Shown here: piece by piece, positions 1 to 64,000 of the stretch
How positions within the stretch are numbered: the first letter of the stretch is position 1
How the letters are laid out: every line of letters begins with the position of its first letter
Source: Escherichia coli
GTDB taxonomy: Bacteria > Pseudomonadota > Gammaproteobacteria > Enterobacterales > Enterobacteriaceae
Length of the DNA: 64,000 bases
Strand: one strand, 5' to 3'
Assembly (NCBI RefSeq): GCF_041886205.1
Contig: NZ_CP169029.1
Notes under the pieces: model-generated
The model's input: the letters and a program-made list of their open reading frames with translations, nothing else
What the model was told of the DNA's origin: nothing
The model's database searches: none
Translations under genes and position numbers: made by a program

Positions 1-572
1 GCAAACCAGCTTGCGGCAAGGCGCTGTTTTTCTTTCATCTGACGTTGCAGGCTATCGTCGGTGATCAGCCGTAACGCCTGATTCGGGCAAGCGCGAACGC
101 AGGCCGGACCTTCTGGCAAGAAATCACACAGGTCGCATTTCACCGCGACGGTCTGGACACCCGGTTCCCAGCGCAGCAACGCATGTTGGGGCAGCACGTT
201 TTCTTCGCCGTCTTTGAGTGAGCCTTCAGCCTGAAAAACATATTGCGCATGGGCATTCACCGGACGGCTTCCTGAAGCGCTGATTGCGCCAAATGGGCAG
301 ACCACGGCGCAAAGCTTGCAGCCAATACAGAGGCTTTCGTTGAGTTGGATCGCATCATCCCTCTGAGAGATGGCATTGACCGGGCAGACCTGCAGGCAAG
401 GGGCTTCCTCACAGTGATGACACACGACAGGGGCAGTGATTGTTGACGTCTTCGCCAGGGCCAGGCGCGGGTGTTGCTGTAAACCTTGCGTTTTATGCAC
501 GTCCGAACAGGCAGCGAGACAGGTATTACATCCTGTACACCACAGTGGTTCGGCCACCACAAAGCGGTTCAT
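1..572 (-). CDS. hyfA: Hydrogenase-4 component A (4Fe-4S ferredoxin-type), 5' part; C-terminus lies outside the window
   Basis: Reverse-strand translation from ATG at 570-572 gives MNRFVVAEPLWCTGCNTCLAACS... with repeated CxxCxxCxxxCP ferredoxin motifs; AGGAG RBS upstream; runs off window start, so absent from the ORF track. Confidence 0.85.
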   Translation of the reverse strand, partial: MNRFVVAEPLWCTGCNTCLAACSDVHKTQGLQQHPRLALAKTSTITAPVVCHHCEEAPCLQVCPVNAISQRDDAIQLNESLCIGCKLCAVVCPFGAISASGSRPVNAHAQYVFQAEGSLKDGEENVLPQHALLRWEPGVQTVAVKCDLCDFLPEGPACVRACPNQALRLITDDSLQRQMKEKQRLAASWF

Positions 573-824
573 GTCGGCTCCTTGAAAATGATATGAAACA
601 TTGCATTTCATATTGCATAAAGGATGTCATTCTGATTAACTCAATATATTCAATAAGTTATGTATTGACTGGATTCTGAACGGTACAAAAATGATGGTCA
701 TTAACGTTCAGCAAAAAATGGATTCGACACCCGTGTCGCAGGGGAAAGCGAGAATGTGATCTTGGTCACGAGAAGTGAGGTATGCTGGCCGCAAGCGCAG
801 CCAGCACGGAATGGAGCAAAGTAA

Positions 825-1295
825 TCAGGCGTGTTCTTTCAGCCAGTTCAGCACAACGTCGTGGTGATTGCTGGTTTTGAAATCGTCAAAGACATGTTCG
901 ATTTTGCCATCAGCGTCAATCAGGAAGCTGATGCGATGAATGCCATCGTAGGTTTTGCCCATGAAGGACTTTTCACCCCAGACGCCGAATTGTTCGCACA
1001 CCTGGTGGTCCTCATCAGACAGGAGCGTAAAGTTAAGCAGCTCTTTTTCCGCAAAACGGGAGAGTTTTTCGGGTTTATCGGTGCTGATACCCAGCACATC
1101 AACGCCCGCTTTTTTCAACTCATCCATGTTATCGCGTAAGCCGCAGGCCTGTACGGTACAGCCGGGGGTCATGGCTTTCGGGTAGAAATAAACCAGAACA
1201 CGCTGTCCCTGGAAGTCGGTCAAATTAACTTGTTCTCCGTCTTGATCCGGCAAGCTAAATTTCGGTGCGATATCACCGGCTTTCAGTGGATTCAT
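825..1295 (-). CDS. bcp: Thiol peroxidase / peroxiredoxin Bcp
   Basis: ORF-track 156 aa protein recognised as Bcp (FYPKAMTPGCTVQACG peroxiredoxin active site); start overlaps gcvR stop (TAATG). Confidence 0.93.
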   Translation of the reverse strand: MNPLKAGDIAPKFSLPDQDGEQVNLTDFQGQRVLVYFYPKAMTPGCTVQACGLRDNMDELKKAGVDVLGISTDKPEKLSRFAEKELLNFTLLSDEDHQVCEQFGVWGEKSFMGKTYDGIHRISFLIDADGKIEHVFDDFKTSNHHDVVLNWLKEHA

Positions 1296-1867
1296 TACTT
1301 AACTCCATCCTGTTCATCATGTTGGGAATAATTGACGACGTTAATACTGCCTTGTGCATTGAGTTCTGTACATAGGGCTTTGAACGCTTGCTCAATATTT
1401 GCTGCGTCCGCAGATGCGGGGCTGTGGGCGGTTATCTGAATATGCAACTGCGCAGCCCGTTCATTTTCAGCAGGTTGCGTGCGCGACACCAGCTCCGCAA
1501 TGTTCATATGATGCGCGTCGAAAAGTGCTGTGAAGCGTTCAATTAAATGCGGGGAGTCTGCCACATCGACCTGAACCCAGACAGATGCTGGCATTGGCGG
1601 ACGCGGACGCGCCGTCGTGCGCTTCATCACGATTAAAAGATCCAGCTCGGCACCTTTCAACGGTAACGTTGATTCAATCAGAGTAATGGCATTCCATGAA
1701 CCGGAAAGCAGCATGATAAACGTGAACTCTTCTCCCAGCATCGCCAGGCGACTGTCTTCAATATTACAGCCGCAACTACTGACATGACGGGTGATGGTGT
1801 TCACAATTCCAGGGCGATCGGCACCCAACGCAGTGATCACCAGATAATGTTGCGATGACAGTGTCAA
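1295..1867 (-). CDS. gcvR: Glycine cleavage system transcriptional repressor GcvR
   Basis: ORF-track protein recognised as GcvR (tandem ACT-like domains); annotated N-terminus MTLSSQ corresponds to a TTG start at 1865-1867, the longer upstream ATG in the track is probably not used. Confidence 0.85.
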   Translation of the reverse strand: MTLSSQHYLVITALGADRPGIVNTITRHVSSCGCNIEDSRLAMLGEEFTFIMLLSGSWNAITLIESTLPLKGAELDLLIVMKRTTARPRPPMPASVWVQVDVADSPHLIERFTALFDAHHMNIAELVSRTQPAENERAAQLHIQITAHSPASADAANIEQAFKALCTELNAQGSINVVNYSQHDEQDGVK

Positions 1868-2012
1868 ACTGGTTATTCCTTTAAGGGGTGAGTTGTTCTT
1901 AAGGAAAGCATAAAAAAAACATGCATACAACAATCAGAACGGTTCTGTCTGCTTGCTTTTAATGCCATACCAAACGTACCATTGAGACACTTGTTTGCAC
2001 AGAGGATGGCCC

Positions 2013-2891
2013 ATGTTCACGGGAAGTATTGTCGCGATTGTTACTCCGATGGATGAAAAAGGTAATGTCTGTCGGGCTAGCTTGAAAAAACTGATTGATT
2101 ATCATGTCGCCAGCGGTACTTCGGCGATCGTTTCTGTTGGCACCACTGGCGAGTCCGCTACCTTAAATCATGACGAACATGCTGATGTGGTGATGATGAC
2201 GCTGGAGCTGGCTGACGGGCGCATTCCGGTGATTGCCGGGACTGGTGCTAACGCTACTGCGGAAGCCATTAGCCTGACGCAGCGCTTTAATGACAGTGGT
2301 ATCGTCGGCTGCCTGACGGTAACCCCTTACTACAATCGTCCGTCGCAAGAAGGTTTGTATCAGCATTTCAAAGCCATCGCTGAGCATACTGACCTGCCGC
2401 AAATTCTGTATAATGTGCCGTCCCGTACTGGCTGCGATCTGCTCCCGGAAACGGTGGGCCGTCTGGCGAAAGTAAAAAATATTATCGGAATCAAAGAGGC
2501 AACAGGGAACTTAACGCGTGTAAACCAGATCAAAGAGCTGGTTTCAGATGATTTTGTTCTGCTGAGCGGCGATGATGCGAGCGCGCTGGACTTCATGCAA
2601 TTAGGCGGTCATGGGGTTATTTCCGTTACGGCTAACGTCGCAGCGCGTGATATGGCCCAGATGTGCAAACTGGCAGCAGAAGGGCATTTTGCCGAGGCAC
2701 GCGTTATTAATCAGCGTCTGATGCCATTACACAACAAACTATTTGTCGAACCCAATCCAATCCCGGTGAAATGGGCATGTAAGGAACTGGGTCTTGTGGC
2801 GACCGATACGCTGCGCCTGCCAATGACACCAATCACCGACAGTGGTCGTGAGACGGTCAGAGCGGCGCTTAAGCATGCCGGTTTGCTGTAA
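2013..2891 (+). CDS. dapA: 4-hydroxy-tetrahydrodipicolinate synthase
   Basis: 292 aa from ATG 2013 ([17 protein letters not shown]...), AGAGGA RBS 6 nt upstream; recognised DapA sequence. Confidence 0.93.
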
Positions 2892-2907
2892 AGTTTAGGG
2901 AGATTTG

Positions 2908-3942
2908 ATGGCTTACTCTGTTCAAAAGTCGCGCCTGGCAAAGGTTGCGGGTGTTTCGCTTATTTTATTACTCGCTGCCTGTAGTTCTGACTCACGCTAT
3001 AAGCGTCAGGTCAGTGGTGATGAAGCCTACCTGGAAGCGGCACCGCTTGCGGAGCTTCATGCCCCGGCTGGAATGATTTTGCCGGTGACCTCCGGTGATT
3101 ATGCAATCCCGGTGACCAACGGTAGTGGTGCTGTCGGTAAGGCGCTGGACATTCGTCCACCAGCCCAGCCGCTGGCACTGGTTTCTGGCGCGCGTACCCA
3201 GTTCACGGGCGATACCGCTTCATTGCTGGTGGAAAATGGTCGTGGCAATACTCTGTGGCCGCAGGTGGTTAGCGTGCTGCAGGCGAAAAACTACACCATC
3301 ACCCAACGTGATGATGCTGGTCAGACACTGACAACCGATTGGGTACAATGGAACCGTCTGGACGAAGACGAGCAGTATCGTGGTCGTTATCAAATCTCTG
3401 TTAAGCCGCAGGGTTATCAGCAGGCGGTTACGGTTAAACTGCTGAACCTGGAACAGGCGGGCAAACCGGTTGCAGACGCGGCTTCCATGCAGCGTTACAG
3501 CACGGAGATGATGAACGTTATTTCCGCCGGTCTGGATAAATCTGCCACTGACGCCGCGAACGCTGCGCAAAATCGTGCCTCCACCACTATGGACGTACAA
3601 AGTGCAGCTGATGACACCGGTTTACCAATGCTGGTCGTACGCGGGCCGTTCAATGTGGTTTGGCAACGTCTGCCAGCGGCGCTGGAAAAAGTGGGCATGA
3701 AAGTGACCGACAGCACCCGTTCGCAGGGCAACATGGCCGTAACTTATAAGCCGCTGTCTGACAGCGACTGGCAGGAACTGGGCGCGAGCGATCCAGGCCT
3801 GGCATCCGGTGACTATAAACTGCAGGTTGGCGATTTAGATAACCGCAGTAGCCTACAGTTCATCGATCCGAAAGGTCATACTCTGACTCAGAGTCAGAAC
3901 GACGCGCTGGTAGCTGTCTTCCAGGCTGCGTTTAGCAAGTAA
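2908..3942 (+). CDS. bamC: Outer membrane protein assembly factor BamC (lipoprotein NlpB)
   Basis: [27 protein letters not shown] lipoprotein signal peptide with LAAC lipobox; recognised BamC; ATG at 2908 preceded by GGGAGA. Confidence 0.92.
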
Positions 3943-3948
3943 AAATAC

Positions 3949-3977
3949 AGGGCTGGAATCATCCGGCCCTTTTTTCT
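3949..3977 (+). terminator. Rho-independent terminator downstream of bamC
   Basis: agggctgg-aatcat-ccggccct stem-loop followed by TTTTTTCT. Confidence 0.7.
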
Positions 3978-3985
3978 GATATGAT

Positions 3986-4001
3986 ACGCAAACGTGTGCG
4001 T
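3986..4001. promoter_or_regulatory. PurR operator (PUR box) upstream of purC
   Basis: ACGCAAACGTGTGCGT, a near-palindromic match to the PurR box consensus (ACGCAAACGTTTGCGT-like), about 150 bp upstream of purC. Confidence 0.7.
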
Positions 4002-4048
4002 CGGCAGGAAAACGCGATTTTAGCGGTAATTCGCACGAAATTTGTTTG

Positions 4049-4100
4049 TCGGACGTCGTTCGGATAAAGCGTTCACGCCGCATCCGACAAAACATCCGGC
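4049..4100. repeat. REP (repetitive extragenic palindromic) element
   Basis: gtcggacgtcgttcggataaagcgttcacgccgcatccgacaa resembles the E. coli REP consensus (GGATAAGGCGTTCACGCCGCATCCGGC). Confidence 0.6.
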
Positions 4101-4154
4101 ACACCAGACAGCAAAAGATTTTAAAACGTTAATTCACACCCAGGAGTGATAAAG

Positions 4155-4868
4155 ATGCAAAAGCAAGCTGAGTTGTATCGTGGTAAAGCGAAAACCGTAT
4201 ACAGCACGGAAAACCCGGACCTGTTGGTGCTCGAATTCCGCAATGATACGTCAGCAGGGGATGGCGCGCGCATTGAGCAGTTTGATCGCAAAGGTATGGT
4301 GAACAACAAGTTCAACTACTTCATTATGAGCAAACTGGCTGAAGCGGGTATCCCGACTCAAATGGAGCGTCTGCTCTCCGATACCGAATGTCTGGTGAAA
4401 AAGCTGGATATGGTGCCGGTTGAGTGTGTCGTGCGTAACCGTGCTGCTGGCTCTCTGGTGAAACGTCTTGGAATCGAAGAAGGTATTGAGCTGAACCCGC
4501 CGCTGTTCGATCTGTTCCTGAAAAACGACGCCATGCACGATCCGATGGTCAACGAATCTTACTGCGAAACCTTTGGCTGGGTGAGCAAAGAGAACCTGGC
4601 GCGTATGAAAGAGCTGACCTACAAAGCGAACGACGTGCTGAAAAAACTGTTCGATGATGCTGGTCTGATTCTGGTCGACTTCAAGCTGGAATTTGGTCTG
4701 TACAAAGGCGAAGTGGTACTGGGTGATGAGTTCTCCCCGGACGGTAGCCGCCTGTGGGACAAAGAAACGCTGGAGAAAATGGACAAAGACCGTTTCCGCC
4801 AGAGCCTCGGTGGCCTGATCGAGGCCTATGAAGCCGTCGCCCGCCGCCTGGGTGTACAGCTGGACTGA
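4155..4868 (+). CDS. purC: Phosphoribosylaminoimidazole-succinocarboxamide synthase (SAICAR synthetase)
   Basis: 237 aa from ATG 4155 ([17 protein letters not shown]...), CAGGAG RBS; recognised PurC. Confidence 0.93.
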
Positions 4869-5035
4869 TTTTTCTGTTCATCATCTTGCCGTGCTGCTGG
4901 CACGGCAAGACAACCATTCTCGTAAGATGTGCATTGAACGCTCATTCCTCCGCCATTTCATCCCGCTTTCCTGTGGTAATCTTCCTCTGAACCACCTACG
5001 ATCATTTCTATAATGAATATATTGTTGAGGTATCT

Positions 5036-5899
5036 ATGCGTTGGCAAGGGCGACGTGAAAGTGACAATGTTGAAGACAGGCGCAATAGCTCCGGTGGTCC
5101 GTCAATGGGCGGTCCCGGTTTCCGTCTGCCGAGCGGTAAAGGCGGGCTGATTTTACTGATAGTCGTGCTGGTTGCAGGCTACTATGGCGTTGATTTAACC
5201 GGGTTGATGACCGGGCAGCCGGTTTCTCAACAGCAATCAACGCGGTCAATTAGCCCAAATGAAGACGAAGCCGCAAAATTCACCTCGGTGATTCTGGCAA
5301 CCACGGAAGACACCTGGGGACAACAGTTCGAAAAGATGGGTAAGACCTATCAGCAACCGAAGCTGGTCATGTACCGTGGAATGACGCGCACCGGATGCGG
5401 GGCGGGCCAGTCCATTATGGGGCCGTTCTATTGCCCGGCGGATGGCACGGTTTATATCGATCTCTCCTTCTATGATGACATGAAAGACAAACTTGGCGCG
5501 GATGGCGATTTTGCCCAGGGGTACGTTATCGCCCATGAGGTCGGTCATCATGTGCAGAAACTGTTAGGCATCGAGCCGAAAGTTCGTCAACTGCAACAAA
5601 ACGCGACGCAGGCGGAAGTGAACCGCTTATCTGTGCGTATGGAACTCCAGGCCGACTGTTTTGCCGGTGTCTGGGGGCATAGTATGCAGCAGCAAGGCGT
5701 TCTGGAAACCGGCGATCTGGAAGAGGCGCTGAACGCGGCGCAGGCCATCGGCGATGACCGTTTACAACAGCAAAGTCAGGGGCGAGTAGTACCAGACAGT
5801 TTCACTCATGGCACTTCTCAGCAACGCTACAGCTGGTTTAAACGTGGTTTCGACAGCGGCGATCCGGCACAATGCAATACTTTTGGTAAAAGCATTTAA
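5036..5899 (+). CDS. ypfJ: Putative zinc metallopeptidase YpfJ
   Basis: 287 aa; predicted N-terminal membrane anchor; HEVGHH (HExxH) zinc-binding motif; recognised YpfJ. Confidence 0.88.
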
Positions 5900-5913
5900 C
5901 TTCCGGGGCAGGG

Positions 5914-7929
5914 ATGGCTGAACTGACTGCGCTTCACACATTAACAGCGCAAATGAAACGTGAAGGGATCCGCCGCTTGCTGGTGTTGAGCGGGGAAGAG
6001 GGTTGGTGTTTTGATCATGCGCTTAAGTTGCGTGATGCCTTACCTGGCGACTGGCTGTGGATTTCGCCGCAGCCAGATGCTGAAAACCACTGTTTACCCT
6101 CGGCGCTACAAACTTTACTTGGGCGCGAGTTCCGGCATGCGGTATTCGACGCCCGCCACGGCTTTGATGCCGCTGCCTTTGCGGCACTTAGCGGAACGTT
6201 GAAAGCGGGAAGTTGGCTGGTTTTGTTACTCCCTGTATGGGAAGAGTGGGAAAACCAACCTGATGCCGACTCGCTGCGCTGGAGTGATTGCCCTGACCCT
6301 ATTGCGACGCCGCATTTTGTCCAGCATCTCAAACGCGTACTTACGGCGGATAACGACGCTATTCTCTGGCGGCAAAACCAGCCGTTCTCGTTGGCGCATT
6401 TTACTCCCCGTACTGACTGGCACCCCGCGACCGGCACACCACAACCAGAACAACAGCAACTCTTACAGCAGTTACTGACCATGCCGCCGGGCGTGGCAGC
6501 GGTAACTGCTGCGCGTGGGCGCGGTAAATCGGCGTTGGCAGGGCAACTCATTTCTCGTATTGCGGGCAGTGCGATTGTCACCGCGCCCGCAAAAGCGGCA
6601 ACGGATGTACTGGCACAATTTGCGGGCGAGAAGTTTCGCTTTATCGCACCGGATGCCTTGTTAGCCAGCGATGAGCAAGCCGACTGGCTGGTGGTCGATG
6701 AAGCCGCAGCCATACCTGCTCCGTTGTTGCATCAACTGGTATCGCGTTTTCCTCGAACGTTGTTAACCACTACGGTGCAGGGCTACGAAGGCACCGGACG
6801 TGGTTTTTTGCTGAAATTTTGCGCTCGCTTTCCGCATTTACACCGTTTTGAACTGCAACAACCGATCCGCTGGGCGCAGGGATGCCCGCTGGAGAAAATG
6901 GTCAGCGAGGCACTGGTTTTTGGCGATGAAAACTTCACCCATACACCACAAGGCAATATTGTCATTTCCGCATTTGAACAGACGTTATGGCGAAGCGAGC
7001 CAGAAACGCCGTTAAAGGTTTATCAGTTATTGTCTGGTGCGCACTACCGGACTTCGCCGCTGGATTTACGCCGTATGATGGATGCACCAGGGCAACATTT
7101 TTTACAGGCGGCTGGCGAAAACGAGATTGCCGGGGCGCTGTGGCTGGTGGATGAGGGCGGATTATCTCAAGAACTCAGTCAGGCGGTATGGGCAGGTTTT
7201 CGTCGCCCGCGGGGTAATCTGGTGGCCCAGTCGCTGGCGGCGCACGGCAGCAATCCACTGGCGGCGACATTGCGCGGACGGCGGGTCAGCCGGATAGCAG
7301 TTCATCCGGCTCGTCAGCGGGAAGGCACAGGGCAGCAACTTATTGCTGGTGCTTTGCAATATACGCATGACCTCGACTATCTTTCGGTGAGTTTTGGTTA
7401 CACCGGGGAGTTATGGCGTTTCTGGCAACGCTGCGGTTTTGTGCTGGTGCGGATGGGTAATCATCGTGAAGCCAGCAGCGGTTGCTATACGGCGATGGCG
7501 CTGTTACCGATGAGTGATGCGGGTAAACAACTGGCTGAAGGTGAGCATTACCGTTTACGTCGCGATGCGCAAGCTCTCGCAAAGTGGAATGGCGAAATGC
7601 TTCCTGTTGATCCACTAAACGATGCCGTCCTTTCTGACGACGACTGGCTTGAACTGGCCGGTTTTGCTTTCGCTCATCGTCCGCTATTAACATCGTTAGG
7701 TTGCTTATTGCGTCTGCTACAAACCAGTGAACTGGCATTACCGGCGCTGCGTGGGCGTTTACAGAAAAACGTCAGCGACGCGCAGTTATGTACCACACTT
7801 AAACTTTCAGGCCGCAAGATGTTACTGGTCCGTCAGCGGGAAGAGGCCGCACAGGCGCTGTTCGCACTTAATGAGGTTCGCACTGAGCGTCTGCGCGATC
7901 GCATAACGCAATGGCAATTTTTTCACTGA
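5914..7929 (+). CDS. tmcA: tRNA(Met) cytidine acetyltransferase TmcA
   Basis: 671 aa; Walker A ARGRGKS, C-terminal GNAT-like region; recognised TmcA (YpfI). Confidence 0.9.
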   Translation: MAELTALHTLTAQMKREGIRRLLVLSGEEGWCFDHALKLRDALPGDWLWISPQPDAENHCLPSALQTLLGREFRHAVFDARHGFDAAAFAALSGTLKAGSWLVLLLPVWEEWENQPDADSLRWSDCPDPIATPHFVQHLKRVLTADNDAILWRQNQPFSLAHFTPRTDWHPATGTPQPEQQQLLQQLLTMPPGVAAVTAARGRGKSALAGQLISRIAGSAIVTAPAKAATDVLAQFAGEKFRFIAPDALLASDEQADWLVVDEAAAIPAPLLHQLVSRFPRTLLTTTVQGYEGTGRGFLLKFCARFPHLHRFELQQPIRWAQGCPLEKMVSEALVFGDENFTHTPQGNIVISAFEQTLWRSEPETPLKVYQLLSGAHYRTSPLDLRRMMDAPGQHFLQAAGENEIAGALWLVDEGGLSQELSQAVWAGFRRPRGNLVAQSLAAHGSNPLAATLRGRRVSRIAVHPARQREGTGQQLIAGALQYTHDLDYLSVSFGYTGELWRFWQRCGFVLVRMGNHREASSGCYTAMALLPMSDAGKQLAEGEHYRLRRDAQALAKWNGEMLPVDPLNDAVLSDDDWLELAGFAFAHRPLLTSLGCLLRLLQTSELALPALRGRLQKNVSDAQLCTTLKLSGRKMLLVRQREEAAQALFALNEVRTERLRDRITQWQFFH

Positions 7930-8002
7930 CTCCTTCAATTTTCTCCCATGGTCATTGTGAGTCAGCGGCGTAAAATTAATGACATCAGTTAAGGAGTTCG
8001 CC

Positions 8003-8701
8003 ATGAAACATGACCATTTTGTTGTTCAAAGCCCGGATAAACCTGCGCAACAGTTATTGCTGCTTTTTCACGGCGTCGGTGATAACCCGGTAGCGATGGG
8101 GGAAATAGGCAGCTGGTTTGCGCCGCTATTTCCTGATGCGCTGGTGGTGAGTGTCGGAGGCGCGGAGCTGAGCGGTAATCCGGCGGGGCGTCAGTGGTTT
8201 TCGGTGCAGGGTATTACGGAAGATAATCGCCAGGCGCGTGTGGATGCGATCATGCCGACGTTTATTGAAACGGTACGCTACTGGCAGAAACAGAGTGGAG
8301 TAGGGGCTAACGCCACGGCGCTGATTGGTTTCTCACAAGGCGCGATTATGGCGCTGGAGAGTATTAAAGCCGAACCGGGCCTTGCTTCGCGCGTCATTGC
8401 CTTTAACGGACGCTATGCGAGCCTGCCGGAAACCGCGTCTACAGCCACGACAATTCACTTGATTCATGGTGGTGAAGATCCGGTTATCGATCTGGCGCAT
8501 GCGGTTGCGGCGCAGGAAGCGTTAATCAGTGCCGGTGGTGACGTGACGCTGGATATCGTGGAGGATTTAGGCCATGCGATCGACAATCGCAGTATGCAAT
8601 TTGCCCTGGATCACTTGCGTTATACCATTCCGAAACATTATTTCGACGAAGCGCTAAGTGGCGGTAAGCCAGGCGATGATGATGTGATTGAAATGATGTA
8701 A
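8003..8701 (+). CDS. ypfH: Esterase YpfH (phospholipase/carboxylesterase family)
   Basis: 232 aa from ATG 8003 (MKHDHFVVQSPDKPAQQ...), AAGGAG RBS; GFSQG serine-hydrolase motif. Confidence 0.88.
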   Translation: MKHDHFVVQSPDKPAQQLLLLFHGVGDNPVAMGEIGSWFAPLFPDALVVSVGGAELSGNPAGRQWFSVQGITEDNRQARVDAIMPTFIETVRYWQKQSGVGANATALIGFSQGAIMALESIKAEPGLASRVIAFNGRYASLPETASTATTIHLIHGGEDPVIDLAHAVAAQEALISAGGDVTLDIVEDLGHAIDNRSMQFALDHLRYTIPKHYFDEALSGGKPGDDDVIEMM

Positions 8702-8712
8702 AAGACAGATTA

Positions 8713-8797
8713 CCAGGCCTGATAAGACGCGTGATGCGTCGTATCAGGCATCGTTCACCATTGCCGGATGCGGCGTTAACGCCTTATCCGGCCTACG
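8713..8797. repeat. BIME: two REP elements between ypfH and ypfN
   Basis: gcctgataagacgcgtgatgcgtcgtatcaggc and gccggatgcggcgttaacgccttatccggcctac, both matching the REP consensus. Confidence 0.8.
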
Positions 8798-8811
8798 GTT
8801 GAGCACTCAGC

Positions 8812-9012
8812 TTACTTCTTCGGTTGATCCTTCTTCGGCCAGTCGTCGTCATCGTCCCACTTATCGTTGAAATCACGATGCGGGGGAAGCTCCGGCTTGT
8901 TGGCGAGAAATTTCTTATGGTCTACGCGCTTGAGATCTTTAATCACGTTCAGCAGGACGCCTACCAAAAAGACAATCACCAGAATCCACCAATATTTAGC
9001 CAGCCAGTCCAT
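8812..9012 (-). CDS. ypfN: Small membrane protein YpfN (UPF0370)
   Basis: 66 aa from the internal ATG ([27 protein letters not shown]...), single TM helix, acidic tail; GAGGGA RBS. Confidence 0.8.
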
Positions 9013-9039
9013 GCTTATTCCCTCTTGAAGAACCACTCA

Positions 9040-10167
9040 TCAGGCGACGAGCTGTTCCATGATACGTTGATACATACGGGCAAGTAGCTGCAGGTCGGCA
9101 GCGTTCACACATTCATTAATTTTATGAATAGTGGCATTGACCGGCCCGAGTTCCACCACCTGCGCCCCCATGCGGGCAATAAAGCGCCCGTCGGACGTTC
9201 CGCCTGTGGTCAGTAGCTGCGGTTTAATTTCATTATAGTGCTCAACCGCGTTAACGACCGCATCCACCAGTTTACCGCGCGCGGTCAAAAATGGCTGCCC
9301 GGAAAGCCACCAATCCACCGTATAGCGCAGTTGATGTTTTTCAAGCAGGGCAAGTACCTGCGCTTTGATCATCTCATCAGTCAGTTCGGTGCTGAAGCGG
9401 AAGTTAAACTGCACAAACAGTTCACCCGGAATAACGTTGTTACTGCCCGTTCCCGCCTGAATATTGGCAATCTGCATACTGGTCGCCGGGAAGAATTCAT
9501 TGCCCTGATCCCACTCAATAGCCACTAATTCATTAAGGAAAGGTGCTGCGCGATGTACCGGATTGTCAGCCAGATGTGGGTAGGCAACATGCCCCTGAAC
9601 GCCATGAATGGTAAGGTTGCAGGTTAATGATCCGCGACGACCATTTTTCACCACATCACCTACCACTTCGATACTCGACGGTTCGCCAACCAGGCAGTAA
9701 TCGAGACGCTCATTACGTGCCATTAACGCTTCGACGACTTTTACCGTACCGTTGTGGGCACTGGCTTCTTCATCAGAGGTGATCAGAAATGCCAGTCGCC
9801 CCGTATGGTTGGGATGTTGTGCGACAAAACGTTCTGCCGCCACCACCATCGCCGCCAGCGAGCCTTTCATATCTGCCGCACCGCGCCCGAATAACATGCC
9901 GTCACGAATGGTGGGTTCAAACGGGGGATTGATCCAACGATCGGCGTCGCCAGGCGGCACCACGTCGGTATGCCCGGCAAAGGCTAACGTTTCACCCTGC
10001 CCACGCCATGCCCAAAAATTCTGCGTATCGGCAAAGTCCATGCGTTCAACGGTAAAACCGATCGCCTGCAAACGTTCAATCAACAAAGCCTGGCATCCTG
10101 CATCATCAGGACTCAGGGAAGGGCGGCGAATAAGCTGTTGTGTCAGCTCAATAACCGGGCACGACAT
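9040..10167 (-). CDS. dapE: Succinyl-diaminopimelate desuccinylase
   Basis: 375 aa M20 peptidase-family protein; recognised DapE. Confidence 0.93.
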
Positions 10168-10170
10168 AGA

Positions 10171-10545
<375 letters not shown>

Positions 10546-10907
10546 TTATGAGAATAAATACTCATTTAAGGGTGAAAACATTTTGCCTGCAAATGATTAT
10601 CAGGAAATATAACATTATCGAAGTATTCAAATTAACAACTATTAAATAATATTAAACATTTTTAACGTAAACATTAAGAATATTCATCTTGTTATCTGTC
10701 TGTATTTTAACCAGAATTAAATCAGTATTAGATGCCGTATGAATATCTCGAAATGTTGCTGTGTATCACATACAAATCATCACCGCAGGACCATAGTATT
10801 TACATAAGATTTGTCCCCCGGAGGTAGTCATCGCAGCAATCGAGTAAATTAGCTTCACCACGGTATATTGTTTCCGTAGAATACCCATAATTATAAGAGA
10901 GGTTGTT

Positions 10908-10967
10908 ATGATTGAACGTGAACTGGGGAACTGGAAAGACTTTATCGAAGTTATGCTTCGTAAGTAA
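10908..10967 (+). CDS. ypfM: Small protein YpfM (19 aa)
   Basis: atg att gaa cgt gaa ctg ggg aac tgg aaa gac ttt atc gaa gtt atg ctt cgt aag taa = MIERELGNWKDFIEVMLRK, with AGAGAGG RBS; below ORF-track length cutoff; matches the known E. coli small protein. Confidence 0.7.
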   Translation: MIERELGNWKDFIEVMLRK

Positions 10968-11027
10968 TTCCTGAGACAAAGTACAAACAGCAAGAACCCG
11001 CTGAGCAGGTTCTTAATCGGAAAGTTG

Positions 11028-11061
11028 AAAAAGGCGACACATTGGCATGTCGCCTTTTTTA
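11028..11061. terminator. Bidirectional rho-independent terminator (ypfM / acrD)
   Basis: AAAAAggcgaca-cattggca-tgtcgccTTTTTT; A-run and T-run flank the stem, so functional on both strands; acrD stop is at 11066. Confidence 0.75.
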
Positions 11062-11065
11062 TTGC

Positions 11066-14000
11066 TTATTCCGGGCGCGGCTGCAGCGGGAAGCGGCGGC
11101 GCACCAGCACAAAGAACAGCGGCACGAAGTAAATAGCCAGAATAGTGGCCGAAATCATCCCGCCCATTACGCCAGTACCCACCGCATGCTGACCACCGGA
11201 ACCGGCACCCGTGCTGGTTGCCATTGGCAATACGCCGAAGATAAATGCCAGCGAGGTCATCAGAATCGGGCGTAAACGCTGACGGCAGGCGTGGAGCGTC
11301 GCTTCAAACAGGTCGTGGCCTTTTTGGTTCATCTCGTTAGCAAACTCGACGATCAGGATGGCGTTTTTCGCCGATAAACCAATGACCGTTAACAGGCCCA
11401 CCTGGAAGTAAACGTCGTTTTCCAGCCCGCGCATCCAGGTTGCCAGCAGCGCGCCGATTACCCCCAGCGGCACGACCAGCATTACCGAGAACGGCACCGA
11501 CCAGCTTTCATACAACGCAGCCAGACACAGGAATACCACCAGCAAGGAAATGGCGTACAGCGCCGGAGCCTGCGCGCCGGAAAGCCGCTCCTGATACGAC
11601 ATCGCCGTCCACTCCAGACCAAAGCCGTTTGGCAGCTGCTTCACTAACGATTCCATAATATCCATCGCCGTACCGGTACTGACCCCCGGTGCGGCTTCCC
11701 CAACAATCTCAACCGCAGAATAACCGTTATAGCGTTCCAGACGCGGCGAGCCTGTTTCCCAGCGTGAGGTCGCGAAAGCAGAGAAGGGCACCATGCCGCC
11801 ATTTTTATTTCGGACATACCAGAGATTGATGTCATCTGGCAGCATGCGATACGGCGCAGCTGCCTGCACATAGACTTTCTTCACGCGACCGCGATCCATA
11901 AAGTCATTCACATAGCTCGAACCCCAGGCGGTTTGCAGTGTGTCGTTAATATCGTCGATAGCAACGCCCAGCGCCTGAGCTTTACGCTGGTCGATATCAA
12001 TCTGCAACTGCGGACTGTCGTCGAGGCCGTTATGGCGCACACGGGTTAGCTCCGGGTTTTCCGCCGCCAGCGCCAGCAACTGATTACGTGCTGCCATCAG
12101 CGCATCGTGACCCGCTCCAGCGTGGTCCTGCAACTCCATATCAAAACCTGCAGAACTACCAAGACCGCTAATTGCTGGCGGGCTGCTGGCGATAACGCGA
12201 GCTTCTTTAATTTGGTTAAACGCCTTCGTTGCACGCTCGATAATGGCAAACGAGGTGCCGGTCTTACTGTCGCGTTCGCTCCAGTCTTTCAGGCGGATAA
12301 ACATTCGCGCCACGTTTTGCCCGTTACCCCCAGGGCCAGAACCAACGGTGGCAAACACCGACATGATGTTGTCTTTTTCATGGGTGAAGTAGTATTTCTC
12401 GATTTGCTCAACGACTTTCAGGGTCTGTTGTTGCGTTGAACCGCTGGGCAACTGTACCGAGGTAGTAAACATGCCACGGTCTTCCAGCGGTAAGAACGAC
12501 GTCGGCAAACGCAGGAACAGGAACACCATGCCGCCAAGCAGCAGGACATAAATCACAATCCAGCGCAGGCTACGGTGGAGAATTTTCGCCACCCCTTTTT
12601 CGTAGCGTTCGGCGTTGCGGTTAAACATCTGGTTAAACCAGGCAAAAAAGCCTTTTTGCCCATGATGCTCACCTTTTTTCAGTGGCTTAAGTAGTGTGGC
12701 ACACAGAGCCGGAGTGAGGATCATCGCTACCAGTACTGACAGCACCATCGCCGCAACAATGGTAATAGAGAACTGGCGATAGATGGCACCGGTGGTGCCG
12801 CCGAAGAAGGCCATTGGTACAAATACCGCCGAAAGAACCATCGCAATCCCGACCAGTGCCCCCTGGATCTGCCCCATCGATTTACGTGTGGCTTCGCGAG
12901 GAGTGAGTCCTTCCTCACTCATAATACGTTCGACGTTTTCCACCACCACGATGGCGTCATCCACCAGCAGACCGATCGCCAGCACCATCGCGAACATGGT
13001 TAAGGTGTTGACGCTGTAACCGAAGGCGTAAAGTACGGAGAAGGTTCCCATCAACACCACCGGCACGGCGATAGTGGGTATCAGCGTGGCGCGGAAGTTT
13101 TGCAGGAACAGATACATAACGAGGAAAACCAGAGCGATAGCTTCCAGCAGCGTTTTCACCACGTCTTCAATGGAGGCTTTAACAAACGAGGTGGTTTCAT
13201 ACGCCACCTTGTATTCCAGTCCGTGCGGGAAGTACTGCGCCAGCTCGTCGAGACGATTGAGCACCAGCTCCGCTGTCGCCATTTCGTTTGCGCCGGAGGC
13301 CAGTTTTACCCCCAGCCCGGAGGCTGGCTTACCATTGAAGCGGCTAAGATAATCGTATTTCTCCGCCCCCATTTCGACGGTGGCGACATCGCCCAGCCTT
13401 ACCTCTGAGCCGTCTTGATTCACCCTCAAGGTGATATCGCGGAACTGTTCTGGTGTTTGCAGCAGTGACTGGGCGTTAATGGTGGCGTTGAGCGCCTGCT
13501 TATCGACGGAAGGTGTACCACCAAGTTGCCCAACCGCAATCTGCGCGTTCTGTGACTCAATGGCATCAGTGACATCTTTAGCTGTCATCTGGAAACTGTT
13601 GAGTTTCGCCGGGTCCAGCCAGATACGCATGGAATATTGCGAACCATAGGCATCAATATCCCCGACGCCATTTACGCGGCTTAACGGGTCCTGAATATTA
13701 CTGGCAACATAATCAGCAATATCCTGTTTATCCATCGAACCATCGGTAGAGACGAAGGCAATGGTCAGAATGTTGGTATCGCCGGTTTTACGCACCGTCA
13801 CGCCCTGATTTTGCACCGCCTGCGGTAACTTTCGCATGGCTGATTGCAGCTGGTTTTGTACTTGCTGCACGGCTTCGTCCGGATCGGTGCCTGCTTTAAA
13901 ACTTAAAGTGACAGATGCCTGACCGGTGCCACTGCTCTGAGATGACATATACATGAGATTATCGAGGCCGGTCATATTTTGCTCGATAACCTGGGTCACG

Positions 14001-14179
14001 GTGTTTTCCAGCGTCTGGGCCGATGCGCCGGGATAGTTAGCGGTCACTCGCACATTCGGTGGCGCGAGATCGGGGTATTGTTCAACGGGCAATGAAAAAA
14101 TCGCCAGGGTACCTGTCAGACACAACAGGATTGCCAGCACCCAGGCAAAAATGGGGCGATCAATAAAGAAATTCGCCAT
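11066..14179 (-). CDS. acrD: RND multidrug/aminoglycoside efflux pump AcrD
   Basis: 1037 aa, 12-TM RND transporter; [20 protein letters not shown]-terminus; recognised AcrD. Confidence 0.93.
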
Positions 14180-14342
14180 TAAAAGAGGACCTCGTGTTTC
14201 TGCGTATCGTTGTAGGCTTGACTTGCTTCACTGTAGCGGCAAGGTACGAGCCAATCGTGGAGAAAAAAAGGAGTTAATGTAAATTATCATGCCCTTTTAT
14301 ACTGAACCTTAAGTGCAAGTATTCTTTGGTCAGTAGGAGGCA

Positions 14343-16043
14343 TTACATTAACTGACTTTCCTCACCCTCCGCAGAGCGAAAGCTAATACTCACTAACGTG
14401 CCGCCGCCGGAAGGTTGTGAAAAAGTCAGCGTCCCACCTAGCCGTTCCGCGCGTTCGCGCATGATATTCAGACCATAATGACCTTCGGGTTCTTTCGGTT
14501 CACCGATACCAATCCCGTTATCACGGATATAAACCGTGTGATTGCCGTCCGGCGCGGTGACGCAACTGACGGCGATTTCGCTGGCGTTGGCGTGCTTCAT
14601 CGCATTCAGCACCGCTTCGCGAATAATTTGCAACAAATGCACCTGCATTTGCGCATCCAGTGCCAGGGTTGGCAGACGGCAGTCGAGGGTCAGTTTGGCG
14701 CTGGTTTGATTTTGTAACGTATCCAGCATTTCCCTCAATGCGGAGGGGAGATCCGCCTGCTGCAGCGTCAGGCGGAAAGTAGTCAACAGCTCGCGTAACT
14801 GCCGATAAGCATCATTCAACGCTTGGGAAAAATCGGCCATGATACTTTGTGCGGTGGCGTTATCTTCCGGTATCGAACGCTTCAGTAACGTCAACTGGAT
14901 ACGTAAGTAAGAAAGTACCTGAGCCAGCGAGTCGTGCAATTCGCGGGCGATGGTCGCACGTTCTTCCATCAACAATAATTGCTGAAAATGCTTCTGCGCC
15001 TGATTAAAGTACAAACCGCGTCCCAGCATCGACGAAACGCTGTTAAGCAGCGGTTCTGATGATGAAACGTGACTATTTTGCCAGTGCAGTTCGCCGTAAA
15101 CCGTCTCTTGCATTGTCACCGGTAAAATCTGCATCGGCAATTCCGGGTTTGGTTGCCCTTCGCTAATCCGCCAGTTTTCACCGACATTTAACTCCAGATA
15201 TTCAGCCGCTTCATTGTCGCGAACAATCTGCAAAATATGGCGGAAACAATGCACATCAATCTGGCTAGTGTTCAGCGCCTGCGAACACTGATACAACACC
15301 TCCAGACGACGCTTGGCCTCGTGGAGATCGCGGGTCTTTTCTTCTACTGACGCTTCCAGCGAACGGTACAATTTATGCAGCTCGCTCGACATCTGGTTAA
15401 AGGTTTTTGCAAGCAGACCAAGCTCATTCGGCAGGTTGGTATCCAGCGGCGGCGAGTCGAACTGCCCGTGTTCAATACGCTGACTGGCGGTAACCAGCTG
15501 ATTCAGCGGGGCAACCACCTGATGGCGTATGCGGCGCAAAGTAAAAAAGACCAGCGTGAAAATACCGATGCCGCCAGCCAGGGAAATCGCCACCACCAGC
15601 AGCATTTTGCGTTCAGCGTAGTGCTGTAAAGCCAGTACGAACAGGTCTATCTGATTAACATAATTATTAATATTGGCCTGATACCACGGCAAATCGCCCT
15701 TGCTGAGCCGATTATTCATCTCCAGCCAGTTGGCATTCAGATGCGCATAGCGAGTTTTTACTGCTTCTGGCACATACCAGACGTTGAGGTTGGTTAATAC
15801 CGGTGAATGCAGTGCCTGCTGAAATAACTGGCGATGTGCATTGAGTTGTGGACTGCCACTTTGCAAGTCGTAGCCCAGGCGGTAACTCTGCATACGCAGC
15901 GATCCGGCAATATTGATAGCCTCAGCGTCGCGCAAACTGCTCGCCAGAGTTAGCAGAGCGATACCCGTGGAAAGAATCGACAGCAGCACAATGTAAAAAA
16001 AGGCCCGGGCCAGACTGGCCGAGACGGGTCGTTTAACAATCAC
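14343..16043 (-). CDS. narQ: Nitrate/nitrite sensor histidine kinase NarQ
   Basis: 566 aa from the GTG at 16041-16043 (MIVKRPVSAS...); HAMP and H-box (ELHDSLAQ) plus ATPase domain; ORF track begins 5 codons upstream at another GTG. Confidence 0.9.
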   Translation of the reverse strand: MIVKRPVSASLARAFFYIVLLSILSTGIALLTLASSLRDAEAINIAGSLRMQSYRLGYDLQSGSPQLNAHRQLFQQALHSPVLTNLNVWYVPEAVKTRYAHLNANWLEMNNRLSKGDLPWYQANINNYVNQIDLFVLALQHYAERKMLLVVAISLAGGIGIFTLVFFTLRRIRHQVVAPLNQLVTASQRIEHGQFDSPPLDTNLPNELGLLAKTFNQMSSELHKLYRSLEASVEEKTRDLHEAKRRLEVLYQCSQALNTSQIDVHCFRHILQIVRDNEAAEYLELNVGENWRISEGQPNPELPMQILPVTMQETVYGELHWQNSHVSSSEPLLNSVSSMLGRGLYFNQAQKHFQQLLLMEERATIARELHDSLAQVLSYLRIQLTLLKRSIPEDNATAQSIMADFSQALNDAYRQLRELLTTFRLTLQQADLPSALREMLDTLQNQTSAKLTLDCRLPTLALDAQMQVHLLQIIREAVLNAMKHANASEIAVSCVTAPDGNHTVYIRDNGIGIGEPKEPEGHYGLNIMRERAERLGGTLTFSQPSGGGTLVSISFRSAEGEESQLM

Positions 16044-16248
16044 ACGCGTCTTCTCCACAAAAAATCATTAATGTTCCAGTTCGCTGAAACGCAATTTAGT
16101 CAGTGATGGGATTATTTGATCTGCCACAGTTTATAGCGAAATAGTTACTTATTCTGGGCACATGAACATTGCCGATTCCCCTGTAAGTCGGGTAATAACA
16201 ACACTCATATAAAGAATAAGGTTTTTACAACCAAAAAAGAAGGTCGTT

Positions 16249-18228
16249 ATGAATCGTTTTATTATGGCCAACAGTCAGCAATGTCTGGGTTGTCATGCTT
16301 GTGAAATCGCCTGTGTCATGGCTCACAATGATGAGCAACATGTCCTGAGCCAACACCATTTTCATCCCCGAATTACGGTTATCAAACATCAACAGCAACG
16401 TAGTGCAGTGACCTGTCACCATTGTGAAGATGCGCCCTGCGCCCGTAGCTGCCCTAATGGCGCAATCAGCCACGTTGATGACAGCATTCAGGTCAATCAG
16501 CAAAAGTGTATTGGCTGTAAATCCTGCGTGGTGGCCTGTCCTTTTGGTACGATGCAAATCGTCCTGACACCCGTCGCGGCAGGAAAAGTAAAAGCCACGG
16601 CGCATAAATGCGACCTTTGTGCGGGGCGCGAAAACGGTCCTGCCTGTGTTGAGAATTGCCCGGCGGACGCGCTGCAACTGGTCACTGACGTCGCACTCTC
16701 CGGCATGGCGAAATCCCGCCGCTTGCGCACCGCGCGTCAGGAACATCAACCGTGGCATGCCAGTACCGCGGCGCAAGAAATGCCGGTAATGAGTAAAGTC
16801 GAACAAATGCAGGCAACGCCCGCGCGTGGCGAGCCGGATAAACTGGCGATTGAAGCGCGCAAAACCGGTTTTGATGAAATTTATCTGCCATTTCGCGCCG
16901 ACCAGGCACAACGGGAAGCCTCGCGCTGCCTTAAGTGCGGCGAGCACAGCGTTTGTGAATGGACCTGCCCGCTGCATAACCATATACCGCAGTGGATTGA
17001 ACTGGTGAAAGCCGGAAACATCGACGCCGCCGTCGAGCTTTCTCACCAGACCAACACCCTGCCGGAAATTACCGGACGCGTTTGTCCGCAAGACCGTTTG
17101 TGTGAAGGTGCCTGTACTATTCGCGATGAGCACGGCGCGGTAACTATCGGCAACATTGAACGCTACATTTCAGATCAGGCGTTGGCGAAAGGTTGGCGTC
17201 CTGACTTAAGCCATGTCACCAAAGTGGACAAGCGGGTGGCGATTATCGGTGCAGGTCCGGCAGGGCTGGCCTGTGCGGATGTTCTGACCCGCAATGGCGT
17301 GGGGGTGACGGTGTACGATCGCCATCCAGAAATCGGTGGCTTGCTCACTTTCGGCATTCCTTCTTTCAAACTGGATAAATCCCTGCTGGCACGCCGTCGG
17401 GAAATCTTCAGCGCGATGGGGATTCACTTCGAACTCAATTGTGAAGTGGGTAAAGATGTCTCTTTGGATTCGCTTTTGGAACAATACGACGCGGTCTTCG
17501 TTGGCGTAGGCACTTACCGTTCCATGAAAGCGGGTTTACCCAATGAAGATGCGCCGGGCGTTTATGACGCGCTGCCGTTCCTCATTGCCAACACTAAACA
17601 GGTGATGGGGCTCGAAGAGCTACCGGAAGAGCCGTTTATCAATACCGCCGGACTTAACGTCGTGGTACTGGGCGGCGGCGACACCGCGATGGACTGTGTG
17701 CGTACCGCACTGCGCCACGGCGCGAGTAACGTCACCTGCGCTTATCGTCGTGATGAAGCTAACATGCCAGGCTCGAAGAAAGAAGTGAAGAACGCCCGCG
17801 AAGAGGGGGCCAACTTCGAATTTAACGTCCAGCCGGTGGCGCTTGAGCTGAATGAACAAGGTCACGTCTGCGGGATTCGTTTCCTGCGCACGCGTCTTGG
17901 CGAGCCGGATGCCCAGGGGCGTCGGCGTCCAGTGCCGGTGGAAGGCAGTGAATTTGTCATGCCAGCCGACGCGGTGATTATGGCGTTTGGCTTCAATCCG
18001 CACGGGATGCCGTGGCTGGAGTCGCACGGTGTAACGGTAGACAAATGGGGCCGCATCATCGCGGATGTGGAAAGCCAGTACCGTTACCAGACCACCAATC
18101 CGAAAATCTTCGCTGGTGGTGACGCCGTGCGTGGTGCGGATCTGGTGGTTACCGCAATGGCAGAAGGACGTCATGCGGCACAGGGGATTATTGACTGGCT
18201 GGGGGTAAAATCAGTCAAATCTCACTGA
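16249..18228 (+). CDS. aegA: Putative oxidoreductase AegA (ferredoxin-like N-terminus fused to glutamate-synthase-small-subunit-like flavoprotein)
   Basis: 659 aa; N-terminal Cys clusters (CLGCHACEIAC, CIGCKSCVVACP), C-terminal GAGPAG dinucleotide-binding motif; GAAGG RBS. Confidence 0.9.
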   Translation: MNRFIMANSQQCLGCHACEIACVMAHNDEQHVLSQHHFHPRITVIKHQQQRSAVTCHHCEDAPCARSCPNGAISHVDDSIQVNQQKCIGCKSCVVACPFGTMQIVLTPVAAGKVKATAHKCDLCAGRENGPACVENCPADALQLVTDVALSGMAKSRRLRTARQEHQPWHASTAAQEMPVMSKVEQMQATPARGEPDKLAIEARKTGFDEIYLPFRADQAQREASRCLKCGEHSVCEWTCPLHNHIPQWIELVKAGNIDAAVELSHQTNTLPEITGRVCPQDRLCEGACTIRDEHGAVTIGNIERYISDQALAKGWRPDLSHVTKVDKRVAIIGAGPAGLACADVLTRNGVGVTVYDRHPEIGGLLTFGIPSFKLDKSLLARRREIFSAMGIHFELNCEVGKDVSLDSLLEQYDAVFVGVGTYRSMKAGLPNEDAPGVYDALPFLIANTKQVMGLEELPEEPFINTAGLNVVVLGGGDTAMDCVRTALRHGASNVTCAYRRDEANMPGSKKEVKNAREEGANFEFNVQPVALELNEQGHVCGIRFLRTRLGEPDAQGRRRPVPVEGSEFVMPADAVIMAFGFNPHGMPWLESHGVTVDKWGRIIADVESQYRYQTTNPKIFAGGDAVRGADLVVTAMAEGRHAAQGIIDWLGVKSVKSH

Positions 18229-18295
18229 TAGCCTGCGCAGACAAACCCGACTTCACAGCGTAAGATAATTGTTCATTTCGCGCTGTGGAGTCGGT

Positions 18296-18871
18296 ATGAC
18301 GCAACAAATCACCCTCATTAAAGACAAAATTCTCTCCGATAACTATTTCACCCTGCACAACATTACTTACGATCTCACGCGCAAAGATGGCGAAGTTATC
18401 CGCCATAAACGTGAAGTTTACGATCGCGGTAATGGTGCGACGATCCTCCTGTACAACGCGAAGAAAAAGACCGTGGTTCTGATTCGTCAGTTCCGTGTCG
18501 CTACCTGGGTTAATGGCAATGAAAGCGGGCAGCTGATTGAAACCTGCGCCGGGCTGCTGGATAACGACGAACCGGAAGTGTGCATTCGCAAAGAAGCGAT
18601 TGAAGAGACGGGCTATGAAGTGGGCGAAGTGCGCAAATTATTTGAACTGTATATGTCGCCAGGCGGTGTGACTGAGCTAATCCACTTTTTTATCGCCGAA
18701 TACAGTGACAATCAGCGCGCTAACGCCGGTGGCGGTGTCGAAGATGAAGATATTGAAGTGCTCGAGCTGCCGTTCAGCCAGGCGCTGGAGATGATCAAAA
18801 CCGGCGAGATACGTGACGGTAAGACGGTGTTATTGCTTAACTATTTGCAAACGTCACATTTAATGGACTGA
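18296..18871 (+). CDS. nudK: GDP-mannose pyrophosphatase NudK (Nudix hydrolase)
   Basis: 191 aa from [11 protein letters not shown]; Nudix box [22 protein letters not shown]. Confidence 0.9.
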
Positions 18872-18996
18872 AAAATAACAATAATATTTCGTTGTTTATT
18901 ATTGGCTCAATCCGACAAATCCGATTGAGCCGCGCTACCTGCGCAACGAAGATACGACTTGTGCTGTTTGTTTGAACTTCTGGGGTCGTACCGTCC

Positions 18997-20040
18997 ATGC
19001 GCTATCGCATTTTCCTTCTCTTTTTTTTCGCTTTGTTGCCGACGTCTTTGGTGTGGGCGGCACCAGCGCAACGGGCGTTTTCCGACTGGCAGGTCACCTG
19101 TAATAACCAAAATTTCTGCGTGGCGCGTAATACGGGCGATCATAATGGACTGGTGATGACCCTGAGCCGCAGCGCCGGGGCGCATACCGATGCCGTTTTA
19201 CGTATTGAGCGCGGCGGGTTGAAATCGCCGGATGCGTCTGAAGGGGAGATAGCGCCACGGCTGCTGTTAGATGGTGAGCCGTTGGCGTTAAGTGGTGACA
19301 AGTGGCTGATTTCACCATGGTTATTAGTAACCGATGATACGGCAACCATCACCGCGTTTTTGCAGATGATTCAGGAAGGGAAGGCGATCACCTTACGCGA
19401 CGGCAATCAGACCATTTCTCTGAGTGGCTTAAAAGCGGCGTTGTTGTTTATTGATGCTCAGCAAAAGCGCGTTGGCAGTGAAACCGCGTGGATAAAGAAA
19501 GGGGACGAACCGCCGCTCAGCGTACCGCCCGCGCCTGCACTGAAAGAGGTCGCGGTGGTTAACCCAACGCCGACGCCACTCTCACTCGAAGAACGCAACG
19601 ATTTGCTGGATTATGGAAACTGGCGGATGAATGGTCTGCGCTGCTCGCTTGATCCATTGCGTCGTGAGGTGAATGTCACTGCGCTGACTGATGATAAAGC
19701 GCTGATGATGATTAGCTGTGAGGCAGGGGCCTATAACACCATTGATTTGGCATGGATTGTGTCGCGTAAAAAGCCACTAGCCTCGCGCCCGGTTCGGTTG
19801 CGTTTGCCGTTCAACAACGGGCAGGAGACGAATGAACTGGAACTGATGAACGCAACATTTGATGAGAAATCGCGTGAACTGGTGACCTTAGCGAAAGGGC
19901 GCGGATTAAGCGATTGTGGCATTCAGGCGCGCTGGCGCTTTGACGGTCAGCGTTTTCGCCTGGTGCGTTACGCCGCAGAACCGACCTGCGATAACTGGCA
20001 TGGGCCAGATGCCTGGCCCACGTTGTGGATCACCCGTTAA
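18997..20040 (+). CDS. ypfG: DUF1176 periplasmic protein YpfG
   Basis: 347 aa with N-terminal signal peptide (MRYRIFLLFFFALLPTSLVWAAP); recognised YpfG. Confidence 0.88.
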   Translation: MRYRIFLLFFFALLPTSLVWAAPAQRAFSDWQVTCNNQNFCVARNTGDHNGLVMTLSRSAGAHTDAVLRIERGGLKSPDASEGEIAPRLLLDGEPLALSGDKWLISPWLLVTDDTATITAFLQMIQEGKAITLRDGNQTISLSGLKAALLFIDAQQKRVGSETAWIKKGDEPPLSVPPAPALKEVAVVNPTPTPLSLEERNDLLDYGNWRMNGLRCSLDPLRREVNVTALTDDKALMMISCEAGAYNTIDLAWIVSRKKPLASRPVRLRLPFNNGQETNELELMNATFDEKSRELVTLAKGRGLSDCGIQARWRFDGQRFRLVRYAAEPTCDNWHGPDAWPTLWITR

Positions 20041-20057
20041 ACAAAATGGCGGGGACA

Positions 20058-20130
20058 TGTAGGCCGGATAAGACGCGTCAGAGTCGCATCCGGCAATCAG
20101 CGTCCGGCAATCAGCATCCGGCGATCACCA
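20058..20130. repeat. REP element plus three degenerate ~14-bp tandem repeats
   Basis: gtaggccggataagacgcgtcagagtcgcatccggc (REP) followed by gcatccggcaatca / gcgtccggcaatca / gcatccggcgatca. Confidence 0.7.
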
Positions 20131-22134
20131 TCAGGCACCTTTCACTCCCAGCACCTTATGCGCTTTTGCCACAATATTCTCGGCGGTAAAGCCAAAGAAC
20201 GGGAACAGCTTATCCGCCGGAGCAGATTCCCCGTAACCCGTCATCCCGACAATTGCCCCTTTCAGACCAACATACTTGTACCAGTAATCGGCAATACCTG
20301 CTTCCACCGCTACGCGAGCCGCAACGTTAGAAGGCAACACCGACTCGCGATAGTCCTCATCCTGAGCGTCAAAAATATCGGTCGAGGGCAGGGAAACTAC
20401 GCGTACATTGCGACCTTCTCCTGCTAATTTCTCTGCCGCTTGCAGGGTAATTTCCATCTCTGAACCGGTGGCAATCAGAATAATATCTGGCTTACCGCCG
20501 CTGTCTTTCAGCACATAACCGCCACGAGCAATCTCTTTAACCTGATCCGGCGTACGTTCCACCTGGGCCAGATTCTGCCTGGAGAGGATCAGTGCCGTCG
20601 GTCCGTTGTGGCGCTCAACCGCCAGCTTCCAGCCCACCGCCGCTTCCACCTGATCGCACGGTCGCCAGGTGCTGAAATTTGGCGTTAAGCGCAGACTGGC
20701 CAGTTGCTCAACAGCCTGGTGCGTCGGACCATCTTCGCCCAGGCCAATTGAGTCGTGGGTATAAACCATAATCTGCCGCGCTTTCATCAGTGCCGCCATT
20801 CGCGCGGCGTTACGGGCGTATTCAACAAACATCAGGAACGTCGCGGTATACGGCACAAAGCCGCCGTGGTGCGCAATGCCGTTGGCGATAGCGGTCATGC
20901 CAAATTCACGCACCCCGTAGTGAATGTAGTTGCCCGCCGGATCTTCCTTCAGCGAAACAGAACCTTTCCAGATGGTCAGGTTGCTGGGAGCCAGATCCGC
21001 CGAACCGCCGAGCAGCTCCGGTAGTATCGGCCCGTAAGCGTTAAGCGTATTTTGCGAAGCCTTACGGGTAGCGATTTTCGCCGGATTTGCCTGTAACTCA
21101 TTGATATATTTCTGAGTCGTTTTCTCCCAGTCCTTCGGTAAACCACCGCTCATCCGACGGGTAAACTCTTCTGCCAGTTGCGGATGAGCCTTTTTATAGG
21201 CGGCAAACTTCTCATTCCAGCTCTGCTGCGCTTTTTCGCCTTTTTCGCGGGCATCCCAGGCGTGATAAATCTCTTTAGGGATTTCAAATGGCGGATGGTG
21301 CCAGCCCAGTTTTTGCCGTGCCAGCGCCACTTCTTCTTCCCCCAGCGGTGCGCCGTGCGCCTCTTCCTTACCTGCTTTATTCGGCGAACCAAAGCCAATC
21401 ACCGTACGGCAGATAATCAGCGACGGCTTATCTTTCACGCTTTGCGCTTCAAGGATCGCTTCCTTCACCGCCTGCGGATCGTGACCGTCGATTTCATGGA
21501 TCACATGCCAGTGATAGGCTTCAAAACGTTTTGCCGTATCGTCGGTAAACCAGCCTTCGGTTTCTCCATCAATCGAAATACCGTTGTGATCGTAAAAACC
21601 AATCAGCTTGCCCAGTCCCAGCGTGCCCGCCAGCGAACAGACTTCGTGGGAAATACCTTCCATCAGGCAGCCGTCGCCCATAAACACATAGGTGAAGTGA
21701 TCGACAATTTCATGATCTGGCTGGTTAAACTGCGCCGCCAGCGTACGCTCTGCTATCGCCAGCCCGACGGCGTTCGCCAAACCTTGTCCAAGTGGACCGG
21801 TGGTGGTTTCAACACCAGGCGTATAGCCGATTTCCGGGTGGCCTGGGGTTTTTGAATGCAACTGACGGAAGTTCTTCAGTTCTTCCAGCGGCAGGTCGTA
21901 GCCCGTCAGATGTAGCAAACTGTAGAGCAGCATTGACGCGTGACCGTTGGAAAGAATAAAGCGGTCGCGATCATACCAGGTTGGGTCGGTAGGGTTATGT
22001 TTAAGAAAATCGTTCCACAGCACTTCAGCAATATCAGCCATGCCCATCGGCGCGCCGGGATGACCAGAATTGGCTTTTTGTACCGCATCCATACTGAGTG
22101 CGCGAATCGCATTGGCAAGGTCTTTTCGGGACAT
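20131..22134 (-). CDS. tktB: Transketolase 2
   Basis: 667 aa from ATG 22134 ([18 protein letters not shown]...), GGAG RBS; ORF track extends 21 codons further upstream to an unlikely start. Confidence 0.92.
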
Positions 22135-22153
22135 ATAACACTCCGTGGCTGGT

Positions 22154-23104
22154 TTATAGTTTGGCGGCAAGAAGATCTTCCAGTTTGCGTTGATCAACGG
22201 CGAACAGACGAATGCCTTCAGACAGTTTTTCTACCGCCATCGGATCCTGATTGTGCTCCCAACGGAACTCCGCTTCGCTCATGGGAGCTGGGCGTGGGAA
22301 CGTCTGAGAAGGTGGGATTAATTTACGTACCACTGGCGAAACTTTTTCCTGCAGCTCCTTCAGCAAATTCGGTGCGATAGTCAGTCGATCGCAGCCGGTT
22401 AAGGCGAGGATTTGTTCGGTGCGACGGAAGCTCGCGCCCATCACAATGGTTTCATAGTGGTGTTGCTTATAGTAGTCGTAGATATTGCGCACCGATTTAA
22501 CGCCCGGATCTTCTTCCACCACATACGGGTCCATCGGCTTGCGTGCCTGATACCAGTCATAAATACGCCCGACAAACGGCGAAATCAGAAAAACGCCTGC
22601 TTCCGCACAGGCCCGTGCCTGTGCAAAAGAAAACAGCAGCGTCAGGTTGCAGTTAATACCTTCTTTTTCCAGCTCTTCTGCCGCGCGAATTCCTTCCCAG
22701 GTCGAAGCCAGCTTGATCAGAATGCGTGATTTCTCAACGCCTTGTTGCTGATACAAGTCCACCAGATGGCGCGCCTTCTCAATACTCTTTTCTTTATCAA
22801 AAGAGAGGCGTGCATCAACTTCTGTTGACACGCGACCGGGTACGATTTTGAGGATTTCAGCACCGAAATTGACCGCCAGTTTGTCACACGCTGCGACCAC
22901 CTGTTGTTCCTGGGTCTTGCCATTTTTTTTACCCCAGGCGATAGCATCGTCTATTAAATGCTCATATTGTGATAATCCGGCAGCTTTGAGTAACAGCGAA
23001 GGATTGGTGGTGGCATCCTGGGGATGATAATGGCGAATGGACTCAATATCGCCGCTGTCTGCCACGACAGTGGTGAACTGTTTGATGCCGTCTAACTCGT
23101 TCAT
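22154..23104 (-). CDS. talA: Transaldolase A
   Basis: 316 aa; recognised TalA; 19 bp upstream of tktB (talA-tktB operon). Confidence 0.92.
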
Positions 23105-23392
23105 AGGAAATACTCCTTGAAAAGTAAAGTGTTAGATGAGTGCGTTAATTCACACTTCTGAGAAATTTCGCTAAACGCATCAAAAAAGCATAGCAGACAG
23201 GCATGGTATTGCTGGATTAAGCAGGTAACATCAGTGTTATAGGATTATTACCAAAACATTATATTAATGGTGAGAGTTTTGACTTGCTCAAAGTCTGTAG
23301 ACTCCGGCAGGGTAATAATGTGCGCCACGTTGTGGGCAGGGGCTGTTGCCCACACACTTTATTTGTGAACGTTACGTGAAAGGAACAACCAA

Positions 23393-25672
23393 ATGGATGA
23401 CCAGTTAAAACAAAGTGCACTTGATTTCCATGAATTTCCAGTTCCAGGGAAAATCCAGGTTTCTCCAACCAAGCCTCTGGCAACACAGCGCGATCTGGCG
23501 CTGGCCTACTCACCAGGCGTTGCCGCACCTTGTCTTGAAATCGAAAAAGACCCGTTAAAAGCCTACAAATATACCGCCCGCGGTAACCTGGTGGCGGTGA
23601 TCTCTAACGGTACGGCGGTGCTGGGGTTAGGCAACATTGGCGCGCTGGCAGGCAAACCGGTGATGGAAGGCAAGGGCGTTCTGTTTAAGAAATTCGCCGG
23701 GATTGATGTATTTGACATTGAAGTTGACGAACTCGACCCGGACAAATTTATTGAAGTTGTCGCCGCGCTCGAACCAACCTTCGGCGGCATCAACCTCGAA
23801 GACATTAAAGCGCCAGAATGTTTCTATATTGAACAGAAACTGCGCGAGCGGATGAATATTCCGGTATTCCACGACGATCAGCACGGCACGGCAATTATCA
23901 GCACTGCCGCCATCCTCAACGGCTTGCGCGTGGTGGAGAAAAACATCTCTGACGTGCGTATGGTGGTTTCCGGCGCGGGTGCCGCAGCAATCGCCTGTAT
24001 GAACCTGCTGGTAGCGCTGGGTCTGCAAAAACATAACATCGTGGTTTGCGATTCAAAAGGCGTTATCTATCAGGGCCGTGAGCCAAACATGGCGGAAACC
24101 AAAGCCGCATATGCGGTGGTGGATGACGGCAAACGTACCCTCGATGATGTGATTGAAGGCGCGGATATTTTCCTCGGATGTTCCGGCCCGAAAGTGCTGA
24201 CCCAGGAAATGGTGAAGAAAATGGCTCGTGCGCCAATGATCCTGGCGCTGGCGAACCCGGAACCGGAAATTCTGCCGCCGCTGGCGAAAGAAGTGCGTCC
24301 GGATGCCATCATTTGCACCGGTCGTTCTGACTATCCGAACCAGGTGAACAACGTCCTGTGCTTCCCGTTCATCTTCCGTGGCGCGCTGGACGTTGGCGCA
24401 ACCGCAATCAACGAAGAGATGAAACTGGCGGCGGTACGTGCGATTGCAGAACTCGCCCATGCGGAACAGAGCGAAGTGGTGGCTTCAGCGTATGGCGATC
24501 AGGATCTGAGCTTTGGTCCGGAATACATCATTCCAAAACCGTTTGATCCGCGCTTGATCGTTAAGATCGCTCCTGCGGTCGCTAAAGCCGCGATGGAGTC
24601 GGGCGTGGCGACGCGTCCGATTGCTGATTTCGACGTCTACATCGACAAGCTGACTGAGTTCGTTTACAAAACCAACCTGTTTATGAAGCCGATTTTCTCC
24701 CAGGCTCGCAAAGCGCCGAAGCGCGTAGTTCTGCCGGAAGGGGAAGAGGCGCGCGTTCTGCATGCCACTCAGGAACTGGTAACGCTGGGACTGGCGAAAC
24801 CGATCCTTATCGGTCGTCCGAACGTGATCGAAATGCGCATTCAGAAACTGGGCTTGCAGATCAAAGCGGGCGTTGATTTTGAGATCGTCAATAACGAATC
24901 CGATCCGCGCTTTAAAGAGTACTGGACCGAATACTTCCAGATCATGAAGCGTCGCGGCGTCACTCAGGAACAGGCGCAGCGGGCGCTGATCAGTAACCCG
25001 ACAGTGATCGGCGCGATCATGGTTCAGCGTGGCGAAGCCGATGCAATGATTTGCGGTACGGTGGGTGATTATCATGAACATTTTAGCGTGGTGAAAAATG
25101 TCTTTGGTTATCGTGATGGCGTTCACACCGCAGGTGCCATGAACGCGCTGCTGCTGCCGAGTGGTAACACCTTTATTGCCGATACATATGTTAATGATGA
25201 ACCGGATGCAGAAGAGCTGGCGGAGATCACCTTGATGGCGGCAGAAACTGTCCGTCGTTTTGGTATTGAGCCGCGCGTTGCTCTGTTGTCGCACTCCAAC
25301 TTTGGTTCTTCTGACTGCCCGTCGTCGAGCAAAATGCGTCAGGCGCTGGAACTGGTCAGGGATCGTGCGCCAGATCTGATGATTGATGGTGAAATGCACG
25401 GCGATGCAGCGCTGGTGGAAGCGATTCGCAACGACCGTATGCCGGACAGCCCTTTGAAAGGTTCTGCCAATATTCTGGTGATGCCGAACATGGAAGCTGC
25501 CCGCATTAGTTACAACTTACTGCGCGTTTCCAGCTCGGAAGGTGTGACTGTCGGTCCGGTGCTGATGGGCGTGGCGAAACCGGTTCACGTGTTAACGCCG
25601 ATCGCATCGGTGCGTCGTATCGTCAACATGGTGGCGCTGGCCGTGGTTGAAGCGCAAACCCAACCGCTGTAA
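23393..25672 (+). CDS. maeB: NADP-dependent malic enzyme
   Basis: 759 aa; N-terminal malic enzyme domain plus C-terminal phosphotransacetylase-like domain; recognised MaeB. Confidence 0.93.
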
Positions 25673-25689
25673 TTCTTTTTTAACTCTCA

Positions 25690-25717
25690 CGCTTACCCTG
25701 AATATTCAGGGTAAGCG
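25690..25717. other. 28-bp perfect palindrome downstream of maeB (possible terminator hairpin or operator)
   Basis: cgcttaccctgaatattcagggtaagcg is its own reverse complement; T-run lies 5' of it rather than 3'. Confidence 0.5.
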
Positions 25718-25964
25718 GTTTGGCTGCAATATATTAGTAAAGCTTATTACTGAGTTTGCGAATAATAAAAAAAGCAGTCTATATAATATCTCGATATTAT
25801 TTTATTTATATTCATGCGTTGCATATGAAAGTTTATGCACCACAGCGAATATCTCTCCATTCTTAGTGATCTACCTCACCTTTTAAACGCGCTTGCCGAA
25901 TTTTGTTATTTACTCTGACGAAAAATTGTCACGATACACGAAAGTTTTTCACAGGCGGCGACTC
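25718..25964 (+). promoter_or_regulatory. eut operon main promoter region upstream of eutS
   Basis: AT-rich 250-bp gap immediately upstream of the first eut gene; position only, no site motif resolved. Confidence 0.4.
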
Positions 25965-26300
25965 ATGGATAAAGAACGCATCATTCAGGAATTTGTGCCC
26001 GGCAAACAGGTCACACTGGCGCATCTCATCGCGCATCCCGGTGAGGAACTGGCGAAGAAAATCGGCGTTCCGGATGCGGGCGCAATTGGCATTATGACGC
26101 TAACTCCCGGCGAAACGGCGATGATCGCCGGTGATTTAGCGCTGAAAGCCGCTGATGTGCATATCGGTTTTCTCGACCGATTCAGCGGTGCATTGGTGAT
26201 TTATGGCTCGGTGGGCGCAGTAGAAGAAGCGTTATCACAAACCGTCAGCGGTTTAGGTCGCTTATTAAATTATACGCTTTGTGAAATGACCAAAAGTTAA
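25965..26300 (+). CDS. eutS: Ethanolamine-utilisation microcompartment shell protein EutS
   Basis: 111 aa from [15 protein letters not shown]; BMC-domain protein; ORF track extends upstream. Confidence 0.88.
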
Positions 26301-26312
26301 TACGAGGCATTC

Positions 26313-26792
26313 ATGAAACGAATTGCGTTTGTGGGTAGCGTCGGGGCAGGAAAAACAACGTTATTTAATGCGTTGCAGGGGAATTATACCCTCGCCAGAA
26401 AAACACAGGCCGTGGAATTTAATGATAAGGGCGATATTGATACGCCGGGTGAATATTTTAACCATCCCCGCTGGTATCACGCCTTAATTACCACGCTACA
26501 GGATGTAGACATGCTGATCTATGTCCATGGCGCAAATGACCCGGAAAGTCGGTTGCCTGCCGGGTTGCTGGATATTGGCGTCAGCAAACGGCAAATCGCC
26601 GTCATCAGTAAAACGGACATGCCAGATGCTGACGTCGCCGCAACGCGAAAGTTATTGCTTGAGACGGGTTTCGAAGAGCCGATTTTCGAGCTAAACAGCC
26701 ACGACCCGCAAAGCGTGCAGCAACTGGTGGATTATCTGGCATCTCTCACCAAACAGGAGGAAGCAGGTGAAAAAACTCATCACAGCGAATGA
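26313..26792 (+). CDS. eutP: Ethanolamine utilisation protein EutP (P-loop GTPase/acetate kinase-like)
   Basis: 159 aa; Walker A GSVGAGKTT. Confidence 0.9.
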   Translation: MKRIAFVGSVGAGKTTLFNALQGNYTLARKTQAVEFNDKGDIDTPGEYFNHPRWYHALITTLQDVDMLIYVHGANDPESRLPAGLLDIGVSKRQIAVISKTDMPDADVAATRKLLLETGFEEPIFELNSHDPQSVQQLVDYLASLTKQEEAGEKTHHSE

Positions 26793-27468
26793 TATTCGTG
26801 AAGCACACGCGCGCGGCGAACAGGCAATGTCCGTGGTTCTGCGCGCCAGCATTATTACCCCGGAAGCCCGTGAAGTGGCGGATCTACTGGGTTTTACCAT
26901 CACCGAATGTGATGAATCGATCCCGGTAACGGCGTCCGTGCCCGCCAGCGTGCCAGCCGACAAAACCGAAAGCCAGCGCATCCGCGAAACCATCATTGCC
27001 CAGCTGCCGGAAGGCCAGTTTACCGAAAGCCTGGTCGCACAGCTGATGGAAAAAGTGATGAAGGAAAAACAGTCGCTGGAGCAGGGCGCAATGCAGCCGA
27101 GCTTCAAATCGGTGACCGGCAAAGGCGGCATCAAAGTGATTGATGGCAGTAGCGTCAAGTTTGGTCGTTTCGACGGCGCAGAGCCGCATTGCGTGGGCTT
27201 GACTGATCTTGTGACCGGAGACGACGGCAGCAGCATGGCCGCCGGTTTTATGCAGTGGGAGAACGCATTCTTCCCGTGGACCCTGAACTACGACGAAATC
27301 GACATGGTGCTGGAAGGAGAGCTGCATGTTCGCCACGAAGGCCAAACCATGATCGCCAAAGCAGGCGACGTGATGTTTATCCCGAAAGGCTCCAGCATCG
27401 AATTTGGTACGACATCCAGCGTGAAATTCCTGTATGTCGCCTGGCCGGCTAACTGGCAATCCCTATGA
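26767..27468 (+). CDS. eutQ: Ethanolamine utilisation protein EutQ (cupin)
   Basis: 233 aa; overlaps eutP 3' end by 26 nt in another frame; recognised EutQ. Confidence 0.88.
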   Translation: MKKLITANDIREAHARGEQAMSVVLRASIITPEAREVADLLGFTITECDESIPVTASVPASVPADKTESQRIRETIIAQLPEGQFTESLVAQLMEKVMKEKQSLEQGAMQPSFKSVTGKGGIKVIDGSSVKFGRFDGAEPHCVGLTDLVTGDDGSSMAAGFMQWENAFFPWTLNYDEIDMVLEGELHVRHEGQTMIAKAGDVMFIPKGSSIEFGTTSSVKFLYVAWPANWQSL

Positions 27469-28268
27469 AAGATTTCATCACCGAAGCATGGCTAAGAGCG
27501 AACCATACGCTCAGCGAAGGCGCAGAGATCCATCTCCCTGCGGACAGTCGCCTGACGCCCTCTGCCCGGGAGTTACTGGAAAGCCGCCATCTGCGCATCA
27601 AGTTTATTGACGAGCAGGGCCGCCTGTTTGTTGACGATGAACAGCAGCAGCCGCAGCCCGTTCATGGGCTGACCAGTAGCGATGAACATCCGCAGGCGTG
27701 CTGCGAACTGTGCCGCCAGCCGGTGGCAAAAAAGCCAGATACTCTGACTCACCTGTCGGCGGAAAAAATGGTCGCCAAAAGCGATCCGCGTCTGGGTTTT
27801 CGCGCGGTTCTCGACAGCACCATTGCGCTGGCAGTGTGGCTGCAAATTGAACTGGCGGAGCCGTGGCAGCCGTGGCTGGCGGATATCCGTTCGCGTCTTG
27901 GCAACATTATGCGTGCCGATGCGCTGGGGGAACCGCTGGGCTGCCAAGCGATTGTCGGGCTTTCTGACGAAGATCTGCATCGGCTTTCTCATCAGCCGCT
28001 GCGCTATCTCGACCACGATCATCTGGTGCCGGAAGCCAGCCACGGGCGCGATGCTGCGTTGCTCAATCTGCTACGCACCAAAGTGCGGGAAACCGAAACC
28101 GTAGCGGCGCAGGTCTTTATCACCCGCAGCTTTGAAGTATTACGCCCGGACATCTTGCAGGCGCTGAACCGCCTTTCGAGCACGGTCTACGTGATGATGA
28201 TCCTGAGCGTAACGAAGAAGCCGCTAACGGTGAAGCAGATCCAACAACGACTGGGGGAAACGCAATGA
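27465..28268 (+). CDS. eutT: Ethanolamine utilisation cob(I)alamin adenosyltransferase EutT
   Basis: 267 aa; ATGA overlap with eutQ stop; recognised EutT. Confidence 0.9.
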
Positions 28269-29281
28269 TTATTGAACGTTGTCGTGAACTGGCGTTGCGA
28301 GCGCCCGCCAGAGTGGTTTTTCCGGATGCGTTAGATCAACGTGTGCTGAAAGCTGCGCAATATTTACATCAACAAGGTCTGGCAACGCCCATTCTGGTCG
28401 CCAATCCGTTTGAACTTCGTCAGTTTGCGCTCAGTCACGGCGTGGCGATGGACGGGCTACAGGTGATTGATCCGCATGGCAACCTCGCAATGCGGGAAGA
28501 ATTTGCTCATCGCTGGCTGGCCCGCGCGGGCGAAAAAACGCCGCCGGATGCGCTGGAAAAACTTACCGATCCGCTGATGTTCGCCGCCGCAATGGTCAGC
28601 GCCGGTAAAGCGGATGTCTGTATCGCGGGCAACCTCTCTTCCACGGCGAATGTGCTGCGTGCCGGATTACGCATTATCGGCTTGCAGCCAGGCTGTAAAA
28701 CGCTCTCTTCCATTTTCCTGATGCTGCCACAGTACAGCGGCCCGGCGTTGGGCTTTGCCGATTGCAGCGTGGTGCCACAGCCGACGGCGGCGCAACTGGC
28801 GGATATCGCGCTTGCCAGTGCCGAAACCTGGCGCGCCATCACCGGAGAAGAGCCGCGCGTGGCGATGTTGTCGTTTTCCAGCAACGGTAGCGCCCGTCAC
28901 CCCTGCGTAGCCAACGTCCAGCAGGCGACAGAAATCGTCCGTGAGCGCGCACCAAAGCTGGTGGTTGATGGCGAGTTACAGTTTGACGCCGCCTTCGTGC
29001 CGGAAGTGGCGGCGCAAAAAGCGCCTGCAAGCCCGCTACAAGGCAAAGCCAATGTGATGGTTTTTCCGTCGCTGGAAGCCGGAAATATTGGCTACAAAAT
29101 CGCACAACGACTTGGCGGATATCGTGCCGTCGGGCCATTGATACAAGGACTTGCCGCGCCGATGCACGATCTCTCTCGTGGTTGTAGCGTGCAGGAAATT
29201 ATCGAGCTGGCGCTGGTGGCAGCAGTGCCGCGTCAGACAGAAGTGAACCGCGAAAGCAGTTTACAAACACTGGTTGAATGA
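28265..29281 (+). CDS. eutD: Phosphotransacetylase EutD (EutI)
   Basis: 338 aa PTA-family protein; ATGA overlap with eutT. Confidence 0.92.
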
Positions 29282-29319
29282 ACGGTCCCGTTCTGGACCC
29301 TGATAAAGAGGAAAGCACA

Positions 29320-29613
29320 ATGGAAGCATTAGGAATGATCGAAACCCGGGGCCTGGTTGCACTGATTGAGGCTTCTGACGCGATGGTTAAAGCTGCGCGC
29401 GTCAAGCTGGTTGGTGTTAAGCAGATTGGCGGCGGCCTGTGTACTGCCATGGTTCGTGGTGATGTTGCAGCCTGTAAAGCCGCGACCGATGCAGGTGCCG
29501 CAGCGGCACAGCGTATCGGCGAGCTGGTATCTGTACACGTTATCCCGCGTCCGCACGGCGACCTGGAAGAAGTCTTCCCGATCGGCCTGAAAGGCGATAG
29601 CAGCAACCTGTAA
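29320..29613 (+). CDS. eutM: Microcompartment shell protein EutM (BMC-H)
   Basis: 97 aa from [26 protein letters not shown] (canonical BMC domain), AGAGGA RBS; ORF track starts 14 codons upstream. Confidence 0.9.
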
Positions 29614-29719
29614 TCACCCTGTGTGACGTCGATTCGGGCGTCACGCTCTCTCCTTTTTCATTTTACCTTCTGCGGAGGGTAGGGGGAGCTTTTACCTGAA
29701 ATACGCCACGGAGGCGGGT

Positions 29720-30007
29720 ATGAAACTGGCAGTCGTCACTGGACAAATTGTTTGTACCGTACGCCATCACGGACTGGCGCATGACAAATTGCTGATGGTG
29801 GAAATGATTGATCCACAAGGTAATCCTGACGGGCAATGTGCCGTCGCCATCGACAATATTGGCGCGGGAACCGGGGAGTGGGTGTTGCTGGTGAGTGGCA
29901 GTTCCGCCCGCCAGGCGCATAAAAGCGAAACGTCACCGGTCGATCTGTGCGTGATTGGCATTGTCGATGAGGTGGTGTCTGGCGGTCAGGTAATTTTCCA
30001 CAAATAA
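29720..30007 (+). CDS. eutN: Microcompartment vertex protein EutN (BMV/CcmL-EutN family)
   Basis: 95 aa MKLAVVTGQIVCTVRHHGL...; recognised EutN. Confidence 0.92.
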   Translation: MKLAVVTGQIVCTVRHHGLAHDKLLMVEMIDPQGNPDGQCAVAIDNIGAGTGEWVLLVSGSSARQAHKSETSPVDLCVIGIVDEVVSGGQVIFHK

Positions 30008-30018
30008 GGCAGAACATC

Positions 30019-31422
30019 ATGAATCAACAGGATATTGAACAGGTGGTGAAAGCGGTACTGCTGAAAATGCAAAGCAGTGACACGCCGCCCGCCACCGTTC
30101 ATGAGATGGGCATTTTCGCGTCCCTGGATGACGCCGTTGCGGCAGCCAAAGTTGCCCAGCAAGGGTTAAAGAGCGTGGCAATGCGCCAGTTAGCCATTGC
30201 TGCCATTCGTGAAGCAGGCGAAAAACACGCCAGAGATTTAGCGGAACTTGCCGTCAGTGAAACCGGCATGGGCCGCGTCGAAGATAAATTTGCCAAAAAC
30301 GTCGCTCAGGCGCGCGGCACGCCAGGCGTTGAGTGTCTCTCTCCGCAGGTGCTGACTGGCGACAACGGCCTGACTTTAATTGAAAACGCGCCCTGGGGCG
30401 TGGTGGCTTCGGTGACGCCTTCCACTAACCCGGCGGCAACCGTAATTAACAACGCCATCAGCCTGATTGCCGCGGGCAACAGCGTCATTTTTGCCCCGCA
30501 TCCGGCGGCGAAAAAAGTCTCCCAGCGGGCGATCACGCTGCTCAACCAGGCGATTGTTGCCGCAGGCGGGCCGGAAAACTTACTGGTTACTGTGGCAAAT
30601 CCGGATATCGAAACCGCGCAACGCTTGTTCAAGTTTCCGGGCATCGGCCTTCTGGTGGTGACCGGCGGCGAAGCGGTAGTAGAAGCGGCGCGTAAACACA
30701 CCAATAAACGTCTGATTGCCGCAGGCGCTGGCAACCCGCCGGTAGTGGTGGATGAAACCGCTGACCTCGCCCGTGCTGCTCAGTCCATCGTCAAAGGCGC
30801 GTCTTTCGATAACAACATCATTTGTGCCGACGAAAAGGTACTGATTGTTGTTGATAGCGTAGCCGATGAACTGATGCGTCTGATGCAAGGCCAGCACGCG
30901 GTGAAACTGACCGCAGAGCAGGCGCAGCAACTGCAACCGGTGTTGCTGAAAAATATCGACGAGCGCGGAAAAGGCACCGTCAGCCGTGACTGGGTAGGTC
31001 GCGATGCGGCGAAAATCGCGGCGGCAATCGGCCTTAAAGTTCCGGAACAAACGCGACTGCTGTTTGTAGAAACCACCGCAGAACATCCGTTTGCCGTGAC
31101 CGAACTGATGATGCCGGTGCTGCCCGTCGTGCGCGTCGCCAACGTGGCGGATGCCATTGCGCTGGCGGTGAAACTGGAAGGCGGTTGCCACCACACGGCG
31201 GCAATGCACTCGCGCAACATCGAAAACATGAACCAGATGGCGAACGCCATTGATACCAGCATTTTCGTTAAGAACGGACCGTGCATTGCCGGGCTGGGTC
31301 TGGGCGGGGAAGGCTGGACCACCATGACCATCACCACGCCAACCGGTGAAGGGGTAACCAGCGCGCGGACGTTTGTCCGTCTGCGTCGCTGTGTATTAGT
31401 CGATGCGTTTCGCATTGTTTAA
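30019..31422 (+). CDS. eutE: Acetaldehyde dehydrogenase (acetylating) EutE
   Basis: 467 aa aldehyde dehydrogenase-family protein; recognised EutE. Confidence 0.92.
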   Translation: MNQQDIEQVVKAVLLKMQSSDTPPATVHEMGIFASLDDAVAAAKVAQQGLKSVAMRQLAIAAIREAGEKHARDLAELAVSETGMGRVEDKFAKNVAQARGTPGVECLSPQVLTGDNGLTLIENAPWGVVASVTPSTNPAATVINNAISLIAAGNSVIFAPHPAAKKVSQRAITLLNQAIVAAGGPENLLVTVANPDIETAQRLFKFPGIGLLVVTGGEAVVEAARKHTNKRLIAAGAGNPPVVVDETADLARAAQSIVKGASFDNNIICADEKVLIVVDSVADELMRLMQGQHAVKLTAEQAQQLQPVLLKNIDERGKGTVSRDWVGRDAAKIAAAIGLKVPEQTRLLFVETTAEHPFAVTELMMPVLPVVRVANVADAIALAVKLEGGCHHTAAMHSRNIENMNQMANAIDTSIFVKNGPCIAGLGLGGEGWTTMTITTPTGEGVTSARTFVRLRRCVLVDAFRIV

Positions 31423-31432
31423 GGAGTAACCG

Positions 31433-32269
31433 ATGGCGCACGACGAACAAGGGCTCACCCCACGTCTGCAAACGGCGGCAACGCTGTGTAACCAGACGCC
31501 CGCCGCGACGGAATCTCCGCTATGGCTGGGGGTGGATCTGGGCACCTGCGATGTGGTGTCGATGGTTGTCGACCGCGACGGTCAGCCGGTGGCGGTATGC
31601 CTCGACTGGGCCGATGTGGTCCGCGACGGCATCGTCTGGGATTTCTTCGGCGCGGTCACCATTGTTCGTCGCCATCTCGACACGCTCGAGCAGCAATTCG
31701 GGCGTCGTTTTAGCCATGCGGCGACTTCATTTCCTCCAGGTACGGACCCGCGTATTTCCATCAACGTGCTGGAGTCTGCCGGACTGGAAGTGAGCCATGT
31801 GCTGGATGAGCCAACCGCAGTCGCGGATCTACTGCAACTGGATAACGCCGGTGTAGTGGATATCGGCGGTGGCACTACCGGCATTGCCATCGTGAAAAAG
31901 GGCAAAGTGACGTACTCGGCGGATGAAGCCACCGGCGGACATCACATCTCTCTGACTCTCGCCGGAAATCGTCGTATTTCGCTGGAAGAGGCAGAGCAGT
32001 ACAAGCGCGGTCATGGTGACGAGATTTGGCCCGCGGTGAAACCGGTGTACGAAAAAATGGCGGACATTGTCGCCCGGCATATTGAAGGGCAGGGCATTAC
32101 TGATTTATGGCTGGCGGGCGGCTCTTGTATGCAACCGGGCGTGGCGGAACTGTTTCGCAAACAATTCCCGGCGTTAAAGGTGCATTTACCGCAGCACAGT
32201 TTGTTTATGACCCCGCTGGCGATCGCCAGTAGTGGGCGAGAGAAAGCGGAGGGGCTATATGCAAAATGA
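31433..32269 (+). CDS. eutJ: Ethanolamine utilisation chaperone-like protein EutJ (actin/Hsp70 fold)
   Basis: 278 aa; DLGTxxV and DIGGGTT ATPase motifs. Confidence 0.9.
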   Translation: MAHDEQGLTPRLQTAATLCNQTPAATESPLWLGVDLGTCDVVSMVVDRDGQPVAVCLDWADVVRDGIVWDFFGAVTIVRRHLDTLEQQFGRRFSHAATSFPPGTDPRISINVLESAGLEVSHVLDEPTAVADLLQLDNAGVVDIGGGTTGIAIVKKGKVTYSADEATGGHHISLTLAGNRRISLEEAEQYKRGHGDEIWPAVKPVYEKMADIVARHIEGQGITDLWLAGGSCMQPGVAELFRKQFPALKVHLPQHSLFMTPLAIASSGREKAEGLYAK

Positions 32270-33446
32270 ATTGCAGACCGCGCTCTTTCAGGCGTTCGAT
32301 ACCCTGAATCTGCAACGGGTAAAAACATTTAGCGTTCCACCGGTGACGCTTTGCGGTCCGGGCGCGGTGAGCAGTTGCGGGCAGCAAGCGCAAACGCGTG
32401 GGCTGAAACATCTGTTCGTGATGGCAGACAGCTTTTTGCATCAGGCGGGGATGACCGCCGGGCTGACGCGTAGCCTGGCCGTTAAAGGCATCGCCATGAC
32501 GCTCTGGCCGTGTCCGGTGGGCGAACCGTGCATTACTGACGTGTGTGCAGCCGTGGCGCAGTTGCGTGAATCAGGCTGTGACGGGGTGATTGCGTTTGGC
32601 GGCGGCTCGGTGCTGGATGCAGCAAAAGCCGTGGCGTTGCTGGTGACGAACCCCGATAGCACGCTGGCGGAAATGTCAGAAACCAGCGTTCTGCAACCGC
32701 GCCTGCCGTTGATTGCCATTCCAACGACCGCCGGAACCGGCTCTGAAACCACCAACGTAACGGTGATTATCGACGCGGTGAGCGGGCGCAAGCAGGTGTT
32801 AGCCCATGCCTCGCTGATGCCGGATGTGGCGATTCTCGACGCCGCATTGACCGAAGGTGTGCCGTCGCATGTCACGGCGATGACCGGTATTGACGCGTTA
32901 ACCCATGCCATTGAAGCGTACAGCGCGCTGAACGCCACACCGTTTACTGACAGTCTGGCGATTGGCGCTATTGCGATGATTGGCAAATCGCTGCCGAAAG
33001 CGGTGGGCTACGGTCATGACCTTGCCGCGCGCGAGAGCATGTTACTGGCTTCATGTATGGCGGGAATGGCGTTTTCCAGTGCGGGGCTTGGGTTGTGCCA
33101 CGCGATGGCGCATCAGCCAGGGGCGGCGCTGCATATTCCACACGGTCTGGCGAACGCCATGTTGCTGCCAACGGTGATGGAATTTAACCGGATGGTTTGT
33201 CGCGAACGGTTTAGTCAGATTGGTCGGGCACTGCGAACTAAAAAATCCGACGATCGTGACGCTATTAACGCGGTAAGTGAGCTGATTGCGGAAGTTGGGA
33301 TTGGTAAACGACTGGGCGATGTTGGCGCGACATCTGCGCATTACGGTGCATGGGCGCAGGCCGCGCAGGAAGATATTTGTCTGCGCAGCAACCCGCGTAC
33401 CGCCAGCCTGGAACAGATTGTCGGACTGTACGCGGCGGCGCAATAA
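32259..33446 (+). CDS. eutG: Alcohol dehydrogenase EutG (iron-containing)
   Basis: 395 aa from MQNELQTALFQAF with GGAGGGG RBS; overlaps eutJ by 11 nt; Fe-ADH family. Confidence 0.9.
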   Translation: MQNELQTALFQAFDTLNLQRVKTFSVPPVTLCGPGAVSSCGQQAQTRGLKHLFVMADSFLHQAGMTAGLTRSLAVKGIAMTLWPCPVGEPCITDVCAAVAQLRESGCDGVIAFGGGSVLDAAKAVALLVTNPDSTLAEMSETSVLQPRLPLIAIPTTAGTGSETTNVTVIIDAVSGRKQVLAHASLMPDVAILDAALTEGVPSHVTAMTGIDALTHAIEAYSALNATPFTDSLAIGAIAMIGKSLPKAVGYGHDLAARESMLLASCMAGMAFSSAGLGLCHAMAHQPGAALHIPHGLANAMLLPTVMEFNRMVCRERFSQIGRALRTKKSDDRDAINAVSELIAEVGIGKRLGDVGATSAHYGAWAQAAQEDICLRSNPRTASLEQIVGLYAAAQ

Positions 33447-33447
33447 A

Positions 33448-33731
<284 letters not shown>

Positions 33732-33762
33732 AATAAATAACAACTAACAGGGAGTAAAGGCG

Positions 33763-34989
33763 ATGGGAATTAACGAAATCATCATGTACATCATGATGTT
33801 CTTTATGCTGATAGCTGCCGTAGACAGGATCCTGTCGCAGTTCGGCGGTTCTGCTCGTTTCCTCGGTAAGTTCGGTAAAAGTATCGAAGGATCAGGCGGT
33901 CAGTTCGAAGAAGGCTTTATGGCAATGGGCGCTCTGGGTCTGGCGATGGTCGGTATGACCGCGCTGGCACCGGTACTGGCTCACGTACTCGGGCCGGTAA
34001 TTATCCCGGTTTACGAAATGCTCGGCGCAAACCCGTCAATGTTCGCCGGAACGCTGCTGGCGTGCGATATGGGCGGCTTCTTCCTCGCCAAAGAGCTGGC
34101 GGGCGGCGACGTAGCAGCGTGGCTATACTCTGGGTTAATTCTCGGGTCGATGATGGGGCCAACGATTGTGTTTTCCATTCCGGTGGCGCTCGGCATTATC
34201 GAACCTTCTGACCGTCGTTATCTGGCGCTCGGCGTGCTGGCGGGCATTGTGACCATTCCGATTGGCTGTATTGCTGGTGGTCTGGTTGCTATGTACTCCG
34301 GTGTGCAGATCAATGGTCAGCCGGTGGAATTCACCTTTGCGCTGATCCTGATGAACATGATCCCGGTACTTATCGTTGCGGTGCTGGTGGCGCTGGGGCT
34401 GAAATTCATCCCGGAAAAAATGATCAACGGCTTCCAGATCTTCGCCAAATTCCTCGTTGCATTGATCACCCTCGGTCTTGCTGCCGCGGTAGTGAAATTC
34501 CTCCTTGGCTGGGAACTGATCCCCGGTCTGGACCCTATCTTTATGGCTCCTGGCGATAAACCCGGTGAAGTGATGCGCGCCATTGAAGTTATCGGTTCTA
34601 TCTCCTGCGTGCTGTTAGGGGCGTATCCAATGGTGCTGCTGCTGACTCGCTGGTTTGAAAAACCGCTGATGAGCGTCGGTAAACTACTGAATATGAACAA
34701 CATTGCGGCAGCCGGCATGGTGGCAACGCTTGCCAACAACATCCCGATGTTTGGCATGATGAAGCAGATGGATACCCGCGGCAAAGTCATCAACTGCGCC
34801 TTCGCCGTTTCCGCTGCTTTCGCCCTGGGTGACCACTTAGGCTTCGCCGCTGCCAACATGAACGCCATGATCTTCCCGATGATTGTCGGCAAGTTGATCG
34901 GCGGCGTAACGGCGATTGGCGTGGCGATGATGCTGGTGCCAAAAGAAGACGCGACCACGACTAAAACCGAAGCGGAGGCACAATCGTGA
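33763..34989 (+). CDS. eutH: Ethanolamine permease/facilitator EutH
   Basis: 408 aa polytopic membrane protein; recognised EutH. Confidence 0.92.
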   Translation: MGINEIIMYIMMFFMLIAAVDRILSQFGGSARFLGKFGKSIEGSGGQFEEGFMAMGALGLAMVGMTALAPVLAHVLGPVIIPVYEMLGANPSMFAGTLLACDMGGFFLAKELAGGDVAAWLYSGLILGSMMGPTIVFSIPVALGIIEPSDRRYLALGVLAGIVTIPIGCIAGGLVAMYSGVQINGQPVEFTFALILMNMIPVLIVAVLVALGLKFIPEKMINGFQIFAKFLVALITLGLAAAVVKFLLGWELIPGLDPIFMAPGDKPGEVMRAIEVIGSISCVLLGAYPMVLLLTRWFEKPLMSVGKLLNMNNIAAAGMVATLANNIPMFGMMKQMDTRGKVINCAFAVSAAFALGDHLGFAAANMNAMIFPMIVGKLIGGVTAIGVAMMLVPKEDATTTKTEAEAQS

Positions 34990-36389
34990 ACACTCGCCAG
35001 CTATTGAGCGTCGGTATCGATATCGGCACCACCACCACCCAGGTGATTTTCTCCCACCTGGAACTGGTTAACCGTGCGGCGGTGTCGCAGGTGCCGCGCT
35101 ACGAATTCATCAAACGCGAAATTAGCTGGCAAAGCCCGGTGTACTTTACCCCTGTCGATAAACAGGGTGGTTTAAAAGAAGCGGAACTGAAATCGCTGAT
35201 TTTAGAGCAATATCAGGCTGCGGGCATTGCGCCGGAAAGCGTTGATTCTGGTGCCATCATCATCACCGGTGAAAGCGCGAAAACCCGCAATGCTCGCCCG
35301 GCGGTGATGGCGCTCTCTCAATCGCTGGGGGATTTTGTCGTTGCCAGCGCCGGGCCGCACCTCGAATCCGTGATCGCCGGTCACGGAGCCGGGGCACAAA
35401 CCCTTTCTGAACAACGGCTGTGTCGGGTACTGAATATCGACATCGGCGGTGGCACCGCGAACTACGCCCTGTTCGATGCCGGAAAAATCAGCGGCACCGC
35501 CTGCCTCAACGTCGGTGGTCGCCTGCTGGAAACCGACAGCCAGGGGCGCGTGGTTTACGCTCATAAACCGGGGCAGATGATTGTGGATGAGTGCTTCGGT
35601 GCAGGCACTGACGCCCGTTCGCTGACCGGCGCGCAGCTGGTGCAGGTTACCCGGCGGATGGCGGCGCTGATTGTCGAAGTGATTGACGGAACGCTTTCGC
35701 CGCTCGCGCAGGCATTGATGCAAACCGGTTTGCTGCCCGCAGGTGTTACGCCCGAAATCATTACGCTTTCTGGCGGCGTGGGCGAATGTTATCGCCACCA
35801 GCCCGCCGACCCGTTCTGTTTTGCCGATATTGGCCCACTTCTGGCAACGGCGCTGCATGACCATCCGCGCCTGCGTGAGATGAATGTGCAGTTTCCAGCG
35901 CAAACCGTACGCGCCACGGTGATTGGCGCGGGTGCACATACCCTTTCGCTCTCTGGCAGCACAATCTGGCTGGAGGGCGTACAACTGCCGCTGCGCAATT
36001 TGCCGGTGGCGATCCCAATTGATGAAACGGATCTGGTGTGTGCCTGGCAACAGGCGCTGATTCAGCTGGATCTTGATCCTAAAACTGACGCGTACGTGCT
36101 GGCGCTTCCCGCCTCGCTGCCTGTGCGTTACGCCGCGGTACTGACGGTCATCAACGCGCTGGTCGATTTCGTCGCGCGTTTTCCGAATCCGCATCCCCTG
36201 CTGGTGGTGGCCGGGCAGGACTTTGGTAAAGCTCTGGGCATGTTGTTGCGCCCACAGCTACAACAACTCCCGTTGGCAGTCATTGACGAAGTGATTGTCC
36301 GCGCGGGGGACTATATCGACATTGGTACGCCTCTTTTTGGCGGATCGGTTGTGCCGGTGACGGTGAAATCACTCGCATTTCCTTCCTGA
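34986..36389 (+). CDS. eutA: Ethanolamine ammonia-lyase reactivase EutA
   Basis: 467 aa; GTG start overlapping eutH stop (GTGA); recognised EutA. Confidence 0.9.
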   Translation: MNTRQLLSVGIDIGTTTTQVIFSHLELVNRAAVSQVPRYEFIKREISWQSPVYFTPVDKQGGLKEAELKSLILEQYQAAGIAPESVDSGAIIITGESAKTRNARPAVMALSQSLGDFVVASAGPHLESVIAGHGAGAQTLSEQRLCRVLNIDIGGGTANYALFDAGKISGTACLNVGGRLLETDSQGRVVYAHKPGQMIVDECFGAGTDARSLTGAQLVQVTRRMAALIVEVIDGTLSPLAQALMQTGLLPAGVTPEIITLSGGVGECYRHQPADPFCFADIGPLLATALHDHPRLREMNVQFPAQTVRATVIGAGAHTLSLSGSTIWLEGVQLPLRNLPVAIPIDETDLVCAWQQALIQLDLDPKTDAYVLALPASLPVRYAAVLTVINALVDFVARFPNPHPLLVVAGQDFGKALGMLLRPQLQQLPLAVIDEVIVRAGDYIDIGTPLFGGSVVPVTVKSLAFPS

Positions 36390-36400
36390 GGGAACGACTT

Positions 36401-37762
36401 ATGAAACTAAAGACCACATTGTTCGGCAATGTATATCAGTTTAAGGATGTAAAAGAGGTGCTGGCTAAAGCCAACGAACTGCGTTCGGGGGATGTGCTGG
36501 CGGGCGTTGCAGCGGCAAGCTCACAGGAGCGCGTGGCGGCAAAGCAGGTGTTGTCGGAAATGACCGTAGCGGACATCCGCAATAATCCGGTAATTGCCTA
36601 TGAAGATGACTGCGTGACGCGGCTGATTCAGGACGATGTTAACGAAACGGCCTACAACCAGATTAAAAACTGGAGCATCAGCGAACTGCGTGAGTATGTG
36701 CTGAGCGATGAAACCAGCGTGGACGACATTGCCTTTACCCGCAAAGGGCTGACCTCGGAAGTGGTCGCGGCGGTAGCGAAGATTTGCTCCAACGCGGACC
36801 TGATCTACGGCGCGAAGAAAATGCCGGTAATCAAAAAGGCCAATACCACCATCGGTATTCCGGGCACCTTTAGCGCCCGTTTGCAGCCAAATGACACCCG
36901 TGACGACGTGCAAAGTATCGCCGCGCAAATCTACGAAGGGCTTTCCTTCGGGGTGGGTGATGCGGTGATCGGCGTTAACCCGGTGACAGACGACGTGGAA
37001 AACTTAAGCCGCGTGTTGGACACCATTTATGGCGTGATCGACAAATTCAACATCCCAACTCAGGGCTGCGTACTGGCGCACGTCACCACCCAGATCGAAG
37101 CGATTCGTCGCGGCGCACCAGGCGGGCTGATTTTCCAGAGTATCTGTGGCAGCGAAAAAGGGCTGAAAGAGTTTGGCGTGGAACTGGCGATGCTCGATGA
37201 AGCACGCGCAGTGGGCGCGGAGTTCAACCGTATCGCCGGGGAAAACTGCCTCTACTTCGAAACCGGGCAGGGTTCTGCGCTATCCGCTGGCGCTAACTTC
37301 GGCGCAGACCAGGTGACGATGGAAGCACGTAACTATGGGCTGGCGCGTCATTACGATCCGTTTATCGTCAACACCGTGGTCGGCTTTATTGGGCCGGAGT
37401 ATCTCTACAACGATCGCCAGATTATCCGTGCGGGCTTAGAAGATCACTTTATGGGCAAGCTGAGCGGCATCTCTATGGGCTGTGACTGCTGCTACACCAA
37501 CCACGCTGACGCTGACCAGAACCTCAACGAAAACCTGATGATCCTGCTCGCCACCGCAGGCTGCAACTACATCATGGGGATGCCGCTGGGCGATGACATC
37601 ATGCTCAACTATCAGACCACCGCATTCCACGACACTGCCACTGTGCGTCAGTTACTCAACCTGCGCCCGTCACCGGAGTTTGAACGCTGGCTGGAAAGCA
37701 TGGGCATTATGGCAAACGGTCGCCTGACCAAACGGGCGGGCGATCCGTCACTGTTCTTCTGA
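36401..37762 (+). CDS. eutB: Ethanolamine ammonia-lyase large subunit EutB
   Basis: 453 aa; recognised EutB; begins 11 bp after eutA stop. Confidence 0.93.
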   Translation: MKLKTTLFGNVYQFKDVKEVLAKANELRSGDVLAGVAAASSQERVAAKQVLSEMTVADIRNNPVIAYEDDCVTRLIQDDVNETAYNQIKNWSISELREYVLSDETSVDDIAFTRKGLTSEVVAAVAKICSNADLIYGAKKMPVIKKANTTIGIPGTFSARLQPNDTRDDVQSIAAQIYEGLSFGVGDAVIGVNPVTDDVENLSRVLDTIYGVIDKFNIPTQGCVLAHVTTQIEAIRRGAPGGLIFQSICGSEKGLKEFGVELAMLDEARAVGAEFNRIAGENCLYFETGQGSALSAGANFGADQVTMEARNYGLARHYDPFIVNTVVGFIGPEYLYNDRQIIRAGLEDHFMGKLSGISMGCDCCYTNHADADQNLNENLMILLATAGCNYIMGMPLGDDIMLNYQTTAFHDTATVRQLLNLRPSPEFERWLESMGIMANGRLTKRAGDPSLFF

Positions 37763-37782
37763 TGACGCGGAGATAACACATC

Positions 37783-38667
37783 ATGGATCAAAAACAGATT
37801 GAAGAAATTGTACGCAGCGTGATGGCGTCAATGGGACAAGCGGCCCCCGCGCCGTCAGAAGCAAAGTGCGCCACCACCTGTGCGGCACCGGTGACCTCGG
37901 AAAGCTGCGCGCTGGATTTAGGCTCTGCGGAAGCAAAAGCGTGGATTGGCGTTGAAAACCCGCATCGCGCAGACGTATTAACAGAACTGCGCCGCAGCAC
38001 CGTGGCCCGCGTTTGTACCGGTCGTGCCGGTCCGCGTCCACGTACTCAGGCGCTGCTGCGTTTCCTGGCCGATCACTCTCGTTCGAAAGATACCGTACTG
38101 AAAGAAGTGCCGGAAGAGTGGGTGAAAGCACAAGGCTTGTTGGAAGTCCGCTCCGAAATTAGCGACAAAAATCTCTACCTGACTCGCCCGGATATGGGCC
38201 GCCGCCTGTGTGCAGAAGCTGTTGAAGCGCTGAAAGCACAGTGTGTTGCTAATCCGGACGTACAGGTCGTTATTTCTGATGGCCTGTCAACTGATGCGAT
38301 CACCGTGAACTACGAAGAGATCCTGCCACCGCTGATGGCGGGCCTGAAACAGGCCGGGCTGAAAGTCGGCACGCCATTCTTTGTTCGTTATGGTCGCGTG
38401 AAGATTGAAGATCAGATCGGTGAGATCCTCGGCGCGAAAGTAGTGATCCTGTTAGTGGGCGAACGCCCGGGATTAGGGCAGTCAGAAAGCCTCTCCTGCT
38501 ACGCCGTTTACTCACCGCGTATGGCGACCACCGTTGAGGCCGATCGCACCTGCATCTCAAACATTCACCAGGGCGGCACGCCGCCGGTTGAAGCCGCAGC
38601 GGTAATTGTGGATTTGGCGAAACGAATGCTGGAGCAGAAAGCATCCGGCATCAACATGACCCGATAA
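37783..38667 (+). CDS. eutC: Ethanolamine ammonia-lyase small subunit EutC
   Basis: 294 aa; recognised EutC. Confidence 0.92.
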
Positions 38668-38676
38668 GGAGGCATC

Positions 38677-39336
38677 ATGCCAGCTTTAGATTTGATTCGA
38701 CCGTCGGTAACCGCCATGCGGGTGATTGCCTCCGTTAACGCCGAATTTGCGCGTGAACTAAAATTGCCGCCGCATATTCGTAGCCTTGGGCTGATTTCTG
38801 CCGACTCCGATGACGTCACCTACATTGCCGCTGACGAAGCGACCAAACAGGCGATGGTCGAAGTGGTGTATGGCCGCTCGCTGTATGCGGGAGCTGCACA
38901 CGGACCGTCACCGACTGCCGGTGAAGTGCTGATTATACTGGGTGGGCCAAACCCGGCGGAAGTGCGTGCCGGTCTGGATGCGATGGTTGCACATATTGAA
39001 AATGGCGCTGCTTTCCAGTGGGCTAATGACGCAGAAAACACCGCATTCCTGGCACATGTAGTTTCGCGTACCGGTTCTTATCTCTCATCAACCGCCGGGA
39101 TCACGCTTGGCGATCCGATGGCGTATCTGGTGGCACCGCCGCTGGAAGCGACCTACGGCATTGATGCAGCGTTGAAATCTGCCGACGTACAGCTGGTGAC
39201 CTATGTCCCGCCACCGTCTGAAACCAACTACTCGGCAGCATTTTTAACCGGTAGCCAGGCCGCGTGTAAAGCAGCCTGTAACGCCTTTACCGATGCAGTG
39301 CTGGAAATCGCGCGTAATCCAATCCAGCGTGCGTAA
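38677..39336 (+). CDS. eutL: Microcompartment shell protein EutL (tandem BMC domains)
   Basis: 219 aa; recognised EutL. Confidence 0.92.
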
Positions 39337-39348
39337 CGGAGGTTGCCG

Positions 39349-39849
39349 ATGATCAATGCACTGGGATTGCTGGAAGTGGACGGCATGGTCGCCGCGATAG
39401 ATGCAGCGGATGCCATGCTCAAAGCAGCTAACGTTCGTCTGCTCAGTCACGAAGTGCTTGACCCTGGTCGCTTAACGCTGGTGGTGGAAGGCGATCTGGC
39501 GGCGTGTCGTGCGGCGCTGGACGCAGGTTGTGCTGCCGCGATGCGTACCGGGCGTGTCATCAGCCGCAAGGAGATCGGTCGGCCAGACGATGACACCCAG
39601 TGGCTGGTTACTGGCTTTAACCGCCAGCCGAAGCAACCCGTAAAGGAACCCGACGCGCCAGTTATCGTCGCCGAATCTGCTGACGAGTTGTTGGCGCTGT
39701 TAACATCAGTACGTCAGGGAATGACGGCAGGAGAAGTGGCTGCCCACTTTGGCTGGCCGCTGGAAAAAGCCAGAAATGCGCTCGAACAGCTCTTTTCTGC
39801 CGGGACGTTACGTAAACGCAGTAGTCGTTATCGTCTCAAGCCCCATTAA
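39349..39849 (+). CDS. eutK: Microcompartment shell protein EutK (BMC domain plus C-terminal helix-turn-helix-like tail)
   Basis: 166 aa from MINALGLLEVDGMVAAIDAADAM; ACGGAGG RBS 7 nt upstream of ATG 39349. Confidence 0.9.
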   Translation: MINALGLLEVDGMVAAIDAADAMLKAANVRLLSHEVLDPGRLTLVVEGDLAACRAALDAGCAAAMRTGRVISRKEIGRPDDDTQWLVTGFNRQPKQPVKEPDAPVIVAESADELLALLTSVRQGMTAGEVAAHFGWPLEKARNALEQLFSAGTLRKRSSRYRLKPH

Positions 39850-39894
39850 CCTGTCGGAGGTGCCGGGTGTCCTACAACACCCGGCATTAACATC

Positions 39895-40947
39895 ATGAAA
39901 AAGACCCGTACAGCCAATTTGCACCATCTTTATCATGAACCCTTACCCGAAAACCTGAAGCTCACGCCGAAGGTCGAAGTGGATAATGTTCATCAACGAC
40001 AGACAACGGATGTCTATGAACATGCTTTAACGATTACCGCCTGGCAGCAGATTTACGATCAGCTGCATCCGGGCAAGTTTCATGGTGAATTTACGGAAAT
40101 TCTACTCGATGATATTCAGGTTTTTCGTGAATACACCGGTCTGGCGCTGCGTCAGTCGTGCCTGGTCTGGCCGAACTCGTTCTGGTTTGGCATTCCGGCG
40201 ACGCGCGGTGAGCAGGGATTTATCGGTTCGCAATGTCTGGGAAGCGCGGAAATCGCCACCCGCCCTGGTGGCACTGAATTTGAACTGAGCACGCCGGATG
40301 ATTACACGATCCTGAGCGTGGTGCTTTCTGAAGATGTCATCACCCGGCAGGCTAACTTTTTGCATAACCCGGATCGGGTATTACATATGCTGCGTAGCCA
40401 GTCGGCGCTGGAAGTGAAAGAGCAGCATAAAGCCGCGCTGTGGGGCTTTGTCCAACAGGCGCTGGCGACGTTTTGCGAGAACCCGGAAAATCTCCATCAG
40501 CCTGCAGTGCGAAAAGTGCTGGGGGATAATTTGCTAATGGCGATGGGGGCGATGCTGGAAGACGCGCAACCAATGGTGACGGCGGAAAGCATCAGCCATC
40601 AGAGCTACCGTAGATTACTTTCCCGCGCCCGTGAATATGTGCTGGAAAATATGTCTGAGCCGGTGACGGTGCTGGACTTGTGTAATCAACTGCATGTCAG
40701 TCGCCGCACGCTACAAAACGCGTTTCACGCTATTTTAGGCATTGGCCCAAACGCGTGGCTGAAACGCATTCGCCTGAACGCCGTACGCCGCGAACTGATA
40801 AGCCCGTGGTCGCAAAGCACAACGGTAAAAGACGCCGCCATGCAGTGGGGATTCTGGCATCTGGGGCAATTTGCCACGGATTACCAGCAGCTGTTTGCCG
40901 AGAAGCCGTCGTTGACGTTGCATCAGCGGATGCGGGAATGGGGGTGA
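39895..40947 (+). CDS. eutR: AraC-family transcriptional activator of the eut operon, EutR
   Basis: 350 aa; C-terminal AraC-type HTH; recognised EutR. Confidence 0.92.
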
Positions 40948-40952
40948 GGGAG

Positions 40953-41855
<903 letters not shown>

Positions 41856-42725
41856 TTATCGCTTTTTCGAATGTGCTTTCTGGTTGTCGAACCAGTGGAA
41901 ATAACTGATCACGCCTTCAGCAATCGCTGTGGCGATTTTCTGACGAAACGCCGCCGTGCCTAACAGCCGCTCTTCTTCCGGGTTGGTGATAAACGAGGTT
42001 TCCACCAGCACCGAAGGAACCGACGGCGATTTCAACACCACAAACGCGGCTTGTTCGGTGTTGCGGCTGTGCAGTTTATGCACCGGCTTAATCTTCTTCA
42101 GAATATGCGAGCCAAGCGTCAGGCTGTTTTTAATAGTATCGGTTTGCACCAGATCAAACAGCACTTGCTGCAATAGGTGATCCTTGTCAGTCGCCTTTTT
42201 ACCGGCAACTTCATCGGCGCGGTTTTCGCGTTCAGACAGGTATTTCGCCATTGCGCTACTTGCCCCACGGTTAGAGAGGGCAAATACCGAAGCACCGGCA
42301 GCTTTCGGGTTGGTAAAGCCATCGGCATGAATTGACATAAACAGATCTGCGCCATGTTTATGGGCGATTTCAACGCGATCGTAAAGTGGGATAAACGTAT
42401 CGCCAGAACGCGTTAAACGCGCATCAATCCCATGATTACGCAAAATGGAACGGACGTTTTTAGCAATCGCCAGCACCACATGTTTTTCTTTCGAACCGTT
42501 GCGTCCAATCGCTCCGGTATCAATTCCGCCGTGGCCTGGATCGAGAACAACGACACGTTTGCCGCCAGATTTTTTGGCTTTCGGCTTGCTGTGTCCGTTG
42601 CTGGTTTTTAAAGGTTCGTCTTTGGCGATGGCTTGCGACATTCCTGACAACGTCAGGGCAGCCAAACCGGCTTTCAGCACCTGGCGGCGCGAAGTGAGTG
42701 TTTTTAGTGGTTTAAAAGTGCTCAT
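41856..42725 (-). CDS. amiA: N-acetylmuramoyl-L-alanine amidase AmiA
   Basis: 289 aa; Tat signal (SRRQVLKAG); Amidase_3 domain; 3 bp upstream of hemF. Confidence 0.92.
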   Translation of the reverse strand: MSTFKPLKTLTSRRQVLKAGLAALTLSGMSQAIAKDEPLKTSNGHSKPKAKKSGGKRVVVLDPGHGGIDTGAIGRNGSKEKHVVLAIAKNVRSILRNHGIDARLTRSGDTFIPLYDRVEIAHKHGADLFMSIHADGFTNPKAAGASVFALSNRGASSAMAKYLSERENRADEVAGKKATDKDHLLQQVLFDLVQTDTIKNSLTLGSHILKKIKPVHKLHSRNTEQAAFVVLKSPSVPSVLVETSFITNPEEERLLGTAAFRQKIATAIAEGVISYFHWFDNQKAHSKKR

Positions 42726-42938
42726 ACGGCCTGAGTTGTAATAATAAAGTTCCAGATGTTATATCGTATCGCGTAATCCGTTACGACGGTTTGATGTTGA
42801 GAATTGTTTTACTTTTCATTTCAATAGTTGACAACTCCCCATTATGCCACTTTTTCAACCGATTTTCGTCAGATATTGGCTAATTCGACCGTTCACGCCA
42901 TAATCAGCCTTTTAACCCGCAAAAAGGTAACGAATACC

Positions 42939-43364
42939 ATGGAGATACGCGTATTTCGCCAGGAAGATTTCGAAGAGGTCATCACCCTTTGGGAGCGTTG
43001 CGACTTGCTGCGTCCGTGGAACGATCCGGAAATGGACATCGAGCGTAAGATGATCCATGACGTCAGTTTGTTTCTGGTCGCTGAGGTGAACGGTGAAGTG
43101 GTCGGAACGGTGATGGGTGGTTATGACGGGCATCGCGGGTCTGCTTATTATCTTGGCGTGCATCCTGAGTTTCGTGGGCGTGGGATTGCCAATGCGTTGC
43201 TTAACCGGCTGGAGAAAAAGCTGATTGCTCGCGGCTGTCCGAAAATTCAGATCAATGTGCCGGAAGATAACGACATGGTGCTCGGAATGTATGAACGCCT
43301 GGGATATGAACACGCCGACGTGCTGAGTCTGGGTAAGCGTTTGATTGAAGATGAAGAGTACTGA
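42939..43364 (+). CDS. ypeA: GNAT-family acetyltransferase YpeA
   Basis: 141 aa from [14 protein letters not shown]; GNAT motif [10 protein letters not shown]; ORF track extends 37 codons upstream. Confidence 0.88.
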
Positions 43365-43800
43365 GTTCCATCCTGTCCATTATGATGCGCACGGTCGCCT
43401 GCGTTTACCCTTGCTCTTCTGGCTTGTGCTATTGCTTCAGGCGCGAACCTGGGTGCTGTTTGTCATTGCCGGTGCGTCGCGCGAGCAGGGTACTGCGCTG
43501 CTAAATCTGTTTTATCCCGATCACGATAATTTCTGGCTGGGGCTGATTCCTGGCATTCCGGCGGTGCTGGCGTTTTTGTTGAGCGGTCGGCGGGCTACGT
43601 TTCCTCGCACCTGGCGTGTACTCTATTTTCTGTTGCTGTTGGCGCAGGTGGTTTTACTTTGCTGGCAACCGTGGCTGTGGCTGAACGGTGAATCCGTTAG
43701 CGGTATCGGTCTGGCGCTGGTAGTGGCGGATATTGTGGCGTTAATCTGGCTGCTGACCAATCGACGTTTACGCGCTTGTTTTAATGAAGAAAAAGAATAA
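43345..43800 (+). CDS. yfeZ: Inner membrane protein YfeZ
   Basis: About 150 aa hydrophobic protein; start ambiguous (ATG 43345 or 43351); overlaps ypeA 3' end. Confidence 0.82.
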
Positions 43801-43860
43801 CGGCACTTTTTGGTGAATTTGCACTCCAAGCAACGTTATTGAATAACCAAAGGAAGTGAC

Positions 43861-44436
43861 ATGAAATCGCTGCGTTTAATGTTATGCGCTATGCCGTTGA
43901 TGCTGACCGGCTGTTCCACGATGTCGTCAGTTAACTGGTCTGCCGCTAATCCGTGGAACTGGTTTGGATCGTCCACCAAAGTGAGCGAGCAGGGCGTTGG
44001 TGAATTAACGGCGTCCACACCACTGCAAGAACAAGCCATTGCCGATGCGCTTGATGGCGATTATCGCCTGCGCAGCGGAATGAAAACCGCGAACGGCAAC
44101 GTGGTGCGCTTTTTTGAAGTGATGAAGGGCGACAACGTGGCGATGGTGATTAACGGCGATCAAGGCACGATCAGTCGCATTGACGTGCTGGATAGCGATA
44201 TTCCTGCTGACACCGGTGTTAAAATCGGTACATCGTTTAGCGACCTTTACAGCAAAGCATTTGGCAATTGCCAAAAAGCTGATGGTGATGATAACCGTGC
44301 CGTCGAATGTAAAGCCGAAGGCAGTCAACATATTAGCTACCAGTTCAGCGGGGAATGGCGTGGTCCTGAAGGGTTAATGCCTTCGGACGATACCCTGAAA
44401 AACTGGAAAGTCAGTAAAATTATCTGGCGGCGTTAA
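43861..44436 (+). CDS. yfeY: Lipoprotein YfeY
   Basis: 191 aa; signal peptide with LTGCS lipobox; recognised YfeY. Confidence 0.88.
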   Translation: MKSLRLMLCAMPLMLTGCSTMSSVNWSAANPWNWFGSSTKVSEQGVGELTASTPLQEQAIADALDGDYRLRSGMKTANGNVVRFFEVMKGDNVAMVINGDQGTISRIDVLDSDIPADTGVKIGTSFSDLYSKAFGNCQKADGDDNRAVECKAEGSQHISYQFSGEWRGPEGLMPSDDTLKNWKVSKIIWRR

Positions 44437-44447
44437 TTTGCGTCTGA

Positions 44448-45431
<984 letters not shown>

Positions 45432-45451
45432 GCGTTTCTGATTCGATGATG

Positions 45452-45488
45452 AAAGGCCAGGCAGTAACATTACTGACTGGCCTTTTTA
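45452..45488 (+). terminator. Rho-independent terminator downstream of yfeX (also abuts yfeW 3' end)
   Basis: aaaggccag...ctggccttt stem followed by TTTTATT. Confidence 0.65.
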
Positions 45489-46790
45489 TTACTGCTTTAA
45501 CGCCGCATACACCTGATCAACCACCCAACCATAAGTTGCAATCGGCAGCTGACCGCTTACGAACATATTGGGATTTTTTTGTGGATCGGCAACTGGCGAA
45601 TGTGGCTTGTTGCTTAACATCACAATCGCCATATGATTCACCGGATCGATAACGGTCACCGTTCCAGTCCAGCCAGTGTGACCGTAGGTTTGCGGGCTTG
45701 CCAGCGTGCCAAACGTCGGCGTCATGGTGGCATTACCATTCACGCGCCAGCCGAGGCCAAAAGTGGCGTCTTCCTTAGAGCTGGTGGTGAACATCTTCAC
45801 CGTTTCCGCACTGAACAACTGCACATCGCCATAGCCGCCGCCGTTCAGCATCGTTTGCATTAACACCGCAATATCGCCGGTATTGGAAAACAAACCTGCG
45901 TGCCCGGAAACACCGCCCATCGAATAAAAGGCTTTTTCATCGTGCACCTGACCCCAGAGAGTTGAGGTGCGGATATTCGGGAAGTGGATCACGCCATCGC
46001 GGGTATTGCCGTTCAGTTCCGTAGCAGCGATTTGCTGCGGTTTAAAGCCTTTCAGCAGCGGATTAAACACCGTATGCGTCAGACCGAGCGGGCGATAAAT
46101 CGACTCTTCAACATAGCGGTCAAGCGGCTGACCGGTGACCGACTCGACGATAAATCCAAGCAGCATATAATCGACATCGCTGTAGATATGCTTGCTGCCG
46201 GGCTGATACTCCAGCGGCGTGCGCTTGATCATCTCCAGCGTCTGGCCTTTATCCTGGGAATATAACGCGCCCGCGACCGCTTTATTCGGATATTGTGGGT
46301 CCGCCGGGAAACCGCCGCTGTGATGCAGCAGGTCAGAAATCCGCAGGGTGTTTTTGCCTTTGATGGTGTCATTTGGACTATCGGCAAATCCCGGAATATA
46401 TTTCGCAATCCGATCGTCAGGATGCAGCTTGCCTTCGCTCATTAGCTTTTGCAGAGCAAAGTTTGTGGCGTACATCTTGGTATTGGAAGCCAGGTCATAC
46501 AGCGTCCCGGTGGTGGCTTTGACAGGCTGTTCCATCAATACGCTGCCATCGTACTTTTTCGCCGCTCCCCAGGCTTTGCGATACACAATCTGATTATCTT
46601 TTATAATCAGCAGGTTTACGCCGGGATAACCGGCGTCCACTTGCTGGCTAATCCAGCGATCCATCTGGTTAAGCCGTTCGACGTTGAACCCTGCTTTCTC
46701 TGGCGAACTTTCTGTCAGAACAGGGAATTTTGCGGCGCTGACGCTACAACTAACAGCCAGCAGAGAAAGATAGAGCATTGTCCGTTTCAT
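45489..46790 (-). CDS. yfeW: Penicillin-binding protein 4B (class C beta-lactamase fold, DD-peptidase family) YfeW
   Basis: About 433 aa from the internal MKRTMLYLSLLAVSCSVSAAK (signal peptide); SxxK motif ASNTK; ORF track extends 29 codons upstream across the murP 3' end. Confidence 0.85.
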   Translation of the reverse strand: MKRTMLYLSLLAVSCSVSAAKFPVLTESSPEKAGFNVERLNQMDRWISQQVDAGYPGVNLLIIKDNQIVYRKAWGAAKKYDGSVLMEQPVKATTGTLYDLASNTKMYATNFALQKLMSEGKLHPDDRIAKYIPGFADSPNDTIKGKNTLRISDLLHHSGGFPADPQYPNKAVAGALYSQDKGQTLEMIKRTPLEYQPGSKHIYSDVDYMLLGFIVESVTGQPLDRYVEESIYRPLGLTHTVFNPLLKGFKPQQIAATELNGNTRDGVIHFPNIRTSTLWGQVHDEKAFYSMGGVSGHAGLFSNTGDIAVLMQTMLNGGGYGDVQLFSAETVKMFTTSSKEDATFGLGWRVNGNATMTPTFGTLASPQTYGHTGWTGTVTVIDPVNHMAIVMLSNKPHSPVADPQKNPNMFVSGQLPIATYGWVVDQVYAALKQ

Positions 46791-46794
46791 GATA

Positions 46795-48219
<1,425 letters not shown>

Positions 48220-48222
48220 GGG

Positions 48223-49119
48223 TTATTCCTTGTCTAAAACCTGACGAATAAAGCCGCCGTGTTGATCCAGGCGTTTTTTAGCTTCTGCGGCATCGAGATT
48301 TTTCAGCACCATCACAATGGCCGTTTTACAGTTGCGCTCGCAGGCAATTAACGCCGCTTCCGCTTGTTCGGCATTACATCCGGTGGCGTTTTTAACGATA
48401 TTGACCTGGCGCACATGCAGTTTTTCGTTGGTGGCGACCACATCGACCATCAGGTTGCCGAACACTTTGCCAGATTTAATCATCAGCCCGGTGGAGAGCA
48501 TATTGAGCACCAGTTTCTGCGCTGTACCTGCTTTCATCCGCGAAGAACCGGTAACCACTTCGGCACCTACAATCGGTGTAATGGCAAACTCTGCGGTGGT
48601 TGAAACGGCGCTCCCCGGATTACAGGAAATTCCCACTGTGCGGCAGCCGAGCTGGCGTGCGTATTCCAGTCCGGCAATTACATACGGCGTGCGACCACTG
48701 GCCGCAATACCAACCACCACATCCTGTGCCGTTAAATTAATATTTTTCAGATCGTTAACACCACCTTCCCGGCTATCTTCAGCGCCTTCCACCGCGTGCT
48801 GAATGGCATATTCGCCTCCAGCAATCAAACCAACCACCAGACCCGGTTTAACGCCGTAGGTGGGCGGACATTCGCTGGCATCCAGAATCCCCAGACGACC
48901 GGATGTTCCCGCACCGAGATAAATCAGACGACCGCCGCCGCTGACCTGGGCGTGGATAACATCGATCGCCGCGGCGATATCCGGCAGGACGCGCTCAACG
49001 GCAAGCGGTACGGTTTTATCTTCATCGTTGATAATCCGGCACATTTCCAGCGTCGATACGCGGTCAATTTCAGCCGAGGCGGTGTTCGAGCCTTCAGTAA
49101 TCATCTTTTCTAGTTGCAT
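48223..49119 (-). CDS. murQ: N-acetylmuramic acid 6-phosphate etherase
   Basis: 298 aa SIS-domain protein; recognised MurQ. Confidence 0.92.
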
Positions 49120-49222
49120 CGGTGGTGACCTTACTATTTACGATCAAATAATTGCAGATGTATGGAATCATATATCCCGAATTGACAGACTTAAAGGAAT
49201 CATTGAGTCTACACTCGCAGAG

Positions 49223-49238
49223 TGTGAAGAGCGTCATA
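49223..49238. promoter_or_regulatory. Candidate CRP site in murQ-murR divergent promoter region
   Basis: TGTGA-agagcg-TCATA, close to CRP consensus TGTGA-N6-TCACA. Confidence 0.5.
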
Positions 49239-49282
49239 AGAACTTAAGCTGAATTTTTGCTGCCAGCCCAGGAGAGTGGAAG

Positions 49283-50140
49283 ATGTTGTACCTGACGAAA
49301 ATACGCAATGCGGAAAGTGAATTTACCGGGAACGAGCAAAAAATTGCTGACTTTCTGCGGGCCAACGTGAGTGAGCTGAAATCCGTCTCTTCGCGCAAGA
49401 TGGCGAAACAGCTCGGCATCAGTCAGTCGAGCATTGTGAAATTTGCCCAGAAGCTCGGCGCGCAAGGATTTACTGAATTGCGTATGGCGTTAATTGGCGA
49501 ATACAGTGCCAGCCGGGAGAAAACGAATGCCACGGCGCTGCACCTGCACAGTTCGATTACCAGTGATGATTCGCTGGAAGTGATTGCCCGCAAACTGAAT
49601 CGCGAAAAAGAGCTGGCGCTGGAGCAAACCTGTGCGTTGTTCGACTACGCGCGGCTGCAAAAAATCATTGAGGTCATCAGTAAAGCACCGTTTATCCAGA
49701 TAACTGGCCTGGGCGGGTCGGCGCTGGTGGGGCGCGATCTGTCGTTCAAACTGATGAAAATTGGCTATCGCGTGGCCTGCGAAGCCGACACGCACGTACA
49801 AGCCATCGTTTCCCAGGCGTTGAAAAAAGGCGATGTACAAATCGCTATCTCTTACAGCGGCAGTAAAAAAGAGATTGTCTTGTGCGCAGAAGCGGCACGA
49901 AAGCAGGGGGCAACGGTGATTGCCATTACTTCTCTGGCTGACTCTCCGCTGCGGCGGCTGGCGCATTTCACGCTCGATACCGTTTCCGGTGAAACCGAAT
50001 GGCGTAGCTCGTCGATGTCTACCCGCACGGCGCAAAATTCTGTTACCGATTTACTGTTTGTTGGTCTTGTGCAACTCAATGATGTGGAGTCATTGAAAAT
50101 GATTCAGCGCAGCAGTGAGCTAACACAACGCCTGAAATGA
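49283..50140 (+). CDS. murR: RpiR-family transcriptional repressor MurR
   Basis: 285 aa; N-terminal HTH plus SIS domain; divergent from murQ. Confidence 0.92.
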
Positions 50141-50268
50141 TGCATAAAGCAGCGACTGGATTGAGATTTTCCTGAATTAGTGAGCTGATCCGCAGCAATA
50201 TTTTGTTTATCCTGTATTTTCAGAGGGAATGGAGTGTAACGCTCTGTATTAACAAGGAGAGCATTAAA

Positions 50269-51060
50269 ATGGGTAAACTCACGGGCAAGACAGCACTGAT
50301 TACGGGCGCATTGCAGGGAATTGGCGAAGGAATTGCCAGAACTTTTGCGCGTCATGGCGCAAACCTAATCTTGCTGGATATCTCCCCTGAGATCGAAAAG
50401 CTGGCGGATGAACTGTGTGGTCGTGGTCATCGCTGTACGGCGGTTGTCGCCGATGTGCGTGACCCGGCGTCGGTAGCCGCAGCTATTAAGTGCGCGAAGG
50501 AAAAAGAAGGGCGCATTGATATCCTGGTGAATAACGCAGGCGTTTGTCGTCTGGGCAGTTTCCTCGATATGAGCGATGAAGATCGCGATTTCCATATTGA
50601 TATCAATATTAAAGGCGTATGGAACGTCACGAAGGCGGTGCTGCCGGAGATGATTGCGCGCAAAGATGGTCGCATTGTGATGATGTCTTCAGTCACTGGT
50701 GATATGGTGGCCGATCCGGGTGAAACGGCGTACGCCTTAACGAAAGCGGCGATTGTTGGCCTGACAAAATCGCTGGCGGTGGAGTACGCGCAATCCGGTA
50801 TTCGCGTTAACGCCATCTGCCCGGGATACGTCCGCACGCCAATGGCGGAAAGCATTGCCCGCCAGTCGAACCCGGAAGATCCAGAGTCGGTGCTGACTGA
50901 TATGGCAAAAGCAATCCCGCTGCGTCGCCTCGCCGATCCGCTGGAAGTCGGCGAACTGGCGGCCTTCCTCGCATCGGATGAATCCAGCTATTTAACCGGT
51001 ACACAGAATGTGATTGATGGCGGCAGCACACTGCCGGAGACGGTCAGCGTCGGTATCTGA
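50269..51060 (+). CDS. ucpA: Short-chain dehydrogenase/reductase UcpA
   Basis: 263 aa from MGKLTGKTALITGALQGIG (Rossmann TGxxxGxG), AAGGAGA RBS; ORF track extends upstream. Confidence 0.9.
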   Translation: MGKLTGKTALITGALQGIGEGIARTFARHGANLILLDISPEIEKLADELCGRGHRCTAVVADVRDPASVAAAIKCAKEKEGRIDILVNNAGVCRLGSFLDMSDEDRDFHIDINIKGVWNVTKAVLPEMIARKDGRIVMMSSVTGDMVADPGETAYALTKAAIVGLTKSLAVEYAQSGIRVNAICPGYVRTPMAESIARQSNPEDPESVLTDMAKAIPLRRLADPLEVGELAAFLASDESSYLTGTQNVIDGGSTLPETVSVGI

Positions 51061-51217
51061 TTCACCTCTGTTTCCTCCCTGCATGTGTGGGGAGGATTTC
51101 GTCTTATTCCCTTTTCAACTTCCAAATCACCAAACGGTATATAAAACCGTTACTCCTTTCACGTCCGTTATAAATATGATGGCTATTAGAAAGTCATTAA
51201 ATTTATAAGGGTGCGCA

Positions 51218-52234
51218 ATGGCCGTTAACTTACTGAAAAAGAACTCACTCGCGCTGGTCGCTTCTCTGCTGCTGGCGGGCCATGTACAGGCAACGGAACT
51301 GCTGAACAGTTCTTATGACGTCTCCCGCGAGCTGTTTGCCGCCCTGAACCCGCCGTTTGAACAGCAATGGGCCAAAGATAACGGCGGCGACAAACTGACG
51401 ATAAAACAATCTCATGCCGGGTCATCAAAACAGGCGCTGGCAATTTTGCAGGGCTTAAAAGCCGACGTTGTCACTTATAACCAGGTGACCGACGTACAAA
51501 TTCTGCACGACAAAGGCAAGCTTATCCCGGCTGACTGGCAGTCGCGCCTGCCGAATAATAGCTCGCCGTTCTACTCCACCATGGGCTTCCTGGTGCGTAA
51601 GGGCAACCCGAAGAATATCCACGACTGGAACGACCTGGTGCGCTCCGACGTGAAGCTGATTTTCCCGAACCCGAAAACGTCGGGTAACGCGCGTTACACC
51701 TATTTAGCCGCGTGGGGCGCAGCGGATAAAGCTGACGGTGGCGATAAAGCCAAAACCGAACAGTTTATGACTCAGTTCCTGAAAAACGTTGAAGTGTTCG
51801 ATACCGGCGGTCGTGGCGCGACCACCACTTTTGCCGAGCGCGGCCTGGGCGATGTGCTGATCAGCTTCGAGTCGGAAGTGAACAACATCCGTAAACAGTA
51901 TGAAGCGCAGGGCTTTGAAGTGGTGATTCCGAAAACCAACATTCTGGCGGAATTCCCGGTGGCGTGGGTCGATAAAAACGTGCAGGCCAATGGTACGGAA
52001 AAAGCAGCAAAAGCCTACCTGAACTGGCTCTACAGCCCGCAGGCGCAGACCATCATCACCGACTATTACTACCGCGTAAATAACCCGGAAGTCATGGACA
52101 AACTGAAAGATAAATTCCCGCAGACCGAACTGTTCCGCGTGGAAGACAAATTTGGCTCATGGCCGGAAGTGATGAAAACCCACTTCACCAGCGGCGGCGA
52201 GTTAGACAAGCTGTTAGCAGCGGGGCGTAAGTAA
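51218..52234 (+). CDS. cysP: Thiosulfate-binding periplasmic protein CysP
   Basis: 338 aa with signal peptide; recognised CysP. Confidence 0.92.
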
Positions 52235-53067
52235 TGTTTGCAGTTTCTTCAAGACGCGTGCTGCCGGGCTTTACTTTAAGCCTTGGCACCAGTCTGCTGT
52301 TTGTGTGCCTGATATTGCTGCTGCCGCTCTCTGCGCTGGTGATGCAGCTTTCTGAGATGAGCTGGGCGCAGTACTGGGAGGTGATCACCAACCCGCAGGT
52401 GGTCGCGGCCTACAAAGTGACGCTGCTGTCGGCGTTTGTGGCATCAATTTTTAACGGCGTTTTCGGCCTGCTGATGGCGTGGATTTTAACCCGTTATCGC
52501 TTTCCGGGCCGCACGCTGCTTGATGCGCTGATGGATTTACCCTTTGCGCTGCCAACGGCAGTCGCCGGTTTAACGCTGGCCTCGCTCTTTTCCGTGAACG
52601 GTTTTTACGGTGAATGGCTGGCGAAGTTTGATATCAAAGTCACCTATACCTGGCTTGGTATTGCGGTGGCGATGGCTTTTACCAGTATTCCGTTTGTGGT
52701 GCGTACCGTGCAGCCGGTGCTGGAAGAGTTAGGCCCGGAATATGAAGAAGCGGCAGAAACGCTTGGCGCAACGCGCTGGCAGAGTTTCTGCAAAGTGGTG
52801 CTGCCGGAACTTTCTCCGGCGCTGGTGGCGGGCGTGGCGCTGTCGTTTACCCGTAGTCTTGGTGAGTTTGGCGCGGTGATATTTATCGCCGGGAACATCG
52901 CCTGGAAGACGGAAGTGACGTCGCTGATGATTTTTGTGCGCTTGCAGGAGTTTGATTACCCGGCGGCGAGCGCGATTGCTTCGGTGATCCTCGCGGCATC
53001 ACTGCTGCTGCTGTTCTCAATTAACACTCTGCAAAGTCGCTTTGGTCGGCGTGTGGTAGGTCATTAA
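52234..53067 (+). CDS. cysU: Sulfate/thiosulfate ABC transporter permease CysU (CysT)
   Basis: 277 aa; start overlaps cysP stop by 1 nt. Confidence 0.92.
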   Translation: MFAVSSRRVLPGFTLSLGTSLLFVCLILLLPLSALVMQLSEMSWAQYWEVITNPQVVAAYKVTLLSAFVASIFNGVFGLLMAWILTRYRFPGRTLLDALMDLPFALPTAVAGLTLASLFSVNGFYGEWLAKFDIKVTYTWLGIAVAMAFTSIPFVVRTVQPVLEELGPEYEEAAETLGATRWQSFCKVVLPELSPALVAGVALSFTRSLGEFGAVIFIAGNIAWKTEVTSLMIFVRLQEFDYPAASAIASVILAASLLLLFSINTLQSRFGRRVVGH

Positions 53068-53942
53068 TGGCGGAAGTTACCCAATTGAAGCGTTATGACG
53101 CGCGCCCGATTAACTGGGGCAAATGGTTTCTGATTGGCACCGGGATGCTGGTTTCGGCGTTCATCCTGCTGGTGCCGATGATTTACATCTTCGTGCAGGC
53201 ATTCAGCAAGGGGCTGATGCCGGTTTTACAGAATCTGGCCGATCCGGACATGCTGCACGCCATCTGGCTGACGGTGATGATCGCGCTGATTGCCGTACCG
53301 GTAAACCTGGTGTTCGGCATTCTGCTGGCCTGGCTGGTGACGCGCTTTAACTTCCCTGGACGCCAGTTACTGCTGACGCTACTGGACATTCCGTTTGCCG
53401 TATCGCCGGTGGTTGCCGGTCTGGTGTATCTGCTGTTCTACGGCTCTAACGGCCCGCTGGGCGGCTGGCTGGATGAACATAATCTGCAAATTATGTTCTC
53501 CTGGCCCGGAATGGTGCTGGTCACCATCTTTGTGACGTGTCCGTTTGTGGTGCGCGAGCTGGTGCCGGTGATGTTAAGCCAGGGCAGCCAGGAAGACGAA
53601 GCGGCGATTTTGCTTGGCGCGTCTGGCTGGCAGATGTTCCGTCGCGTCACATTGCCGAATATTCGCTGGGCGCTGCTTTATGGCGTGGTGCTGACCAACG
53701 CCCGCGCGATTGGCGAGTTTGGTGCAGTGTCGGTGGTTTCCGGCTCGATTCGCGGCGAAACACTTTCGCTGCCGTTACAGATTGAATTGCTGGAGCAGGA
53801 CTACAACACCGTCGGCTCCTTTACCGCCGCCGCGCTGTTGACGCTGATGGCGATTATCACCCTGTTTTTAAAGAGTATGTTGCAGTGGCGCCTGGAGAAT
53901 CAGGAAAAACGCGCGCAGCAGGAGGAGCATCATGAGCATTGA
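53067..53942 (+). CDS. cysW: Sulfate/thiosulfate ABC transporter permease CysW
   Basis: 291 aa; start overlaps cysU stop by 1 nt. Confidence 0.92.
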
Positions 53943-55029
53943 GATTGCCAATATCAAGAAGTCTTTTGGTCGCACCCAGGTGCTGAATGATATCTCACTG
54001 GATATTCCTTCTGGTCAGATGGTCGCGCTGCTGGGGCCGTCCGGTTCCGGAAAAACCACGCTGCTGCGCATTATTGCCGGGCTGGAGCATCAAACCAGCG
54101 GGCATATTCGCTTCCACGGTACCGACGTGAGCCGCCTGCACGCACGCGATCGTAAAGTCGGTTTCGTGTTCCAGCATTACGCGCTGTTCCGTCATATGAC
54201 GGTGTTCGACAATATCGCTTTTGGCCTGACGGTGCTGCCACGTCGCGAGCGCCCGAATGCCGCAGCCATCAAAGCGAAAGTGACAAAATTGCTGGAGATG
54301 GTCCAGCTTGCCCATCTGGCGGATCGTTATCCGGCACAGCTTTCCGGCGGCCAGAAACAGCGCGTGGCGCTGGCGCGCGCGCTGGCTGTTGAACCGCAAA
54401 TTCTCCTGCTTGATGAACCGTTTGGCGCGCTGGATGCGCAGGTGCGTAAAGAGCTGCGTCGCTGGCTGCGTCAACTGCATGAAGAGCTGAAATTCACCAG
54501 CGTGTTCGTGACCCACGACCAGGAAGAAGCGACCGAAGTAGCTGATCGTGTAGTGGTGATGAGCCAGGGCAATATCGAGCAGGCTGATGCGCCGGACCAG
54601 GTATGGCGCGAACCAGCGACCCGATTTGTGCTCGAATTTATGGGCGAAGTGAACCGCCTGCAGGGAACCATTCGCGGCGGGCAGTTCCATGTTGGCGCAC
54701 ATCGCTGGCCGCTGGGGTATACGCCTGCGTATCAGGGGCCGGTGGATCTCTTCCTGCGCCCGTGGGAAGTGGATATCAGCCGCCGTACCAGTCTCGATTC
54801 GCCGCTGCCGGTACAGGTACTGGAAGCCAGCCCGAAAGGTCATTACACCCAATTAGTCGTGCAGCCGCTGGGGTGGTACAACGAACCGCTGACGGTTGTG
54901 ATGCATGGCGACGATGCCCCGCAGCGTGGCGAGCGTTTATTCGTTGGTCTGCAACATGCGCGGCTGTATAACGGCGACGAGCGTATCGAAACCCGCGATG
55001 AGGAACTTGCTCTCGCACAAAGCGCCTGA
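53932..55029 (+). CDS. cysA: Sulfate/thiosulfate ABC transporter ATP-binding protein CysA
   Basis: 365 aa; Walker [13 protein letters not shown] signature LSGGQKQR; overlaps cysW by 11 nt. Confidence 0.93.
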
Positions 55030-55050
55030 TAGGTTGAGTGAATGTTAAAC

Positions 55051-55086
55051 GCCCGGAGGCGCTTCCCGCGATCCGGGCTTTTTAAT
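55051..55086 (+). terminator. Terminator-like hairpin between cysA and cysM
   Basis: gcccgga-(14-nt loop)-tccgggc followed by TTTTTAAT. Confidence 0.5.
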
Positions 55087-55100
55087 GGCAAGGTTTGTAA

Positions 55101-55140
55101 CCTGTAGACCTGATAAGACGCGCAAGCGTCGCATCAGGCA
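55101..55140. repeat. REP element between cysA and cysM
   Basis: cctgtagacctgataagacgcgcaagcgtcgcatcaggca, REP-like palindrome. Confidence 0.7.
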
Positions 55141-55162
55141 ACACCACGTATGGATAGAGATC

Positions 55163-56074
55163 GTGAGTACATTAGAACAAACAATAGGCAATACGCCTCT
55201 GGTAAAGTTGCAGCGAATGGGGCCGAATAACGGCAGTGAAGTGTGGTTGAAACTGGAAGGCAATAACCCGGCAGGTTCGGTGAAAGATCGTGCGGCACTT
55301 TCGATGATCGTCGAGGCGGAAAAGCGCGGGGAAATTAAACCGGGTAATGTGTTAATCGAAGCCACCAGTGGTAACACCGGCATTGCGCTGGCAATGATTG
55401 CCGCGCTTAAAGGCTATCGCATGAAATTGCTGATGCCCGACAACATGAGCCAGGAACGCCGTGCGGCGATGCGTGCTTATGGTGCGGAACTGATTCTTGT
55501 CACCAAAGAGCAGGGCATGGAAGGTGCGCGCGATCTGGCGCTGGAGATGGCGAATCGTGGTGAAGGAAAGCTGCTCGATCAGTTCAATAATCCCGATAAC
55601 CCTTACGCCCATTACACCACCACCGGGCCGGAAATCTGGCAGCAGACTGGCGGGCGCATTACCCATTTTGTCTCCAGCATGGGAACAACCGGCACTATCA
55701 CCGGCGTGTCACGCTTTATGCGCGAACAATCCAAACCGGTGACCATTGTTGGCCTGCAGCCGGAAGAAGGCAGCAGTATTCCGGGCATTCGCCGCTGGCC
55801 TGCGGAATATCTGCCGGGGATTTTCAATGCTTCTCTGGTGGATGAGGTGCTGGATATTCATCAGCGCGATGCGGAAAACACCATGCGCGAACTGGCTGTG
55901 CGGGAAGGAATATTCTGTGGCGTCAGCTCCGGCGGCGCGGTTGCCGGAGCACTGCGGGTGGCAAAAGCTAACCCTGGTGCGGTGGTGGTAGCGATCATCT
56001 GCGATCGTGGCGATCGCTACCTTTCCACCGGGGTGTTTGGGGAAGAGCATTTTAGTCAGGGGGCGGGGATTTAA
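55163..56074 (+). CDS. cysM: Cysteine synthase B (O-acetylserine sulfhydrylase B)
   Basis: 303 aa from the GTG at 55163 (annotated N-terminus MSTLEQTIGNTPLVKL); PLP-lysine motif SVKDRAA; ORF track extends upstream into the REP region. Confidence 0.9.
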   Translation: MSTLEQTIGNTPLVKLQRMGPNNGSEVWLKLEGNNPAGSVKDRAALSMIVEAEKRGEIKPGNVLIEATSGNTGIALAMIAALKGYRMKLLMPDNMSQERRAAMRAYGAELILVTKEQGMEGARDLALEMANRGEGKLLDQFNNPDNPYAHYTTTGPEIWQQTGGRITHFVSSMGTTGTITGVSRFMREQSKPVTIVGLQPEEGSSIPGIRRWPAEYLPGIFNASLVDEVLDIHQRDAENTMRELAVREGIFCGVSSGGAVAGALRVAKANPGAVVVAIICDRGDRYLSTGVFGEEHFSQGAGI

Positions 56075-56076
56075 GA

Positions 56077-56445
56077 TTATTGCGCAGGCACTGTTTTATC
56101 CGTCTGCGCAATTAACGCATGTAAAAAAAGCTGTGCATTCTCATCGCTCTTACCGGGCATCTTCACGATATACGGCTTCCCGGTAATCGATGATGACGAA
56201 GCAACCTTGTCAATAAACTGCTCGGCAGTGTCAATGCGGTTACGGGTATTGCTGAGCTTCAGACGCAGGTGGGAAACCGCTTCATCGCAGGTATGTTCAT
56301 CGCCGTTGCGCACAAATATCAAATCCTTTTTCTGTGCTAATCCCTCCAGCATGGCGTTGATGCGGGCTTCTTCATGGGCAGTTAACTTCGCGTAAGCGGG
56401 GAGTGTCATTAGTAGTGTAATGACCAGACAAATGATTTTCTTCAT
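56077..56445 (-). CDS. yfeK: Uncharacterised secreted protein YfeK (DUF5329-like)
   Basis: 122 aa with signal peptide [19 protein letters not shown]; convergent with cysM, stops 2 bp apart. Confidence 0.8.
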
Positions 56446-56470
56446 TGAATTACCTTATCCTTGTTTTGTG

Positions 56471-56536
<66 letters not shown>

Positions 56537-56549
56537 GAGAAAAAATTAA

Positions 56550-57401
56550 ATGAGTAGTTTGTTGTTGTTTAACGATAAGAGCAGGGCACTGCAGGCGGAT
56601 ATCGTCGCCGTGCAGTCGCAGGTAGTGTACGGCAGCGTAGGCAACAGCATTGCCGTGCCTGCTATCAAACAGAACGGCCTGAATGTCTTTGCCGTGCCGA
56701 CGGTATTGCTGAGCAATACGCCGCATTATGACACTTTCTACGGTGGTGCGATTCCGGATGAATGGTTTAGCGGCTATTTGCGTGCACTTCAGGAGCGTGA
56801 TGCGCTGCGCCAACTTCGTGCTGTAACCACGGGCTATATGGGAACGGCATCGCAAATCAAAATCCTTGCCGAGTGGCTGACTGCGCTACGCAAAGACCAT
56901 CCTGACCTATTGATCATGGTCGATCCGGTGATTGGCGATATTGATAGCGGAATTTATGTCAAACCTGACCTTCCCGAGGCGTATCGACAATATTTACTGC
57001 CGCTGGCGCAGGGAATTACCCCCAATATCTTTGAGCTGGAAATCCTGACCGGTAAAAATTGCCGCGATCTCGACAGTGCCATTGCTGCCGCAAAAAGTCT
57101 GCTTTCAGACACATTAAAATGGGTGGTGATTACCAGCGCCTCCGGTAATGAAGAAAATCAGGAGATGCAGGTTGTGGTGGTCACTGCCGACAGCGTGAAT
57201 GTCATTTCCCATTCACGGGTAAAAACCGACCTGAAAGGGACTGGCGACCTGTTTTGTGCTCAGCTTATCAGTGGTTTGCTGAAAGGGAAGGCATTAAACG
57301 ATGCGGTGCACCGCGCGGGGTTGCGCGTACTGGAAGTGATGCGCTACACCCAGCAGCATGAGAGCGATGAATTGATTTTGCCGCTGCTGGCGGAAGCATA
57401 A
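56550..57401 (+). CDS. pdxK: Pyridoxal/pyridoxine/pyridoxamine kinase
   Basis: 283 aa ribokinase-fold protein; recognised PdxK. Confidence 0.92.
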
Positions 57402-57430
57402 AAAAATGGCGCCGATGGGCGCCATTTTTC
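57400..57430. terminator. Bidirectional rho-independent terminator (pdxK / crr)
   Basis: AAAAAAatggcgcc-gatg-ggcgccatTTTTT perfect stem flanked by A-run and T-run. Confidence 0.85.
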
Positions 57431-57443
57431 ACTGCGGCAAGAA

Positions 57444-57953
57444 TTACTTCTTGATGCGGATAACCGGGGTTTCACCCACAGTCACGCTACCGGACAGTTT
57501 GATCAGTTCTTTGATTTCGTCCATGTTGGAGATAACAACCGGAGTCAGGGTAGACTTGGCTTTCTCTTCCAGCAGCGGCAGATCAAATTCAATGACAGTA
57601 TCGCCAACTTTCACGCGCTGACCTTCTTCAGCAATACGCTTGAAGCCTTCGCCTTTCAGTTCAACGGTGTCGATACCGAAGTGGACGAACAGTTCAACGC
57701 CGCTATCAGATTCGATAGAGAATGCGTGGTTGGTTTCAAAGATTTTACCAATGGTGCCGTCTACAGGCGCGACCATTTTGTTACCCGTTGGTTTGATAGC
57801 AATACCATCACCAACGATTTTTTCCGCAAAAACGACATCCGGCACGTCTTCGATATTGACGATCTCGCCAGAGAGCGGAGCAATGATCTCAATAGTTCCG
57901 GTATCCTTCTTGTCGTCGGAAACCAGAGATTTCAGTTTATCGAACAAACCCAT
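57444..57953 (-). CDS. crr: PTS glucose-specific EIIA component
   Basis: 169 aa; recognised EIIA-Glc. Confidence 0.95.
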
Positions 57954-57993
57954 GATCTTCTCCTAAGCAGTAAATTGGGCCGCATCTCGTGGA

Positions 57994-59721
57994 TTAGCAG
58001 ATTGTTTTTTCTTCAATGAACTTGTTAACCAGCGTCATTAACTCGTCCGTTGTCGGTTGAGCAAGAGCCTGCTCTGCTAACACCTTCGCATCTTCGAAGT
58101 TCGTGTTACGGATAATCTTCTTAATGCGCGGGATAGAAATGGCGCTCATAGAGAATTCGTCCAGACCCATCCCCAGCAACAGAAGTGTAGCACGTTCATC
58201 GCCAGCAAGCTCACCACACATGCCAGTCCATTTGCCTTCAGCATGAGAAGCATCAATAACTTGCTTGATCAAGTTCAGCACGGACGGTGACATTGGCTGG
58301 TAAAGGTGTGAAATCATATCATTACCACGGTCAACTGCCAGAGTGTACTGCGTTAAATCATTGGTGCCGATACTAAAGAAATCAACTTCTTTGGCTAAAT
58401 GACGTGCAATTGTTGCGGCAGCCGGTGTTTCCACCATTACGCCGATTTCAATTGACTCGTCAAACGCTTTACCTTCGTCGCGCAGTTCCTGTTTGTAGAT
58501 TTCAATCTCTTTGCGCAGTGTACGCACTTCTTCAACAGAGATGATCATCGGGAACATAATGCGCAATTTACCGAAAGCCGAGGCACGCAGGATAGCGCGG
58601 AGCTGATCGCGCAGGATCTCTTTACGATCCATCGCGATACGGATAGCGCGCCAGCCGAGGAACGGGTTCTCTTCTTTCGGGAAGTTCATGTATGGCAGCT
58701 CTTTGTCGCCGCCGATGTCCATGGTACGAACGATAACCGCCTGCGAGCCACACGCTTCAGCCACTGCTTTGTAAGCAGCAAACTGTTCTTCTTCAGTGGG
58801 CAGCGCGTCGCGGTCCATGAACAGGAACTCAGTACGATACAGACCAACGCCTTCAGCGCCGTTACGCTCTGCACCTTCAACGTCACGAACCGTACCAATG
58901 TTAGCGCACACTTCTACCTGGTGACCGTCCAGCGTAATAGCTGGCAGATCTTTCAGTTTAGCAAGCTCTGCTTTTTCAGAAGCCACTTGCTCCTGAACAG
59001 CGCGCATTTTATCAATAACTTCGTTGGTTGGATTGACGTAAACCTGATTATTTACGGCATCCAGAATCAGATAGTCGTCATTTTTCACCTGAGAGGTGAC
59101 GCTACCGGTACCCACGATAGCAGGCAGTTCCAGAGAACGCGCCATGATAGAGGTGTGGGAAGTACGGCCACCCGCGTCGGTGATGAAACCCAGCACCTTC
59201 TTCAGGTTCAGCTGTGCGGTTTCGGACGGCGTCAGGTCAGCGGCAACCAGAATGACTTCATCCTGAATGGCGCTCAGGTCGATAATCTTCAGGCCCAGGA
59301 TGTTGCGCAGCAGGCGCTTACCGATATCACGTACGTCAGCCGCACGTTCTTTCAGGTATTCATCATCCAGCTCTTCCAGGGCAGAAGCCTGACCTTCGAT
59401 AACTTCATGAGCAGCTGCGTCAGCTGTCATGTGCTTATCTTTAATCAGGGCTATGATTTCCTGCTCCAGCTCCTCATCTTCGAGCAGCATAATATGCCCT
59501 TCAAAGATGGCTTCTTTTTCTTCACCGAACGTTTCACCAGCTTTCGTTTTGATCGTTTCCAGCTGGGCTGATGCCTTGGCACGACCGCTCAGAAAACGTT
59601 CAACTTCCTGATCAACCTGGTCGGCAGAAATTTTTTTCCGGTCAATGACAATTTCGTCTTCTTTCAGAAGCAGAGCTTTACCGAAAGCGATACCCGGGGA
59701 TGCTAAAATGCCTGAAATCAT
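57994..59721 (-). CDS. ptsI: PTS Enzyme I (phosphoenolpyruvate-protein phosphotransferase)
   Basis: 575 aa; recognised Enzyme I. Confidence 0.95.
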
Positions 59722-59765
59722 AACCCTACCTTACTTGTGACTGATTTTTAAAAGAACCCGGGAAA

Positions 59766-60023
59766 TTACTCGAGTTCCGCCATCAGTTTAACCAGATGTT
59801 CAACCGCTTTCTGCTCGTCTTCGCCTTCTGCGGAGATAGTCACAACGGTACCTTGAGTCAGGCCCAGAGTCTGCAGTTTAAACAGGCTTTTCGCGCTGGC
59901 GCTTTTGCCGTTGGAAGTCACAGTAATTTCAGAAGTGAAGCCCTTAGCTTCTTTTACAAACTGGGCAGCAGGGCGGGTGTGCAGACCGTTCGGAGCGGTA
60001 ATGGTAACTTCTTGCTGGAACAT
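59766..60023 (-). CDS. ptsH: PTS phosphocarrier protein HPr
   Basis: 85 aa [27 protein letters not shown] with active-site His15. Confidence 0.95.
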
Positions 60024-60355
60024 TGTATTTCCCCAACTTATAGGTTTAGTGTTGTGGAACTAAAGTCTAGTCTGGCGGTTCGACTTTAGCCTGGATAGTT
60101 AGCGCCAGTTTTTAACAGACGCGACGCACGAAGAGCGCAATACAGTCCATTGCTGGCGGGTGTTGACCGCTGACGTTTCGTACGTCATTAAACATTATGC
60201 CGCTAAAGGAAGAATTGAACCAAATCATAAAATCGATTCAGCTTTGGCTTTTCCTGTAACGATTAATTTCGCGCATCAAAATAATTAGTCTGGTTAAATA
60301 CCAGTTCCGACAGGCTGAATCAATGCCAGGAGGGGCGAAAGTTTGAAGCAGGCCA

Positions 60356-60386
60356 CAAAAAAGCACCTGAAAAGGTGCTTTTTTAC
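60356..60386. terminator. Bidirectional rho-independent terminator downstream of cysK
   Basis: AAAAAAgcacc-tgaaaa-ggtgcTTTTTT, about 20 bp past the cysK stop. Confidence 0.8.
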
Positions 60387-60406
60387 GCATTTTTAACAAG
60401 CTGGCA

Positions 60407-61378
60407 TTACTGTTGCAACTCTTTCTCAGTGAAGAGATCGGCAAACAATGCGGTGCTTAAATAACGCTCACCCGATGATGGTAGAATAACCACAATATTC
60501 TTGTTGGTAAAGCTTTCATCTTCTTGTAGTTTCAACGCTGCGGCAACAGCTGCTCCAGAAGAGATACCTGCAAGAATACCTTCTTCTTCCATTAGACGAC
60601 GGGCGGTAGAAATGGCTTCTTCATTGGTGATGCCAATGACTTTATCGACCAGCTTGAGATCGAGGTTAGCCGGGATAAAACCAGCGCCAATACCCTGAAT
60701 TTTATGCGGGCCAGGTTTAATCTCTTCACCTGCCAGCGCCTGGGCGATAACTGGAGAATCGGTTGGCTCAACGGCGACAGAGATAAGATCGGTCTTGCCT
60801 TTAGTGCCTTTAATGTAGCGGCTAACGCCAGTCAGCGTACCGCCAGTCCCAACGCCAGCAATAAATACATCAACCTGACCGTCGGTATCTTCCCAGATCT
60901 CCGGACCGGTGGTTTTTTCGTGAATTTCAGGGTTTGCCGGATTGCTGAATTGTTGCAGCAGCAGGTATTTATCTGGATTGCTGGCGACAATTTCTTCTGC
61001 TTTTTGGATTGCGCCTTTCATGCCTTTAGCACCTTCGGTCAGCACCAGGTTTGCACCTAACGCTTTCAGCAGCTTGCGGCGTTCAATACTCATGGTTTCT
61101 GGCATGGTCAGGGTAAGTTTGTAACCGCGAGCGGCAGCGACATAGGCCAGTGCAATCCCGGTATTACCGCTGGTTGGTTCAACCAGTTCAACGCCTGGTT
61201 TAAGCACGCCGCGCTTTTCGGCATCCCAAATCATGTTGGCACCGATACGGCACTTAACGCTGAAGCTGGGGTTACGAGATTCCACCTTCGCCAGAATGCG
61301 TCCGTTACCGATGCGATTCAGGCGAACCAGCGGCGTGTGACCGATAGTCAGCGAGTTATCTTCAAAAATCTTACTCAT
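60407..61378 (-). CDS. cysK: Cysteine synthase A (O-acetylserine sulfhydrylase A)
   Basis: 323 aa; recognised CysK. Confidence 0.95.
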
Positions 61379-61562
61379 GGCCTGTCCTTAACTGTATGAA
61401 ATTGGGATACAACAGGTAGCATACCCGCTCAGAGAATATGCGGAAGTAAGGATTTAGCATATCTATATGCAGAAGGGAAATAATGACATGCAAGATGGAA
61501 TAAGGGGCGGCATAAGCCACCCCTGTTTCACACAAGCGGTTTACAAAATAACCGGTAGATTG

Positions 61563-62324
61563 TTACCGCCACATCGCGTGTTTATCGCGATAGCAATCGA
61601 CCCACATCGCCGTCGCGCCACAAACGGCAACGGGCATGATGAACAGATTAAGCAGAGGGATCATCGTAAACAGGCTGGTTAAAGCACCAAACTGCATATT
61701 GGTGATTTTGCGTGTGCGCAGGGCGGTGCGCATCTCTTTAAACGGCACTTTGTGGTTATCGAAGGGGTAATCGCAATACTGGATGGCTAACATCCAGGCG
61801 CTAAACAGGAACCACAGTACCGGCGCGACGGTTTGCCCAATACCAGGGATGAAGTAAAGAATTAGTAATACAATTGCGCGCGGCAGATACCAGGCAAATT
61901 TTTGCCATTCGCGTTTCATGATTCGCGGCACATCTTTCATGATACCGAAAATCCCGGTATCTGGCGGTGTAGCGCCAGTCAATCGTGCTTCCAGTTGTTC
62001 AGCCAATAAACCGTTAAACGGAGCGGCAATCCAGTTAGCAATCGTGGAGAAGAAATAGCCAAACACTAACAGCACAGAGATGACAGCCAGAGGCCACAAC
62101 AGATAGCTCAGCCATTGTAACCAGTCCGGAACATAACTCATGAGAGTCGGGATCCAGACATCGAGTTGCGTAAAGAGCCACCAGAATGCGCCCCCCATCA
62201 ACAAAATATTGACCAGCAGCGGTAAAATAACGAAACGCCGAATCCCAGGTTGCGAGACGAGCTTCCAGCCTTGCGCAAAATAGTAAAAACCGCTGCGTGG
62301 GGCAGATGTGAATGATGAAACCAT
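61563..62324 (-). CDS. cysZ: Sulfate transporter CysZ
   Basis: 253 aa polytopic membrane protein; recognised CysZ. Confidence 0.92.
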
Positions 62325-62553
62325 AATCAGGATGAGCTCCTTTTGACCAATCCCAGGAAAATTCTGCGTATTTTACCGGGTAATTGCGCAATGGACAGTT
62401 AGGATATGTTCGAAAAAACAGCAAAAAGCACGATTTCATCTATCTTTGTGCTGTGAAAGTTAATAGTGCACTTGCACTTGAGGTAATCGGCAAATACTCT
62501 TAGTGAGTAAATGTTTGCCGTGGTGGCAAGGTGTTAGAACAACAGAGAATATA

Positions 62554-63540
62554 ATGATGCAGGATTTGCGTCTGATATTAATCATTGTTGGCGCGATCGC
62601 CATAATCGCTTTACTGGTACATGGTTTCTGGACCAGCCGTAAAGAACGATCTTCTATGTTCCGCGATCGGCCATTAAAACGAATGAAGTCAAAACGTGAC
62701 GACGATTCTTATGACGAGGATGTCGAAGATGATGAGGGCGTTGGTGAGGTTCGAGTTCACCGCGTGAATCATGCCCCGGCTAACGCCCAGGAGCATGAGG
62801 CTGCTCGTCCGTCGCCGCAACACCAGTACCAACCGCCTTATGCGTCTGCCCAGCCGCGTCAACCGGTCCAGCAGCCGCCTGAAGCGCAGGTACCGCCGCA
62901 ACATGCTCCGCGTCCAGCGCAGCCGGTGCAGCAGCCTGCCTATCAGCCGCAGCCTGAACAGCCGTTGCAGCAGCCAGTTTCGCCACAGGTCGCATCAGCG
63001 CCGCAGCCAGTGCATTCAGCACCGCAACCGGCACAACAGGCTTTCCAGCCTGCAGAACCTGTAGCGGCACCACAGCCTGAGCCTGTAGCGGAACCGGCTC
63101 CAGTTATGGATAAACCGAAGCGCAAAGAAGCGGTGGTTATCATGAACGTCGCGGCGCATCACGGTAGCGAGCTAAACGGTGAACTGCTTCTTAACAGCAT
63201 TCAACAAGCGGGCTTCATTTTTGGCGATATGAATATTTACCATCGTCATCTTAGCCCGGATGGCAGCGGCCCGGCGTTATTTAGCCTGGCGAATATGGTG
63301 AAACCGGGAACCTTTGATCCTGAAATGAAGGATTTCACTACTCCGGGTGTCACTATCTTTATGCAGGTACCGTCTTACGGTGACGAGCTGCAGAACTTCA
63401 AGCTGATGCTGCAATCTGCGCAGCATATTGCCGATGAAGTCGGCGGTGTAGTGCTTGACGATCAGCGCCGTATGATGACTCCGCAGAAATTGCGCGAGTA
63501 CCAGGACATCATCCGCGAAGTCAAAGACGCCAACGCCTGA
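62554..63540 (+). CDS. zipA: Cell division protein ZipA
   Basis: 328 aa from [26 protein letters not shown] (N-terminal TM anchor), long P/Q-rich linker, C-terminal FtsZ-binding domain; ORF track extends 17 codons upstream. Confidence 0.92.
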
Positions 63541-63570
63541 TACACTTAAGGCAAATTAACTCCTCTTCGA

Positions 63571-63594
63571 ACCCCCGCTTGTCGGGGGTTTTTA
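63571..63594 (+). terminator. Rho-independent terminator downstream of zipA
   Basis: acccccg-cttgt-cgggggt followed by TTTTT. Confidence 0.7.
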
Positions 63595-63601
63595 GCATTG
63601 A

Positions 63602-64000
<399 letters not shown>

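Follow-up and report, generated by a model that had tools for sequence, protein, structure and literature searches.

The window analysed here, a stretch of 64,000 nucleotides of Escherichia coli DNA, carries dapA (2013–2891), bamC, purC and ypfJ (5036–5899) in this order, each matching its own NCBIfam equivalog, and purC starts at 4155, not at 4156. The spacer between bamC and purC comprises the intrinsic terminator of bamC, an extended −10 element, a PurR operator (PUR box) lying over the transcription start site, and a 163-nt leader with a REP-type insertion (Table 1). A preliminary description, made from the letters of the DNA alone, had read the 16-mer ACGCAAACGTGTGCGT as a near-perfect palindromic PUR box placed between the bamC terminator and purC, and had considered it consistent with repression of purC by PurR. 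The exact sequence is indeed present on the plus strand at 3986–4001 and the placement is confirmed; 14 of the 16 positions are self-complementary, A6/G11 being the sole pair that is not. The extended −10, the start site within the box and the leader are additions to that description.

Table 1. Features of the bamC–purC region, in window coordinates
Feature	Position	Strand	Basis
bamC	2908–3942	+	NCBIfam NF008674 BamC equivalog, 567 bits; stop 3940–3942; annotated bamC in E. coli genomes
bamC intrinsic terminator	3949–3976	+	Terminator scan; 9-bp stem AGGGCTGGA/TCCGGCCCT followed by a T-run
purC promoter, extended −10	3977–3985	+	TG at 3977–3978, one base, TATGAT at 3980–3985; −15 to −7 from the start site
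PUR box (PurR operator), ACGCAAACGTGTGCGT	3986–4001	.	Motif, identity with the K-12 ChIP-chip site, invariance in orthologues
purC transcription start site	3992	+	Start site of Kim 2012 mapped via purC coordinates; box position 7
purC 5' leader, 163 nt	3992–4154	+	Published start site to start codon
Leader insertion, about 102 bp, Escherichia-specific	~4022–4123	+	Single 102-bp gap in pairwise alignment with Citrobacter
Shine-Dalgarno sequence AGGAG of purC	4142–4146	+	GGAG kept in all aligned orthologues among the matches listed
purC (237 aa, SAICAR synthetase)	4155–4868	+	TIGR00081 equivalog, 290 bits

The box agrees with the PurR consensus ACGCAAACGTTTGCGT at 15 of 16 positions (one mismatch), has the central CG at its positions 8–9, and is the only match to the consensus in the window at three or fewer mismatches, a criterion that is itself unselective, a match being found in 41 of 100 shuffles. 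A log-odds matrix was built from the 27 other PurR ChIP-chip motifs in Table 1 of Cho 2011 (PMC3159470), with purC excluded. In this weight-matrix scan, one of two checks proposed in the preliminary description, the box lies above threshold, scoring 18.88 bits on the minus strand, where it reads ACGCACACGTTTGCGT, against 16.53 bits on the plus strand, and is the top match in the window, the runner-up reaching 14.1 bits. The verified training sites range from 11.2 to 25.4 bits, and the purC box outscores 10 of the 27, being placed in the lower half of the known sites because its positions 6/11 carry a C/G deviation, which is absent from the strongest PurR sites. Under an independent-base model its score corresponds to p = 2.6e-7 per position, i.e., 0.03 matches expected in a window and about 2.4 in an E. 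coli genome, with the scan threshold in Cho 2011 (PMC3159470) being a FIMO cut-off of 1e-4.

A palindrome arising by chance in an intergenic spacer, without regulatory role, has to be weighed against these figures: apart from the frequency of consensus matches in shuffled sequence, 18 of 200 dinucleotide-preserving shuffles of the window (9%) reach the same matrix score somewhere, and for a 64-kb search the motif score by itself is suggestive, not decisive. The case is made by three things taken together: the position, in a 212-bp spacer directly 5' of a purine gene, the conservation and the published occupancy. A site identical to the box is occupied by PurR in vivo; the box overlaps the purC transcription start site and is invariant in 15 named genera among the matches listed while its flanks drift, and the two next-best matches in the window lie inside open reading frames at a frequency that chance would produce. 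Conservation and published occupancy effectively refute an accidental origin, to which we give very little probability. The element shows several features of a PUR box, namely a 16-bp imperfect dyad with a central CpG, a score within the verified range, a location in the control region of a purine gene and a phylogenetic footprint. The two weaker matrix matches, both on the minus strand and within long open reading frames (49800–49815, 14.1 bits; 41180–41195, 12.9 bits), were rejected as candidate operators, 0.6 and 1.2 such matches per window being expected by chance.

The second proposed check, a comparison with the characterised purC operator, returned the same sequence at the same coordinates as the PurR site of strain K-12. 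The box is identical in K-12 MG1655, at 2,597,772–2,597,787 of NC_000913.3; since purC coordinates differ by 1,978 between the two versions of the K-12 genome, it falls at 2,595,794–2,595,809 in version 2, and these coordinates and its sequence (ACGCACACGTTTGCGT on the other strand) coincide exactly with the purC entry of Table 1 in Cho 2011. The 16-mer, its genomic position and the flanking genes are thus all the same in K-12 and in the window, and the two strains differ by three SNPs in the surrounding 271 bp, the nearest at 4003, 2 bp 3' of the box. Of 5,426 complete E. coli genomes, 5,425 match a 301-bp segment around the box, with 95–100% identity and always between bamC and purC; about 20 of the 5,425 show only partial coverage of the bamC–purC spacer. 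The element is therefore the already characterised purC operator of E. coli, and the operator itself does not differ from that of K-12. In Cho 2011 (PMC3159470), purC shows a ChIP-chip log2 enrichment of 2.08 with adenine, the top value of the table, and of 1.52 without, in an enriched region of 2.2 kb, and the genes of the IMP pathway are repressed by PurR. The original work on the purC operator is that of Tiedeman 1990, He 1990 and Meng 1990, as cited in Cho 2011 (PMC3159470), and purC appears in the title of Meng et al. 1990 as one of the genes regulated by purR. For the strain analysed here, occupancy and repression of purC are read across from this published work on the identical K-12 sequence and would be expected to hold.

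An operator of, or shared with, another LacI-family regulator recognising an AAnCGnTT core (RbsR, Cra, GalR) deserves consideration, as a central CG and similar cores occur in all LacI-family operators. RbsR has moreover been reported to affect purHD. When aligned by hand to the Cra, GalR and RbsR consensus sequences, the box matches at about half of the positions. Against such an assignment stand its agreement with the PurR consensus at all positions but one and the fact that the regulated gene is a purine gene. The ChIP experiment, furthermore, used tagged PurR and gave an adenine-responsive signal (Cho 2011, PMC3159470). Another regulator in place of, or alongside, PurR is accordingly considered quite improbable, if slightly less so than a chance palindrome.

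The purC transcription start site is given at NC_000913.2 2,595,803 on the minus strand, with a 5'UTR of 163 nt, in the genome-wide start-site table of Kim et al. 2012 (PMC3415461, supplementary file 2), where the sequence upstream of the start ends ...CTGATATGATACGCAAA. Relative to this start the operator covers −6 to +10. The extended −10 (TGaTATGAT) is wedged between the bamC terminator and the box, which it abuts; in an approximate sigma-70 model TATGAT scores 6.4 bits as a −10, to which the TG adds a bonus. A scan for −35/−10 pairs found none for this promoter and no convincing −35 was identified, so that the promoter assignment rests on the published start site and the extended −10; the empty scan fits a promoter that is independent of a −35.

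Because the box spans −6 to +10 and abuts the −10, repression by PurR most likely works through occlusion of RNA polymerase. Hypoxanthine or guanine would bind PurR, whose dimer would then occupy the box and block either polymerase binding or open-complex formation, and purC transcription would be lowered when purines are plentiful; we infer both the steric occlusion and the corepressor dependence from the geometry and from established PurR biochemistry. One point sits less easily with this mechanism: the general PurR site in Cho 2011 (PMC3159470) lies between the −35 and the −10, whereas the purC box lies 3' of the extended −10 and covers the start. Otherwise the purF, purT, purHD, purMN, purL and purEK operators resemble that of purC in being 16-bp dyads with a central CpG over the core promoter, at which initiation is repressed in response to hypoxanthine or guanine (in part established knowledge). 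The roadblocks at purB (He & Zalkin 1992) and purR (Rolfes & Zalkin 1990) share the repressor and the motif with purC, but their operators are situated well within the transcript, where they stop the elongating polymerase; the purC box of E. coli lies over the start site. With the start within the box, and not well 5' of it as in a purB-type roadblock, the box in the window should act on initiation, not elongation.

The palindrome could instead act as RNA, folding in the purC leader or in read-through bamC mRNA and serving as a stability element or as a second terminator; this is suggested by its ability to form a 5-bp hairpin of −5 kcal/mol and by its position directly 3' of a terminator. This hairpin is however no more stable than those of shuffled sequences (z = 0.24; 118 of 200 shuffles fold as well), and with the start site at box position 7 only half of the palindrome enters the purC mRNA. 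The leader is not unusually structured, shuffled sequence folding about as well (z = 0.14), and Rfam gave no match to it in the window or in 15 other loci. Among the matches listed, conservation is moreover of the exact sequence, without compensatory changes. An RNA element is on these grounds the least credible of the alternatives, its probability being close to negligible. With very high confidence, the box is the operator at which PurR, a member of the LacI family, lowers transcription of E. coli purC, most likely by occlusion at the promoter. The repression of purC by PurR that the preliminary description had proposed is supported by the motif score, the published ChIP-chip site, the overlap with the start site and conservation; a textbook regulatory site is confirmed in the window, and the call made from sequence was correct.

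The conservation of the box was analysed by scanning species-representative genomes with a degenerate purC codon pattern, which gave at least 120 loci, mostly from Enterobacterales (Salmonella, Vibrionales and Pasteurellales are not in the sample). Synteny of bamC and purC is general among the matches listed. The exact 16-mer is found 5' of purC in at least 33 loci from 15 named Enterobacteriaceae genera (among the matches listed: Citrobacter, Enterobacter, Escherichia, Klebsiella, Kluyvera, Kosakonia, Leclercia, Pluralibacter, Phytobacter, Pseudescherichia, Pseudocitrobacter, Siccibacter, Superficieibacter, Trabulsiella and one Cedecea), while neighbouring bases diverge on both sides. The asymmetric 16-mer is reversed in 2 of the 33 loci listed (L017 and L092). 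The hairpin and T-run of the bamC terminator are found at the same place in all 33 orthologous Enterobacteriaceae spacers among the matches listed, with compensatory changes. In six aligned E. coli strains, SNPs occur at 4003, 4004, 4007, 4012 and beyond, and 3974–4002 is invariant, also in the one of them that carries an IS200C copy directly 5' of it.

Other families carry different, likewise strong boxes upstream of purC. Among the matches listed, these are AGGTAAACGATTGCGT in Erwiniaceae (22–25 bits), ACGGTATCGTTTGCGT in Serratia (18 bits), ACGCAAnCGTTTGGCT in Edwardsiella and Hafnia, and AAGTAATCGTTTGCGT in Providencia, the last at −240 to −330 from the ATG.

Several further observations concern the box and its immediate surroundings. 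The asymmetric pair A6/G11 (window positions 3991 and 3996) is retained in 33 of 33 loci among the matches listed and a perfect palindrome occurs in none, which might stem from selection for an affinity below the maximum or from a constraint that the initially transcribed sequence imposes. In E. coli ETEC1701 (locus L005, 1939–2397), an IS200C copy is inserted into the T-tract of the bamC terminator, at the point corresponding to window 3973/3974; it sits a few bases 5' of the purC extended −10 and leaves TTCTGATATGAT and the operator intact. The invariant box also appears to be paired with two predicted promoter layouts, as judged with approximate sigma-70 frequencies in a comparison of window 3977–4010 with L010, L013, L017, L032, L033, L059, L075, L095 and others (box ±30 nt). 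In the first layout (Escherichia, Citrobacter, Klebsiella, Kluyvera, Pluralibacter), a −10 (TATGAT or TATAGT) abuts the box on its 5' side. In the second (Enterobacter, Leclercia, Kosakonia, Phytobacter, Pseudescherichia), a good −10 (CATAAT, TAAAAT, TAGAAT or GATAAT) lies 2–5 nt 3' of the box and a −35-like GTGACG or GTGCCA overlaps its start, which would place the box in the spacer. Start-site support exists for the first layout only, in E. coli.

The distance from box to ATG is 168–169 nt in Escherichia versus 65–76 nt in most other Enterobacteriaceae among the matches listed. With respect to the ATG, the Escherichia-specific leader insertion shifts the operator from about −67 to −169. A REP-like palindrome (arms 4060–4072 and 4075–4087) lies within the insertion, and the two copies of an imperfect 13-bp direct repeat (4024–4036 and 4127–4139) form its borders. 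Elsewhere in the window, Rfam matches to naRNA4 (RF02564, a REP/BIME-derived nucleoid-associated RNA) occur at 8716–8793 (−), 33501–33582 (+) and 33601–33682 (+), with 74–86 bits; the REP-like element of the purC leader falls below the threshold of this model.

The placement of the box relative to purC differs among Enterobacterales. Placement was counted in 99 complete loci among the matches listed, taking boxes of at least 15 bits up to 400 nt upstream or up to 120 nt downstream of purC: a box was found only upstream in 59, only downstream in 29, on both sides in none and on neither side in 11. Ten of these last 11 are from outside the Enterobacterales (Orbaceae, Alteromonadales, Burkholderiales and Succinivibrionaceae) and the remaining one is from an insect-symbiont Pantoea, again among the matches listed. 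All 88 loci with a box are from Enterobacterales, and in these it is thus either upstream or downstream, never both. In the species without a near upstream box, nothing of at least 15 bits was found further upstream within the loci, except for a few distant matches unrelated to purC. Shimwellia seems to be intermediate, scoring 13.4 bits on the upstream side and 19.1 bits on the downstream side. The window itself, of the upstream type, has no PUR box 3' of the purC stop codon (4866–4868) in the matrix scan.

In a scan of whole loci, the downstream box scores 17–24.6 bits among the matches listed, has the consensus rCGCAAwCGwTTaCgT and lies between the purC stop codon and a terminator, the hairpins 3' of it being lineage-specific. 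In 25 of the 29 listed loci it starts exactly 2 nt after the stop codon, and this spacer varies in sequence while remaining constant in length; in the four loci of Rahnella and Rouxiella it starts 22–27 nt after the stop. The downstream type includes, among the matches listed, Yersinia, Rahnella, Photorhabdus, Xenorhabdus, Proteus, Pectobacterium, Brenneria, Budvicia, Cedecea neteri and Mangrovibacter (loci L006, L015, L018–L020, L027, L028, L031, L036, L048, L055, L062, L066, L068, L071, L073, L074, L079, L081, L084, L090, L099, L100, L108, L110, L114, L116, L118 and L123).

That the downstream box might be the operator of the next gene was considered and rejected, as both the identity of that gene and its distance vary: it is ypfJ at 100 to 750 nt in several genera, an ABC transporter gene in Photorhabdus, a gene for a small membrane protein in Pectobacterium and a convergent gene in Proteus. 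With such variation, the downstream box goes with purC and not with its neighbour. The strict either/or pattern speaks for a function common to both placements, and suggests that the downstream box is a PurR operator at the 3' end of purC, possibly a roadblock.

As to the history of the two placements, a rough neighbour-joining tree of PurC and BamC, for which several bamC extractions were wrong, requires about 10 changes between upstream and downstream, and the placement seems to have switched several times, six or more being the number put forward here. Among the matches listed, the downstream state occurs in basal Enterobacteriaceae, Pectobacteriaceae, Budviciaceae, part of the Yersiniaceae and part of the Morganellaceae, with a downstream box of uniform sequence as against upstream boxes that vary from family to family. 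The pattern suggests that a 3' operator was ancestral and that promoter operators replaced it repeatedly, the direction of change being inferred. That the promoter-proximal operator in the window is a lineage-specific replacement of an older one located 2 nt after the purC stop codon is given even odds.

A roadblock, as at purB, is the simplest mechanism that fits what is known of PurR; at the downstream box it would stall RNA polymerase before the stop codon is transcribed. With EcoRI Q111 as the block, the active site of the stalled polymerase reportedly lies about 14 bp behind the protein; at such a distance, a polymerase halted by a box that starts 2 nt after the stop would not transcribe the stop codon. 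The product would be a purC mRNA without stop codon or terminator, as with LacI at O3. There, at the 3' end of lacI, the transcript is truncated and the protein is SsrA-tagged and degraded, according to Abo et al. 2000 as relayed in Semsey 2013 (PMC3711431). The likeness, a LacI-family repressor at the 3' end of a gene, concerns the downstream box of other genera only and not the box in the window, and an O3-like mechanism at purC is put forward by analogy, as a hypothesis. The downstream box is likewise closer than the window box to the roadblock class of purB and purR.

No description of a PUR box or PurR operator at the 3' end of purC was found in the literature. A comparative study from 2008 reported the link between PurR and purC as poorly conserved, with an SOS of 0.18 versus 0.37–0.71 for purE, purM, purL, purH, purF and purT, which would be the outcome expected from a search restricted to upstream regions. 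If the downstream box is functional and controls purC, PurR would regulate this gene from its 3' end, giving a natural and recurrent case of a metabolic gene repressed in this way and explaining why purC drops out of the PurR regulon in upstream-only reconstructions for many Enterobacterales.

A last observation concerns the 5' side of purC in other genera. In seven loci (L044, L027, L048, L079, L114, L019 and L123), a short GC-rich hairpin recognised by eye lies about 10–35 nt 5' of the purC start codon; this hairpin, which precedes the Shine-Dalgarno sequence, is absent in E. coli and has no Rfam match, and its arms vary yet remain complementary (e.g., GGCCGC..GCGGTC, GGCCAC..GTGGTC and ACCGC..GCGGT).

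Follow-up and report, generated by a model that had tools for sequence, protein, structure and literature searches.

NfnB/NfnI and the N-terminal half of DPD carry two [4Fe-4S] sites together with FAD and NADPH domains. In Escherichia coli, aegA was reportedly described by Cavicchioli in 1996 as a two-domain fusion located beside narQ, and its control by fnr, narX, narQ and narL is said to have been reported there as well. Publication of the AegA fusion dates from 1996, and that of its connection to formate-dependent uric acid use from 2019. Iwadate & Kato (2019) are reported to have tied aegA genetically to the formate- and FDH-H-dependent degradation of uric acid, and ygfT as well. A published proposal has AegA and YgfT take electrons from formate dehydrogenase and hand them to NADP+ or uric acid. 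Two-hybrid assays indicate that AegA interacts with HycB, HydN and YsaA, and that contact between AegA and FdhF is absent or only weak. Deletion of aegA leaves the dye-linked activity of FDH-H, hydrogenase activity and H2 production unchanged. In rich medium uric acid raises aegA expression only to a modest degree, and a published study concluded that the gene, unlike ygfT and ygfK, plays no part under that condition. In vitro, XdhD-YgfM can use NADH to reduce uric acid, indicating that what the core pathway requires is reduced pyridine nucleotide and not AegA as such. The earlier note on this DNA had called the physiological substrate of AegA poorly defined. That description holds for the direct electron donor and acceptor, but a formate-dependent role in uric acid use has reportedly been tied to the gene genetically since 2019.

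The window, a stretch of 64,000 nucleotides of E. coli DNA, contains on its plus strand an open reading frame at 16249-18228, with an ATG start and 659 codons plus stop. This frame is aegA, a core gene of E. coli: at the DNA level it matches the annotated gene (WP_001078880.1) of several RefSeq E. coli genomes with 100% identity, and the protein scores 1397 bits against the NCBIfam AegA equivalog NF009408 (curated cut-off 1003), with residues 1-659 matching model positions 1-659. NCBI names this family "formate-dependent uric acid utilization protein AegA"; the E. coli protein is b2468. The gene is flanked by the divergent narQ and, downstream, by nudK, the same orthologous position as in E. 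coli genomes, and it is present with the same neighbours in 5425 of 5426 complete genomes of the species. In the open reading frame list and the annotation, narQ occupies 14343-16043 on the minus strand. Because its annotated start is a GTG at 16043, the gap between the two genes is exactly 16044-16248, or 205 bp. The name of the gene, its divergence from narQ and the limits of the gap had all been given in the earlier note and proved correct. A Shine-Dalgarno sequence, AAGAAGG, can be read at 16237-16243 on the plus strand, 5 nt before the ATG, and the start codon is confirmed by homology to HycB from Met1 (MNRF...) onward.

The N-terminal module (residues 1 to ~165; 16249-16743, plus strand) is a ferredoxin of the HycB/HydN type, as defined by its cysteine map, phmmer and the HydN model. 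The first 137 residues contain 16 cysteines in four groups: C12-x2-C-x2-C-x3-C(V), which lacks the proline, C56-x2-C-x4-C-x3-CP, C87-x2-C-x2-C-x3-CP and C121-x2-C-x8-C-x3-CP. An earlier description of several CxxCxxCxxxCP motifs is thus loosely right about the four groups, but only one of them fits that pattern strictly; one is without the proline and two have a longer spacer to the third cysteine. Pfam places Fer4 families over residues 52-145. With phmmer, AegA matches E. coli HycB (7z0s_B) with an E-value of 1.5e-35, residues 1-161 being aligned from Met1, and HycB3/HycB4 of HDCR (7qv7_A, 7qv7_B) with 1e-30. In the alignments with these three chains all four groups and all 16 cysteines are in register, suggesting that the module would bind four [4Fe-4S] clusters. 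The HydN model NF007658 covers residues 1-163 at 175 bits, below its equivalog cut-off of 260; the module is a paralogue of HydN, not HydN itself. In the AF2 model, for which eight sequences cover this region, the module has a pLDDT of 35-68. Because this confidence is too low, we draw no conclusion about the geometry between the modules. The linker that follows (residues ~166-192; 16744-16824, plus strand) has no Pfam match, falls below a pLDDT of 50 over residues 164-179, and is the most gapped stretch of the alignment of AegA with YgfT.

The C-terminal module (residues 193-653; 16825-18207, plus strand) is a GltD-like flavoprotein. It is 67% identical to residues 13-472 of E. coli GltD with a single one-residue gap, and AegA scores 877.9 bits against the NCBIfam model TIGR01318. 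In a PDB sequence search the matches over residues 192-654 include GltD, NfnI and DPD, with an E-value of 4.7e-120 to GltD (6s6s_G). Its N-terminal helical domain is of the Fer4_20 type (residues 205-315; 16861-17193, plus strand; PF14691, E 9e-38) and contains seven cysteines in the patterns C-x2-C-x5-C-x3-CP and C-x5-C-x3-C. These residues (C227, C230, C236, C240, P241, C279, C285 and C289) are invariant among 47 aligned sequences, and by analogy with GltD, DPD and NfnB the domain would hold two [4Fe-4S] clusters. Pyr_redox_2 follows over residues 329-640 (Pfam, E 9e-24). At the start of this match the motif map places GAGPAG (residues 334-339; 17248-17265, plus strand), the dinucleotide fold that had been noticed in the C-terminal part; it is nearly invariant across the 47-sequence alignment and, by homology to GltD, is the probable FAD site. 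A second dinucleotide fold is marked by GGGDTA (residues 475-480; 17671-17688, plus strand), followed by YRRD (residues 499-502). Both motifs are invariant or nearly so in the alignment and occur unchanged in E. coli GltD, suggesting that they form the NAD(P)H site.

AF2 assigns a pLDDT above 90 to most of residues 190-659, and the modelled C-terminal module has the GltD/NfnB fold: Foldseek gives TM-scores of 0.89 to GltD (6s6s_E) and 0.87 to the NfnI large subunit (5jca_L), the latter being the best structural match with an E-value of 1.5e-48. This match, the sequence matches of AegA to NfnI, NfnB, NfnABC and StnABC, and a review that raises the possibility explicitly are the grounds for considering flavin bifurcation or confurcation by analogy with NfnAB, in which an NfnB-like FAD would split or merge electron pairs among NAD(P)H, the ferredoxin-like chain and a third partner. 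We consider this quite improbable, as AegA is far more similar to the non-bifurcating GltD (67% identity, compared with ~36%) and no gene for an NfnA-like partner with a second flavin lies next to aegA.

By its alignments, then, AegA is two complete proteins placed end to end, a HycB/HydN-type ferredoxin and a GltD paralogue joined by a short linker. The Pfam and NCBIfam scores are far past chance level and, together with the HycB and GltD alignments, bear out the earlier reading of the protein as a ferredoxin fused to a glutamate-synthase-small-subunit-like flavoprotein; the domain search proposed as its check returned both modules (Fer4, Fer4_20 and Pyr_redox_2). Structure prediction, proposed alongside it, agrees for the C-terminal fold (TM 0.87-0.89), but its confidence for the ferredoxin module is low. 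The multi-cluster description did not set apart the two additional clusters of GltD type. Because the GltD-like part has a two-cluster cysteine domain of its own, six [4Fe-4S] clusters are predicted for AegA rather than four, and the protein should hold all six. A pattern scan of genome contigs returned at least 120 loci. Of those listed, 111 have the GltD-like module but no ferredoxin domain N-terminal to it, and presumably are ordinary gltD.

The paralogue YgfT is 55% identical to AegA over its full length. In a neighbor-joining (NJ) tree all 200 of 200 bootstraps unite the C-terminal modules of the two in a single clade, which rules out separate fusions; on this tree, AegA and YgfT descend from a single ancestral fusion. 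Separate fusions had been considered since the C-terminal module of AegA shares more identity with GltD (67%) than with the corresponding module of YgfT (60%), but this reflects the longer branch of YgfT. What the present analysis adds is small: that two complete proteins were joined, that one fusion event accounts for both AegA and YgfT, and that an FNR-like site is placed for aegA.

This site lies in the divergent intergenic region between narQ and aegA (16044-16248; 205 bp, 38% G+C), where consensus scans by themselves gave no significant match. The site, TTGATCTGCCACAG (16116-16129), agrees with TTGAT-N4-ATCAA at 7 of 10 consensus positions, with three mismatches. It is the sole match to the FNR consensus in the gap, at chance level by count on its own, and a published FNR ChIP-chip study (PMC1802558) predicts this site beneath its peak 'aegA/narQ'. 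Conservation of the gap was judged from five aegA upstream regions of five species, among the matches listed. In these regions TTGATCTGC-ACA is invariant, and the centre of the FNR-like site is 124.5-126.5 nt from the aegA ATG in five of five species; its distances to narQ are 72, 21 and 53 nt. This spacing suggests that the site is placed for aegA rather than narQ. The earlier note had named the gap as the place to look for FNR and NarL/NarP sites. One FNR-like site was found, with support from ChIP and conservation, although the scan by itself is at chance level; no convincing NarL/NarP site is present in the gap. No 7-2-7 heptamer pair was found in 16044-16248 at three or fewer mismatches. 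One exact match to the NarL/NarP heptamer TACYYMT, TACTTAT, is present at 16146-16152, but 109 of 500 shuffles do as well and it is not conserved in the five-species alignment. With no 7-2-7 pair and a lone heptamer that is neither significant nor conserved, we rejected NarL/NarP control as a conclusion from sequence.

A candidate -35 hexamer, TTGCCG (16169-16174, plus strand), falls within the invariant ACATTGC block, its offset being identical in all five species. After an 18-nt spacer, a candidate -10 hexamer, TAATAA (16193-16198, plus strand), lies in an invariant GGTAA..AC block and reads TAAATA in relatives. A simple sigma-70 scan of the gap did not call these two hexamers. With these hexamers transcription would begin around 16205, which would put the FNR-like site at about -82.5. 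A sigma-70 promoter some 45 nt before the ATG, with a distal FNR site at that position, probably drives aegA. Reg-Seq found no regulatory sites for aegA under its conditions. Two upstream blocks, AAATAG at 16139-16144 and GCA..TG.ACATTGC at 16158-16172, are invariant as well and could serve a regulator not yet described. We rejected a sigma-54 promoter within the conserved stretch CTGGGCAC...TTGCC: the spacing from GG to GC is 12-13 nt, not 10, and the relative L119, the orthologue in an Enterobacter MAG, is without the GG. Within narQ, published ChIP-seq data place a sigma-54 site directed towards aegA (15363-15379 of the window); it is probably noise, as both of its key dinucleotides are lost in L119. 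No Rfam match was found in 15800-18500.

Taken as a whole, these observations are best explained if AegA is a soluble electron-transfer flavoprotein expressed from a sigma-70/FNR-site promoter, which we regard as likely. We infer its cofactor content, its partners and the direction of its electrons as follows. Electrons would pass singly along a wire of six clusters between the FDH-H-associated ferredoxin-like network (HycB, HydN and YsaA) and the FAD, and the FAD would exchange hydride with NAD(P)+/NAD(P)H. We lean, with real hesitation, towards flow from formate through FDH-H, the ferredoxin module, the GltD clusters and the FAD to NAD(P)+. Reduced pyridine nucleotide made by AegA would then feed the uric acid enzymes XdhD-YgfM and YgfK, and we propose that uric acid use needs formate because formate-driven reduction of NAD(P)+ would supply them.

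Flow in the opposite direction, from NAD(P)H to the FAD and then singly through the six clusters to a separate catalytic partner (for example a molybdoenzyme or a reductase acting in uric acid breakdown), would be the mode of glutamate synthase and dihydropyrimidine dehydrogenase. It would suit the C-terminal module, which keeps the NADPH-type YRRD motif and shares 67% identity with GltD, a protein that passes electrons from NADPH through FAD and clusters to a partner subunit. It is unlikely, however: it leaves the formate and FDH-H requirement of the pathway unexplained, XdhD-YgfM already includes an FAD subunit and takes its electrons straight from NADH, and the N-terminal module looks like the proteins that accept electrons from formate dehydrogenases. 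That the AegA flavin would itself reduce uric acid or another purine intermediate was reportedly left open by Iwadate & Kato, and YgfK, also a Fer4_20 and Pyr_redox_2 protein, is a substrate-reducing enzyme of the pathway. Nevertheless, YgfK and DPD carry out reduction at an extra FMN/DHODH-like domain that AegA is without, and XdhD and YgfK already account for the reduction of uric acid and isoxanthine, making direct reduction very improbable indeed.

AegA and YgfT might be the missing exit module that makes FDH-H a soluble formate:NAD(P)+ oxidoreductase, possibly a bifurcating one; we find this possible but doubtful. Electrons from formate would then have a second way out in E. coli, one independent of hydrogen and feeding anaerobic purine breakdown. 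The idea of an exit module has already been floated in the literature, and its truth would confirm a published hypothesis. The donor, acceptor and direction of AegA, which sequence cannot settle, bear on the anaerobic disposal of urate by gut bacteria.

Each part of AegA can be compared with a described system. HycB, HydN and YsaA (7z0s_B; NF007658) are free-standing ferredoxins, whereas the ferredoxin of AegA is fused to a flavoprotein. The large subunit of NfnB/NfnI and the N-terminal half of DPD (5jca_L, 4ylf_B, 1h7x_A) have the GltD-like fold in common with AegA, but they are only 27-37% identical to it, and the Nfn partner NfnA and the FMN domain of DPD are absent from AegA. With GltD (TIGR01318; 6s6s_G, 2vdc_G), AegA shares the seven cysteines, the FAD fold and the NADPH fold; unlike GltD, it carries a four-cluster ferredoxin in addition at its N-terminus, and in the NJ tree the GltD group excludes both AegA and YgfT. 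No gltB lies beside aegA at this locus, and E. coli has a separate gltBD operon. Lacking an adjacent gltB and placed outside the GltD group, AegA was rejected as a glutamate synthase. The paralogue YgfT/UacF (NF009451) has the same three-part architecture, all the cysteine groups and both nucleotide folds, and is likewise implicated in the formate-dependent uric acid phenotype. AegA scores 872.7 against the YgfT model, below its cut-off of 1154. The two genes also differ in setting and response: ygfT lies in a purine/urate island, beside uacT, which encodes a urate permease, and with the HydN-like gene ygfS after it, whereas aegA is isolated between narQ and nudK, and uric acid induces ygfT strongly but aegA only modestly.

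AegA, the 659-residue product of an ORF at 16249..18228 (+ strand, ATG start), is an entire HycB/HydN-type ferredoxin joined by a linker of about 25 residues to an entire GltD, as domain matches, the cysteine map, identity to GltD and a model of the C-terminal module together establish. Pfam places Fer4-type domains at residues 52–145, Fer4_20 at 205–315 (E = 9e-38) and Pyr_redox_2 at 329–640 (E = 9e-24). The NCBIfam AegA equivalog NF009408 covers the protein over its full length (1397 bits against a cut-off of 1003), residues 187–653 match TIGR01318, the model of the gltD family, and the HydN model matches residues 1–163 with a score below its cut-off. Among solved structures, residues 1–161 align with E. 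coli HycB (E = 1.5e-35) and with the HycB3/HycB4 subunits of HDCR, with all cysteine groups in register, and residues 192–651 match A. brasilense GltD (E = 4.7e-120), followed by NfnI, NfnB and DPD. E. coli GltD (residues 13–472) is 67% identical to AegA residues 193–653 with a single one-residue gap, a match that takes in the YRRD...MPGS stretch following the second nucleotide fold (GGGDTA, residues 475–480). AlphaFold2, run on an alignment of 47 sequences, modelled the C-terminal module confidently (pLDDT mostly >90), and the model superposes on NfnI and GltD with TM scores of 0.87–0.89; confidence was low for the ferredoxin module (pLDDT 35–68).

The earlier note, made from the sequence alone, had described this fusion and placed a GAGPAG dinucleotide fold in its C-terminal part, where we find it at residues 334–339. 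It also described several N-terminal CxxCxxCxxxCP motifs. Residues 12–137 do hold 16 cysteines in four groups, of which only C87–C97 fits the strict motif. Seven more cysteines lie in the Fer4_20 domain (227, 230, 236, 240; 279, 285, 289); these are invariant in the 47-sequence alignment, and the motifs are invariant or nearly so. As a refinement, two further clusters are predicted in the GltD part; by homology, AegA is expected to hold six [4Fe-4S] clusters in all, together with one FAD and a site for NAD(P)H. The earlier observation is thus confirmed and its interpretation supported; the feature was already known, since everything essential is in databases and papers.

Over 2.5 kb around aegA, the DNA shows 100% identity with several RefSeq E. 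coli chromosomes. Of 5426 complete E. coli genomes, 5425 contain the region, annotated there as aegA with narQ and nudK on either side; one genome has no match, and one of the matches comes from a record classed as a plasmid. The ATG start is confirmed because homology begins at Met1, and a Shine-Dalgarno sequence (AAGAAGG) stands 5 nt 5' of it. As claimed, aegA is divergent from the nitrate sensor gene narQ (14343..16043, − strand, starting at the annotated GTG) across a 205-bp gap (16044–16248). In its longest form the narQ ORF begins with a GTG at 16058 and encodes 571 residues; the RefSeq start, the GTG at 16043, gives 566. In each of the five species with a readable downstream side (loci L030, L045, L051 and L118 of relatives' genomes included), nudK comes next after aegA in the same orientation. 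No terminator-like hairpin was seen on the + strand of the 67-bp aegA–nudK gap in E. coli (18229–18295), and co-transcription is possible. Divergent narQ is present in three of the four species with a readable upstream gene. In Enterobacter sp. Bisph1 (L019:1262-4875) narQ is absent and a 1037-residue, acrD-sized ORF faces aegA across about 500 bp, yet every conserved upstream block of aegA is retained.

A consensus scan of the gap, which the earlier note had proposed inspecting for FNR and NarL/NarP sites, found one FNR-like match, TTGATCTGCCACAG at 16116–16129, with three mismatches. Such matches occur about once per 200 bp in the window, and by themselves the consensus scans do not support regulation. 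Two independent lines lift the site above noise: FNR ChIP-chip gave an 'aegA/narQ' peak whose predicted underlying site is exactly 16116–16129 (Grainger et al., PMC1802558), and, when the sequences upstream of aegA in five species are aligned, TTGATCTGC-ACA remains invariant amid diverging flanks. In each of the five species the centre of the site is 124.5–126.5 nt away from the aegA ATG, whereas its distance to the narQ start is 72, 21 or 53 nt, and the site persists where narQ is missing. We therefore assign the candidate FNR site to aegA.

Three further blocks are invariant in the five species: AAATAG (16139–16144), GCA..TG.ACATTGC (16158–16172) and GGTAA..AC (16191–16199). The first two lie between the FNR-like site and a candidate −10, and part of them may be the −35 hexamer. 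TTGCCG (16169–16174) and TAATAA (16193–16198), separated by 18 nt, are likely the −35 and −10 of aegA; with this pair, transcription would be predicted to begin near 16205, and the FNR-like site would sit at about −82.5, in a class I position. Neither hexamer was called by a simple promoter scan, and Reg-Seq detected no sites in the aegA promoter under the conditions it used. Within the gap (16044–16248) there is no NarL/NarP 7-2-7 match with up to three mismatches, and its one exact heptamer, TACTTAT (16146–16152), is not above shuffles. Reading the GGGCAC...TTGCC block as a sigma-54 promoter fails because of its spacing and because one relative does not fit. The published sigma-54 ChIP-seq site IA19, ACGGTACAATTTATGCA (15363–15379, + strand), lies within narQ, antisense to it and directed at aegA 859 bp away. 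In an Enterobacter MAG orthologue (L119) neither the GG nor the GC is retained, so IA19 probably reflects non-functional binding. Elsewhere in the window, TACTCCTTGAAAAGTA (23111–23126) differs at one position from the NarL/NarP 7-2-7 consensus, a quality of match expected 0.10 times per window; it lies 7 bp upstream of a talA-sized 316-residue ORF (22154..23104, − strand) and in the gap before a 759-residue ORF (23393..25672, + strand). Nitrate control is not known to have been reported here.

The two-domain fusion is credited by later papers to Cavicchioli et al. (1996), and Vanoni's review includes AegA in the family of GltD-like modules. As cited in later papers, Iwadate and Kato (2019) showed that E. 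coli degrades uric acid anaerobically only with formate, in a process that involves aegA and ygfT as well as formate dehydrogenase H (FDH-H, FdhF); they proposed that AegA and YgfT pass electrons from the dehydrogenase to NADP+ or uric acid. The earlier note called the physiological substrate of AegA poorly defined; as a further refinement, a genetic role has been known since 2019. In a published two-hybrid assay AegA interacts with HycB, HydN and YsaA and makes no clear contact with FdhF; deletion of aegA leaves FDH-H and hydrogenase activities unaffected. Liu et al. found that uric acid induces aegA only modestly, and ygfT and ygfK strongly. According to a 2025 preprint, XdhD-YgfM turns uric acid into isoxanthine (using NADH in vitro), YgfK and downstream hydrolases carry out further chemical steps, and no catalytic step falls to AegA. 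Putting these genetic, interaction, enzyme and induction results together, we tentatively favour, as the most economical model, an electron-input or redox-balancing module that carries formate electrons to NAD(P)H. Electrons would enter through the FDH-H/ferredoxin network, pass along the six-cluster wire to FAD and end up in NAD(P)H, which the reductive purine enzymes would use. Operation of AegA in reverse, in the GltD-like direction, is unlikely, Nfn-like bifurcation is a still more doubtful reading, and direct substrate reduction by AegA seems highly improbable.

A degenerate-pattern scan with one genome per species listed at least 120 loci. Among the matches listed, 9 of 120 carry the N-terminal ferredoxin domain (six aegA and three ygfT orthologues), all in named Enterobacterales genera or enterobacterial-like MAGs; the other 111 have the GltD-like module alone and are presumably ordinary gltD. 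The C-terminal module of AegA is closer in identity to GltD (67%) than to that of YgfT (60%). Despite this, the modules of AegA and YgfT form a single clade, separate from GltD, in a neighbour-joining tree (200 of 200 bootstraps), which indicates a single fusion followed by duplication, with YgfT the faster evolving. YgfT, the E. coli paralogue, is 55% identical to AegA over its full length; ygfT adjoins uacT, and the HydN-like ygfS follows ygfT.

Follow-up and report, generated by a model that had tools for sequence, protein, structure and literature searches.

Are the three short repeats that crowd the end of tktB in this Escherichia coli sequence parts of a single palindromic element, or do they form a tandem array in their own right? 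If they form an array, how is its length changed, and does the length matter to the genes on either side? The window, i.e. the whole 64-kb stretch of DNA that was analysed, carries two convergent genes at this point. One is ypfG, which encodes a DUF1176 protein and occupies 18997-20040 on the plus strand (ORF list; RefSeq annotation of matching E. coli records, K-12 b2466); its stop codon TAA, at 20038-20040, is the left edge of the spacer. The other is tktB, the gene for transketolase 2, on the minus strand at 20131-22134 with its stop codon UGA at 20133-20131 (ORF list, RefSeq annotation, K-12 MG1655 b2465). The start of tktB was set by the annotated gene length of 2,004 nt; the longest open reading frame extends to 22197. 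The 90-bp convergent spacer between the two genes (20041-20130) consists wholly of REP-derived sequence and short flanks, and reads, in order, ACAAAATGGCGGGGACA-TGTAG-GCCGGATAAGACGC-GTCAGAGTC-(GCATCCGGCAATCA)(GCGTCCGGCAATCA)(GCATCCGGCGATCA)-CCA, after which comes the tktB stop codon.

The ypfG-tktB locus was found in 5,425 of 5,426 complete E. coli genomes. A literature search found no paper that names tktB together with ypfG, and none that combines REP, tandem duplication, slippage and hairpin; the locus is not listed in the supplements of the REP papers that were examined. REPs, BIMEs and the variation between strains in tandem BIME number are already well described (PMC3333891). What is particular here is a 14-nt unit smaller than a REP, a companion duplication of the other REP half, and a stop codon that lies in an old REP arm. 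We favour, and consider rather probable, the view that this is a REP-derived minisatellite: slippage would alter its length, and it would serve as a passive spacer within the 3' untranslated region that the two convergent genes share.

The REP and its tandem units

One y-type REP is present, at 20059-20097, with its GTAG on the ypfG-sense (plus) strand; it is an inverted repeat for which a hairpin is predicted on both strands. The GTAG (20059-20062) is followed by the 5' arm GCCGGATAAGACGC (20063-20076), a loop, and the 3' arm GTCGCATCCGGCA (20083-20095). The inverted-repeat arms, at 20063-20074 and 20083-20094, are 83% complementary and enclose an 8-nt loop. The REP consensus includes a conserved GTAG at the 5' foot of the hairpin and an imperfect palindrome (PMC3333891), and in the window GTAG directly precedes GCCGGAT. 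The element is extragenic, situated between two stop codons, and has similar copies elsewhere, as further GCCGGAT...ATCCGGC palindromes are found at 33449-33681 in the window. It resembles the y/z2 REP elements of E. coli in its GTAG, in an imperfect 7+4-bp stem with an AA/GC mismatch, in lying outside genes where two convergent genes end, and in being present many times per genome (PMC3333891). The locus differs from these elements in that the tktB array reiterates one arm and the linker, 14 nt in all, and not the whole ~35-nt palindrome, and in that an older z2-like arm forms part of the coding end.

The repeat unit is the lower 3' arm of the y-type REP (ATCCGGC) together with a 5-nt linker, and the array lies between the REP hairpin and the z2-like arm that holds the tktB stop codon. 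Read on the plus strand, unit 1 (GCATCCGGCAATCA, 20086-20099) is the REP's own lower 3' arm with the linker AATCA. Unit 2 (GCGTCCGGCAATCA, 20100-20113) carries an A-to-G change and is predicted to pair hardly at all with the REP 5' arm, and unit 3 (GCATCCGGCGATCA, 20114-20127), of the GATCA type, adjoins tktB. Beyond these lies a degenerate partial fourth copy, CCATCAGGCA (20128-20137, plus strand), which is a z2-like REP arm (ATCAGGC) and takes in both the last Ala codon of tktB and its stop codon (GCC UGA U in the tktB sense).

How firm is the tandem structure? Tandem Repeats Finder reports an array at 20086-20137 with a period of 14, 3.7 copies, 84% matches, no indels and a score of 76, and a repeat search finds three in-register copies at 14-nt spacing. 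A 21-nt pattern spanning the unit junction has three matches (with at most two mismatches), against 0.00 expected from 100 dinucleotide-preserving shuffles of the window. In the whole 64-kb window there is no other site with two same-orientation ATCCGGC arms within 25 nt. Coordinates, repeat finder, in-register copies and shuffles thus all agree with the original prediction, which had placed three tandem repeats of ~14 bp here. The contrary outcome, one canonical REP devoid of tandem structure, was looked for, and tandem structure was found instead. That the units are REP fragments is likewise upheld, as all of them contain ATCCGGC, which is complementary to GCCGGAT in the REP 5' arm (20063-20069). 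Two details of that description have to be amended. The repeats had been said to follow a REP and to run to the tktB stop; CCA (20128-20130) and then the stop codon (20131-20133) do come directly after them, but unit 1 is the REP's own 3' arm and not a sequence that follows it. Likewise, the three units do end before the stop codon, but the degenerate fourth copy continues past it.

A coding role for the array was considered and rejected, as the 14-nt period shifts the frame with each unit and the sole overlapping open reading frame (20025-20189, plus strand) is antisense to the end of tktB. A known RNA family at the locus was also rejected: an Rfam scan of 19500-20700 at a permissive threshold yielded nothing beyond REP-like matches to naRNA4 that fall below threshold (30.2 bits, where the gathering score is 59.5). 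As naRNA4 is a REP325-derived nucleoid-associated RNA, the match is general REP similarity only.

Bacterial REPs also occur in larger tandem constructs. As in BIME arrays, where the number of tandem REP-derived units at a locus varies between E. coli strains (PMC3333891), unit number at tktB is variable. A BIME unit, however, comprises a REP, an inverted REP and linkers, ~100 bp in all, whereas the tktB unit is a 14-bp fragment of a REP, and the tktB allele of the window is a single REP without an inverted partner; the combination of REP, inverted REP and linker is not found in the window spacer. A classic tandem BIME array does occur elsewhere in the window, at 33448-33732, between the end of one open reading frame (33446) and the start of another (33763). 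It has a period of 100 bp and 2.8 copies that are 96% identical, each unit consisting of an inverted y-type REP and a second REP.

Alleles in E. coli and the junction in related species

Alleles are denoted here by two numbers, the copies of the 5' half TGTAGGCCGGATAAGACGC and the copies of the 14-nt unit, and were read directly from the spacers of individual records. The window has (1,3). Other combinations are (1,2) (records L001 and L096), (2,2) (K-12, L002 and L003), (2,3) (L006, an O121 strain), (2,5) (L004), (2,6) (L091), (2,7) (L090), (3,3) (L092) and (3,4) (L094). Two records, L005 and L093, have a variant last unit, and one, L095, has a decayed REP. The suggestion that copy number may vary between strains is therefore correct: 1, 2, 3, 4, 5, 6 and 7 units were read directly in E. 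coli genomes, and up to six identical units stand in succession. The array has two attributes of a minisatellite (VNTR), head-to-tail copies and whole-unit differences between strains. The GATCA-type unit beside tktB is kept in most alleles, those that lack a REP included.

Rough estimates over the 5,426 complete E. coli genomes are two units in ~80%, one unit in ~15% (with a different dispersed repeat replacing the REP), three units in ~2%, and four or more in ~2.4% with a maximum of seven; these frequencies are skewed by clonal oversampling in the database. The counts rest on record spans in an evenly spaced sample and on the coverage of a synthetic long-array query. BLAST identity bands are unusable for short allele queries, as partial local alignments still score 100%. 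With the synthetic query, seven units were found in one genome, six in five and five in at least 54. In 132 genomes three or more perfect AATCA units follow one another, and another 58 are one mismatch away. Among 59 evenly spaced chromosomes, 34 have the length of (2,2), 14 that of (1,2) and eight are non-REP, with (2,3), (2,5) and (3,4) seen once each. At 99% identity or more the window allele is matched in 51 records; one of these, the pigeon isolate PT62, matches at 100%. For all the E. coli records listed, the best match of the unit array is the ypfG-tktB locus; the additional 'places' counted in a record are probably this same array aligned in a shifted register.

The other REP half has its own history. 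The 19-bp sequence TGTAGGCCGGATAAGACGC is tandemly duplicated in most E. coli, including K-12 MG1655 (L009, 5641-5734) and records L002, L003, L004 and L006; the window is without the duplication. Two rare alleles, (3,3) and (3,4), have three 5' halves, the outermost of which is z2-type. These duplications bear on the predicted folding. For K-12-type alleles two-tier nested hairpins are predicted, and for (3,4) a nested hairpin of three tiers, in which the outermost z2-type 5' half (GCCTGAT) would pair with the arm that holds the stop codon. In (2,2), (2,3) and (3,4) the composite hairpin is predicted to extend as far as the stop codon region; in the window allele it is not.

Some alleles have lost the REP or let it decay. 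The non-REP allele is present in 831 of the 5,426 genomes, ATCC 25922 among them, and has a GC-rich dispersed repeat in place of the REP. This repeat (...CCCCTCGCCCCTCTGGGGAGAGGGTTAGGGTGAGGGG...) lies at 161-262 of the records from CFSAN061771 (L007) and ATCC 25922 (L008), and is detectable at a median of six places per genome. It appears to resemble the enterobacterial 'boxC' repeat. Non-REP alleles keep one GATCA-type 14-bp unit beside tktB, and the same arrangement is found in a cryptic-clade Escherichia (L012). In E. coli S65EC (L095, 171-246) the REP is decayed, with two arm mismatches (GTAGACCGGAT...ACATCCGAC); the 442-bp span of this record recurs in 10 of the 59 sampled chromosomes, the sequence having been checked in L095 alone.

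Where did the spacer come from? A scan with the YpfG protein, one genome per species, gave 80 loci, in 71 of which both gene ends could be placed; E. albertii, E. fergusonii, E. marmotae and Shigella were not among the species that it yielded. Of these 71, all from other enterobacterial species, 21 lack a spacer altogether, the tails of ypfG and tktB overlapping by 11 or 4 nt (at ~2230-2245 of L013, L016, L019, L026, L028-L031, L040, L046, L053-L056, L059, L060, L066, L072, L076 and L083). The overlap in relatives indicates that the whole spacer is a lineage-specific insertion of repeats. The TktB C-terminus in the overlap loci is ...KVLNA*, NG* or NV*, compared with ...KVLGVKGA* in E. coli, and is three residues shorter in the form ...KVLNA*; the last tktB codons, like the Escherichia spacer, are thus lineage-specific.

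In an Escherichia sp. (L011, 2242-2331) and in two Citrobacter youngae-like genomes (L023 and L036), a z2-type REP (GTAGGCCTGAT...ATCAGGC) has the tktB stop codon inside its 3' arm, the tktB-sense strand reading GCC UGA U. Here a mobile repeat supplies the stop codon of tktB. A z2-type arm can provide a gene with its stop codon in this way; for a y-type arm this is impossible, as GCCGGAU contains no UGA. E. coli retains bases of the z2-like arm (CCATCAGGCA, 20128-20137), which is why the array found by Tandem Repeats Finder reaches 3.7 copies, and the stop-embedded z2-like arm is older than the 14-bp units. Two arms stand beside the stop codon in E. whittamii (L010) and in Citrobacter L015 and L017, with periods of 15 and 16 nt, and a full BIME (inverted REP and REP) is present at the locus in L010 and L011. 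The same junction has been invaded repeatedly, by REP types, BIMEs or other repeats that differ from species to species.

How unit number changes

Units would be gained and lost by slipped-strand mispairing, or by unequal exchange between tandem copies, during replication. The hairpin would probably aid slippage, and events would become more frequent as the array lengthens. The alleles of 5, 6 and 7 units all carry the marker GTAGACCGG in their first 5' half, and their transketolase has a single protein accession; they thus differ only by whole units on one background. Alleles (3,3) and (3,4) also have one transketolase accession in common. Short arrays appear constant: all 15 sampled records that are 100% identical to the K-12-type query, K-12- and B-derived laboratory strains among them, and three O157 records have the length of (2,2). 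Stability at two copies and stepwise change at five or more is the pattern predicted by slipped-strand mispairing, and it is from this pattern that we infer slippage. Minisatellites known to change by slippage likewise have short head-to-tail units, vary between strains by whole units and form stepwise series on one haplotype. The tktB array differs from them in its low copy number and in its apparently low mutability (two units in ~80% of genomes, and constancy in the sampled K-12-/B-derived and O157 records).

The origin of the first duplications poses a separate question. Both the 14-bp duplication and the 19-bp duplication on the other arm have exact junctions and are flanked by no obvious microhomology; a duplication newly made by slippage would not classically look like this. 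Could the REP-associated tyrosine transposase (TnpA_REP, or RAYT), and not replication slippage, have built the array and the 19-bp duplication? This enzyme cuts single-stranded DNA at C|T beside REPs and inverted REPs and in linkers, one consensus site being TGCC|TGAT(T/A); it also catalyses strand transfer, by which BIMEs have been suggested to amplify in tandem (PMC3333891; PMC8266576). All unit junctions are GC|TGAT when read in the tktB sense, like the TnpA_REP sites, the tktB stop region is TGCC|TGAT exactly, and the 19-bp junction in K-12-type alleles, GACGC|TGTAG, is also a C|T join. However, the parental boundaries that can be deduced would be C|G and G|T for the 14-bp unit and C|G and A|T for the 19-bp one; as these are not C|T sites, a simple cut-and-join of existing sites would not yield the units observed. 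The TGAT before each arm may be a mere part of the local repeat sequence. Strand polarity is a further difficulty, in that the single REP of the window has its GTAG on the strand opposite to that of the C|TGAT junctions, although a full BIME of the kind present in L010 and L011 would put a REP of GTAG orientation on the strand that has these sites. The stepwise alleles of 5, 6 and 7 units, for their part, are what slippage produces, and we regard construction of the array by the transposase as unlikely.

Repeated invasion of the junction by different REPs, BIMEs and other repeats in different species, and the presence in E. coli itself of a second, unrelated repeat allele, raise another possibility, namely that the units are decayed leftovers of several independent REP insertions and not copies of each other. 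This is extremely improbable. The units keep an exact 14-nt head-to-tail period and 13/14 identity, the non-palindromic linker AATCA included, up to six identical units occur in a row, and alleles on one haplotype differ by whole units only. The exact period and the common non-palindromic linker exclude independent decayed insertions in practice. Slippage acting on an array that derives from one REP arm remains the preferred reading. The array shows that sub-REP fragments, and not just whole REPs or BIMEs, can amplify in tandem.

The array and the tktB stop codon

Does unit number have consequences for tktB? Folding predictions for the window allele pair the innermost arm with the lone 5' arm, at a probability of ~1.0 for the tktB-sense strand and 0.99 for the ypfG-sense strand; for the middle, outer and stop-embedded arms the predicted probability is ~0. 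The predicted stable hairpin begins 36 nt after the tktB stop codon. With only the innermost arm predicted to pair, units 2 and 3 would behave as a spacer of ~28 nt. The extra units would then be functionless in themselves: as unpaired spacer in the shared 3' untranslated region of the window allele, they would set the distance of the REP hairpin from the stop codon. The hairpin itself most likely keeps exonucleases off the 3' ends of the talA-tktB and ypfG transcripts, and most likely attenuates read-through between the convergent genes, a role ascribed to it on the strength of published work with other REPs. The spacer need not be passive in every strain, since, where the 5' half is duplicated, the predictions have the extra units paired and the hairpin lengthened by them. 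No intrinsic (Rho-independent) terminator-like site was found on either strand at 19800-20400, and a promoter scan around the spacer gave no promoter motif on either strand. The array lies outside coding sequence and promoters, and is thus not a phase-variation switch.

Copy number might instead be a selected means of tuning, in which the stop-to-hairpin distance and, where the 5' half is duplicated, hairpin length affect TktB translation or transcript stability. REPs less than 16 nt from a stop codon have been reported to stall terminating ribosomes and to lower expression (Liang et al. 2015, via PMC12306157). At tktB the inner hairpin starts 8+14(b-1) nt past the stop for b units, that is at 8, 22 and 36 nt (the last in the window) and at up to 92 nt as b goes from 1 to 7. 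As with the stop-proximal regulatory REPs (Liang, Rudd and Deutscher 2015, via PMC12306157), a REP hairpin lies directly downstream of a stop codon, and in relatives the arm contains the stop codon itself. The window allele, however, departs from these REPs, so far as they are described via PMC12306157: its hairpin, 36 nt away, is beyond the reported 15-nt limit, and the outer arms, which stand at 8 and 22 nt, pair with a predicted probability of ~0. K-12-type alleles may fall within that distance through the predicted composite hairpin, which is modelled as extending to the stop region in (2,2), (2,3) and (3,4), though not in the window. Against selected tuning, ~80% of genomes have two units, and the alleles look lineage-bound and not switching. 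The REP hairpin is absent altogether in ~15% of genomes, and the S65EC-type allele, with its 442-bp span in 10 of 59 chromosomes, has a REP with two arm mismatches; loss and decay together speak against strong constraint. Selected tuning is on this evidence distinctly unlikely.

A bolder version would regard the spacer as a palindrome growing from its centre, with arms doubled on both sides of the loop, as (2,2) and (3,4) exemplify. Unit number would then be an evolvable dial of the hairpin-stop distance, and thus of transketolase B output, which the REP-associated transposase might drive. We consider this highly unlikely, and a passive spacer of variable length remains the favoured reading.

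Taken alone, the tktB array is a real but ordinary small length polymorphism, another polymorphic REP-derived spacer, and matters little. Its alleles nevertheless form a natural series at one gene, in which the hairpin lies 8 to 92 nt beyond the stop codon, is absent, or is nested. Such a series could test, without engineering, the rule, as reported, that REPs at 15 nt or less from the stop depress translation. The alleles of five to seven units could also serve as a minor typing marker within one lineage. Tandem Repeats Finder gave two more tandem repeats in the window, each of two copies, one at 11457-11517 with a period of 24 bp and one at 54428-54489 with a period of 33 bp.

Follow-up and report, generated by a model that had tools for sequence, protein, structure and literature searches.

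The maeB-eutS intergenic region of E. coli contains a 28-bp sequence, CGCTTACCCTGAATATTCAGGGTAAGCG, that is exactly self-complementary, which raises the question of whether it acts as a protein-binding site in duplex DNA, as a structure in RNA, or not at all. A preliminary description of the 64,000-nucleotide stretch of DNA analysed here (the window) had proposed either an operator for a dimeric regulator or an RNase III/stability element. The perfect palindrome at positions 25690-25717 was confirmed and is the longest in the 64-kb window, the runners-up reaching 16 bp. Across 200 simulations under a first-order Markov model, the maximum palindrome length was 16.3 bp on average and 24 bp at most; the symmetry claimed in the preliminary description is exact and lies beyond chance. 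The sequence occurs once in the window even when three mismatches are allowed, shuffles giving an expectation of 0 matches.

A palindrome that arose by chance, or that belonged to a dispersed REP/BIME-like repeat, would have no local function, and several Enterobacter and Leclercia loci do carry REP elements in the region that follows maeB. However, the palindrome lies far beyond chance in both shuffles and Markov simulations, is present in one copy per genome and is kept across Escherichia species. Of 5,426 E. coli genomes, 5,409 have a 56-nt core that includes it, each at a single locus, the "2 places" counted per genome being the two strands of one palindromic site. Because it is single-copy in each genome, the palindrome is not a dispersed repeat, and we regard a functionless palindrome of either origin as having next to no probability. 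Membership in a REP/BIME-type repeat family, which implies many copies, was likewise rejected for a sequence unique in the window and confined to one locus in those 5,409 genomes.

The 441-bp region around the palindrome was matched in 5,423 of 5,426 complete E. coli genomes at 95-100% identity, and full coverage of the maeB-eutS intergenic region is missing in about 140 of the 5,423. In one strain, E. coli 19AR0656 (locus L003, NZ_CM132277.1, 3114-3880), IS1B lies directly past the maeB stop codon, at approximately window position 25668 onward, and a deletion beside it has removed the hairpin, the eutS promoter, eutS and the 5' part of eutP.

RNA from either strand of the palindrome folds into a 12-bp stem with a 4-nt loop, reproducing the structure first predicted for it. 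In an 81-nt context the predicted free energy is approximately -22 kcal/mol, with a z of -3.4 relative to shuffles; the 28-mer by itself, calculated on the identical sequence at locus L006, gives -20.4 kcal/mol. The stem is 50% G+C. The perfect dyad symmetry of the DNA is probably a by-product of a fully paired stem combined with a self-complementary AUAU loop, rather than a protein-binding feature. A scan of positions 25000-26500 against Rfam at a permissive E-value returned only chance-level matches (E at least 0.66, far under the gathering scores). The arrangement of the locus is given in the table below. A 17-nt spacer separates the maeB stop codon from the hairpin, which ends 248 nt before the eutS ATG at 25965, in agreement with the distance of about 250 bp given earlier, and approximately 290 nt of untranslated RNA would follow maeB in a transcript that continued to eutS.

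Table. Features between the end of maeB and eutS in the window.
Feature	Position	Strand	Basis or remark
maeB CDS, 759 aa	23393..25672	+	ORF list; RefSeq annotation of identical or near-identical E. coli loci
maeB stop codon TAA	25670-25672	+	ORF list
17-nt T-rich spacer TTCTTTTTTAACTCTCA, stop codon to hairpin	25673..25689	+	sequence; ortholog comparison
T-run TTCTTTTTT, 5' of hairpin	25673-25681	+	sequence
Stem 5' arm CGCTTACCCTGA	25690..25701	+	fold
Loop ATAT	25702..25705	+	fold; 3-6 nt and variable in sequence among Escherichia lineages
Stem 3' arm TCAGGGTAAGCG	25706..25717	+	fold
Degenerate U-tail GTTTGGCTG	25718..25726	+	sequence; K-12 homology puts maeB 3' ends at 25721-25725
AT-rich spacer, Escherichia only, hairpin to eutS promoter core; outside the hairpin element	25727..25859	.	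intergenic comparison
Likely eutS promoter/leader core, conserved across genera	25860..25964	+	block common to Escherichia, Citrobacter, Klebsiella, Yokenella and Pseudocitrobacter
CRP-like candidate site AGTGATCTACCTCAC within the eutS promoter core	25865-25879	+	resemblance to consensus

We then considered whether the hairpin has the features of an intrinsic terminator. A stable sense-strand stem-loop shortly past the maeB stop codon is present. A simple promoter and terminator scan of the window region around the palindrome nevertheless called nothing, and at the hairpin it failed solely on the T-count of the tail. The tail, GUUUGGCUG, has four U in nine positions, three of them consecutive, and does not amount to a U-rich tract; an upstream A-tract is also absent. 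The statement in the preliminary description that the T-run lies 5' of the palindrome on the plus strand is correct, as is its view that the element is not a canonical intrinsic terminator.

Published maps of transcript ends in K-12 MG1655 were used to locate the 3' end of maeB RNA. In this genome the maeB stop codon occupies 2576100-098 and the 28-mer 2576081-2576054, and the tail reads G53 U52 U51 U50 A49 G48 C47 U46. TRS applied to RNAtag-seq data reports a "Primary" maeB 3' terminus with a dominant position at 2576046 and a peak at 2576046-2576054, with signal 1.0, rank 34 and adjusted p 0 in three LB RNAtag-seq libraries, and its table prints exactly the 28-mer hairpin as the fold for this terminus (PMC10687069). 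The meaning of the printed sequences was calibrated on the thrL row of the same table. A second dataset gives 2576048 as the dominant maeB terminus, and the maeB 3'UTR is listed as 53 nt long, with a ratio of 3'UTR to CDS read starts that is not an outlier and no TSS nearby (PMC10687069). With an ordinary read ratio and no TSS close by, nothing points to a separate sRNA from the maeB 3'UTR. SMRT-Cappable-seq, which captures full-length 5'-triphosphate transcripts, records b2463-only units that end at 2576049/50, with maeB TSSs at 2578443, 2578498 and 2578531; these entries are labelled novelTTS, that is, outside previously catalogued terminators (PMC6131387), and fall in two sections of the operon table, presumably two growth conditions. 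The K-12 3' ends thus lie 4-8 nt past the 28-mer, corresponding by alignment to window positions 25721-25725, the data being from K-12 and not from the strain of the window. It had been suggested that a clean maeB 3' end at the hairpin would reduce the palindrome to a non-canonical terminator, and such an end is present in the published K-12 data. No maeB or eutS entry was found in the curated Term-seq list of Adams et al. 2021, which thus gives no confirmation of this end, and no maeB entry in the TERMITe data or those of Dar & Sorek (PLoS Genet 2018).

Our principal conclusion, to which we assign a probability of roughly 0.86, is that the palindrome encodes the 3'-terminal stem-loop, or transcription terminator hairpin, of the maeB mRNA. 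In the proposed mechanism, the nascent RNA would fold into the 12-bp hairpin of roughly -20 kcal/mol after RNA polymerase passes the maeB stop codon, and maeB transcripts would end 4-8 nt past it, as has been shown for K-12. The hairpin would then block 3'-to-5' exonucleases, giving a sharp and stable 3' end, and would keep maeB transcription out of the inducible eutS promoter. We infer that the hairpin causes or defines the maeB 3' end.

Variation within Escherichia was examined in the hairpin and in its tail. The hairpin is retained across Escherichia species, with variation concentrated in the loop and at the stem apex and with a length that shifts from 28 to 29 nt. The window hairpin is CGCTTACCCTGA-ATAT-TCAGGGTAAGCG; that of K-12 is the same except for a final G to A change, which creates a terminal C·A and leaves a perfect palindrome of 26 bp. 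Strain MSB1_4I has CGCTTACCCTG-TTTATT-CGGGGTAAGCG, Escherichia sp. MOD1-EC7003 has CGCTTACTCTGGA-TTA-TTCGGGGTAAGCG (29 nt) and E. whittamii has CGCTTACCCTGA-GTAAT-TCGGGGTAAGCG (29 nt). The tails are more diverse: GTTTGGCTG in the window, GTTTAGCTG in K-12, GTCCAGCTG in two E. coli strains, GTTTTCCTG or GTTTTGCTG in other E. coli strains, GTTTTATTG in MOD1-EC7003 and ATTTTTATAT (also given as ATTTTTAT) in E. whittamii. The variants within E. coli begin GTTTGG, GTTTAG, GTCCAG, GTTTTC or GTTTTG, while those of the sister species are T-rich. The homologous hairpins of E. whittamii and MOD1-EC7003 pass the same terminator scan, on the + strand only, that the window hairpin fails, and the E. coli palindrome is therefore orthologous to a canonical intrinsic terminator, its own U-tract having decayed to GUUUGG, GUUUAG or GUCCAG.

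The pattern of change in the stem also bears on whether the element acts as RNA or as DNA. Among eight distinct Escherichia sequences, 8 of the 12 stem pairs are invariant and three have changed on one side, always to G·U; 97.9% of stem cells remain paired, the exceptions being the terminal C·A of K-12 and an apical U·U in MSB1_4I. Changes of the G·U type keep the stem of the + strand RNA, break the dyad symmetry of the DNA and shift the spacing of the outer half-sites by 1 bp, and in RNA from the minus strand the same changes are C·A mismatches. This suggests a mode of variation compatible with an RNA hairpin formed in maeB mRNA and poorly compatible with a dimeric operator, although with approximately three favourable events against one unfavourable event (the K-12 terminal pair) the comparison is not significant. 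A covariation test on the eight sequences found zero two-sided changes and had no statistical power, the shuffles being uninformative.

The proposal that the palindrome is an operator, bound by a dimeric regulator of the eut operon or of maeB, draws on its perfect 28-bp dyad symmetry and on its intergenic position upstream of eutS. If this were the case, an inverted repeat of fixed spacing should be kept together with the promoter. From species-representative genomes we took 80 loci that encode the C-terminus of MaeB, and predicted the fold of the 90 nt past each stop codon. Outside Escherichia, eutS follows maeB at 18 of these (about 15 Citrobacter loci, K. oxytoca, K. pneumoniae, Yokenella and a Pseudocitrobacter MAG), and all 18 have the promoter core and lack the palindrome; the E. 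coli palindrome is absent from every locus outside Escherichia among the 80. At the same 18 loci a hairpin begins 14-20 nt past the maeB stop codon, and at 15 of them it is followed by 6-8 T in nine nt. These hairpins are usually GC-rich and unrelated to that of E. coli, for example GGCGCGGGTTTCTCCCGCGCC then TTTTTATTTT, and the Citrobacter hairpin is called a terminator by the simple scan. The two Citrobacter loci L017 and L018 have four T of nine after the hairpin, and in K. pneumoniae a U-less hairpin comes first and is followed by a second with a T-run. A T-rich spacer of similar length precedes the hairpin in other genera too (TTTCACTTTAATTAATTC). S. arizonae has a similar terminator after maeB, with no eutS found within 2.5 kb.

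The spacing of the intergenic region shows the same separation between hairpin and promoter. In other genera it measures about 153-160 bp (158-160 in most Citrobacter), compared with 236-291 bp in Escherichia, and the terminator abuts an approximately 105-bp block that matches E. coli 25860-25964 (TTCTTAGTGATCYACYTCACCTTTTAAA...TTGCCGAATTTTGTTATTTAC...CACGAT... to the ATG). By this comparison it is the promoter core that travels with eutS; the palindrome does not, its place being set by where maeB ends. Its centre is also approximately 170 bp upstream of the conserved CRP-like site and 260 bp from the eutS ATG, the outer half-site spacing varies by 1 bp, the symmetry is broken by RNA-compatible changes, and the mapped RNA 3' ends already account for the palindrome. 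The motif string gave 0 matches in the text of our literature library. We therefore consider an operator very improbable, and the conservation across Enterobacteriaceae that a regulatory palindrome might have shown is lacking in the other genera that retain the eutS promoter core. A less likely elaboration of the 3'-terminal hairpin is that its double-stranded DNA has also been recruited for protein binding.

The conserved block itself, 25860-25964, is likely the eutS promoter with its EutR/CRP region. The CRP consensus is TGTGA-N6-TCACA, and the site at 25865-25879 is a CRP-like candidate by its resemblance to it. Together with a downstream block, TTGCCGAATTTTGTTATTTACTCTGACGAAAAATTGTCACGAT, the CRP-like sequence AGTGATCTACCTCAC is conserved from Escherichia to Citrobacter, Klebsiella and Yokenella. 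A simple scan found no match to the sigma-70 consensus in the block, and the literature examined on the EutR site gives no EutR operator sequence for comparison. The approximately 130 bp at 25727-25859 are very AT-rich, are found only in Escherichia and differ between Escherichia species; this segment could be a target for H-NS-type silencing of eut.

Several further arrangements were observed downstream of maeB in other genera. K. pneumoniae ATCC 13883 (L015, 2971-3045) has its two hairpins in tandem: the U-less CGCGCGGATCCGTTTCCGCGCG+CAATATC stands at the offset of the E. coli palindrome, and the second is a canonical terminator, GGCAGGC...GCCTGCC+TTTTTAATT. In Citrobacter amalonaticus and Citrobacter sp. 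MGH106 (L017 2990-3200, L018 2990-3120), 125-210 bp are inserted between the maeB terminator and the eutS core, and the insertions have their ends in common (...CTCTAAATAATTC... and ...ACCTGTAATTT.A.GT.TGACG..T.TTTTTATTTC), pointing to a small element that is mobile or repeated. Where eut is not downstream of maeB (Enterobacter, Leclercia, Raoultella, Kluyvera), the stop codon is followed either by REP-like palindromes, GCCGGATAAGCGCAGCGCCATCCGGC, or by a terminator that belongs to a convergent gene (L046, L047, L057, L072 and others, about 2960-3040).

The perfectly paired stem could also be read as a site for RNase III cleavage, or as some other endonucleolytic processing or regulatory hairpin, in a transcript reading through from maeB into eut, and in SMRT-Cappable-seq data E. 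coli transcripts commonly continue past termination sites (PMC6131387). Against this reading, the recorded maeB transcripts are monocistronic and end past the stem rather than inside it, and a 12-bp stem is short. RNase III typically requires about two helical turns. A literature search for maeB with RNase III returned nothing relevant, and we give processing of this kind scarcely any weight, slightly less than an operator. Of the RNase III/stability element proposed at the outset, the stability part stands, as a 3'-terminal stem-loop guards against 3' exonucleases, and the RNase III part does not.

If the palindrome is the 3'-terminal hairpin of maeB, it remains to consider how transcription ends there. 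The ancestral role of the hairpin appears to be intrinsic termination, because sister Escherichia carry a U-tract and an unrelated hairpin with a U-tract occupies the same position elsewhere. In E. coli, efficient intrinsic termination is doubtful given the poor tail in the window and GUCCAG in some lineages. Weak intrinsic termination at the hairpin is the likeliest mechanism, at slightly better than even odds, based on the ancestry of the element, the three proximal U and 3' ends located where intrinsic release is typical. Ends 4-8 nt past the stem are, however, equally expected from stalling of exonucleases.

The other mechanism considered is Rho-dependent termination, in which polymerase would read through the hairpin, stop diffusely at Rho sites downstream in the maeB-eutS spacer, and leave an RNA that is trimmed back to the hairpin by PNPase/RNase II. 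Dar & Sorek 2018 described a class of stable stem-loops without a U-rich tail or upstream A-tract at Rho-dependent termini (PMC6061677), and the maeB hairpin has neither of these features. Its tail is not conserved within E. coli (e.g. GTCCAG), the approximately 290 nt past maeB are untranslated, and a zone in which C exceeds G is found at 25818-25935 (20-23 C vs 9-12 G per 78 nt). Conversely, the first 100 nt or so past the hairpin are C-poor (8-9 C vs 8-13 G per 78 nt); in the class described by Dar & Sorek, rut sites lie directly downstream (PMC6061677). The orthologs bear proper U-tracts, and neither maeB nor eutS appears in the bicyclomycin (Rho) table of Adams et al. 2021, which low coverage could explain. 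A literature search for maeB with bicyclomycin found nothing relevant. Rho-dependent termination is therefore a real but minority possibility, well short of even odds.

In the main E. coli lineages the U-tract is lost and the stem has A-U where divergent lineages have G·U, which makes a perfect 12-bp helix. Tentatively, and at somewhat long odds, the Escherichia maeB terminator may be in the middle of a switch from intrinsic termination to Rho or another factor, with the hairpin kept as a protector of the 3' end and an insulator of the eut promoter.

Both the kind of element (a terminator or protective 3' stem-loop) and this instance of it, mapped in two published datasets, are already known, although the instance is not individually characterised. 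A striking palindrome beside the eut promoter is thus a routine 3'-end hairpin of the upstream gene, and there is no case for pursuing it as an operator: it is not kept with the eutS promoter, its spacing and symmetry vary, and RNA 3' ends map to it. As for eut itself, the inducible eutS promoter is probably shielded by the hairpin from transcription of maeB. The locus is also a clean example of U-tract decay inside a single genus with retention of both the hairpin and a sharply defined mRNA 3' end, and it illustrates that a hairpin may be rejected by terminator predictors based on the U-tract and yet mark where transcripts really end.

Other stem-loops in the window provide a local reference. 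Perfect 12-bp stems flanked by an A-tract and a T-tract are found at 11028-11059, 57402-57429 and 60357-60384, and these are putative canonical terminators that may work in both directions; the ypfM terminator in the TRS table corresponds to the first. A further U-less hairpin is present at 39861-39886 (TGCCGGGTGT...ACACCCGGCA+TTAACATC).

Compared with canonical intrinsic terminators, such as those of maeB in Citrobacter and S. arizonae or of ypfM at 11028-11059, the E. coli maeB hairpin is likewise a stable stem-loop a few nt past a stop codon. It has RNA 3' ends 4-8 nt past the stem, and its 12-bp length and its energy are like those of bona fide terminators of the same window. It differs in its degenerate U-tract (4 of 9), in the absence of an upstream A-tract, in a stem that is only 50% G+C, and in a self-complementary loop that renders the whole element palindromic. 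With the protective stem-loops of Dar & Sorek (PMC6061677) it shares stability, the lack of a U-rich tail and A-tract, and a precise 3' end, but its immediate downstream sequence is C-poor and the bicyclomycin table of Adams et al. 2021 does not list maeB. With the inverted-repeat operators of dimeric transcription factors it shares perfect dyad symmetry in duplex DNA; unlike them, it is not kept with the promoter it would regulate, the spacing of its half-sites varies, its symmetry is lost by RNA-compatible changes, and it lies directly past a stop codon, where transcript 3' ends map.

Follow-up and report, generated by a model that had tools for sequence, protein, structure and literature searches.

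The window analysed in this study (the whole stretch of 64,000 nucleotides) is a segment of Escherichia coli chromosome, and its closest strain, 6EVA, differs from it by 25 mismatches in 64 kb. At positions 25965-40947 it contains 17 eut genes, all located on the + strand in the order eutSPQTDMNEJGHABCLKR; the listing of open reading frames (ORFs) and the annotation of 6EVA in RefSeq, a near-identical strain, both place them so. The operon lies between maeB upstream and hemF downstream, and gene order and neighbours agree with the RefSeq annotations of 6EVA, MG1655, and W3110. The genes, with protein identities to MG1655 and NCBIfam matches, are as follows:

25965-26300, + strand: eutS, shell protein; 111 aa, 100% identity; NF012012, 247 bits (cut-off 123)
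26313-26792, + strand: eutP, acetate kinase/GTPase-like; 159 aa, 99.4% identity (M124I); NF012011, 350 bits (cut-off 258)
26767-27468, + strand: eutQ, cupin acetate kinase, GTG start, 26-nt overlap with eutP; 233 aa, 100% identity; NF012001, 502 bits
27465-28268, + strand: eutT, corrinoid adenosyltransferase; 267 aa, 99.6% identity; NF011595, 570 bits
28265-29281, + strand: eutD (pta), phosphotransacetylase; 338 aa, 100% identity; NF007233, 411 bits (cut-off 310)
29320-29613, + strand: eutM, major hexameric shell protein; 97 aa, 100% identity; NF012018, 213 bits
29720-30007, + strand: eutN, pentameric vertex protein; 95 aa, 100% identity; NF011992, 210 bits
30019-31422, + strand: eutE, acetylating acetaldehyde dehydrogenase; 467 aa, 98.5% identity; NF011927, 739 bits
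31433-32269, + strand: eutJ, DnaK-like chaperone; 278 aa, 98.9% identity; NF011660, 400 bits
32259-33446, + strand: eutG, alcohol dehydrogenase; 395 aa, 99.0% identity; NF011998, 890 bits
33763-34989, + strand: eutH, ethanolamine permease; 408 aa, 99.0% identity; NF011665, 873 bits
34986-36389, + strand: eutA, ethanolamine ammonia-lyase reactivase, GTG start; 467 aa, 98.3% identity; NF007991, 1070 bits
36401-37762, + strand: eutB, ethanolamine ammonia-lyase large subunit; 453 aa, 100% identity; NF011649, 665 bits (cut-off 554)
37783-38667, + strand: eutC, ethanolamine ammonia-lyase small subunit; 294 aa against 295 in K-12 (N33 missing); NF003971, 340 bits (cut-off 230)
38677-39336, + strand: eutL, trimeric tandem-domain shell protein; 219 aa, 97.3% identity (six substitutions); NF011934, 402 bits
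39349-39849, + strand: eutK, shell protein; 166 aa, 99.4% identity; NF012010, 362 bits
39895-40947, + strand: eutR, AraC-family activator; 350 aa, 98.6% identity; NF007522, 786 bits

Each of the 17 ORFs is complete and free of internal stops, premature stops, and frameshifts. A sequence-only reading of this DNA had described 17 intact eut genes on one strand with several coupled overlaps, and the ORF listing, the comparison with MG1655, and the NCBIfam matches agree with it; the overlaps number five (eutP/eutQ, 26 nt; eutQ/eutT, 4 nt; eutT/eutD, 4 nt; eutJ/eutG, 11 nt; eutH/eutA, 4 nt). Sixteen of the 17 Eut proteins have the same length as in MG1655, the exception being EutC, and identities range from 97.3 to 100%. 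Every protein matches its NCBIfam model above the curated cut-off, nearly all of them end to end.

The EUT1 signature enzyme (EutB and EutC) is present, and so is the shell set, which comprises BMC-H (EutM, EutK, and EutS), BMC-T (EutL), and BMC-P (EutN) proteins. The matches of the shell proteins cover the full profile for four of them and positions 2-216 of 217 for EutL, the models being of equivalog type for EutM, EutN, EutL, and EutK and of subfamily type for EutS. The accessory set (EutA, T, E, D, G, H, J, P, and Q, with the AraC-type EutR) occurs in canonical order on one strand. Genes, order, strand, and the neighbours maeB and hemF are the same as in the 17-gene EUT1 operon of E. coli and Salmonella enterica (Kofoid et al., 1999, cited in PMC7617246; W3110 locus in PMC11334477). 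The differences are allelic only: eutC is shorter by one codon, a few residues differ through missense changes, and the eutG-eutH spacer holds one more REP/BIME unit of 100 bp. The operon is ordinary and already published, as the sequence-only reading had also held, and it carries little weight for discovery.

Intergenic features and allelic differences

Three non-coding features were delimited in or next to the operon:

25673-25964, + strand: maeB-eutS intergenic region, expected site of the main EutR-dependent promoter PI; 292 nt, four differences from MG1655
29614-29719, + strand: eutM-eutN spacer; two stable hairpins, with a T-rich run after the first; terminator-like site at 29621-29646
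33448-33732, + strand: eutG-eutH spacer with a REP/BIME array; 2.8 copies of a 100-bp unit (score 528 in Tandem Repeats Finder)

The position of PI upstream of eutS was taken from the literature (PMC7617246). A consensus sigma-70 scan of 25500-41500 identified no site in the maeB-eutS intergenic region, which is expected because the promoter is activator-dependent. The same scan returned two promoter-like sites against 9.2 in shuffled sequences and is uninformative for PI and PII, and terminator-like sites in this range occurred at chance level (19 vs. 19.1). The sole scan feature judged worth noting is the hairpin after eutM. The eutM-eutN spacer, identical in sequence in MG1655, folds with a minimum free energy of -43.5 kcal/mol (z = -3.3), and its hairpins might serve as a partial terminator or as an mRNA stabiliser.

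Three REP/BIME units lie in the eutG-eutH spacer of the window, compared with two in K-12, and two of them match the Rfam family naRNA4 (RF02564) at 74 bits. Across the whole window, Rfam at gathering thresholds yielded REP-derived naRNA4 matches alone, with no riboswitch or known regulatory RNA in the eut region. Missense differences from K-12 amount to eight in EutA, seven in EutE, six in EutL, and five in EutR; the same or similar alleles recur in many genomes at 98.4% operon identity.

An extra REP unit could in principle change polarity, and either this or the missense changes (the substitutions in EutL and EutA, and the one-residue deletion in EutC) could leave an operon with intact ORFs but impaired function. 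We consider such impairment highly improbable. All Eut proteins score far above equivalog cut-offs over the full model length, and REP copy number varies among the five strains compared (eutG-eutH spacers of ~115, 216, and 316 bp). The missing N33 of EutC lies after the stretch shown to target GFP to the microcompartment, residues 1-20 (PMC11334477), and before the start of the NCBIfam EutC match at residue 51. The accessions of EutC and EutL in 6EVA are low-numbered WP_ identifiers, which we take to indicate long-known alleles.

The eutA/eutB junction and CPZ-55

Two short elements make up the junction:

36382-36389, + strand: 8-bp core CTTCCTGA, a single unoccupied copy that holds the TGA stop codon of eutA; core used by CPZ-55 and related elements
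36390-36400, + strand: eutA-eutB spacer GGGAACGACTT, 11 nt, read directly from the sequence

The end of eutA (36389) and the start of eutB (36401) had been placed exactly by the sequence-only reading. No integrase or prophage remnant is located between the two genes, which are separated by the 11-nt spacer only. The motif GAGGGA, formed by the GA of the eutA stop codon and the start of GGGAACGACTT, is likely the ribosome-binding site of eutB, and the spacer is identical in W3110 and, beside eutB, in MG1655.

In MG1655 the two genes are not adjacent. The annotation of NC_000913.3 places the "cryptic prophage CPZ-55" at 2558691-2565480, between eutB (b2441) and eutA (b2451), in agreement with the earlier reading. 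This 6.8-kb element encodes intZ and yffL-S; of its nine proteins, a PHROGs scan put a name to just two, the integrase and one that is TerS-like. Comparison of the window junction with MG1655 and other E. coli genomes located the attachment core, of which the window has a single copy and MG1655 two: in K-12 a copy of CTTCCTGA stands at either end of CPZ-55, and an island in strain CAVP776 is flanked by the core in the same way. Consistent with this, an 8-bp target duplication and a conserved spacer have been reported at the CPZ-55 site (PMC6379469). The flanking genes, the core, and the eutB ribosome-binding region of the interrupted MG1655/BW25113 locus are identical to those of the window, whereas the element and the second core copy are found only in the former. 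When CPZ-55 was used as a query against 6EVA, the match was limited to flanking eutA/eutB bases (3% coverage). The junction in the window is an unoccupied attB of CPZ-55 and other intZ-family elements.

Among 5,426 complete E. coli genomes, the eutA/eutB junction is contiguous in 4,964 (~91.5%), 213 carry a full CPZ-55, and ~244 have another element with a related integrase at this position, making the K-12 MG1655 reference an exception among E. coli at the eut locus. At least three different elements use the CTTCCTGA core, including, besides CPZ-55, a ~10.5-kb relative in K99B and the decayed CAVP776 island with gadC/murI. The site has been described as a "prophage insertion hot spot", and CPZ-55 as a characteristic feature of K-12 (PMC6652756). 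The literature already covers the 8-bp duplication, the hot spot, and the failure of prophage-bearing K-12 to use ethanolamine.

Since several elements share the core, the site is visited repeatedly, and the loss of CPZ-55 leaves neither scar nor trace, because the junction of W3110 is identical to that of the window while MG1655 and the K-12 derivative CJ236 carry the prophage. The window might by the same route have once held a CPZ-55-like element whose precise excision restored the operon, as in the W3110 line of K-12. We regard this as very unlikely, given that most complete genomes are unoccupied and that eutA and eutB adjoin in every one of the five genomes that make up the clone of the window. 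Parsimony favours a site that was never occupied, although sequence alone cannot separate this from a past excision.

Lineage of the window

The sequence-only reading had proposed that the empty junction reflects either the ancestral unoccupied state or a non-K-12 lineage. The window is indeed non-K-12, but the empty site proves neither alternative and its missing prophage cannot alone serve as a lineage marker, because K-12 W3110 (NC_007779.1) also lacks CPZ-55, with eutA and eutB adjacent and a junction matching that of the window base for base. The non-K-12 origin is instead read from the sequence of the window, which shows a mosaic divergence of 1-4% from MG1655.

Measured per 2 kb, identity to MG1655 lies between 95.8 and 99.95%, and five structural differences separate the two; the near-identity (>99.9%) and collinearity with MG1655 that would mark the K-12 lineage were not found. 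A K-12 derivative that lost CPZ-55, as exemplified by the prophage-free W3110, would fit the blocks (at 10-18 kb) that are 99.9-99.95% identical to MG1655 and the nucleotide identities of eutS (100%) and eutP-eutQ (99.8-99.9%). Such an origin has next to no probability, given that identity falls to 95.8-97.9% across 30-56 kb, yfeS is absent (958 bp), three REP/BIME-type indels are present, and none of the nearest genomes (6EVA, wlxctx60, PT62, LP5-1, and MB53) is K-12. W3110 has K-12 alleles (e.g., an EutA accession shared with CJ236), whereas the window diverges by up to 4% from MG1655 here and forms a small clone together with 6EVA and wlxctx60. A K-12 origin was rejected on this measured divergence. 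We are nearly certain that the region 25965-40947 is a standard EUT1-type ethanolamine-utilization microcompartment operon, complete and uninterrupted, of a non-K-12 E. coli, and that its eutA/eutB junction is the empty site at which CPZ-55 and related elements with intZ-type integrases attach.

Predicted ethanolamine use

Ethanolamine is a gut- and urine-derived source of nitrogen and carbon. On the model established in Salmonella and E. coli, EutR would act with ethanolamine and adenosylcobalamin (AdoCbl) to activate PI upstream of eutS, and one long PI transcript would cover all 17 genes, eutR included. Ethanolamine would be imported by EutH and converted to acetaldehyde and ammonia by the B12-dependent ammonia-lyase EutBC, which EutA may reactivate and whose cofactor EutT may adenosylate. 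A shell of EutS, EutM, EutN, EutL, and EutK would retain the acetaldehyde, which could be processed to acetyl-CoA by EutE, then to acetyl-phosphate by EutD and to acetate and ATP by EutP/EutQ, or to ethanol by EutG.

The 11-nt junction matters because eutB, eutC, eutL, eutK, and eutR are reached only by read-through from PI. The 6.8-kb CPZ-55 of MG1655 and BW25113, which lies in the opposite orientation, uncouples eutBCLK from PI and abolishes ethanolamine use. BW25113 shows no induction of eutB and no microcompartments (PMC7617246) and is Eut- (PMC11334477), and scarless removal of the prophage brings back growth on ethanolamine as a nitrogen source (PMC11334477). Because its junction is intact, the source strain of the window is predicted to be Eut+ when B12 is supplied. 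The window represents the standard wild-type eut locus, and the strain should use ethanolamine, unlike MG1655 and BW25113. Induction by ethanolamine and AdoCbl, microcompartment formation, and growth on ethanolamine have been shown in other E. coli strains whose operon is not interrupted (PMC11334477; PMC7617246), and the same would be anticipated for the source strain.

It is conceivable, but improbable, that a family of small satellite-like elements encoding an intZ integrase and a TerS-like protein, with CPZ-55, the K99B relative, and the CAVP776 island as examples, shares the CTTCCTGA core at the eutA stop codon as its landing pad. Their gain and loss without a scar, as between MG1655 and W3110, would then turn ethanolamine catabolism reversibly on and off in ~8% of E. 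coli. Of the parts of this idea, the insertion hot spot and the functional loss have been published (PMC6652756; PMC11334477). A literature search for a tie between CPZ-55 and phage-inducible chromosomal islands found none. If such a regulated, reversible switch exists, the window would represent its "on" state.

Integrity of the eut operon

The run of plus-strand open reading frames (ORFs) found between 24 and 43 kb exactly matched the boundaries of the sequence-only reading, which had described a complete, uninterrupted operon. In the RefSeq annotation of Escherichia coli 6EVA, the strain closest to the window, the 17 genes are named eutS, P, Q, T, pta (eutD), M, N, E, J, G, H, A, B, C, L, K, and R, with maeB upstream and the convergent hemF downstream. 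Five gene pairs overlap (P/Q by 26 nt, J/G by 11 nt, and Q/T, T/D, and H/A by 4 nt each). Every eut gene was translated and compared with its MG1655 counterpart, which revealed no internal stops in the 17 genes, identical protein lengths except for EutC (294 versus 295 aa, N33 missing), and protein identities of 97.3–100%. All 17 Eut proteins also surpassed the curated NCBIfam cut-off of their own family, nearly all across the entire model, and the operon is therefore complete and uninterrupted as claimed. The system was also correctly judged to be well described rather than new: both an uninterrupted eut operon and an empty eutA/eutB junction are already known.

The eutA/eutB junction and its occupants

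The eutA stop codon (TGA, 36387-36389) is followed by the eutB start at 36401. As stated in the sequence-only reading, MG1655 carries the annotated "cryptic prophage CPZ-55" (2558691-2565480) between eutB (b2441) and eutA (b2451). According to the record annotation, intZ and yffL-yffS lie within the prophage on the strand opposite to eut, and CJ236, a K-12 derivative, has the same arrangement with CPZ-55 at the junction. Both ends of CPZ-55 were read and each carries CTTCCTGA, an octamer present once at the junction of the window (36382-36389). The same 8-bp duplication, given as TCAGGAAG on the other strand, has been reported together with a conserved spacer (PMC6379469). The eutA stop codon falls inside this core, and the core with the following GGG reads GAGGGA, likely the eutB Shine–Dalgarno sequence. 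Insertion here therefore leaves eutA its stop codon and eutB its ribosome-binding site but cuts eutB off from its promoter.

A megablast search of 5,426 complete E. coli genomes with 35400-37400 matched eutA and eutB everywhere (6EVA at 100%), and the junction was in one piece in 4,964 of them. With CPZ-55 and its flanks as the query, 213 genomes contained the full prophage at ≥99% identity, and the best match in a further ~244 was an intZ-like integrase beside eutB at 80–90% identity; these two groups explain nearly all of the ~460 split junctions. The position has been labelled a "prophage insertion hot spot" (Dadswell et al., PMC6652756). Two elements other than CPZ-55 were inspected (K99B and CAVP776).

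Insertions at or beside the junction (local coordinates of each stretch)
MG1655, L003 6859-13333: CPZ-55 (prophage feature L003 6692-13481)
K99B, L010 20269-30435: ~10.5-kb element; carries intZ and genes for a YafO-type toxin, HTH proteins, and a TerS-like protein
CAVP776, L004 8798-20032: 11.2-kb decayed island in which the integrase is truncated; also carries IS elements, a group II intron, gadC, and murI
Strain 102651, L005 7587-9838: IS903B truncating the eutA 3′ end and adjoining a similar island with gadC/murI

The CAVP776 island is bordered by the same octamer as CPZ-55, and one 8-bp core serves all three elements (CPZ-55, the K99B element, and the CAVP776 island). Strain 102651 is a natural isolate in which the eut operon is genuinely broken. 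Searches against PHROG identified an integrase and a TerS-like protein (PHROG 1482, E = 5.5e-13) in CPZ-55 and no match for seven of its proteins. Lacking structural genes, CPZ-55 resembles a phage satellite more than a decayed phage; our literature search found no paper tying it to PICIs.

Lineage of the window and ethanolamine utilization

The empty junction had been taken to indicate either an ancestral unoccupied site or a non-K-12 lineage. In the reference genome of K-12 strain W3110 (NC_007779.1), however, eutA also adjoins eutB (L011 9100-9180), without a scar and with a junction identical to that of the window. Since W3110 lacks CPZ-55 and MG1655 contains it, the prophage is polymorphic within K-12 and scar-free where absent, and an empty site by itself proves neither a non-K-12 origin nor a site that was never occupied. 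The window is nevertheless non-K-12, an assignment based on its mosaic identity to MG1655 and on structural differences.

Collinearity with 6EVA extends over all 64 kb of the window, at 25 mismatches and zero gaps; four mismatches are non-synonymous, in eutP, eutA, and eutL. Across the operon, only wlxctx60, 6EVA, PT62, LP5-1, and MB53 reach ≥99% identity, followed by genomes at 98.5%. Identity to MG1655 is 99.5–99.95% at 10–18 kb and 95.8–97.9% across 30–56 kb, and at the nucleotide level is 100% for eutS, 99.8–99.9% for eutP-eutQ, 95.5% for eutL, and 99.6% for eutK; this unevenness suggests recombination breakpoints within and around the operon. Beyond CPZ-55, four structural differences from MG1655 were identified, including one additional 100-bp REP/BIME unit and two intergenic deletions of ~145–150 bp.

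Structural differences between the window and MG1655
33448-33732: eutG-eutH REP/BIME tandem array (100-bp unit, 2.8 copies, 96% matches)
~45454-45483: pbp4b/yfeX spacer, ~150 bp longer in MG1655
~51102-51105: cysP/ucpA spacer, ~143 bp longer in MG1655
56079/56080: yfeS (WGR-domain protein) and flanks missing (958 bp in MG1655), so that yfeK abuts cysM

The extra MG1655 DNA in the two longer spacers is probably composed of REP elements. The arrangement without yfeS is also annotated in 6EVA and K99B, whereas yfeS is present in CAVP776 and MG1655.

In the K-12 strain BW25113, ethanolamine elicits a response from eutS and eutR but none from eutB, and microcompartments were not seen (PMC7617246). 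BW25113 acts like an eut deletion and, once the prophage is scarlessly removed, like wild-type W3110 (PMC11334477). On these published data, the window locus is read as the functional configuration, and its strain is predicted to be Eut+ when B12 is present.

Spacers and repeats

The eutG-eutH spacer contains three array units in the window versus two in K-12, and spacers in other strains are ~115 bp. Two units match Rfam naRNA4 (RF02564) at 74 bits, and an 84-codon ORF crossing the array (33447-33701) is almost certainly spurious. Only such REP-derived naRNA4 matches were returned by Rfam, which detected neither a riboswitch nor any regulatory RNA in the eut operon, and a simple promoter/terminator scan gave signals at or below chance. 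Over its 292 positions, the maeB-eutS spacer shows 4 differences from MG1655, and the eutD-M, eutM-N, and eutK-R spacers show none. Folding of the 106-nt eutM-eutN spacer (29614-29719) gives two strong hairpins (−43.5 kcal/mol, z = −3.3). With its 10 pairs and a T-rich run behind it, the first (29621-29646) resembles a leaky terminator directly after the major shell gene, and might set the ratio of eutS-M to downstream expression. Two further repeats lie outside the operon.

8716-8793, minus strand: third naRNA4/REP match (85.7 bits), between ypfN and ypfH
20086-20137: REP-like 14-bp unit GCATCCGGCAATCA, 3.7 repeats, in the tktB-ypfG spacer

Follow-up and report, generated by a model that had tools for sequence, protein, structure and literature searches.

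The 106-nt spacer between eutM and eutN in the eut operon of Escherichia coli carries a conserved RNA structure. It was predicted to fold into a hairpin just after eutM (HP1), a two-tier hairpin (HP2), a single-stranded linker and a small hairpin over the eutN Shine–Dalgarno sequence (HP3). By analogy with REP elements, we tentatively favour the explanation that this intercistronic module is REP-like, with a unique sequence, and that it may hold back mRNA decay and insulate translation while terminating transcription weakly at most.

The operon was encoded on the + strand of the 64,000-nt stretch of DNA analysed (NZ_CP169029.1; hereafter the window), with the gene order eutD, eutM, eutN, eutE in the RefSeq annotation. 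The 721 nt around the site were 100% identical to strain MB53 and were found in 5406 of 5426 complete E. coli genomes. The spacer of K-12 MG1655 was identical over its 106 nt and contained no annotated feature, and full-text searches returned no description of it. At the eutA–eutB junction (36389-36401) the open reading frames were adjacent, leaving the operon uninterrupted in the window; in K-12 this junction carries the CPZ-55 prophage. The features of the spacer and its flanks, with the evidence for each in brackets, are:

29320..29613, + strand: eutM coding sequence, major hexameric shell protein (open reading frame list and RefSeq annotation of identical sequence)
29611-29613, + strand: eutM stop codon TAA (open reading frame list)
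29614-29719, + strand: eutM–eutN spacer (106 nt between eutM and eutN)
29621..29646, + strand: HP1 hairpin (fold energy, covariation across genera, strand comparison)
29647..29664, + strand: T-rich tract UCUCUCCUUUUUCAUUUU (folds, consensus structure, comparison with terminator tails)
29645..29689, + strand: HP2 two-tier hairpin (fold energy, compensatory changes, strand comparison)
29690..29701, + strand: invariant single-stranded linker UUUUACCUGAAA (invariant columns in 16 sequences)
29704..29716, + strand: HP3, small hairpin over the eutN Shine–Dalgarno sequence (consensus fold, opening energy)
29720..30007, + strand: eutN coding sequence, pentameric vertex protein of low copy number (open reading frame list and annotation)
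30019-31422, + strand: eutE coding sequence (RefSeq annotation)

Predicted structure of the eutM–eutN spacer

HP1 started 7 nt past the eutM stop codon and had a 10-bp stem (29621-29630 with 29637-29646; 6 G-C, 2 A-U and 2 G·U pairs), formed by the arms GUGUGACGUC and GGCGUCACGC around the hexaloop GAUUCG. The stem-loop described in the original prediction was present after the stop codon (GTGACG at 29623-29628, 10 nt, CGTCAC at 29639-29644), and the folding energy calculation that had been named as a check returned a stable hairpin of −17.4 kcal/mol, with a longer stem than had been described. Its z-score against dinucleotide shuffles was −5.2, and 0 of 200 shuffles folded as well. The pattern GTGACG-N(4-30)-CGTCAC occurred once in the 64-kb window, compared with 0.13 expected occurrences. 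Stability alone proves little, since hairpins as stable as HP1 were not rare: by our count, 26 segments of 30 nt on the + strand folded at −17 kcal/mol or lower, approximately one per 2.5 kb. On comparative sequence grounds, it is conservation and covariation, not stability, that set HP1 apart from chance.

HP2 (−19.9 kcal/mol) consisted of an outer stem (29645-29652 with 29682-29689; GCUCUCUC with GGGGGAGC) and an inner stem (29664-29670 with 29675-29681; UACCUUC with GAGGGUA), separated by the internal loop CUUUUUCAUUU and closed by the loop UGCG. The T-rich tract that had been noted after the HP1 stem exists (GCTCTCTCCTTTTTCATTTT, 29645-29664), but no U-run abuts the stem, the adjoining letters being UCUCUCCU, and the tract pairs into HP2. 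This G-free pyrimidine run, UCUCUCCUUUUUCAUUUU, supplies HP2 with its 5′ arm and 11-nt internal loop, and the CU-rich arm is paired with a G-rich, Shine–Dalgarno-like stretch (GGAGGGUAGGGGGAG). The linker UUUUACCUGAAA lies directly 3′ of HP2, and UUUUACCUGAAAUA is single-stranded between HP2 and HP3. The linker may serve as a site for RNase E or as a weak U-tail to HP2. HP3 (CGCC-ACGGA-GGCG) holds part of the eutN Shine–Dalgarno sequence GGAGG (29710-29714), and its outer helix was not conserved. The whole spacer folded at −43.0 kcal/mol (z = −3.2) into these three elements.

Neither strand of the spacer contained a sigma-70-like promoter, and the best minus-strand candidate nearby scored 8/12. 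A 19-codon GTG frame seen by eye at 29623-29682 had no Shine–Dalgarno sequence, and it was rejected as a small open reading frame because homologous spacers (105, 106, 110, 114, 120 and 121 nt) differ in length by non-multiples of three.

Conservation, covariation and replacement by REPs

A scan for EutN with one genome per species gave 48 loci, from which 42 eutM–eutN spacers were extracted and placed in four groups. All 42 proteobacterial spacers (52–211 nt) held a single hairpin of −14.6 kcal/mol or lower, and few had U-rich tails. The E. coli type (HP1, HP2 and UUUUACCUGAAA) was found in Escherichia, the Citrobacter freundii group, two other Citrobacter lineages and Klebsiella spallanzanii. 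Buttiauxella and Entomohabitans carried an HP1-like GUGACGUC hairpin followed by a different second hairpin, and Entomohabitans and most Buttiauxella had ACCUGAA 8–9 nt before the Shine–Dalgarno sequence (AUCUGAA in one Buttiauxella). The 52-nt spacer of Yokenella had an HP1-like hairpin only. Fourteen spacers, from Salmonella, the K. oxytoca group, K. pneumoniae, C. koseri, C. amalonaticus, C. sedlakii, Pseudocitrobacter and Pluralibacter, were of a REP type, with one or two REP copies in either orientation; two of these reached E ~1e-4 against Rfam naRNA4. Spacers of the other type (Intestinirhabdus, Pseudomonas, Pseudothauera and a Rhodocyclaceae genome) contained unrelated G+C-rich hairpins. 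The first hairpin began within 15 nt of the stop codon in 6 of approximately 7 independent structural solutions (our count). Since unrelated hairpins (the unique module, REPs and other G+C-rich stems) all lie just after eutM in different lineages, a selected need for structure at this position is indicated.

K. spallanzanii combined its E. coli-type spacer with an E. coli-type EutM C-terminus (GDSSNL), and the three species sampled from the K. oxytoca group (K. michiganensis, K. oxytoca and K. grimontii) had REPs and GDSNI. The sequences suggest that the K. spallanzanii segment was acquired by recombination or horizontal transfer.

The consensus structure obtained with RNAalifold from 16 distinct E. 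coli-type spacers recovered HP1, HP2 and HP3. Three of its pairs showed compensatory changes, and 98.8% of cells were paired, compared with 50–67% in slid controls. The HP1 core GUGACGYC/GRCGUCAC was kept in six genera; over these genera, four HP1 pairs were changed on both sides and 89% of cells were paired (22–56% in slid controls). At alignment columns 19/44, Buttiauxella had U-A, Escherichia U·G and the C. freundii group C-G, the series expected of classic compensatory change by way of a G·U intermediate. One G-C to A-U change was present in HP1 of Yokenella. HP2 contained three invariant U·G pairs. Because of their G·U pairs, HP1 and HP2 were specific to the sense strand and approximately 8–10 kcal/mol weaker on the opposite strand (HP1: sense −16.2, antisense −8.0 kcal/mol; HP2: sense −18.7, antisense −8.7 kcal/mol). 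An antisense function was rejected on the basis of this weakening on the minus strand, where no T-tract followed the hairpins.

The spacer also appears to be under purifying selection, as judged by its greater conservation than that of 4-fold degenerate sites. Identity between E. coli and Citrobacter or K. spallanzanii was 78–82% in the spacer and 53–62% at 4-fold sites of eutM, eutN and eutE, and between E. coli and E. whittamii it was 98% and 85%, respectively. Unrelated REP-type spacers gave 57–59% identity with the same aligner, which is the noise level. The element was found at a median of one place per genome in 5407 E. coli genomes with a match (sensitive blastn, E ≤ 1). At gathering thresholds, the only Rfam matches in the whole window were to naRNA4, all outside the spacer, and a permissive search (E ≤ 10, 28500-31000) gave no match except a chance RT-15 hit inside eutE. 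One naRNA4 match (85.7 bits) was to a REP pair on the minus strand at 8716-8793. Taken together, the compensatory pairs, strand specificity, conservation, single copy and lack of an Rfam match of the spacer show that the eut mRNA contains a genuine, conserved RNA structure.

Among known classes, the spacer most resembled REP/BIME elements such as those of malE-malF and REP325 in yjdM-yjdN. Like these, it forms stable extragenic hairpins without a proper U-tract in the 3′ UTR of the higher-expressed upstream cistron, with imperfect palindromes that fold stably in the sense RNA between eutM and eutN. True REPs occupy exactly this position in Salmonella, Klebsiella and several Citrobacter, and the same E. 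coli operon carries a REP array between eutG and eutH. However, the spacer sequence was unique and single-copy, with no REP consensus or naRNA4 match, and REPs have no counterpart to the HP2 pyrimidine tract paired with a Shine–Dalgarno-like purine tract. Membership of the REP family was rejected: unlike the eutG–eutH array and the 14 REP-type spacers, this single-copy spacer lacked CCGGATAAG/CTTATCCGG and CCGGATG/CATCCGG. The array itself was a 316-nt BIME with three REP pairs (33447-33762; naRNA4 matches at 33501-33582 and 33601-33682). The corresponding K-12 spacer was only 216 nt long, with two REP pairs, and in strain LF82 the transcript level rose past the array (eutG 168, eutH 514 RPKM).

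Enterobacterial eut is under EutR regulation. In Firmicute eut operons, the ANTAR (EutV) sites and the AdoCbl riboswitch/EutX are comparable to the spacer as tandem small intergenic hairpins that control downstream eut genes. Unlike these, the spacer has the loops GAUUCG (HP1) and UGCG (HP2), and it had no Rfam riboswitch match. ANTAR sites overlap a terminator and consist of 3-bp stems with hexaloops whose first and fourth positions are A and G, respectively (PMC3369931). An ANTAR dual-hairpin site was ruled out by the loop sequences and by the HP1 loop length, which ranged from 4 to >20 nt among taxa.

Termination and transcript levels across the junction

An intrinsic terminator of the canonical kind combines a G/C-rich hairpin (stem ≥4 bp, loop 3–13 nt) with a U-tract of 8–10 nt that begins right at the end of the stem (PMC12207403). 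HP1 had such a hairpin (10 bp with 6 G-C pairs, a 6-nt loop, −17.4 kcal/mol) and, like a terminator, this G+C-rich short-loop hairpin was followed by a pyrimidine-rich stretch with U-runs. The U-tract was lacking, however. UCUCUCC parts the HP1 stem from the U-run, the HP1 tail (UCUCUCCUUU) had 3 U in its first 6 nt, and HP2 was followed by UUUU only (tail UUUUACCUG; UUUUAC, 4 U in the first 6 nt). In contrast, the seven canonical terminators in the same window carried 5–6 U in the first 6 nt, right at the stem. HP1 is probably not an efficient terminator and would cause weak termination at most. Elsewhere in the window, a perfect 14-bp palindrome (25690-25717, −22 kcal/mol) lay just past a 759-aa open reading frame, which we take to be maeB, and an A+T-rich region came next, ahead of eutS. 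The palindrome is probably where maeB transcription terminates, and the region beyond it probably contains the eut promoter.

Published RNA-seq of strain LF82, a single study in which these short genes were quantified, gave RPKM values under bile salts, where eut is induced, of 357 for eutD, 177 for eutM, 62 for eutN, 149 for eutE, 147 for eutJ and 168 for eutG, and in minimal medium, where it is not, of 108, 55, 5, 14, 13 and 35, respectively (PMC6379400). Read-through on induction was thus ~0.84 (eutE/eutM mRNA ratio), a step of ~1.2-fold, whereas without induction mRNA dropped 4- to 11-fold over the eutM junction (55 versus 14 RPKM for eutM and eutE). The mRNA of eutN was below that of both its neighbours. 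In EHEC, fold induction was uniform over the junction (eutM 4.37, eutN 4.3, eutE 4.14). Proteomics of K-12 W3110, whose spacer is identical to that of the window, gave, relative to EutQ = 100, EutM 96, EutN 1, EutE 27, EutD 10, EutB 37 and EutL 39 (PMC11334477). Because the induced eutE/eutM ratio was ~0.84 and the downstream proteins EutE, EutB and EutL were abundant, transcription showed no strong polarity downstream of eutM. Any effect on full-length mRNA, whether stabilising or attenuating, would be small, since the induced step from eutM to eutE was only ~1.2-fold.

These data weigh against the claim that HP1 and the T-rich tract form a partial Rho-independent terminator halting a sizeable fraction of polymerases after eutM, which we consider unlikely. 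A consensus scan did flag 29621-29646 as terminator-like (10 pairs, 6 G-C, 6-nt loop), HP1 homologues in Buttiauxella had more U-rich tails, e.g. CUUCUUUU (5–6 U in the first 8 nt), and the fall in uninduced LF82 mRNA would fit such a terminator. The scan was unspecific, however, returning 10 sites in 6 kb compared with 7.4 ± 3.3 in shuffles, and Yokenella retained HP1 without any U-tract. The RNA:DNA hybrid of the E. coli tail was estimated from nearest-neighbour values at approximately −9.5 kcal/mol, compared with −1.6 kcal/mol for U9. The poor tail, the uniform EHEC induction, the induced eutE and eutJ mRNA at ~0.84 of eutM and the abundant downstream proteins all count against it.

The suggestion that the hairpin stabilises mRNA fared better, in that a conserved sense-strand hairpin does follow the shell gene and REPs take its place in sister genera; by that analogy, the effect is plausible. 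REPs are documented as stabilisers of upstream mRNA and as partial Rho-dependent terminators (bioRxiv 10.64898/2026.03.23.713779; PMC12306157), which makes a stabilising or weakly attenuating role of the E. coli spacer plausible, since REPs occupy the same position in sister genera.

No sense-strand 3′ end in the spacer was listed in the Term-seq and Rho tables of Adams 2021 or in the TERMITe supplements, both from cultures without added ethanolamine and B12. RepRanger gave nothing for the sense strand of the spacer, and the EPEC RIL-seq supplements had no eutM/eutN entry as an Hfq-bound or chimeric RNA under conditions in which eut was probably unexpressed. A low-count antisense 3′ end was recorded in supplementary file 1 of Adams 2021 (MG1655 2572217(+)), corresponding to ~29553 inside the 3′ end of eutM. 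The 61-mer around this end aligned with the minus strand at 29543-29603. A transcript ending there would run antisense through the spacer; nearby, a search for a sigma-70 promoter gave no good candidate.

Translation of eutN and shell stoichiometry

In K-12, EutN protein amounted to ~1% of EutM, and the EutM:EutN ratio was ~96:1 for protein, compared with 2.9:1 for mRNA in LF82. Since a protein ratio of ~100:1 far exceeds an mRNA ratio of ~3:1, the stoichiometry of EutM and EutN is set mainly by translation. The hairpin of the original prediction probably does tune relative expression. The predicted opening energy of the start region was 12.8 kcal/mol for eutN, 7.6 kcal/mol for eutM and 5.4 kcal/mol for eutE, the costlier opening of eutN accounting for some of the difference in translation. 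Within the operon, the eutR start region was the costliest to open (19.8 kcal/mol). There, a perfect 10-bp hairpin in the eutK–eutR spacer (UGCCGGGUGU-N6-ACACCCGGCA; 39861-39886; −20.7 kcal/mol) stops 8 nt short of the eutR start codon (39895), with no obvious Shine–Dalgarno sequence. The model suggests that translation of the EutR regulator is kept low.

As an intercistronic buffer, the spacer would be transcribed within the eut mRNA and would fold into HP1, HP2, the single-stranded UUUUACCUGAAA and the hairpin over the eutN ribosome-binding site. The two stable hairpins past the eutM stop would block 3′-to-5′ exonucleases, with cleavage presumably occurring in the AU-rich linker, and might perhaps halt a small fraction of polymerases. 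By either route, the eutS-to-eutM message would become somewhat enriched over the downstream part. The 106-nt structured gap and the structured eutN start would uncouple eutN from the heavy ribosome traffic on eutM and so insulate its translation, keeping the vertex protein ~100-fold below the facet protein. Against this model, a simple barrier does not predict the dip of eutN mRNA below both neighbours. Also, REPs within 15 nt of a stop codon reportedly disturb terminating ribosomes and depress the translation of the gene upstream instead of increasing it (PMC12306157).

A purely translational role, to which we give a limited share of the probability, would have the spacer prevent termination–reinitiation coupling while the structured start, possibly with a GGA-binding protein such as CsrA at the ACGGA loop of HP3, keeps EutN low and mRNA ends and stability stay unaffected. 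The disparity between protein and mRNA ratios, the additional ~5–7 kcal/mol needed to open the eutN start relative to eutM or eutE and the proximity of the first hairpin to the stop codon in most structural solutions all favour this role, REPs so near a stop codon being reported to disturb terminating ribosomes (PMC12306157); low eutN mRNA would fit poor ribosome protection. It leaves unexplained why two strong hairpins, and not just any spacer, are conserved and why uninduced mRNA falls 4- to 11-fold; furthermore, the outer helix of HP3 is unconserved and the case for CsrA is one of motif resemblance only. The HP1 stem sequence is conserved beyond the needs of pairing and the unpaired 12-nt linker is invariant, which hints at a sequence-specific partner; together with the unexplained eutN mRNA dip, this conservation leaves room for one. 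HP1, HP2 and UUUUACCUGAAA might then be a eut-specific cis-regulatory RNA with a partner (RNase E, Hfq, ProQ, CsrA or an sRNA), or the eutM 3′ UTR might release an sRNA with a CU-rich anti-Shine–Dalgarno seed, a doubtful reading under which the ~100:1 facet:vertex ratio would be set actively instead of by a passive hairpin.

We regard it as quite improbable that HP2 and UUUU (29690-29693) form a 3′ end by weak termination or processing, which would yield an eutS-to-eutM transcript or a ~75-nt RNA of HP1 and HP2 whose CU-rich, anti-Shine–Dalgarno-like stretch could pair with ribosome-binding sites. The UUUU directly adjoins the G-C base of HP2 and did not vary among 16 sequences, and the HP2 tail (4/6 U) is better than that of HP1. 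Two hairpins ending in a U-run are a familiar layout of 3′ UTR-derived sRNAs, which the module resembles. However, only four U are present before ACC, HP2 is interrupted by an 11-nt internal loop, the predicted ensemble has the CU tract base-paired inside HP2, no Rfam match was obtained, and the supplements searched listed no Hfq-bound or chimeric eutM/eutN RNA, eut being probably unexpressed there. Very unlikely, finally, is the absence of a selected function, in which a tolerated gap gathers palindromic DNA (REP insertions and relic hairpins), or a protein-binding inverted repeat at the DNA level, TGACGTCA-like. REPs of varied orientation and number did land in the gap in several lineages, hairpins as stable as HP1 are frequent in the window, and the HP1 arms contain the palindrome GACGTC. 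Conservation above 4-fold degenerate sites and the single copy in E. coli speak against a functionless gap, and the spacer has no promoter-like site. A DNA-binding inverted repeat or CRP-like site was rejected because the HP1 arms are 4 to >20 nt apart depending on the taxon, a variability that does not suit a dimeric DNA-binding site, and because changes by way of G·U, like the invariant U·G pairs, are meaningful only in RNA.

Microcompartment shells need very unequal amounts of facet (EutM) and vertex (EutN) protein from one operon. The spacer is a familiar, operon-tuning kind of element, and its measured effect on mRNA is small. We found no description of an RNA-level means of unequal EutM and EutN output in enterobacteria, for which the spacer is a concrete conserved candidate. 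Engineered Eut compartments usually omit the native spacers, and this omission may disturb shell stoichiometry.

Follow-up and report, generated by a model that had tools for sequence, protein, structure and literature searches.

The closest described counterparts of the eutK–eutR junction are two genes of bacteriophage T4 whose ribosome binding site (RBS) is split by an RNA hairpin. In gene 38 the hairpin cuts the distance between the Shine-Dalgarno (SD) sequence and the AUG from 22 to 5 nt, and in gene 25 from 27 to 11 nt. Mutations in the stem reduce translation, and the structure is confined to close T-even relatives (PMC3014915, PMC7297116). These cases trace to Gold 1988, Nivinskas et al. 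1999 and Malys & Nivinskas 2009, which are summarised in the same two papers. The split RBS is not a new class of mechanism, but it is known mostly from these two T4 genes.

The eutK–eutR junction of Escherichia coli resembles them in several respects. The SD is too distant in the linear sequence (34 nt for eutR, 22 and 27 nt in T4) and the gap holds a stable hairpin. Its folding brings the spacing back to 5 and 11 nt in T4 and would bring it back to 8 nt in E. coli eutR (8–11 nt across lineages). In both systems the site is an intercistronic junction, and the structure is found in close relatives while distant ones carry a plain SD. The two differ in that the T4 cases are phage structural genes, whereas eutR is a chromosomal gene for a transcriptional regulator. 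Their sequences are unrelated, and the hairpin of eutR exceeds those of T4 in length and stability, reaching 77 nt in one lineage. Function was established experimentally in T4, whereas for eutR we only infer it.

Ethanolamine utilisation is under the control of the master activator EutR, which in EHEC and Salmonella also regulates virulence. The eut literature describes a promoter P1, a weak internal constitutive promoter P2 "preceding" eutR, autoregulation by EutR, and MavR (PMC5821096, PMC8565329). Control at the RNA level also occurs in the eut loci of Firmicutes, through EutV/ANTAR dual-hairpin antitermination and the EutX riboswitch sRNA (PMC5821096). Those systems place dual hexaloop hairpins over a terminator, whereas the eutR junction has a single hairpin and EutR is an AraC-type DNA binder. 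Neither a hairpin nor an unusual RBS at eutK–eutR is mentioned in the eut reviews and recent eut papers.

The eutK–eutR junction in E. coli

The window, that is, the whole 64,000-nt stretch of E. coli chromosomal DNA that was analysed, carries an intact eut operon from eutS through eutR, followed by the convergent hemF. Gene identities agree with the RefSeq annotation of near-identical E. coli genomes. The interval marked in the first-pass annotation, 39850–39894, is the entire 45-nt gap between eutK and eutR. A hairpin with a 9-bp stem and no U-tract had been described there; we confirmed both the hairpin and the missing U-tract, and the perfect stem proved to be 10 bp long (39861–39870 paired with 39877–39886, 6-nt loop). 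The arms gccgggtgt (39862–39870) and acacccggc (39877–39885) are perfectly complementary and enclose the loop cctaca (39871–39876), while U39861–A39886 forms a tenth pair beyond them. The features of the junction, with coordinates in the window, are as follows.

39847–39849, + strand: eutK stop codon TAA, followed by a 6-nt linker and then the SD
39856–39861, + strand: distal Shine-Dalgarno sequence GGAGGU, abutting the stem, at a linear distance of 34 nt from the ATG
39861–39870, + strand: 5′ arm of the hairpin, U-GCCGGGUGU, identified from sequence, fold and covariation
39867–39890, + strand: mini-ORF GTG...TAA encoding MSYNTRH, E. coli-specific, inside the hairpin, 6 nt past the SD
39871–39876, + strand: hexaloop CCUACA, which varies freely among close relatives (cgtaca, catata, tatgta)
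39877–39886, + strand: 3′ arm of the hairpin, ACACCCGGC-A, identified from sequence, fold and covariation
39887–39894, + strand: A/U-rich unstructured tail uuaacauc, 8 nt, without an SD
39895–40947, + strand: eutR coding sequence; its 350-aa product is an AraC-family protein that activates the eut operon

The ATG of eutR (39895–39897) is the first in-frame start past the eutK stop. An 81-nt segment around the hairpin folds with a minimum free energy of −26.3 kcal/mol (z = −3.5), and none of 200 shuffled sequences was as stable. The 26-nt helix at 39861–39886 has −18.6 kcal/mol.

The window contains 8 distinct loci (16 register-variant hits) with perfect hairpins of at least 9 bp and loops of 3–8 nt, whereas first-order Markov simulations gave 2.0 hits on average. 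The remaining ones are mostly terminator-like or REP-like, so that the eutR hairpin is by itself only slightly out of the ordinary. It stands above chance through its conservation with covariation and its exact position between the SD and the start codon.

Among the other perfect hairpins that make up this excess, those at 57403–57428 (aaaatggcgcc...ggcgccatttt) and 60358–60383 (aaaaagcacc...ggtgcttttt) have A-run and T-run flanks and look like bidirectional intrinsic terminators; the former sits between the convergent pdxK and crr. A perfect 32-bp palindrome, cgcttaccctgaatattcagggtaagcg, was also found at 25690–25717, after maeB and upstream of the eutS promoter region. Its 16-nt arms overlap, and in the folded form a 12-bp stem closes a 4-nt loop; the palindrome has a T-run before it and no U-tract after it. 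It may be a variant of the maeB terminator or a protein site near eut P1.

The junction is nearly uniform within the species. The 35-nt segment comprising the SD and the hairpin was matched in 5389 of 5426 complete E. coli genomes, and identity was at least 99% in 5367 of 5390 matching records. No annotated feature was present at this site in the matching E. coli records, and no Rfam family reached its gathering threshold (best scores of 15–16 bits against thresholds of 37–39, E > 4). No sigma-70-like promoter that could correspond to P2 was found, either in a consensus scan of 39300–40300 or in a relaxed multi-species scan of 700 nt upstream.

The predicted duplex of the distal SD with the anti-SD has an energy of −10.8 kcal/mol, versus −1.7 kcal/mol for the best pairing near the ATG (any window ending 2–10 nt from it). 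Among the 40 neighbourhood genes examined, the distal SD of eutR is the strongest located more than 14 nt upstream of a start. A proximal SD is absent from 5 of the 40 annotated genes, or about one in eight. Within the 17 genes of the eut operon it is absent only from eutR and eutT, the latter of which overlaps its upstream gene.

A different arrangement was seen in the eutM–eutN gap (29618–29725, 106 nt). This gap is highly structured, with a hairpin directly after eutM. A CU-rich run, ctctctcctttttc...ccttct, is predicted to pair with distal GGAGGG/GGGGGAG sequences, and a normal proximal SD for eutN follows. By its predicted fold, this structure could tune the EutM:EutN ratio.

Conservation of the hairpin and its flanks

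We compared 63 eutR loci from a scan of one genome per species and 11 further lineages found by protein-guided look-ups. Two sets of records in this collection are likely products of contamination or chimeric binning. One comprises EutR fragments 94–97% identical to E. coli on contigs of 411–457 nt labelled Bacillus hominis or Prolixibacteraceae (L057, L058, L059). The other is a single 'Citrobacter' MAG with both an E. coli-type (99%) and a Citrobacter-type eutR (L001 versus L032).

Conservation in other eut operons was the test set by the first-pass annotation, and the hairpin is indeed kept, with compensatory changes, in Escherichia, Salmonella, Citrobacter, Klebsiella, Pseudocitrobacter, Phytobacter, Intestinirhabdus and several further lineages. 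The distal SD occurs in the same genera (in Klebsiella, the K. oxytoca group), in a Pluralibacter MAG and in four others, and EutR identity among these distal-SD lineages is 77–99%. Their gaps share one layout: the eutK stop, 6 nt, GGAG(G/A/C), 0–1 nt, the hairpin, 8–11 nt and the start codon. The linker between stop and SD stays at 6 nt although its sequence varies (cctgtc, tgaacc, ttaact, caagct).

GGAG is invariant in all 31 aligned lineages, and the fifth base is G in 29 of them (A in ESL0689 and C in P0017). Duplex energies of the distal SD range from −9.5 to −10.8 kcal/mol across lineages, with the two weaker cores, GGAGA of ESL0689 and GGAGC of P0017, at −6.6 and −5.6 kcal/mol. The linear distance to the ATG is 32–37 nt, except for 85 nt in Intestinirhabdus alba (L028). 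Counted across the helix, the spacing is 8–11 nt in 32 of 33 distinct sequences; this figure is approximate, as the width of the helix lengthens the true path. Proximal pairing in the other distal-SD lineages yields only −0.9 to −2.8 kcal/mol. The exception is P0007, where AAGGA lies just 2 nt before the ATG (−4.8 kcal/mol).

The stem keeps its pairing while its sequence varies between genera. In place of the E. coli arms gccgggtgt/acacccggc, Citrobacter has gccgggggcttc/gaagcttccggc, Salmonella gccgggcgtcc/gggcgtccggc, Klebsiella gccgggagcg/cgctcccggt and Phytobacter tgtcggg/cccgaca. In an alignment of 31 distinct sequences, which represent roughly a dozen lineages of enterobacteria, 97.5% of the cells of the nine core pairs were paired, against 29–48% in controls with slid partners. 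Compensatory double changes occurred in six of the nine core pairs, a number reached in none of 500 shuffles. Another alignment, of 25 sequences, gave 95.1% paired cells versus 33–48% in slid controls, with five doubly changed pairs, and from it RNAalifold independently recovered the same helix. Even the otherwise invariant base has changed with compensation, from C–G to U–A in Phytobacter and from G–C to A–U in P0017.

In 18 of 27 sequences the + strand folds more stably than the − strand, since G·U pairs are frequent; the means are −20.5 and −17.2 kcal/mol. In I. alba the two values are −47.0 and −29.3 kcal/mol. As judged from these predicted folds, the bias favours a structure formed by the eut mRNA over a DNA operator. 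Taken together, we are highly confident that selection acts on the eutK–eutR hairpin as an RNA structure of the sense strand.

A covariance model of the motif matched only the eutK–eutR junction within 211 kb, and it scored the Intestinirhabdus locus, which had been held out of the model, at 54.6 bits. The I. alba hairpin (L028, 2410–2500) has expanded to 77 nt and folds at −47 kcal/mol. The extra sequence lies in the upper stem and loop; the base of the stem and both flanks are kept, with GGAGG touching the 5′ base and a 9-nt tail on the other side.

Two other structures were tried and rejected. A long-range helix between 39851–39857 and codons 4–7 of eutR (39906–39913), present in the minimum free energy fold of E. 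coli, is broken by uncompensated changes, with UU mismatches in 10 sequences and GA mismatches in 8. An outer 3-bp GUC/GAU helix around the SD is paired in 87% of cases, but it shows zero double changes and is broken in E. coli itself.

The covariation also bears on whether the element could be a palindrome that binds a protein, as DNA or RNA, or a functionless REP-like selfish insertion that merely persists. The inversion is perfect in E. coli, its GCCGG...CCGGC base resembles that of REP, and one lineage has GCCGGATG...CATCCGGC. Moreover, EutK, encoded just upstream, has an orphan C-terminal nucleic-acid-binding domain (PMC5821096, PMC12487888). However, the upper stem conserves pairing only, unlike the sequence of a protein operator, and the G·U pairs reduce the symmetry of the antisense or DNA form. 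The six compensated positions argue against neutrality. All hairpin lineages have the EutK C-terminal domain, but so do Buttiauxella-type loci that lack the hairpin, and the distribution of the domain is thus uninformative on binding by EutK. We regard a protein site or selfish insertion as improbable.

Membership in the REP family itself was rejected. In a search sensitive to near-full-length copies, the element occurred at a median of one place per E. coli genome, always eutK–eutR. The REP consensus GCCGGATGCG...CTTATCCGGCCTAC is an imperfect palindrome of about 35 nt, and the comparison, made by eye against the true REPs of the eutG–eutH gap and of 8763–8792, showed that the hairpin shares only the GCCGG/CCGGC base. 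REP and BIME elements (e.g. at malE–malF and eutG–eutH) are likewise GC-rich intra-operon palindromes without a U-tract and possible exonuclease barriers. They differ in having hundreds of copies, an imperfect palindrome of ~35 nt and a CTTATC...GGCCTAC signature, whereas the eutR hairpin is single-copy, 24–28 nt long, near-perfect and located inside a ribosome binding site. The eutG–eutH gap (about 33448–33740) holds a BIME in which canonical REP elements, gccggatgcgacgcttgccgcgtcttatccggcctac and an inverted partner, form three pairs in tandem. The gap is about 195 nt longer than in a 98%-identical genome (L065), which indicates that the copy number of REP pairs varies between strains inside the eut operon.

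The first-pass annotation had proposed that the hairpin modulates read-through into eutR. As a transcriptional attenuator or pause site it would lower read-through from P1 and tune the positive feedback. Such a role would suit a GC-rich hairpin directly upstream of an autoregulated activator gene, and a feedback circuit that includes P1 and an internal P2 is documented (PMC5821096, PMC8565329). The hairpin also has the short GC-rich stem and small loop of intrinsic terminators and attenuators, but it differs from them in that neither strand has a U-tract in any lineage. In E. coli the tail reads auuaacauc, attaacatcATG. A U-tract follows the hairpin in 0 of 33 distinct sequences, the 3′ tails being A-rich, and a consensus scan of both strands found no terminator-like site in 39300–40300. 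A conserved alternative structure is absent too, given the rejection of the long-range helix and the lack of covariation in the outer one, and induction raises eutR mRNA along with the remainder of the operon (PMC7617246). Attenuation therefore appears very improbable. Of the earlier suggestion that the hairpin is placed to affect eutR, what stands is a real, functional-looking RNA element; the read-through mechanism found no specific support.

Position of the hairpin in a proposed split ribosome binding site

The invariant GGAGG at the stem, combined with the missing SD near the ATG, indicates a connection with translation initiation. A split RBS is expected to have a strong SD more than 20 nt from the start codon, a hairpin whose closure brings the two to about 5–13 nt, and no alternative SD at the canonical distance. 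Compensatory changes are expected in relatives and a contiguous RBS in distant ones. In E. coli the corresponding values are 34 nt of linear distance, 8 nt with the helix looped out, and −1.7 kcal/mol for the best alternative SD, and both compensatory changes and distant contiguous sites were found.

In the reading that we propose, the eutR RBS is split (non-contiguous), with the hairpin as its structured spacer and the bridging of the SD to the AUG as the hairpin's main role. From the sequence comparison, we consider this somewhat better than an even bet. On the polycistronic P1 transcript, and presumably on that from the weak P2 as well, GGAGGU at 39856–39861 is the only good SD of eutR. Without folding, its distance of 34 nt from the AUG would be too long for it to function. 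The stem-loop at 39861–39886 would fold and protrude from the 30S platform, leaving only the 8-nt A/U-rich tail between the SD:anti-SD helix and the start codon, so that initiation could proceed. Were translation of eutR to depend on the fold in this way, selection would keep the stem by compensatory substitution while the sequences of the loop and upper stem drift. The use of the distal SD by ribosomes through the folded hairpin is what we infer from this arrangement.

Orthologues without a hairpin between SD and start carry a proximal SD. This is the case in Buttiauxella, Hafnia, Morganella, Brenneria, Dickeya and Lonsdalea, and in the last three GGAGG lies at a linear distance of 9–10 nt from the ATG. 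A good SD at the canonical distance, whether linear or across the hairpin, was present in nearly all eutR orthologues examined. The exception is L047, which has a weak proximal site alone (−3.9 kcal/mol).

Three lineages at the edge of the clade combine a junction hairpin with a proximal SD. L072 (EutR identity 78%) has only the proximal SD, L070 (73%) has AGGAG flanking the hairpin on both sides, and Yokenella (71%) has GGAGG on both sides of a degenerate stem. The covariance-model scores of all three hairpins are marginal (E about 1), so that they are no more than possible homologues of the crown-clade hairpin. These lineages count against a split RBS, since they keep the hairpin beside a proximal SD, and their sequences suggest that it may have a role apart from SD bridging. 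Two further points weigh against the proposal. A proximal SD is also missing from the 5 of 40 regional genes noted above, and eutR could therefore be translated from its A/U-rich start independently of an SD. In addition, the crown clade probably represents a single origin, which makes the association of SD and hairpin one retained evolutionary event and not many independent ones.

The edge lineages can be read in two ways. Speculatively, they reflect an insertion into the RBS with later loss of the proximal SD copy; alternatively, the hairpin has an independent role there, most plausibly as a barrier to 3′ exonucleases. The further speculation that the hairpin originated as a small palindromic insertion into the ancestral SD–AUG region, later domesticated, comes from the two intermediate lineages in which SD-like copies flank it. 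Two SDs under selection would produce the same pattern.

If the barrier were its only role, the intercistronic hairpin would block 3′-to-5′ exonucleases after cleavage within eutR. The eutS–eutK message would then outlive the eutR segment and the ratio of EutR to enzymes and shell proteins would stay low, while eutR translation would be SD-independent or weakly aided by the distal SD. A stable GC-rich hairpin without a U-tract, placed between abundant structural genes and a low-level regulator, is consistent with this, as is its persistence alongside a proximal SD in L072, L070 and Yokenella. The eutR mRNA is a target of RNase E and its stability is regulated by the sRNA MavR (PMC8565329), and the same operon has genuine REP/BIME elements at the eutG–eutH junction. 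A barrier alone leaves unexplained, however, why an invariant GGAGG always sits at the stem and why the 3′ tail is held at 8–11 nt. Nor does it account for 33 distinct sequences lacking a proximal SD when hairpin-less orthologues have one. No 3′ end at the hairpin has been reported in data from non-inducing conditions: in the 3′-end supplement of Adams et al. 2021 (PMC7815308 file 2; eut not induced) the eutR entry is antisense only. On this evidence we judge the barrier-only version unlikely. It is worth stressing that the two roles are compatible, and a barrier and a split RBS could coexist in one hairpin. A role in RNA processing, which the first-pass annotation had also raised and which gained no specific support either, may likewise coexist with a translational one.

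In that data set, a significant entry antisense to eutR lies at MG1655 position 2554640 on the + strand, and another is antisense to eutB (PMC7815308). The two entries hint at antisense transcripts across the distal part of the eut operon.

Start codon annotation and possible consequences for EutR

In three groups of database entries, P0015 (L068, 701–722), P0001 and P0016, gene callers start eutR at a TTG or GTG inside the hairpin. The resulting proteins are 356–359 aa long, so that the N-terminus of EutR is systematically mis-annotated, and P0015 represents 2937 member sequences. Presumably these mis-starts arise since the hairpin codons lie at the canonical distance from the distal GGAGG, which would mean that the callers treat GGAGG as the best RBS.

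The same codons raise the possibility of a leader mini-ORF. In E. coli, translation would begin at the GTG at 39867, run for 7 codons to the TAA at 39888–39890 and be followed by re-initiation at the eutR AUG. The GTG lies 6 nt after the SD, the stop is 4 nt before the ATG, and starts of this kind are the ones picked by gene callers. Yet any such uORF exists in only 11 of 33 distinct sequences and has canonical spacing in 6 of them, while a start codon is absent in Salmonella, three Klebsiella, Phytobacter, Intestinirhabdus and E. whittamii. The E. coli GTG is moreover buried in a stem of about −19 kcal/mol. Such coupling is hardly credible, and the sequence comparison suggests that the mini-ORF is probably incidental.

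The reading frames at the junction gave one more observation. The eutK TAA of E. coli is in frame with the eutR ATG, 15 codons apart (39847–39897). Three fusion-like protein entries, P0056, P0078 and P0077, join a BMC domain or an HTH to EutR; they may be stop-codon or indel variants, or assembly artefacts.

Beyond a constitutive spacer, the hairpin might act as a regulated switch on EutR synthesis, gating the positive feedback when its stem is opened or clamped. We hold this to be very doubtful. The fold begins 12 nt past the eutK stop codon, and candidates for the switch could be terminating eutK ribosomes, an RNA helicase, temperature or the C-terminal nucleic-acid-binding domain of EutK. 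The last would be the most striking, as it would couple the output of a shell protein to that of the regulator.

If the synthesis of EutR depends on the hairpin, a layer of control has been overlooked in a well-studied circuit. A clean eutK deletion or an insertion scar near 39850–39890 could then alter EutR unintentionally, which bears on the interpretation of ΔeutK phenotypes, and the start of eutR would be mis-called in thousands of automated database entries. The junction would also represent a well-conserved chromosomal split RBS and would mean that enteric ribosomes routinely tolerate structured inserts of 26–77 nt between the SD and the AUG.
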